From positions 1 to 14,792 of the forward strand of contig CAVZMI010000019.1 in assembly GCA_963776275.1 (NCBI GenBank): a stretch of DNA of 14,792 nt, written 5' to 3'. This document shows, piece by piece, positions 1 to 14,792 of this stretch. How positions within the stretch are numbered: position 1 is the stretch's first letter; each line of letters starts with the position of its first letter. A model generated the notes under the pieces. The model ran no database searches. It saw only the letters and a program-made list of their open reading frames with translations, and was not told the DNA's origin. The translations under genes and the position numbers were made by a program. Origin of the DNA: Ignavibacteriota bacterium (GTDB taxonomy: Bacteria; Bacteroidota; Ignavibacteria; UBA10030; CAVZMI01).

Positions 1-104
1 GGACGGAATATTGATAGAAAAGTGGAATAATAAACAGACAGAGCTCCGCTAGGCCAGCGTGCACTCCGACGTAGACGGAGTGAGCGGTATATCATGATAA
101 GTGA

Positions 105-1361
105 TCAGCCAACTATGATTCCTGAGAGTAGTAAAATTGCGCTCAACAGGATGAGGATGATCGATGTTGTCCATCCTATGATGTTCTGCGTTCGGTTGTT
201 CGTATACTCCTCCATGATTTCAATCTTATTCACCATGATCATCATGCAGATCAGAACTACAGGCAGCAGGATGGCATTCAGCACCTGCGTCCAGATGGTG
301 ATCGTGATCAACGGTGCATTGGGGAGGAGAATGATACCGATACCGATCATAATGATTGAGGTGAAGAGAGTATAGAATTGCGGTGCTTCACTGAATTTTT
401 TATTAATCCCTGCCTCAAACCCAAAAGCTTCGCAGATATAGAAGGCGGCAGTCAGCGGAAGAATTGTTGCCGAAAACACCGAAGCAACAAAGAGACCGAA
501 CGCAAAAACCTGTGATGCGATCGCCCCGGCAAGCGGGCGGAGAGCCATTGCCGCATCCTTAGCCTCAACGATGTGAATCCCATTGACATGCAGCGTTGCG
601 GCACAGGAGACAACAATGAAAAATGCCACGACGATTGTAGCGATGCAGCCGAGAACAACATCCCACATCGTATATTTATAATCACCAATAGTCAGTCCTT
701 TTTCGATTACCGAAGACTGCATGTAGAATTGCATCCACGGCGCCACGGTTGTACCGACAAGACCGAGGACCATGCTGATATAGCTGTTGTCCCATTGGAT
801 TGTGGGCGTTACGATCGCCTTGCCTATCGCTGACCAATCCGGTTTTGCAAGAATCGCCGAAACGACGTAGGAAAAAAGAAATACACTAAAAATCAAAAAT
901 ACCTTTTCCGATATTTTGTAATTTCCTTTCACGACGAGAATCCAGACGAGGATTGCCGCTATAGGTACCGAGACATACTTGCTGACGCCCAGCACGTTCA
1001 TACTACCGGCGACACCAGCAAATTCCGTCGCGGTATTCCCAATATCGGCAATAAGCAGGGAAACAAAAATATAGAAAGTTATCCTCACGCCAAAATTTTC
1101 ACGGATCAGATCGGCAAGTCCTTTACCCGTCACGATCCCCATCCGTGCATTCATTTCCTGCACGGTTAAGAGCGCGATGAAGGATGGAATCAGCGTCCAG
1201 AGAAGCCTGTATCCATAGTTGGCTCCGGCAACAGAATAGGTTGTAATACCGCCGGCATCGTTATCAACGCTTCCCGTGATGATTCCCGGACCGATAATGC
1301 TGAAAAAAATCAGGAGGTTTCGAAGGGCAGGATTATCTTTGAGCCGTTTCAGAATTCCCAT
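105..1361 (-). CDS. NRAMP/SLC11-family divalent metal transporter, NRAMP-related Mg2+ transporter (NRMT) type
   Basis: 418 aa with about 11 hydrophobic segments. N-terminal GPGIIT..DNDAGGITTYS..GA.YGY.LLW and QEM.ARMG.VTGKGL are NRAMP-fold signatures. TM1 DNDAGG and TM6 GTTVAPWMQFY replace the canonical MntH DPGN and MPHNL motifs. The ATG lies 1 nt after the upstream stop, with GGGAG as RBS. Confidence 0.9.
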   Translation of the reverse strand: MGILKRLKDNPALRNLLIFFSIIGPGIITGSVDNDAGGITTYSVAGANYGYRLLWTLIPSFIALLTVQEMNARMGIVTGKGLADLIRENFGVRITFYIFVSLLIADIGNTATEFAGVAGSMNVLGVSKYVSVPIAAILVWILVVKGNYKISEKVFLIFSVFLFSYVVSAILAKPDWSAIGKAIVTPTIQWDNSYISMVLGLVGTTVAPWMQFYMQSSVIEKGLTIGDYKYTMWDVVLGCIATIVVAFFIVVSCAATLHVNGIHIVEAKDAAMALRPLAGAIASQVFAFGLFVASVFSATILPLTAAFYICEAFGFEAGINKKFSEAPQFYTLFTSIIMIGIGIILLPNAPLITITIWTQVLNAILLPVVLICMMIMVNKIEIMEEYTNNRTQNIIGWTTSIILILLSAILLLSGIIVG

Positions 1362-1362
1362 A

Positions 1363-2676
1363 TCAGGCTCCCGCCACTTTCTCTATTTCAGGGAATACCG
1401 ATTCCATTGCATCACGCGACGATATGATTCCTTGGATCTGATGTTTTTCATCTACGACGGGGACTGCGAGAAAATCGTATTTAAAAAATATCTGTGCGAC
1501 ACGTTTGATATTCGTATCAATCTCAACGGAAACAGGATTTTCAGTCATTATCTCCACAATCGCCGTTTCGGGTTTTTCACAGAGGAGCTGTCGTAGTGTG
1601 ACGATCCCTTTGAGTTTTTCGTCCACATCAACGACATATACATAATACAAGAGCTCAGCCTGTTTACTCTCTGCCCTGACAATTGTGAGTACCTCTCCGA
1701 CAGTCTGATTCTCACGGGCGGTGATGAAATTCGTATTCATGATGCTGCCCACGCTGAATTCCGAGAGTCTCGATAGTTCTTTCAATTCAGCCACTTGTTC
1801 AGCCGGCAGGTTTGCATAGACTGCATTACGATTCTCCGGTGAAATTTCATCGAGAAGGTCAACGGCCTCATCCATTTCCATTTCGTTAATAATATTTGCC
1901 AGGAGAGTTGTATCAAGGGTCTCGGCGATTTGCACCCGAATTCTCATTTCGATTTCCTGAAGAGCGGCCGCCGCTGTTGCAAAATCGAGCGAGCCAAGAA
2001 GAGAAAGGCGCTCTTCAGTCCCCAGATCCTCTATGATATCGGCGAGATCGGCCGGGTGTGCTTCGGCAAACTTCGACGGGTCGACTTTCAAATGGAGGGC
2101 ACCGCGAACATTTGTTGTAGTCGTCGGCTGAACGTATTTCCATGTTACAAACTTATCTTTGATATCACGTGAAAATACCCAACGAAACATCGAATTGAGG
2201 ATTTTCTCCCATCCAAGACGGCGGAACAGTCCTTTAATCCCGATATCGAGGTGAACAACAAGGAGGTTCGGATTTTCTTTCGACGTATTATCGATGAGCA
2301 GCTGAAGATCGTTCACACGGACGACTTTGTATCCCGAAGTCGAGATCACCTGCTTATCGAGAAAAGTCTTCTTAAGCAGAATTTCATTTTCCCCGCCCTG
2401 AATAGTACCGTTCAGAGTGTCGGGCATTGTTTCAATAACAATTCTCTTCCGCGGTACAATCTGGCGAACCGTACTCCAGGGTATATAGACGGGATTTTTC
2501 GAATCTACAAATGATGTTATGAGAGCGGAGAACTTTGGATATACTTGAGGAGTGGAAGCAGCAAAATCGAGAGTCCTGCCAATTTTTCGACCGGTACCTC
2601 CATCGATGACCGGCAAACCGAGTATCTCCGAAATATACATGAACATCTTTGTATCGTACCCTGTAGCTCTCTGCAT
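1363..2676 (-). CDS. Soluble MgtE-like regulatory protein: PRC-barrel-like N-terminus, MgtE_N domain and tandem CBS pair, with no membrane domain
   Basis: HPADLADIIEDL (MgtE_N), EMEMDEAVDLL, VGSIMNTNF, YYVYVVD..KLKGIVTLRQLL and KYDFLAVPVVD..GII (CBS pair). N-terminal SEILGLPVID..G.KIG and LKKTFLDKQVI...G.KVVRVNDL look PRC-like. No TM segments. The ORF track starts at 2700; ATG 2676 (GAGGA 8 nt upstream) is preferred, but the start is uncertain. Confidence 0.85.
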   Translation of the reverse strand: MQRATGYDTKMFMYISEILGLPVIDGGTGRKIGRTLDFAASTPQVYPKFSALITSFVDSKNPVYIPWSTVRQIVPRKRIVIETMPDTLNGTIQGGENEILLKKTFLDKQVISTSGYKVVRVNDLQLLIDNTSKENPNLLVVHLDIGIKGLFRRLGWEKILNSMFRWVFSRDIKDKFVTWKYVQPTTTTNVRGALHLKVDPSKFAEAHPADLADIIEDLGTEERLSLLGSLDFATAAAALQEIEMRIRVQIAETLDTTLLANIINEMEMDEAVDLLDEISPENRNAVYANLPAEQVAELKELSRLSEFSVGSIMNTNFITARENQTVGEVLTIVRAESKQAELLYYVYVVDVDEKLKGIVTLRQLLCEKPETAIVEIMTENPVSVEIDTNIKRVAQIFFKYDFLAVPVVDEKHQIQGIISSRDAMESVFPEIEKVAGA

Positions 2677-2715
2677 AGCACACATCCTCGATGACATCAT
2701 TTAATAACAGGTTGG

Positions 2716-2741
2716 AATAAAGAGCAGCTCGGTTCTGCTCT
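2716..2741 (-). terminator. Intrinsic terminator-like hairpin in the 5' leader of the MgtE_N/NRMT operon
   Basis: Minus strand reads AGAGCAG-AACCGAG-CTGCTCT followed by TTATT: a perfect 7-bp stem with a short U-rich tail. Confidence 0.5.
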
Positions 2742-2846
2742 ATAGAATCATATTTTCTGGAGTGTTTTTCACCCTCCTTCTATTGGAGATCGATTGTTAT
2801 GAGAGGAGTCTGTGGAAAATATCCTTAATCCTCCCCTCACATTTCC

Positions 2847-2875
2847 AATATACAAAACCGGGGGAAAAAATGCAT
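2847..2875 (-). promoter_or_regulatory. Putative sigma70-like promoter for the MgtE_N/NRMT operon
   Basis: Minus strand ATGCAT-N17-TATATT; the -35 match is weak. Confidence 0.3.
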
Positions 2876-2917
2876 CACTTTTTTTCTTCATGAAAAATAA
2901 TTAAGGATGAAGGCCAC

Positions 2918-3463
2918 TCAGAGCACAAACGGAATGAACATCTTGGATCTCGTCATGTATGCCTTATACTCATCACCGAATCTCCGGATGTTTTCACCCT
3001 CCTCAACCCTGGCTGTCGCATAAAGAAATGCCGTCATAATAATAGCAATCACTAGGCCTAGAATGGTAATATCTTTGAAATACACTCCCCATCCAAGAAA
3101 CAACAGTGACGCATACATCGGATGCCGGATATACTTGTAGACCCCGACTGTCACAAGCGTGTTAGTGTTCTCGAACCCGACATTACCCGGTTGATTCACG
3201 GAGGCGGAAGGCTTCCCGATTTTTCGGAGGAACAAGACACCGGTTACTACAAAAGCCAGCGACACCATCAACAGAATCCAGGAAACGATCTGATGAAGTG
3301 AAAAAGGGTCGGAAAACCAGCCTTCAATGTTCATTAGAATTAGCAGGATAATAGCCTCGAATGCGAAAAACCGGAAGAATCCGTGGGAATAGCGAACTCG
3401 GAAGGATTTTAGTGAAAAAATTATGATACCGATTGAAGCAAGAATAAAAATAATGATTTTCAA
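2918..3463 (-). CDS. Isoprenylcysteine carboxyl methyltransferase (ICMT/PEMT) family membrane protein
   Basis: Multi-TM protein with LVTVGVYKYIRHPMY and ARVEE...RRFGDEY.AY...SKMFIP, the characteristic C-terminal motifs of the family. TTG start with AGAGGA upstream. Confidence 0.88.
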   Translation of the reverse strand: MKIIIFILASIGIIIFSLKSFRVRYSHGFFRFFAFEAIILLILMNIEGWFSDPFSLHQIVSWILLMVSLAFVVTGVLFLRKIGKPSASVNQPGNVGFENTNTLVTVGVYKYIRHPMYASLLFLGWGVYFKDITILGLVIAIIMTAFLYATARVEEGENIRRFGDEYKAYMTRSKMFIPFVL

Positions 3464-3577
3464 TATATGATCATTCCTCTTAAAAGCGTTCTTTATTAAA
3501 ATACAATCGAATGTTAAAAAATAGAAACGACTTTTTCAAGGATTATTATATAATCTTTTATTGCCGTTCGGATAGCA

Positions 3578-3620
3578 ACACAAAAGCCCTGCCCCGTTTT
3601 TAACGGGACAGGGCTCTGTG
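3578..3620 (-). terminator. Rho-independent terminator of the cold-shock gene
   Basis: Minus strand AGCCCTGTCCCGTT-AAA-AACGGGGCAGGGCT-TTTGTGTT: 14-bp stem with one G-U pair, followed by a U-rich tail. Confidence 0.85.
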
Positions 3621-3623
3621 ATT

Positions 3624-3848
3624 TCAAAAAAATCTCTGAGTGCTATTTACACTTTTGAGACCTTCGCAGCCTGGAGGCCTTTCGGACACTTTTTCGATTT
3701 CGAATTCGACAGTGTCGCCTTCGTTGAGGTTCCGATATCCGTCACCTACGATTGCTTTGAAGTGAACGAATACATCTTCGCCACCCTGCCGTGAAATGAA
3801 ACCATAACCCTTAGCTGAGTTGAACCACTTGACTGTTCCTTTTTCCAT
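3624..3848 (-). CDS. csp: Cold-shock protein (CspA family) with an apparent 1-nt insertion near 3688; the corrected CDS would be 3647..3848 (66 aa)
   Basis: [17 protein letters not shown] (RNP1), DVFVHF (RNP2) and L.EGD.VEFEI are present. The canonical tail [13 protein letters not shown] is in the shifted frame and ends at TAA 3647-3649. Confidence 0.93.
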
Positions 3849-4084
3849 GGAACAAATCCTTTCTTAAATCTGGTAATTTCCCGATGACCCGGGAATGGTG
3901 TACGCCGTTCTCCGCCAGGGCGGAGAGATGCTCTTAAAACGCGAAATCGCTTCAAACGGTTTTTTAATTGCACCATTTGCAGCGACTTCTCAACTGCTGG
4001 CGACACTCACCTTGAACAGGCTTCTTACGGTCTATCAGCAAGATCTCAAAAGCGCAAAAACGGTGTACTGTTCTTTGCGTTGTA

Positions 4085-4113
4085 AACTTACATCTTTTCA
4101 GCGTTAAAAGCAA
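4085..4113 (-). promoter_or_regulatory. Putative sigma70-like promoter for csp, implying a 5' UTR of about 230 nt
   Basis: Minus strand TTGCTT-N17-TAAGTT. Long 5' UTRs are typical of csp genes. Confidence 0.4.
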
Positions 4114-4214
4114 GCTCTCTTTTAAAAAAGACAAAAAAATACGCAATTATCCTTGAAGGACCCATATCAACCTGTGATGTTAAAAAACCCTAGAAAACGA
4201 GGCATTTTTTAGGA

Positions 4215-5330
4215 TTATCGCGTACTTATTGCCACACCGACGGGTGACCAGGCAGCTGTAAGTCCAAGAAGCAATCCCTCCCGTTCACAATAAGCGCACC
4301 ACAAACCGGGCGAAAAATTCCCGATTCTGACAACTCCCGGATAGATATTAAGATTGGCAATGTAGTCTGTTTTCTTTGTAATCGAAAGACTGGCCAGTAA
4401 CGAATTATTCCGGTCATAAAAAAAACCGATGTTCCAAACCAGATCAAGTGTCTTTTTGTTGCTGGTGCGATTTAACAAAATCAGATCACTTGCGGCCATA
4501 CCGACTCCGAACGAGAATGCATCTCCATCCGGCCATTTGTACGATGCTCCGCCCAAACCGTTTGTTCCGAAGTAGTAAAAAAGATGCCATCGGTCGGAAA
4601 ACGGTAACTTCCATTTGACAGAAAAAAATTGTCCGACATTATGGAGATGCAAATTCCGGACTGAAAACGAGGGCTGGAGCGACCAATCGGCGAGATTCAG
4701 CGTCTGACTGAAAAACTCATTGACATTATCGAACGAGAATAGAACGATGGCGCCGACATCAAAAAGCCACAGGTCGGCAATCGGATCGACGTTATCACCG
4801 ATGTAAGTGTCGTTTTCAGTAATTTCGTTGATGAAATGATATGTATATAAAGTAACAATGGACAGAAGCCGGGGATATGCACAATTGTTATACTCATACC
4901 ATTCTTTCATCTTTGTATATTCCATGCCGCTGCCGACAAGGTGCAATGTATAATTCGGCCAGTATTGCGCATTATTCCGGTTGAAACTGACGGGAATAAC
5001 CTGATCCTGCAGAAAATTCCACCACCCGTACCGGCTGATCGGACCGATTGGATCGAGAATATTTCGTAAGACATTTTTACCACCCTGATAAAACGGCACC
5101 TTCCCGATGTCTCGCTGGTGACTCACCTGAAACATGTCAAAACCCCCGTTCAGGATTACCGATACAGGATTATAAACGGCGTCACTGCCGTAATCATATC
5201 CCTTATAAAAATAAGGCTGCTGTGCATATGTAATTCCCGTGGATATCACTACGATGCATACAAAAGAAAAAATAGGGAAGAATCTACGGAAGGAACAATG
5301 ATTTCCCTGAAAGACTGAATTTATAATCAT
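4215..5330 (-). CDS. Secreted or envelope hypothetical protein, possibly with a DUF3943-like N-terminal region and a beta-strand-rich C-terminus
   Basis: 371-aa ORF with a Sec signal ending ...STGITYA|QQ. The W.NY.LHLVG.G.EY motif is reminiscent of DUF3943 proteins. The C-terminal half has aromatic-rich amphipathic strands. Confidence 0.65.
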   Translation of the reverse strand: MIINSVFQGNHCSFRRFFPIFSFVCIVVISTGITYAQQPYFYKGYDYGSDAVYNPVSVILNGGFDMFQVSHQRDIGKVPFYQGGKNVLRNILDPIGPISRYGWWNFLQDQVIPVSFNRNNAQYWPNYTLHLVGSGMEYTKMKEWYEYNNCAYPRLLSIVTLYTYHFINEITENDTYIGDNVDPIADLWLFDVGAIVLFSFDNVNEFFSQTLNLADWSLQPSFSVRNLHLHNVGQFFSVKWKLPFSDRWHLFYYFGTNGLGGASYKWPDGDAFSFGVGMAASDLILLNRTSNKKTLDLVWNIGFFYDRNNSLLASLSITKKTDYIANLNIYPGVVRIGNFSPGLWCAYCEREGLLLGLTAAWSPVGVAISTR

Positions 5331-5520
5331 AAGACCGCTGGTAATGATCCGATGAAAGACCTACGATAGTGTGGAATAGTATATACTTCATATGATACTC
5401 CTACACTGAACGCATAGCGATTGATATTTAAAAATAAGAAAAAAAAGGGGGAATTCAAAATTGATCATCTGCCACAATTGACCAGGTCGTTTTACTTCCT
5501 ATTCACCATGCTTTACACAC

Positions 5521-5549
5521 AAAAAAAAGGGCTCAATCACTTGAGCCCT
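5521..5549 (-). terminator. Rho-independent terminator of the lipoprotein gene
   Basis: Minus strand AGGGCTCAA-GTGA-TTGAGCCCT followed by a T-run, 20 nt after the stop codon. Confidence 0.9.
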
Positions 5550-5569
5550 CCGAAGAGTAAAAATATTTC

Positions 5570-6025
5570 CTAAAATGGCGTTTTACCTGAGCTGCCCCAA
5601 ACGAGATTATGTTGAGCAAAAAACTGCTCAGGGTCAATACCTTGATTTTTCAACTCAGTTATAAGTTGAGAGGTTTTAATCGGTGTTCCTTCTACGGAAT
5701 ATCCAAGAGTTCCAAAAAACAAAAACACATTATATTTATAAAAAATTACTCCATCCAACAAAGCATCATATCCTGGACCAGCTTTCTCAATCGCTCGGTC
5801 GACTGCATTTTTAACTTGAGGCTGCCCGAATGGCACAATAAACTGCGTAACCATATCCTCTCCTGATACTCTTTCACCCTTCCCTGTGTCTTTTACCTTG
5901 ATGTTGGTATTTTTGCTGCTAATTACAGTGAAATCTAAAATCCTCGTTGTACAACCGCTTAAAAAGAGGAACAGTACTACTAAAAGAGATATCATGAAAA
6001 AACGTGTAAAAAATGATTGTTTCAT
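5570..6025 (-). CDS. Hypothetical lipoprotein
   Basis: MKQSFFTRFF, a hydrophobic stretch, then lipobox LSG|C followed by TTRILDFTVISSKN. ATG 6025 follows GGAGG at good spacing and is preferred over the track start at 6037. Confidence 0.8.
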   Translation of the reverse strand: MKQSFFTRFFMISLLVVLFLFLSGCTTRILDFTVISSKNTNIKVKDTGKGERVSGEDMVTQFIVPFGQPQVKNAVDRAIEKAGPGYDALLDGVIFYKYNVFLFFGTLGYSVEGTPIKTSQLITELKNQGIDPEQFFAQHNLVWGSSGKTPF

Positions 6026-6307
6026 AGGACCCTCCATAAAATGATTATGATGAACATATGGTATAATAGTGGATTAGGAAGAATTACGGATTAGCCGACA
6101 TTTTCTTAGGATGCCAAATAACCTGAATGCTAATAAAATATTGTTTTTTTACACAATGTCAATAGCTGACAATATGAAAAACAATAAAATATTGACTAAA
6201 TAAAAAGTTTAAAAAATGTGTCCGTTTTGGGCAACCTTATTTAGAGACGAGAAACTAGGTTTTTTCCGATCTTATTATAACACCCAAAATAACGAGACCT
6301 TCAACTC

Positions 6308-8302
6308 CTACTCGACTGCTGCGGCAACAAGTCCTTTTAATTTTGACAGCCGTTGTCTGAATTCTTCGGCTTCTATTACCAGTTTCTGAATGACACTATT
6401 GGTTTCGATTGAGCCGCGAACTGCTGCGAAATCCTTCGCTATTTCTTCCTTATCCTGATCGAGTCCATATCCAATGGTAGTAGATACTCCAAACTCTTTC
6501 TTTGCATCTTCGAGAATTGCATTATGAATTAAACAAACTGCTTGATCCCACTCATCTATCGCTTTCATGATACCGGGCTTTGATATCAACGTGGGTGCTA
6601 CTCCGAATTCCTCCTTGAATGCAGTAAAAACGTACTCCCATTCATCATCTCTATAAGTGCGGTAGATCGATTCCAGACGCTGCAGTAATATATCGTATGA
6701 CGCGATCGTACCGTTTCGTACATCGGCTTCGAGTTTGAGAATACGCTCACGCGGTGCGATCAGTCCTGAAAGATCAATCCATTCTGACGGAGTCTTCAGC
6801 TCTCCGGCCGGTTTCAGACTTTCAACGGCTGCTTTCCAACTTTTCAATGTCCCGAGCTCCGTCATCAAGCGGGTGCATACCCTCTCAACGAGATAGCGGA
6901 CAATCGCCTTCGTATAGTATTCCGCTCCTTTTTTCAACATCGAGCAGCTGATTTGAACTCCGCCGTATTGAACGGCAGTTCTTTCAGGGGGGGTCACCTT
7001 ATTCAATGAAAGAAGCTCTTTTCTCCCCTTCCGAATTTTCTCGACGATATATGGAGAGAAGATGTCAAACACGACGAGGTCGCGTTTTTGAGATAATTTG
7101 CGATTGTCCCGCTTCAGCCACTTCTCACCATCCCGTACTATGCCGACGGAAAAAAGATTTCTTCCCGGAAGGATCTGAGAAACACCTTCATCCTCACGAA
7201 TGATGGAAAAAGGAAGATTCGGTGTATCGATGTTGGTATAATGCTTACCGAGGATTACACTGAATGCACCTACATGCGTCTCGTGCAGCACATATGAGAA
7301 CGATCCGGTTTTAGTGCCGCGCTCGTACACGCCCTGATGCACAGGACCGAGCTTGTACATATGATTACTCTGGTTCGTTCCGCTGCCGGCATTGAAGAAT
7401 GAGAATAGTCCGGCAATGAGCAACGACGATTTGTGATGCGTCACCGTATAAGGGCCGCCAAAGATCGAGACGGCCTCACCGTGAAATCCTTCACAATTGG
7501 CAAAGAAGAGCGAATTCTCGGCCGAGAACTGTCTTCCGAGTTTAGTCCCCTGCCCGACAAACGCCTTATTGAGGATCGCGCCGCCGGTAACCTCCGCTCC
7601 TTCACTTGTTATAAAAGAGACCGCCTGGACATTCTCACCGATCTCGGTCGGCTGTTCCTGACAGCTCAAAACTGTTCCATTCTCAAGCAATGCTGCACCG
7701 TGGATAAACGCATATGGACCGATATTGACGTTGCGTATCATACCGCAATGAATGACCTTCGCACCTGTGCCAACGATGCCTTTTTCTGTCTTCGTTGATT
7801 GTATTTTTGCAATAATTAAATCTGATAATTTTTTCGTGAACTCACTATTTCCGCGATACATTGCCTGAAGATGAGCGACCTGTGCAGTCAGGTCGTTGAG
7901 AATTACGGTACCGCGTCCACCCCCTTCATTCACAACATTGAGTTCAACGCCGTTTCCAAAATTTCCCTTCTCATCGGCGACAAGTGCTGCGACGTTTTGA
8001 ATAAGGGCATTCGATTCGATCGTATAATTCGTTATTGCCGAACCGATATTGGCTATCCGTACATTATCGCCGATTTCGCACCGAGCAATCGCGGCGTTAT
8101 AAAGTCCGCACGGAAACTCGACACCATCAAATGAGATCGAGCCTTTATTCGTGCCTATGAATACTGTGCCGAAGAATTGAACATTCCGGATACGGGAGAG
8201 ATCGGTCTCTGTTTTCACGGAGACATCACCCCAATCACTCGCAGAACAACCCTGAACTGTCAGCTGTTGGAATTGCGCTGGCGTTAATCGAGAATATGTC
8301 AT
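6308..8302 (-). CDS. DUF4954 family protein (left-handed beta-helix / GlmU-like repeats plus helical C-terminal domain)
   Basis: Recognised motifs: L..QGCSA.DW, V.VVNEGGGR, FSAENSLFFANCEGFHGEA.SIFGGPYTVTHHKSSLLIAG.FSFFNAGSGTNQSNHMYKLGPVHQG..ERG.KT.S and W.DLSGLIAP. The start is probably MTYSRLT (8302) rather than the track start at 8368. Confidence 0.88.
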   Translation of the reverse strand: MTYSRLTPAQFQQLTVQGCSASDWGDVSVKTETDLSRIRNVQFFGTVFIGTNKGSISFDGVEFPCGLYNAAIARCEIGDNVRIANIGSAITNYTIESNALIQNVAALVADEKGNFGNGVELNVVNEGGGRGTVILNDLTAQVAHLQAMYRGNSEFTKKLSDLIIAKIQSTKTEKGIVGTGAKVIHCGMIRNVNIGPYAFIHGAALLENGTVLSCQEQPTEIGENVQAVSFITSEGAEVTGGAILNKAFVGQGTKLGRQFSAENSLFFANCEGFHGEAVSIFGGPYTVTHHKSSLLIAGLFSFFNAGSGTNQSNHMYKLGPVHQGVYERGTKTGSFSYVLHETHVGAFSVILGKHYTNIDTPNLPFSIIREDEGVSQILPGRNLFSVGIVRDGEKWLKRDNRKLSQKRDLVVFDIFSPYIVEKIRKGRKELLSLNKVTPPERTAVQYGGVQISCSMLKKGAEYYTKAIVRYLVERVCTRLMTELGTLKSWKAAVESLKPAGELKTPSEWIDLSGLIAPRERILKLEADVRNGTIASYDILLQRLESIYRTYRDDEWEYVFTAFKEEFGVAPTLISKPGIMKAIDEWDQAVCLIHNAILEDAKKEFGVSTTIGYGLDQDKEEIAKDFAAVRGSIETNSVIQKLVIEAEEFRQRLSKLKGLVAAAVE

Positions 8303-8598
8303 ATGGAAGTCTTTTTGAGAATTGACGATTACGATATGATGAATGTAACGAAATGAGCAGGGAAACACAAGAATAATTCTGGGGCGAATTAAAAAAAATC
8401 CCGGACTGCCTTGAATCGTATTGATGCTGCATTCCGCAATCTACACTTTTCACCCTGTAATTTAAAATCACCAAAGGTATTGTAAAATCTATGAAAACCC
8501 TCTTTTTTGTATCACCATTGCTTCTGAAATAAAAAAATGATTTTTTTGTAGGATTATATGTCCACTATCCATTTCCCATCTCATAGATTGGAACACCT

Positions 8599-9459
8599 AT
8601 GCATCTTATCGACATTATTCGCCGTTTTAAGGGAGGAATTCTACTTGCCTCCTCACTTGTCGTGATCGAAAATGTTGCCTGGATCATCGAGCCGAGTGTT
8701 TTCGGAAAAGTCATCGATGCACTGATCGATGCGGCATCGAAAGGAACGAATATATCTGCCCTTAGTCCGCTCCTAATCTGGATTGGAGTTTTTTTCGTCA
8801 ATTCCGGTGTCGGGTCATTGAGACGTTCGTTCGATCAGAAAATTTTCCTCAATATGTTCACCGAAATAGCGACAAGCGTTTTAAAGTCTTCGAACAAACA
8901 AAAACTCTCCGTTTCACGGACAGCGGCAAGGGCTCAACTGTCGAAAGAGTTTATCACATTCTTACAATACCGTGTCCCTGAAATTATGGAACAGGTCATC
9001 GCTATCGGCGGTGCATTGGTCGGTTTGTCATTTTTCGATTACAGGATCGCACTGACATGTTTTATCGTTACTATCCCGTTGTTGGCAATCAACATCCTCT
9101 ATAATAGAAAGGTCGTTCTCCTGCAGGCCAATATTCACGACAGTGCAGAAGATGCATATGAGATTTTTGCCGGTCGTGATCCCGAGACCGTTCGTGCATA
9201 TTATTCGGCATTGGCCGTTCCTCAACTGAAAGTAGCGAACTGGGGGGCGATTACATTCGGGCTGATGCGGCTTTTCCTTCTTGGAATTTTTCTCGTCGTC
9301 CTCTACATCTCGATCGATCTGGATGATTTCACAACAGGAAATATTTATTCAATCGTGGCGTATATCTGGACGTTCATTACGTCGTCTGAGTACCTACCGG
9401 AATTAATGGAAAGCTGGACATCGTTGAAAGATATTTCAACGAGACTCAAGGCTGATTAG
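8599..9459 (+). CDS. ABC transporter six-transmembrane-domain protein (stand-alone ABC_membrane_3-type), with no ATPase domain
   Basis: 286 aa with about 6 TM segments. Motifs LV.IEN....EP.VFGKVID.L, RR.FD.KIF, ARAQLSKEFI.FL...VPE and G.IYSIVAYIW.F..S...LP match the family. No Walker A/B motifs. Confidence 0.8.
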   Translation: MHLIDIIRRFKGGILLASSLVVIENVAWIIEPSVFGKVIDALIDAASKGTNISALSPLLIWIGVFFVNSGVGSLRRSFDQKIFLNMFTEIATSVLKSSNKQKLSVSRTAARAQLSKEFITFLQYRVPEIMEQVIAIGGALVGLSFFDYRIALTCFIVTIPLLAINILYNRKVVLLQANIHDSAEDAYEIFAGRDPETVRAYYSALAVPQLKVANWGAITFGLMRLFLLGIFLVVLYISIDLDDFTTGNIYSIVAYIWTFITSSEYLPELMESWTSLKDISTRLKAD

Positions 9460-9471
9460 ATGGCTGGTGTA

Positions 9472-9515
9472 AATTGTGACCTGTCCGCCGGAACGAAGTG
9501 AAGGCGGAATTGTGA
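9472..9515. repeat. REP-like GC hairpin flanked by 8-bp direct repeats
   Basis: AATTGTGA (9472-9479), then TCCGCC (9484-9489) pairing with GGCGGA (9503-9508), then AATTGTGA again (9508-9515). Confidence 0.5.
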
Positions 9516-9741
9516 ATCACTAGTGTCCGGTTAGAACTTTGACAGTATATGTAAGTTCATTGACAAAGAAAGAACTGAAACTCAATATGTCACTCTATAC
9601 AATTCTACGAATCTTAAGCGTTTCCTTGTTTGAAAAAGAAACGATAAATCAACGACTTGCAGAATCGAACAGTCTAATCGATACCTGCATGTCCACAGAA
9701 CAGTTGTATTTATTCACTTCTTAACCGTACAGCAGTGATTC
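9514..9741 (+). mobile_element. Internally deleted IS4-family element (MITE-like remnant) retaining both inverted ends
   Basis: Left end GAATCACTAGTGTCCGGTTA (9514-9533) versus reverse complement of the right end GAATCACTGCTGTACGGTTA (9722-9741): 17/20 match. The ends enclose the C-terminus of an IS4-type transposase. Confidence 0.75.
9539..9724 (+). pseudogene. C-terminal fragment of an IS4-family (DUF4372-associated) transposase
   Basis: KKELKLNMSLYTILRILSVSLFEK..INQ.L...QL.LF* matches the recalled C-terminus of these transposases. The stop lies inside the right IR and the DDE core is absent. Confidence 0.75.
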
Positions 9742-9950
9742 TATATATACTTTACCTTTGTTTGGAATGTCTCTGTTTTCAAAAGTAAGAAAATCACAAA
9801 TAAAATCTGATACTCTATTTATTGAAATGTATGTAAGGGTAACCGTTGTTAATGTTTGCTGTCCATCAATTACTGAAAGCTCTCTTATTCCTGAGAATGA
9901 ATAGACATCTTCATTATATCTGCACTTTGCTAATGTTGTTATACTTTTAT

Positions 9951-10775
9951 CTATTTTTCAGGGTTCATTGATTCTAAAGATTTATAAGTGAACTGAAAAA
10001 CCTCGGTCTTTCCATAATTTTCACCGAGAGGATTTCCATATTTATCATAGATTTCAACCTGCCAGACGTATATTTGCCCGTCTTCGAGCTGGATTGCATC
10101 AGTTGGCATCATGACATTTGGAGTAATCATGTCCAATTTGACGAAAGTCTGTTCCGTACAGCTTTCGATTGATTGCTGCGGAGTTTGGTAATCTCGCTTT
10201 TTACATACACTTAACTTGTACCTGAGTTCAAGCTTGTTAACGGATTTTACCGGAGTCCATTGAAATATCGGATACTTTATGTTAATAGTATCATTATCGG
10301 CAGGTTGAAGGAGGATAGGCGGATTGACTGCCCTGACTAAAAATGGAGAGCAGTTCGTGGTAATTTCTTTACCGTCCTGATCGAGGTCAATTACGTCAAC
10401 GCAGAGAGTATAGTTGTCATCGGGTATCCTGCTGGAAGCTGTTACTTTCGATTTGATACTTTCATCCAAAACGAGTGTTGAAAGATCAACAAGTTGTTTA
10501 CCATAAAGAACGATATCCCCGCTTGCCGGTATTTTAAATACCTGGCTTCGAATTTCAGCAACCTTCCCCTTTTCAATGCCGGTTACAGTCAGTATCAACT
10601 GTGCCTGGGGTATCTCTGTCTTTCCCAGATTATTTATTTTCACGCTGACCATCCTCGACTCCTCTGTCCACTCATGAATATAGGGGGAGATATCCGGAGT
10701 AATGATAACCTGGTTCAAAACCTGTGAAAATATATTGCCGTTTAATAGAATAATAATCAAAAATATTTTTTTCAT
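9951..10775 (-). CDS. Secreted TANFOR-like / fibronectin-III-like (Ig-fold) protein
   Basis: ATG 10775 follows GGAGG and gives the signal peptide MKKIFLIIILLNGNIFS|Q. Motifs P..SPYI.EW, RIPDDNYTLCVDV.D, C..F.V...NPPILLQP.D....PIFQWTPV and L..GQIYVWQV....G.TEVFQFTY resemble TANFOR-domain proteins as recalled. Four Cys, probably two disulfides. Confidence 0.65.
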   Translation of the reverse strand: MKKIFLIIILLNGNIFSQVLNQVIITPDISPYIHEWTEESRMVSVKINNLGKTEIPQAQLILTVTGIEKGKVAEIRSQVFKIPASGDIVLYGKQLVDLSTLVLDESIKSKVTASSRIPDDNYTLCVDVIDLDQDGKEITTNCSPFLVRAVNPPILLQPADNDTINIKYPIFQWTPVKSVNKLELRYKLSVCKKRDYQTPQQSIESCTEQTFVKLDMITPNVMMPTDAIQLEDGQIYVWQVEIYDKYGNPLGENYGKTEVFQFTYKSLESMNPEK

Positions 10776-10795
10776 AGTTCCTCCAATAATTTTTC

Positions 10796-12553
10796 TTAAA
10801 ATATTTCTCTCGAATAATTCAGCCACCAGCGGAATTCATCAAATCCACCGGGACGCCCCGGGTTATGCCATGTTGAATGAAGCTGAAGCGATAAAATTTC
10901 ATTTTCAGCGATTCGGAAATTAATATCCATGCCTGCTTCCCAGTGGTCATTGATAATAACTTGCTGGAAATAAAACTGCTCAGAATATGAAAATGAGCCT
11001 TTTAGCTTTACTCCAAGCTTCCTGTTATAAAACAGAGATTCTATTGCAATATCCGATGTATTGATTGTTTGTGTATTATCTGTCTGAACTAATCTCGAAT
11101 GAGAATTAGATAATGTAGTGGTAAAATTTTCACCAATACTTACTCCATAAGAAATTATTAAGTTCAGATTTTCGTAATTCAGCTTATAATTACCGCTGTC
11201 TGCATTGGTATTCACACTGTAAAAGCCGGCTAAAGATAACCTGTTGAAAAATGACGGGCTGCCGAACACAAACATCGGGGTCAGGCTGAAATTATGTGTT
11301 GTCGAGTGTAATGGAGTCATCACAGAATCATCTGAAATGATATTATTAGAATTATGGAACAGGTTATAAGAAACTGAAAATGAAAACACCTTCGAGATGT
11401 TAAAAAATGCTGTCTGAATGAATCTCAGGAGTTCGGTCGTTGCCATCTTACTATTGTCGAGATTATCGTATCGGTAGGCAGCAGTAGTCCTTGCAGATAT
11501 TAATCTTTTAAAAAGGGAATACCTGCTTTCCAATCCATATTCCTGGTAGTCATTATCATGTCTGACGGTACCGAGAGATGTATAGCCCGGCTCTATACGC
11601 TTGAAATTACCTGTCAGTGAAAATCTGTCTAGTTTCAGTTCAAGCTTGGAATTAAATGCATTACTAACACGCGAACTTTGCCTGCCGGTGAATAGAGGAG
11701 TACCGATTATATTAAGTTCTCCGCCGTAAACTTCGGAATACATATTTCTCGTATGAGCAGACACGTCGGCTTCGCCCGACCATTTGAGCATTCCGTCGAA
11801 TATATTTGCTGAAAAAGATGTAGAGGCAACAAGATTCTCCTCGGGCTTTGTATTTCCCGGATGAGCTATTGATGAAGTATCATCTTTAATTTTTAATAGT
11901 CCTATATTAAAAATGAAGCTTTTTTCAGTCCCTATCGATAAATTCCCAGTCCACATTGTTCTGAGATAACTGCCTTCAAGATTCGTTTCGTTGCTGTCAG
12001 CTGCTCTTTTAATAATACCACCGGCAAACTGAAGCCTAAACACGCTTGCATGAAGGTTTGCATCAACTCCCCTCAGGTTAATTCCATTCAAGCAGTACTC
12101 ATTGAATTTAGGTATAATATCGCCGAAGATTAAACCGCCAATATCGTAATATTCGGCGGTTAAGCTTATCTGGTCAACCGCCTGCATTGCTGACATATCT
12201 TCTGTTGACAGGTGTGCATCGAGCTTAATATTAAACGATTTGTTATAAAAATTGCCCAGAAGCTCTATCAGAGTGGCTCTTTTTGGCCTGCGTTCATCAA
12301 TACCGCTGGCTTCATACACTTCATTTTTTACCGAGACCTTCATTTCATTTTTCACAGAATCTACCTCGTCTGCCTGACCGGATTGGTTGGCGGGTATTGA
12401 GTCCCTCTCCTTTTTTTCATCATTGATTACTGAAGAAGCTTTTATCACCGTATCGGCAGTTTTTAAAGAATCGCTCTGAACCTTGGCGAATAGGATAAAT
12501 GGAGGAATGAAAATGTTCACTATAAATATAAATATTTCAAACCTTAATATCAT
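10796..12553 (-). CDS. Outer-membrane beta-barrel protein of unknown family
   Basis: 585 aa with a Sec signal and many amphipathic strands (GVDANLH...FRLQFAGG, F.L.GNFKRIEPGYTSLG, FSFSVSYNLF). The terminal WWLNYSREIF ends in Phe, like a BAM beta-signal. RBS AAGGA. Confidence 0.75.
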   Translation of the reverse strand: MILRFEIFIFIVNIFIPPFILFAKVQSDSLKTADTVIKASSVINDEKKERDSIPANQSGQADEVDSVKNEMKVSVKNEVYEASGIDERRPKRATLIELLGNFYNKSFNIKLDAHLSTEDMSAMQAVDQISLTAEYYDIGGLIFGDIIPKFNEYCLNGINLRGVDANLHASVFRLQFAGGIIKRAADSNETNLEGSYLRTMWTGNLSIGTEKSFIFNIGLLKIKDDTSSIAHPGNTKPEENLVASTSFSANIFDGMLKWSGEADVSAHTRNMYSEVYGGELNIIGTPLFTGRQSSRVSNAFNSKLELKLDRFSLTGNFKRIEPGYTSLGTVRHDNDYQEYGLESRYSLFKRLISARTTAAYRYDNLDNSKMATTELLRFIQTAFFNISKVFSFSVSYNLFHNSNNIISDDSVMTPLHSTTHNFSLTPMFVFGSPSFFNRLSLAGFYSVNTNADSGNYKLNYENLNLIISYGVSIGENFTTTLSNSHSRLVQTDNTQTINTSDIAIESLFYNRKLGVKLKGSFSYSEQFYFQQVIINDHWEAGMDINFRIAENEILSLQLHSTWHNPGRPGGFDEFRWWLNYSREIF

Positions 12554-12597
12554 TTCCTTTAAATGGTAAATAAATCAGATTATTATCTATTTAGGCG

Positions 12598-12625
12598 ATT
12601 CTAATATTTTACTTAATGTTATCAA
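12598..12625 (-). promoter_or_regulatory. Possible internal promoter for the beta-barrel/TANFOR-like pair
   Basis: Minus strand TTGATA-N16-TAGAAT about 45 nt upstream of ATG 12553. The AT-rich context lowers specificity. Confidence 0.3.
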
Positions 12626-12898
12626 GACATAATTGTTCTCCAAAATCAAGACTAGAAAAACAGATAGTGATGGTATAAAAATAGAATCTATTACAAACAT
12701 AATTAAATAGGATACTTTTGGAATCATTTGGCTTGATATTCAATGACGGACAATTGGTTGATGCAAGTAATACAGCAACCCCCGACAAAAAAATCCAAAT
12801 GAAGAGAATGCAAAAATCTATATAATACTCTGCGAAGAGTTCTGTAAGGTCAAATCACACGTAAAGCGATAAAAAGACGTTGATGCCAAGTGATATAG

Positions 12899-12935
12899 AA
12901 ACAAATGGGATTCGAAAAACGAATCCCATTTGTTT
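12899..12935. terminator. Perfect 16-bp stem-loop (bidirectional terminator or mRNA-stabilising hairpin) directly after the Tat/Cys-rich gene
   Basis: AAACAAATGGGATTCG-AAAAA-CGAATCCCATTTGTTT, 7 nt downstream of the stop at 12943. Confidence 0.85.
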
Positions 12936-12942
12936 TCAATAC

Positions 12943-13533
12943 TTATGGTTTCTTTCCCTGTATTGCCTTGACAGATGTATCAGGGGGAGCTGAAATAACA
13001 TTTATTCTAATTTTATCATATTGTTCCCGAGTAATAAGTCTTCCTTGTTTTTTCAATTTTTCAATAACTGCTTTTGAACTTGGAGGTATTACTGGAATTG
13101 GGATTTTACTATCAACCCTTCGTATTTTACCATTACCAAGCTGAATTGCGTTCGTCGCAATAGCGTACCACACAAAAGTAAATCCATCGCAACGACAGAG
13201 GCAATCGCATATATGAATACCGTTGCAAGGACTATAAGTACCACAATTAGTATAAGTACCAGAACAAGTTTGTTCAGGTTGTGCTGGTAAAGAATAACCG
13301 AAGTGATCCAAAAGACCAATGCCGGTATAAACCTTCCCATCATCCTCCATAAATAGTGCTTCCTTATTTAAAGCAATTGTCTTATCTTGGGCTAATAGCT
13401 GTTTCCCGCCAACAACCGAACCAACAGCCAAACCTGCTGCAACTATAGCTGCCTTACCCAAGAAATCTCTTCGTGGGTTGTTAGTTTCTTCCTGGTTTTC
13501 ACCGGGTTTCGATTTTTTTTTGTTTTTACTCAT
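12943..13533 (-). CDS. Twin-arginine (Tat) signal protein with a 7-Cys core; candidate substrate of the adjacent radical SAM/SPASM enzyme
   Basis: NPRRDFLGK Tat motif, h-region AAIVAAGLAVGSVVGG and LLA|QD cleavage site. Core is CSGTYTNCGTYSPCNGIHICDCLCRC. ATG 13533 has AAGGAG 8 nt upstream and lies 22 nt after the rSAM stop. Confidence 0.85.
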   Translation of the reverse strand: MSKNKKKSKPGENQEETNNPRRDFLGKAAIVAAGLAVGSVVGGKQLLAQDKTIALNKEALFMEDDGKVYTGIGLLDHFGYSLPAQPEQTCSGTYTNCGTYSPCNGIHICDCLCRCDGFTFVWYAIATNAIQLGNGKIRRVDSKIPIPVIPPSSKAVIEKLKKQGRLITREQYDKIRINVISAPPDTSVKAIQGKKP

Positions 13534-13555
13534 GTCCAAACTCCTTTAAATTATG

Positions 13556-14792
13556 TTAAACAAATGTTGATTGAGATAATTCACAAAATTCATCTATGCT
13601 ATCTGATAGAATTGACATAAAATTAACATCAAAATTTTCACAAAAAGGGCTATAAATTGTACCGTTATTATACTCTGCATGTTGAGAACAGCCACCGCCG
13701 CAAATAAGGCAATATGGGCAATTCAAGCATTCCTTTATACTTCCTACATGGCGGTTATTCCAATATTTATATTTCTCGTCAAAAAATTGTACGCCGTTTA
13801 AATCAGAAAAAGTTCCTATTTTTGATTGTTCCCTGCCAAGCGTCTCCCAGCAGCAGTAAATATTTCCGTCGGGGGCAAACATATATAACCCTGAATTTGA
13901 AGAACACGTTAAGGATTTTATCTGATAAGGTTTGCTGGCGGCAATAGCGGGAAAAATTTGATTGATTTTATAATTTAAATAACTATTAACAATTACATTG
14001 ATATATTTCTGGTGAAAATCGGATAAACGTTTTTTTATATCCGATTTACTGATATTTGTAAATATTGATGAATCGGAATTCTTTTTGTAAACCGGACTGC
14101 AATAAATAGTTATATATGGATTATTACATAATCCTGCTTTATCGAGGTCGTCTATCAATTCGGGGAAATAATCAATATTATCATTATCAATATTCACCCT
14201 GATAAGAATATGAGTATTTTGGAGTTCGGCAATTTGTTTAATATTTGATATGATTTTATCATAAGAGCTTTCACCCTTAATATGAACTCTTTTACGGTCG
14301 TGTATCTGCTTGGTTCCGTCAATTGAAATCTGTATTTGTTTAAATACCCCTTTTTCAAAGAAAGAAATGAAATCAGCAATATCATGCCCATTGGTTATTG
14401 CAGAAAAAGAATAGCCTCTATCAATGCCTTTCTCAATAATTTCAAATACAATTTTTTTGTTATAGGCATTTAAGGGTTCGCCGCCGTATAAACCAATGAC
14501 ACCGCCTTCGTTTTTGTTGTCTTGAATAGCTTTGATCTGGTCAATACATTTATAAATAACATCAACCTGTTCACTTGTTAACAATACATTATTTTTTGAA
14601 TAACCGACTAAACCTTCATTGCTTAAAAGCTCATTTTGAAGAGGACGCTCATAACAATATGTACACCTGTAGTTACAGTCGTAACTGGGAACAATCATAA
14701 AATTTGAATTGGCTTTATATAATTTATGCAACTCCTCGCTCAATTGATAAACAATTTTCTTCTCTTCTTCGTGAGTTAAATTAGTTAAAAAA
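13556..14792 (-). CDS. Radical SAM/SPASM-domain peptide/protein maturase, 5'-truncated by the window edge
   Basis: Core motifs CNYRCTYC (CX3CX2C, 14654-14677), LYGGEPL, ITNG, QISIDG..HDRKR and RVNID. SPASM motifs C-x12-G-x4-C (CSSNSG...DGNIYCCWE) and Cx2Cx5Cx3C-x15-C (CLNCPYCLICGGGC...C). The frame stays open upstream of the track TTG at 14743 (FLTNLTHEEEKKIVYQL) to the window end. Confidence 0.93.
   Translation of the reverse strand, partial: FLTNLTHEEEKKIVYQLSEELHKLYKANSNFMIVPSYDCNYRCTYCYERPLQNELLSNEGLVGYSKNNVLLTSEQVDVIYKCIDQIKAIQDNKNEGGVIGLYGGEPLNAYNKKIVFEIIEKGIDRGYSFSAITNGHDIADFISFFEKGVFKQIQISIDGTKQIHDRKRVHIKGESSYDKIISNIKQIAELQNTHILIRVNIDNDNIDYFPELIDDLDKAGLCNNPYITIYCSPVYKKNSDSSIFTNISKSDIKKRLSDFHQKYINVIVNSYLNYKINQIFPAIAASKPYQIKSLTCSSNSGLYMFAPDGNIYCCWETLGREQSKIGTFSDLNGVQFFDEKYKYWNNRHVGSIKECLNCPYCLICGGGCSQHAEYNNGTIYSPFCENFDVNFMSILSDSIDEFCELSQSTFV

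Follow-up and report, generated by a model that had tools for sequence, protein, structure and literature searches.

A candidate two-gene protein-modification operon: a radical SAM/SPASM maturase gene and a gene for a Tat-signal, cysteine-rich partner protein

The window analysed here is a stretch of 14,792 nucleotides that constitutes a complete contig (C19). Two adjacent genes on the minus strand occupy its last part, one for a radical SAM/SPASM enzyme and one for a cysteine-rich protein with a twin-arginine (Tat) signal. The features to which we refer are the following.

9480..14792, no strand: low-GC variable region with two uncharacterised secreted proteins and the radical SAM pair (GC content, synteny)
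13556..14792, minus strand: radical SAM/SPASM maturase gene, 3' part, residues about 94-504 and stop (motifs, PF04055, TIGR04085, relatives)
13534..13555, minus strand: intergenic spacer of 22 nt with an AAAGGAG ribosome-binding site (read from the sequence)
12943..13533, minus strand: precursor-like protein gene, 196 aa, stop codon at 12943-12945 (open reading frame and a homologue)
13390..13533, minus strand: twin-arginine signal peptide, residues 1-48, with RRDFLGK, a hydrophobic stretch and a predicted cut between LLA and QD (TIGR01409; conserved in the homologue P0124)
13348..13398, minus strand: segment after the h-region of the signal, residues 46-62 (complex model of the sister pair, conservation, weak profile match to the partner family)
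13189..13266, minus strand: Cys-rich core, residues 90-115, with 7 Cys (variable between the two known homologues)
12946..13188, minus strand: basic tail, residues 116-196 (a PSSK..VI..LKK.G stretch is conserved in the sister protein)
12899..12935, minus strand: perfect 16-bp hairpin beginning 8 nt past the stop codon (folding)

The enzyme gene ends with TAA at 13556-13558, and AAAGGAG is placed 7 nt ahead of the ATG at 13533, in agreement with the first-pass annotation, which had described a 196-residue gene with a strong ribosome-binding site 22 nt after the radical SAM gene. An alternative start, TTG at 13539, would yield a protein of 198 residues. The hairpin folds with an energy of -24.9 kcal/mol (z -8.0), and none of 200 shuffled sequences was equally stable. 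A simple terminator scan made no call at this position; we regard the hairpin as the likely terminator of the operon. The enzyme gene is without about 280 bp at its 5' side, the part that would encode an RRE-like domain, because the contig ends there. Its 411 assembled codons begin at the counterpart of residue 94 of P0004, a relative that is 78% identical, and the 93 missing N-terminal codons were absent from every other contig of the assembly. It had also been claimed that neither a peptidase nor an exporter is visible in the window. A Pfam scan of the window ORFs likewise revealed no protease gene, but an ABC transmembrane-domain gene does lie at 8599-9459 on the plus strand. We take it to be unrelated, because its part of the contig is collinear with a same-genus genome that has no radical SAM pair.

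From 9480 to 14792 the GC content is 32-40%, compared with about 45% for the genome, and this region is missing at the same place in a same-genus genome. Synteny, as the sole indication, suggests that the contig following C19 is C36, which opens with a truncated IS5-like transposase gene (DUF772), followed by SIR2-like, IrrE-like and HTH genes. Neither the last 300 nt of C19 nor the first 700 nt of C36 has a match elsewhere in the assembly. The host genome possesses genes for TatC and for two TatA/B proteins, each scoring above its cut-off.

In the enzyme the Cx3Cx2C motif reads CNYRCTYC and is invariant in an alignment of 20 sequences, as are the SPASM cysteines C296, C314, C355, C358, C364, C368 and C384. 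Matches to PF04055 (51.2 bits, cut-off 29.5) and to the SPASM domain TIGR04085 (47.7 bits, cut-off 27) place it in the radical SAM superfamily and among the SPASM proteins, and its full-length relatives comprise 470-550 residues. The scores with more narrowly defined families all fall below the respective cut-offs. The best NCBIfam match, TIGR04463/CrpC, reaches 149.6 bits against 525, and the equivalent values are 113.7 against 340 for the PapB ranthipeptide maturase (NF047865), 84.1 against 425 for the SCIFF maturase (TIGR03974), 76 against 349 for the anaerobic sulfatase maturase (TIGR03942) and 75.2 against 453 for QhpD (TIGR03906). The five named families with the highest scores (TIGR04463, CefB, PapB, Clo7bot and geopeptide) are all Cys/thioether maturases; cyclophane-forming families also match, at lower scores. 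Among solved structures the best match by sequence is CteB (5wgg; E 2e-13). The same structure is the best fold match, determined with Foldseek, to an AF2 model of the full-length P0004 (pLDDT 90), with E 8e-16 and TM 0.62/0.70 over 520 alignment columns. In this model the N-terminal domain is beta-beta-beta-alpha, residues 8-92 forming three strands followed by helices. No Pfam match to a PqqD domain was obtained.

The Tat signal proposed for the 196-residue protein scores 19.9 bits with TIGR01409, above the cut-off of 16.7, and together with the Tat machinery genes of the genome this predicts export by that pathway. The remaining layout in the first-pass annotation, namely a spacer of roughly 40 residues, a 26-residue core holding all seven cysteines and a tail of roughly 80 residues, was borne out by measurement. 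The spacer comprises 41 residues (49-89), the cysteines are at 90, 97, 103, 109, 111, 113 and 115 with none elsewhere in the protein, and the 81-residue tail has 15 K+R, 6 D+E and 7 P. An aromatic stretch, FVWY, follows the core. The first-pass annotation had stated that this protein is not a sulfatase, QhpC, MauA or a short classical precursor. It has no match to a metal-binding family in Pfam or NCBIfam, and no named family fits either of the two proteins.

An exhaustive phmmer search of 1.84 billion representatives with this protein returned three matches at E <= 0.001: the protein itself, P0124 and P0125. P0125 was rejected as a homologue; it is a 1089-residue repeat protein that matches only residues 44-83 of the query, in 7 stretches (E 2e-6), and we took this for a short repeat-motif resemblance. 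P0124 (168 residues, 49% identity, E 1e-27) is the sole real homologue in that set, and since it exists at this E value we consider the 196-residue reading frame to be a real gene. A word-index search found only the query (1 match among 242 candidates), six-frame searches of 60 related genomes gave no match to it, and neither did the ESM Atlas give a usable one. A search for P0124 in 276 other genomes of the order was likewise blank. An AF2 model of the 196-residue protein, built from a two-row alignment, has a pLDDT of 32.8 and is unusable.

Between the window protein and P0124 the signal, the next 40 or so residues and a C-terminal stretch are conserved, and the core varies; conserved flanks around a variable core are the pattern expected of a precursor. 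Only two of the seven cysteines align with P0124, which has four, differently spaced, and the Cys core may therefore not be a conserved target. P0124 and the enzyme relative P0004 are each recorded on a single NCBI contig, 11,329 bp long in both cases, and from this equal size we conclude that they probably share one contig. A model of the complex, built from self-made alignments for the sister pair in place of the window pair (P0004 with residues 46-168 of P0124), scored 0.71, compared with 0.00 for the best of three controls; this mark is attained by 58 of 80 solved complexes and by 2 of 110 mismatched pairs. Contact agreement between runs was at least 54%, and the pLDDT of the partner was at least 39. 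In the modelled interface, residues 46-61 of P0124 lie on residues 14-39 and 80-92 of P0004. Complexes of RRE domains with leaders have already been solved (CteB, SuiB, ChlB), so that the favourable result may reflect memory of those structures. Because the sister counterpart is modelled on the RRE-like domain of the enzyme, it is likely that residues 46-62 of the window protein form the recognition sequence.

A tree calculated for 83 relatives places both the window enzyme and P0004 within a clade of 50 maturases (SH-aLRT 100), and most members of this clade adjoin a protein of 80-200 residues. When the enzymes are at least 36% identical, a conserved small protein is encoded directly downstream in 12 of 13 genome loci, the thirteenth having merely 135 bp of sequence on that side. 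The same protein accompanies the enzyme in 26 of the 59 metagenome loci examined (E <= 1e-20). The commonest partner type is represented by 37 unique proteins, 28 of which have a twin-arginine signal as judged by pattern and by eye, and the three partner proteins that were checked against TIGR01409 all pass. We refer to this type as "PDAW...CGSNA", a label of our own; the sources describe it as [quoted passage not shown] or "hypothetical". It has a single conserved Cys, preceded by a conserved Trp, and a second-copy partner at locus L023 has no Cys at this place. Several relatives possess two precursor copies. The precursor is encoded upstream of the enzyme in one sub-clade (L066, L072, L075, L077, L079 and L085) and directly downstream in the larger one, as at the window locus. 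In the main sub-clade, a DUF6895 gene is a neighbour at 21 of 30 loci; none was found in the host genome of the window, a weak negative in that the identical search was also blank in 14 control genomes. According to record titles, this group of enzymes and partners spans at least six phyla (Cyanobacteriota, Acidobacteriota, Pseudomonadota, Rokubacteria, Desulfobacterota and Bacillota), and the cultured carriers include Novosphingobium malaysiense, Maricaulis and Desulfocicer vacuolatum.

The first-pass annotation had made its case depend on a conserved Tat-tagged, Cys-rich neighbour beside homologous enzymes. Small proteins do adjoin these enzymes and most have a Tat signal, but they have one conserved Cys. 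The "PDAW...CGSNA" partners resemble the window protein in being encoded directly downstream of enzymes of the same clade and in the order of their parts, which is a Tat signal, a short I/L-N motif, a core and a helical tail. They differ from it in the single Cys, in the usual DUF6895 neighbour and in the lack of a significant match once the signal is removed: with a signal-free HMM of the partner family the window protein gave E 110 and the sister E 1.7 in a set of 21,709 sequences, made up of 21,707 decoy ORFs and the two queries. A profile-profile comparison (hhalign) of the window protein with this family gave a probability of 48.9% over 36 columns. Two candidate resemblances were rejected. 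A first HMM match at E 6e-5, which would have made the window protein a divergent member of the family, covered the Tat signal and vanished without it, and a shared C-terminal motif seen by eye was unsupported by two HMMs against the 21,707 decoys.

As a whole, the operon-like spacing and the sister pair make it likely that the two genes encode an enzyme and its substrate. We consider it fairly probable that they form a RiPP-like protein-modification operon, in which the radical SAM/SPASM enzyme modifies the precursor and the Tat pathway exports the product. The complete enzyme would have three parts, an RRE-like domain, a radical SAM core and a SPASM domain that carries two auxiliary clusters. 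It would bind the 196-residue precursor in the cytoplasm, by the segment right behind the Tat signal, and would modify the variable Cys-rich core, most likely by forming Cys-derived thioether crosslinks. The compact modified product would then leave by the general Tat pathway, and cleavage by signal peptidase between LLA and QD would release a crosslinked small protein of about 148 residues, periplasmic or secreted. A product of this size would be a modified protein, not a peptide; its role might be metal binding or structural, both of which are guesses. A RiPP in the strict sense is a peptide freed by proteolysis from a leader/core precursor whose core has been modified; the comparisons above suggest a recognition segment and a variable core. 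The earlier proposal that the enzyme crosslinks the Cys core is supported in part, for an enzyme-substrate pair; with two of the seven Cys aligned to the homologue, and one conserved Cys, or in one copy none, in the related partner family, the core may not be the crosslinked part.

The position of the contig end, inside the enzyme gene and with the missing codons on no other contig, allows for a different arrangement, in which the true substrate is an upstream gene beyond that end and the Tat protein is an additional substrate, an accessory or a neighbour with no relation to the enzyme. The related sub-clade with upstream precursors and the relatives with two copies would fit this. We nevertheless judge it improbable: the larger sub-clade has the partner directly downstream, the complex model of the sister pair outscores its controls and shows the interface expected for an RRE, and the two genes are linked by the 22-nt spacing and a likely shared terminator. 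Equally, the break within the gene could be the mark of a decaying remnant in a mobile island, with an enzyme gene that is interrupted or non-functional, and both the low GC content and absence of the region in the same-genus genome, and the truncated transposase gene at the start of C36, are in keeping with this. However, no stop interrupts the 411 assembled codons, in which every catalytic Cys is intact; the precursor reading frame and its ribosome-binding site are intact as well, and the adjacency of C19 and C36 is suggested by synteny only. As the ends of these contigs match nothing else in the assembly, an insertion within the enzyme gene is unsupported, and we consider such decay quite improbable.

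Two further readings concern the chemistry. Tat cargo is typically loaded with cofactor. The Tat protein might then be an ordinary periplasmic protein that binds a cofactor or metal (for example Fe-S or copper), with the Tat signal reflecting cofactor loading and the enzyme acting elsewhere. Seven Cys within 26 residues would suit this, as would that habit of Tat cargo and, in the CrpA paper, a proteome scan in which many Cys-rich proteins were predicted to bind metal cofactors (PMC13692751). But with two of seven Cys conserved and the four in the homologue spaced differently, the fit to a fixed metal site is poor; there is also the lack of a Pfam or NCBIfam metal-binding match, and the partners of related enzymes have a single Cys. 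We regard this explanation as highly improbable. There is a modest chance that the pair is correctly identified and that the chemistry is not that of a Cys thioether but, say, epimerisation or an aromatic crosslink of the C-C or C-O type. The Cys-free second copy at L023, the conserved Trp before the partner-family site, the FVWY stretch after the window core and the lower-scoring matches to cyclophane-forming families would all fit this. In opposition to this, the five top-scoring named families are Cys-directed, and CrpC, the closest characterised family member, makes ranthionine links (PMC13692751). Our preferred reading is still that of an enzyme and a Tat-exported precursor carrying Cys-derived crosslinks.

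The radical SAM enzyme and its Tat-tagged partner probably represent an undescribed route for the export of enzyme-modified small proteins. A wider proposition, for and against which we see about equal odds, is that there is a widespread undescribed class of 80-200-residue proteins that are crosslinked in the cytoplasm by one clade of RRE-radical SAM-SPASM enzymes and then exported by Tat already modified, with the window pair as an offshoot. Such a class would do without the dedicated protease and the ABC exporter of classical RiPPs, their place being taken by signal peptidase and general Tat export. Its recognition sequence would directly follow the Tat signal, so that binding by the enzyme and targeting for export would compete for one N-terminus. 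To our knowledge Tat is the sole general pathway for folded cargo, and it would therefore make sense as the route of crosslinked products, where threading by Sec might fail. Our full-text literature searches found no paper describing a twin-arginine signal on a radical SAM-modified precursor, and a confirmed case would be the first natural one of which we are aware; in the available part of a paper on lanthipeptide display, use of Tat is only speculated upon and preliminary attempts are called unsuccessful (PMC5686179). Neither the enzyme clade nor its partner proteins have been annotated, and their occurrence in cultured strains makes the idea directly testable. Confirmation would supply a new export logic for the genome mining of RiPPs and protein modification, since searches that require a peptidase or an ABC exporter would miss such loci.

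The first-pass annotation recognised no named class in this architecture. No named family does fit, but there are precedents in CrpC/CrpA (PMC13692751) and in the bufferins (PMC11626156). In the first of these systems, reported from Methanococcus voltae in 2026, a SPASM enzyme acts on a protein-sized Cys-rich substrate; as is predicted for the window pair, the genes of an RRE-containing SPASM enzyme and its substrate adjoin. CrpA is recognised through a conserved N-terminal part and bears Cys motifs in its C-terminal part, and neither a dedicated protease nor an exporter has been identified for it (PMC13692751). Unlike the window protein, CrpA is archaeal, of about 29 kDa and composed of ten 17-residue repeats, and no Tat signal is described for it in the part of the paper available. 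Supplemental Data set 1 of PMC13692751 contains other radical SAM-associated Cys-rich proteins and might include relatives; the paper also mentions QHNDH. Bufferins (BufA with an MNIO enzyme) come from protein-sized, Cys-containing RiPP precursors in which a general-secretion signal peptide takes the place of a dedicated exporter, and their product is periplasmic, much as is predicted for the window protein; such signal peptides are termed rare in bacterial RiPPs (PMC11626156). They differ from the window pair in using Sec, not Tat, in their MNIO/DUF692 and DUF2063 enzyme and in forming thiooxazole (PMC11626156). Among the 11 window ORFs scanned there was no Pfam match to DUF692 or DUF2063, which sets the pair apart from the bufferins. 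QhpD is a SPASM enzyme that forms Cys thioethers in QhpC, a small protein that ends in the periplasm. QhpC is a subunit of an enzyme and has a leader with a dedicated peptidase and exporter, whereas at the window locus no qhp genes are seen and the TIGR03906 score is below its cut-off. Finally, CteB/SCIFF and PapB have the RRE-radical SAM-SPASM layout that is predicted for the window enzyme, but act on leader-core peptides of about 45 residues without signal peptides, in contrast to the Tat-tagged protein encoded here.

The radical SAM/SPASM enzyme gene and the gene for the Tat-signal protein that follows it have the anatomy of an operon. The window is the whole of contig C19 (14,792 bp), one of the 38 contigs of the genome, and because it ends within the enzyme gene, and for that reason only, the first 93 residues of the enzyme are missing; a search across the genome found these codons on no other contig of the assembly.

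Features of the gene pair
Contig end to TAA at 13556-13558, minus strand: rSAM/SPASM enzyme ORF, read from the sequence
22 nt after the TAA, minus strand: intergenic spacer, with AAAGGAG 7 nt 5' of the ATG at 13533
ATG at 13533, minus strand: Tat protein ORF, 196 aa, translated
Residues 1-48 of the Tat protein, minus strand: twin-arginine signal (RRDFLGK, hydrophobic stretch, LLA|QD), by TIGR01409
Positions 90-115 of the Tat protein, minus strand: Cys core with all seven Cys, from the sequence
Last 81 aa of the Tat protein, minus strand: tail with K+R 15, D+E 6 and P 7, by composition count
12899-12935, minus strand, after the stop codon of the Tat protein: perfect 16-bp hairpin, by folding (-24.9 kcal/mol, z -8)

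The first-pass annotation had described this spacing and ribosome binding site, a Tat signal, a single core holding every Cys and a basic tail. All of these were recovered, the signal scoring 19.9 bits with TIGR01409 against a cut-off of 16.7.

Cx3Cx2C and all seven Cys of the SPASM motif are present in the window enzyme, each in an alignment column that does not vary, and the enzyme exceeds the cut-offs of PF04055 and of the TIGR04085 SPASM domain. When it was compared with the NCBIfam profiles no curated family cut-off was reached.

Window enzyme against curated family profiles (score; cut-off, bits)
TIGR04463: 149.6; 525
CefB: 126; 600
PapB: 114; 340
SCIFF maturase: 84; 425
Anaerobic sulfatase maturase: 76; 349
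QhpD: 75; 453

Of 4093 candidates scored, 237 are relatives of the enzyme at E <= 1e-10. One of these, P0004, is full length (504 aa) and 78% identical to the window enzyme. Its predicted fold (pLDDT 90) has an N-terminal domain of three strands followed by helices, and its best structural match is the thioether-forming CteB (E 8e-16, 520 aligned columns), followed by TigE, ChlB, SuiB and anSME. Sequence comparison likewise puts CteB first among relatives of solved structure.

The Tat protein has almost no known homologues. In a word-index search covering 5.8 billion clusters it retrieved only itself, and no homologue was found in 60 related genomes or, with its sister protein as the query, among 276 other genomes of the order. 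When 1.84 billion representatives were searched exhaustively with phmmer, one real homologue emerged, the sister protein P0124 (168 aa, E 1e-27, 49% identity); a repeat protein matched over 40 residues was set aside. P0124 and P0004 each have one NCBI contig on record, 11,329 bp long in both cases, and are therefore probably neighbours. Pairwise alignment of the two Tat proteins shows that the signal peptide, the next ~40 residues and a PSSK..VI..LKK.G stretch are kept. The core is not conserved: P0124 has four Cys, and only two of the seven window Cys align. A variable core between conserved flanks is what a precursor protein would be expected to look like, and this pattern argues against a metal-binding site that is fixed. 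The window pair, of which two members are known, is a rare and divergent offshoot.

Positions 2-9479 of the window are collinear with a same-genus genome (93.8% identity), in which the 686-aa product of 6308-8368 (minus strand; DUF4954 and DUF6819, with traces of hexapeptide repeats) is 94% identical; the contig therefore belongs to this lineage. Synteny ends at 9480, from where the GC content is 32-40% as against about 45% genome-wide, and the same-genus genome runs on into the equivalent of contig C36 of the window's genome. The first part of C36, which is specific to the island, carries a truncated IS5-like transposase (DUF772), a small ORF with a Tat signal, and SIR2-like, IrrE-like and HTH genes. 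The rSAM pair therefore lies in a variable, probably horizontally acquired region, and its 5' end falls in an assembly gap, beside a mobile element to judge by synteny.

The variable, low-GC island, defined relative to the same-genus genome, comprises 9480-14792 of the window and G000:C36:1-3477 (locus L136), and its C36 side (DUF772 transposase, SIR2-like, IrrE/M78-like, HTH) resembles a defence or mobile module. The ORF at L136:687-941 (plus strand; 84 aa) has a twin-arginine-like S-R-R-D-F-L-K signal and no family match; ~100 bp of it are kept in the same-genus genome, and the ORF may be what is left of a Tat-exported enzyme. Just past the synteny break in the related genome (G001:C4; L135, about 10470-10880), a ~400-bp element with copies 70-94% identical on at least six contigs of the window's genome (C6, C7, C12, C15, C23, C31) is either a dispersed repeat or a conserved gene start. 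Overlapping genes at 9951-10826 and 10796-12553 (minus strand), a short way downstream of the hairpin, encode secreted proteins with no Pfam match and no demonstrated link to the rSAM pair. The 585-aa product has an aromatic C-terminal residue, as in an outer-membrane barrel, and relatives ~31% identical in same-genus and same-family genomes. At 105-2700 (minus strand) a gene for a PRC-barrel/MgtE_N/CBS protein without the MgtE channel domain is followed immediately by one for an Nramp-family transporter; these may be a regulator-transporter pair.

Loci were fetched around enzyme relatives from genomes (36) and metagenomes (80), and a quick IQ-TREE tree (LG+G4) was built from 83 sequences. The window enzyme pairs with P0004 inside a clade of 50 (SH-aLRT 100), where this pair and two sub-clades form an unresolved three-way split. 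In the larger sub-clade (30 rows) the enzyme gene is immediately followed by one for a protein of 85-150 aa with the conserved pattern '...I/L-N...MPDGK...LGLDP..PDAW....CGSNA.AL' and a helical tail. Such a partner is present in 12 of 13 genome loci with an enzyme at least 36% identical, the thirteenth having only 135 bp of downstream sequence, and at E <= 1e-20 in 26 of the 59 metagenome loci examined, with two further weak matches. In public sources they are labelled 'twin-arginine translocation signal domain-containing protein' or 'hypothetical' and nothing more, and neither Pfam nor NCBIfam has a family for them. The partner loci (L003-L012, L015, L018, L023, L045-L068 and others; e.g. L003:2407-2772, L018:6278-6682) represent, by their record titles, six phyla or more. 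In 21 of the 30 loci there follows a gene for DUF6895, a domain named in the title of a 2026 lasso-peptide epimerase paper.

By pattern and inspection, 28 of 37 unique partners of this type begin with a twin-arginine signal and nine do not (three of three checked pass TIGR01409). In the smaller sub-clade (18 rows) at least six loci have a Cys-containing precursor of 100-195 aa upstream of the enzyme that has no Tat signal. These precursors (L066, L072, L075, L077, L079, L085; e.g. L075:650-1243) have variable Cys-rich cores with up to eight Cys and a common C-terminal motif, L..G.h.....Q...I..IR, and an HMM of the motif marks 11 of the 18 rows.

Is the window protein itself a member of the partner family? 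An initial HMM match (E 6e-5) took in the Tat signal. Once the signals had been trimmed, with 21,707 ORFs from the same genome serving as decoys, P0124 ranked first at E 1.7 and the window protein reached E 110. Profile-profile comparison gave a probability of 48.9% (P 1.8e-4) over 36 columns right after the signal, and a C-terminal motif that by eye seemed common to the window protein and the partners found no support in an HMM test. What connects the window protein with the partners is therefore enzyme phylogeny, gene order and common layout; homology between the mature proteins is not demonstrable.

A complex of the sister pair, not the window pair, was modelled from P0004 (alignment of 37 rows) and residues 46-168 of P0124. 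It scored 0.71 (0.71, 0.72 and 0.67 in three runs), with 0.00 for the best of three controls. That level was attained by 58 of 80 solved complexes and by 2 of 110 mismatched pairs, a calibration that holds only roughly because our own alignments were used. At least 54% of contacts recur between runs, and P0124, whose own fold is uncertain, has a pLDDT of 39 or more. The confident interface, which the model may be recalling since comparable complexes have been solved, joins P0124 residues 46-61 (the signal end and an 'S-V-A-L-N' segment) to P0004 residues 14-39 and 80-92, including strand three and one helix of the N-terminal domain. Strand-plus-helix contact is the usual geometry of an RRE and its leader. 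The matching window segment, L-L-A-Q-D-K-T-I-A-L-N, is conserved in the pairwise alignment.

Comparison and modelling thus favour a scheme in which the enzyme would bind the segment just after the Tat signal through an RRE-like domain, the variable core being presented to its active site. That the two genes are related as enzyme and substrate we regard as quite probable. Thioethers derived from Cys might then be formed in the core, since each of the named families that score best is Cys-directed and CrpC, the one characterised member of the top-scoring family, makes ranthionine links (PMC13692751). The case for this chemistry is evenly poised. The Tat system accepts folded cargo, and TatC and two TatA/B proteins are encoded in the genome; the finished product would be exported by this route, with signal peptidase predicted to cleave at LLA|QD. 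The overall picture of an enzyme-modified, Tat-exported protein is somewhat favoured.

The broader unannotated enzyme clade, with Tat-tagged partners in several phyla, is a weightier point than the window pair. The architecture had been put forward as possibly new. Full-text searches found no description of a precursor that is modified by a radical SAM enzyme and bears a twin-arginine signal. There are close precedents for the concept, the Cys core is unconserved and the locus is incomplete. One precedent is QhpD/QhpC, an earlier published SPASM enzyme with a protein-sized, Cys-rich substrate. CrpC/CrpA (2026) is a further such pair (PMC13692751). The use of Tat for lanthipeptide display appears in PMC5686179 as speculation only, preliminary attempts having failed. 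Bufferins are likewise protein-sized RiPPs with a general signal peptide, which their authors call rare (PMC11626156), but their signal is Sec and their enzyme an MNIO, whereas the window pair combines a Tat signal with a radical SAM enzyme.
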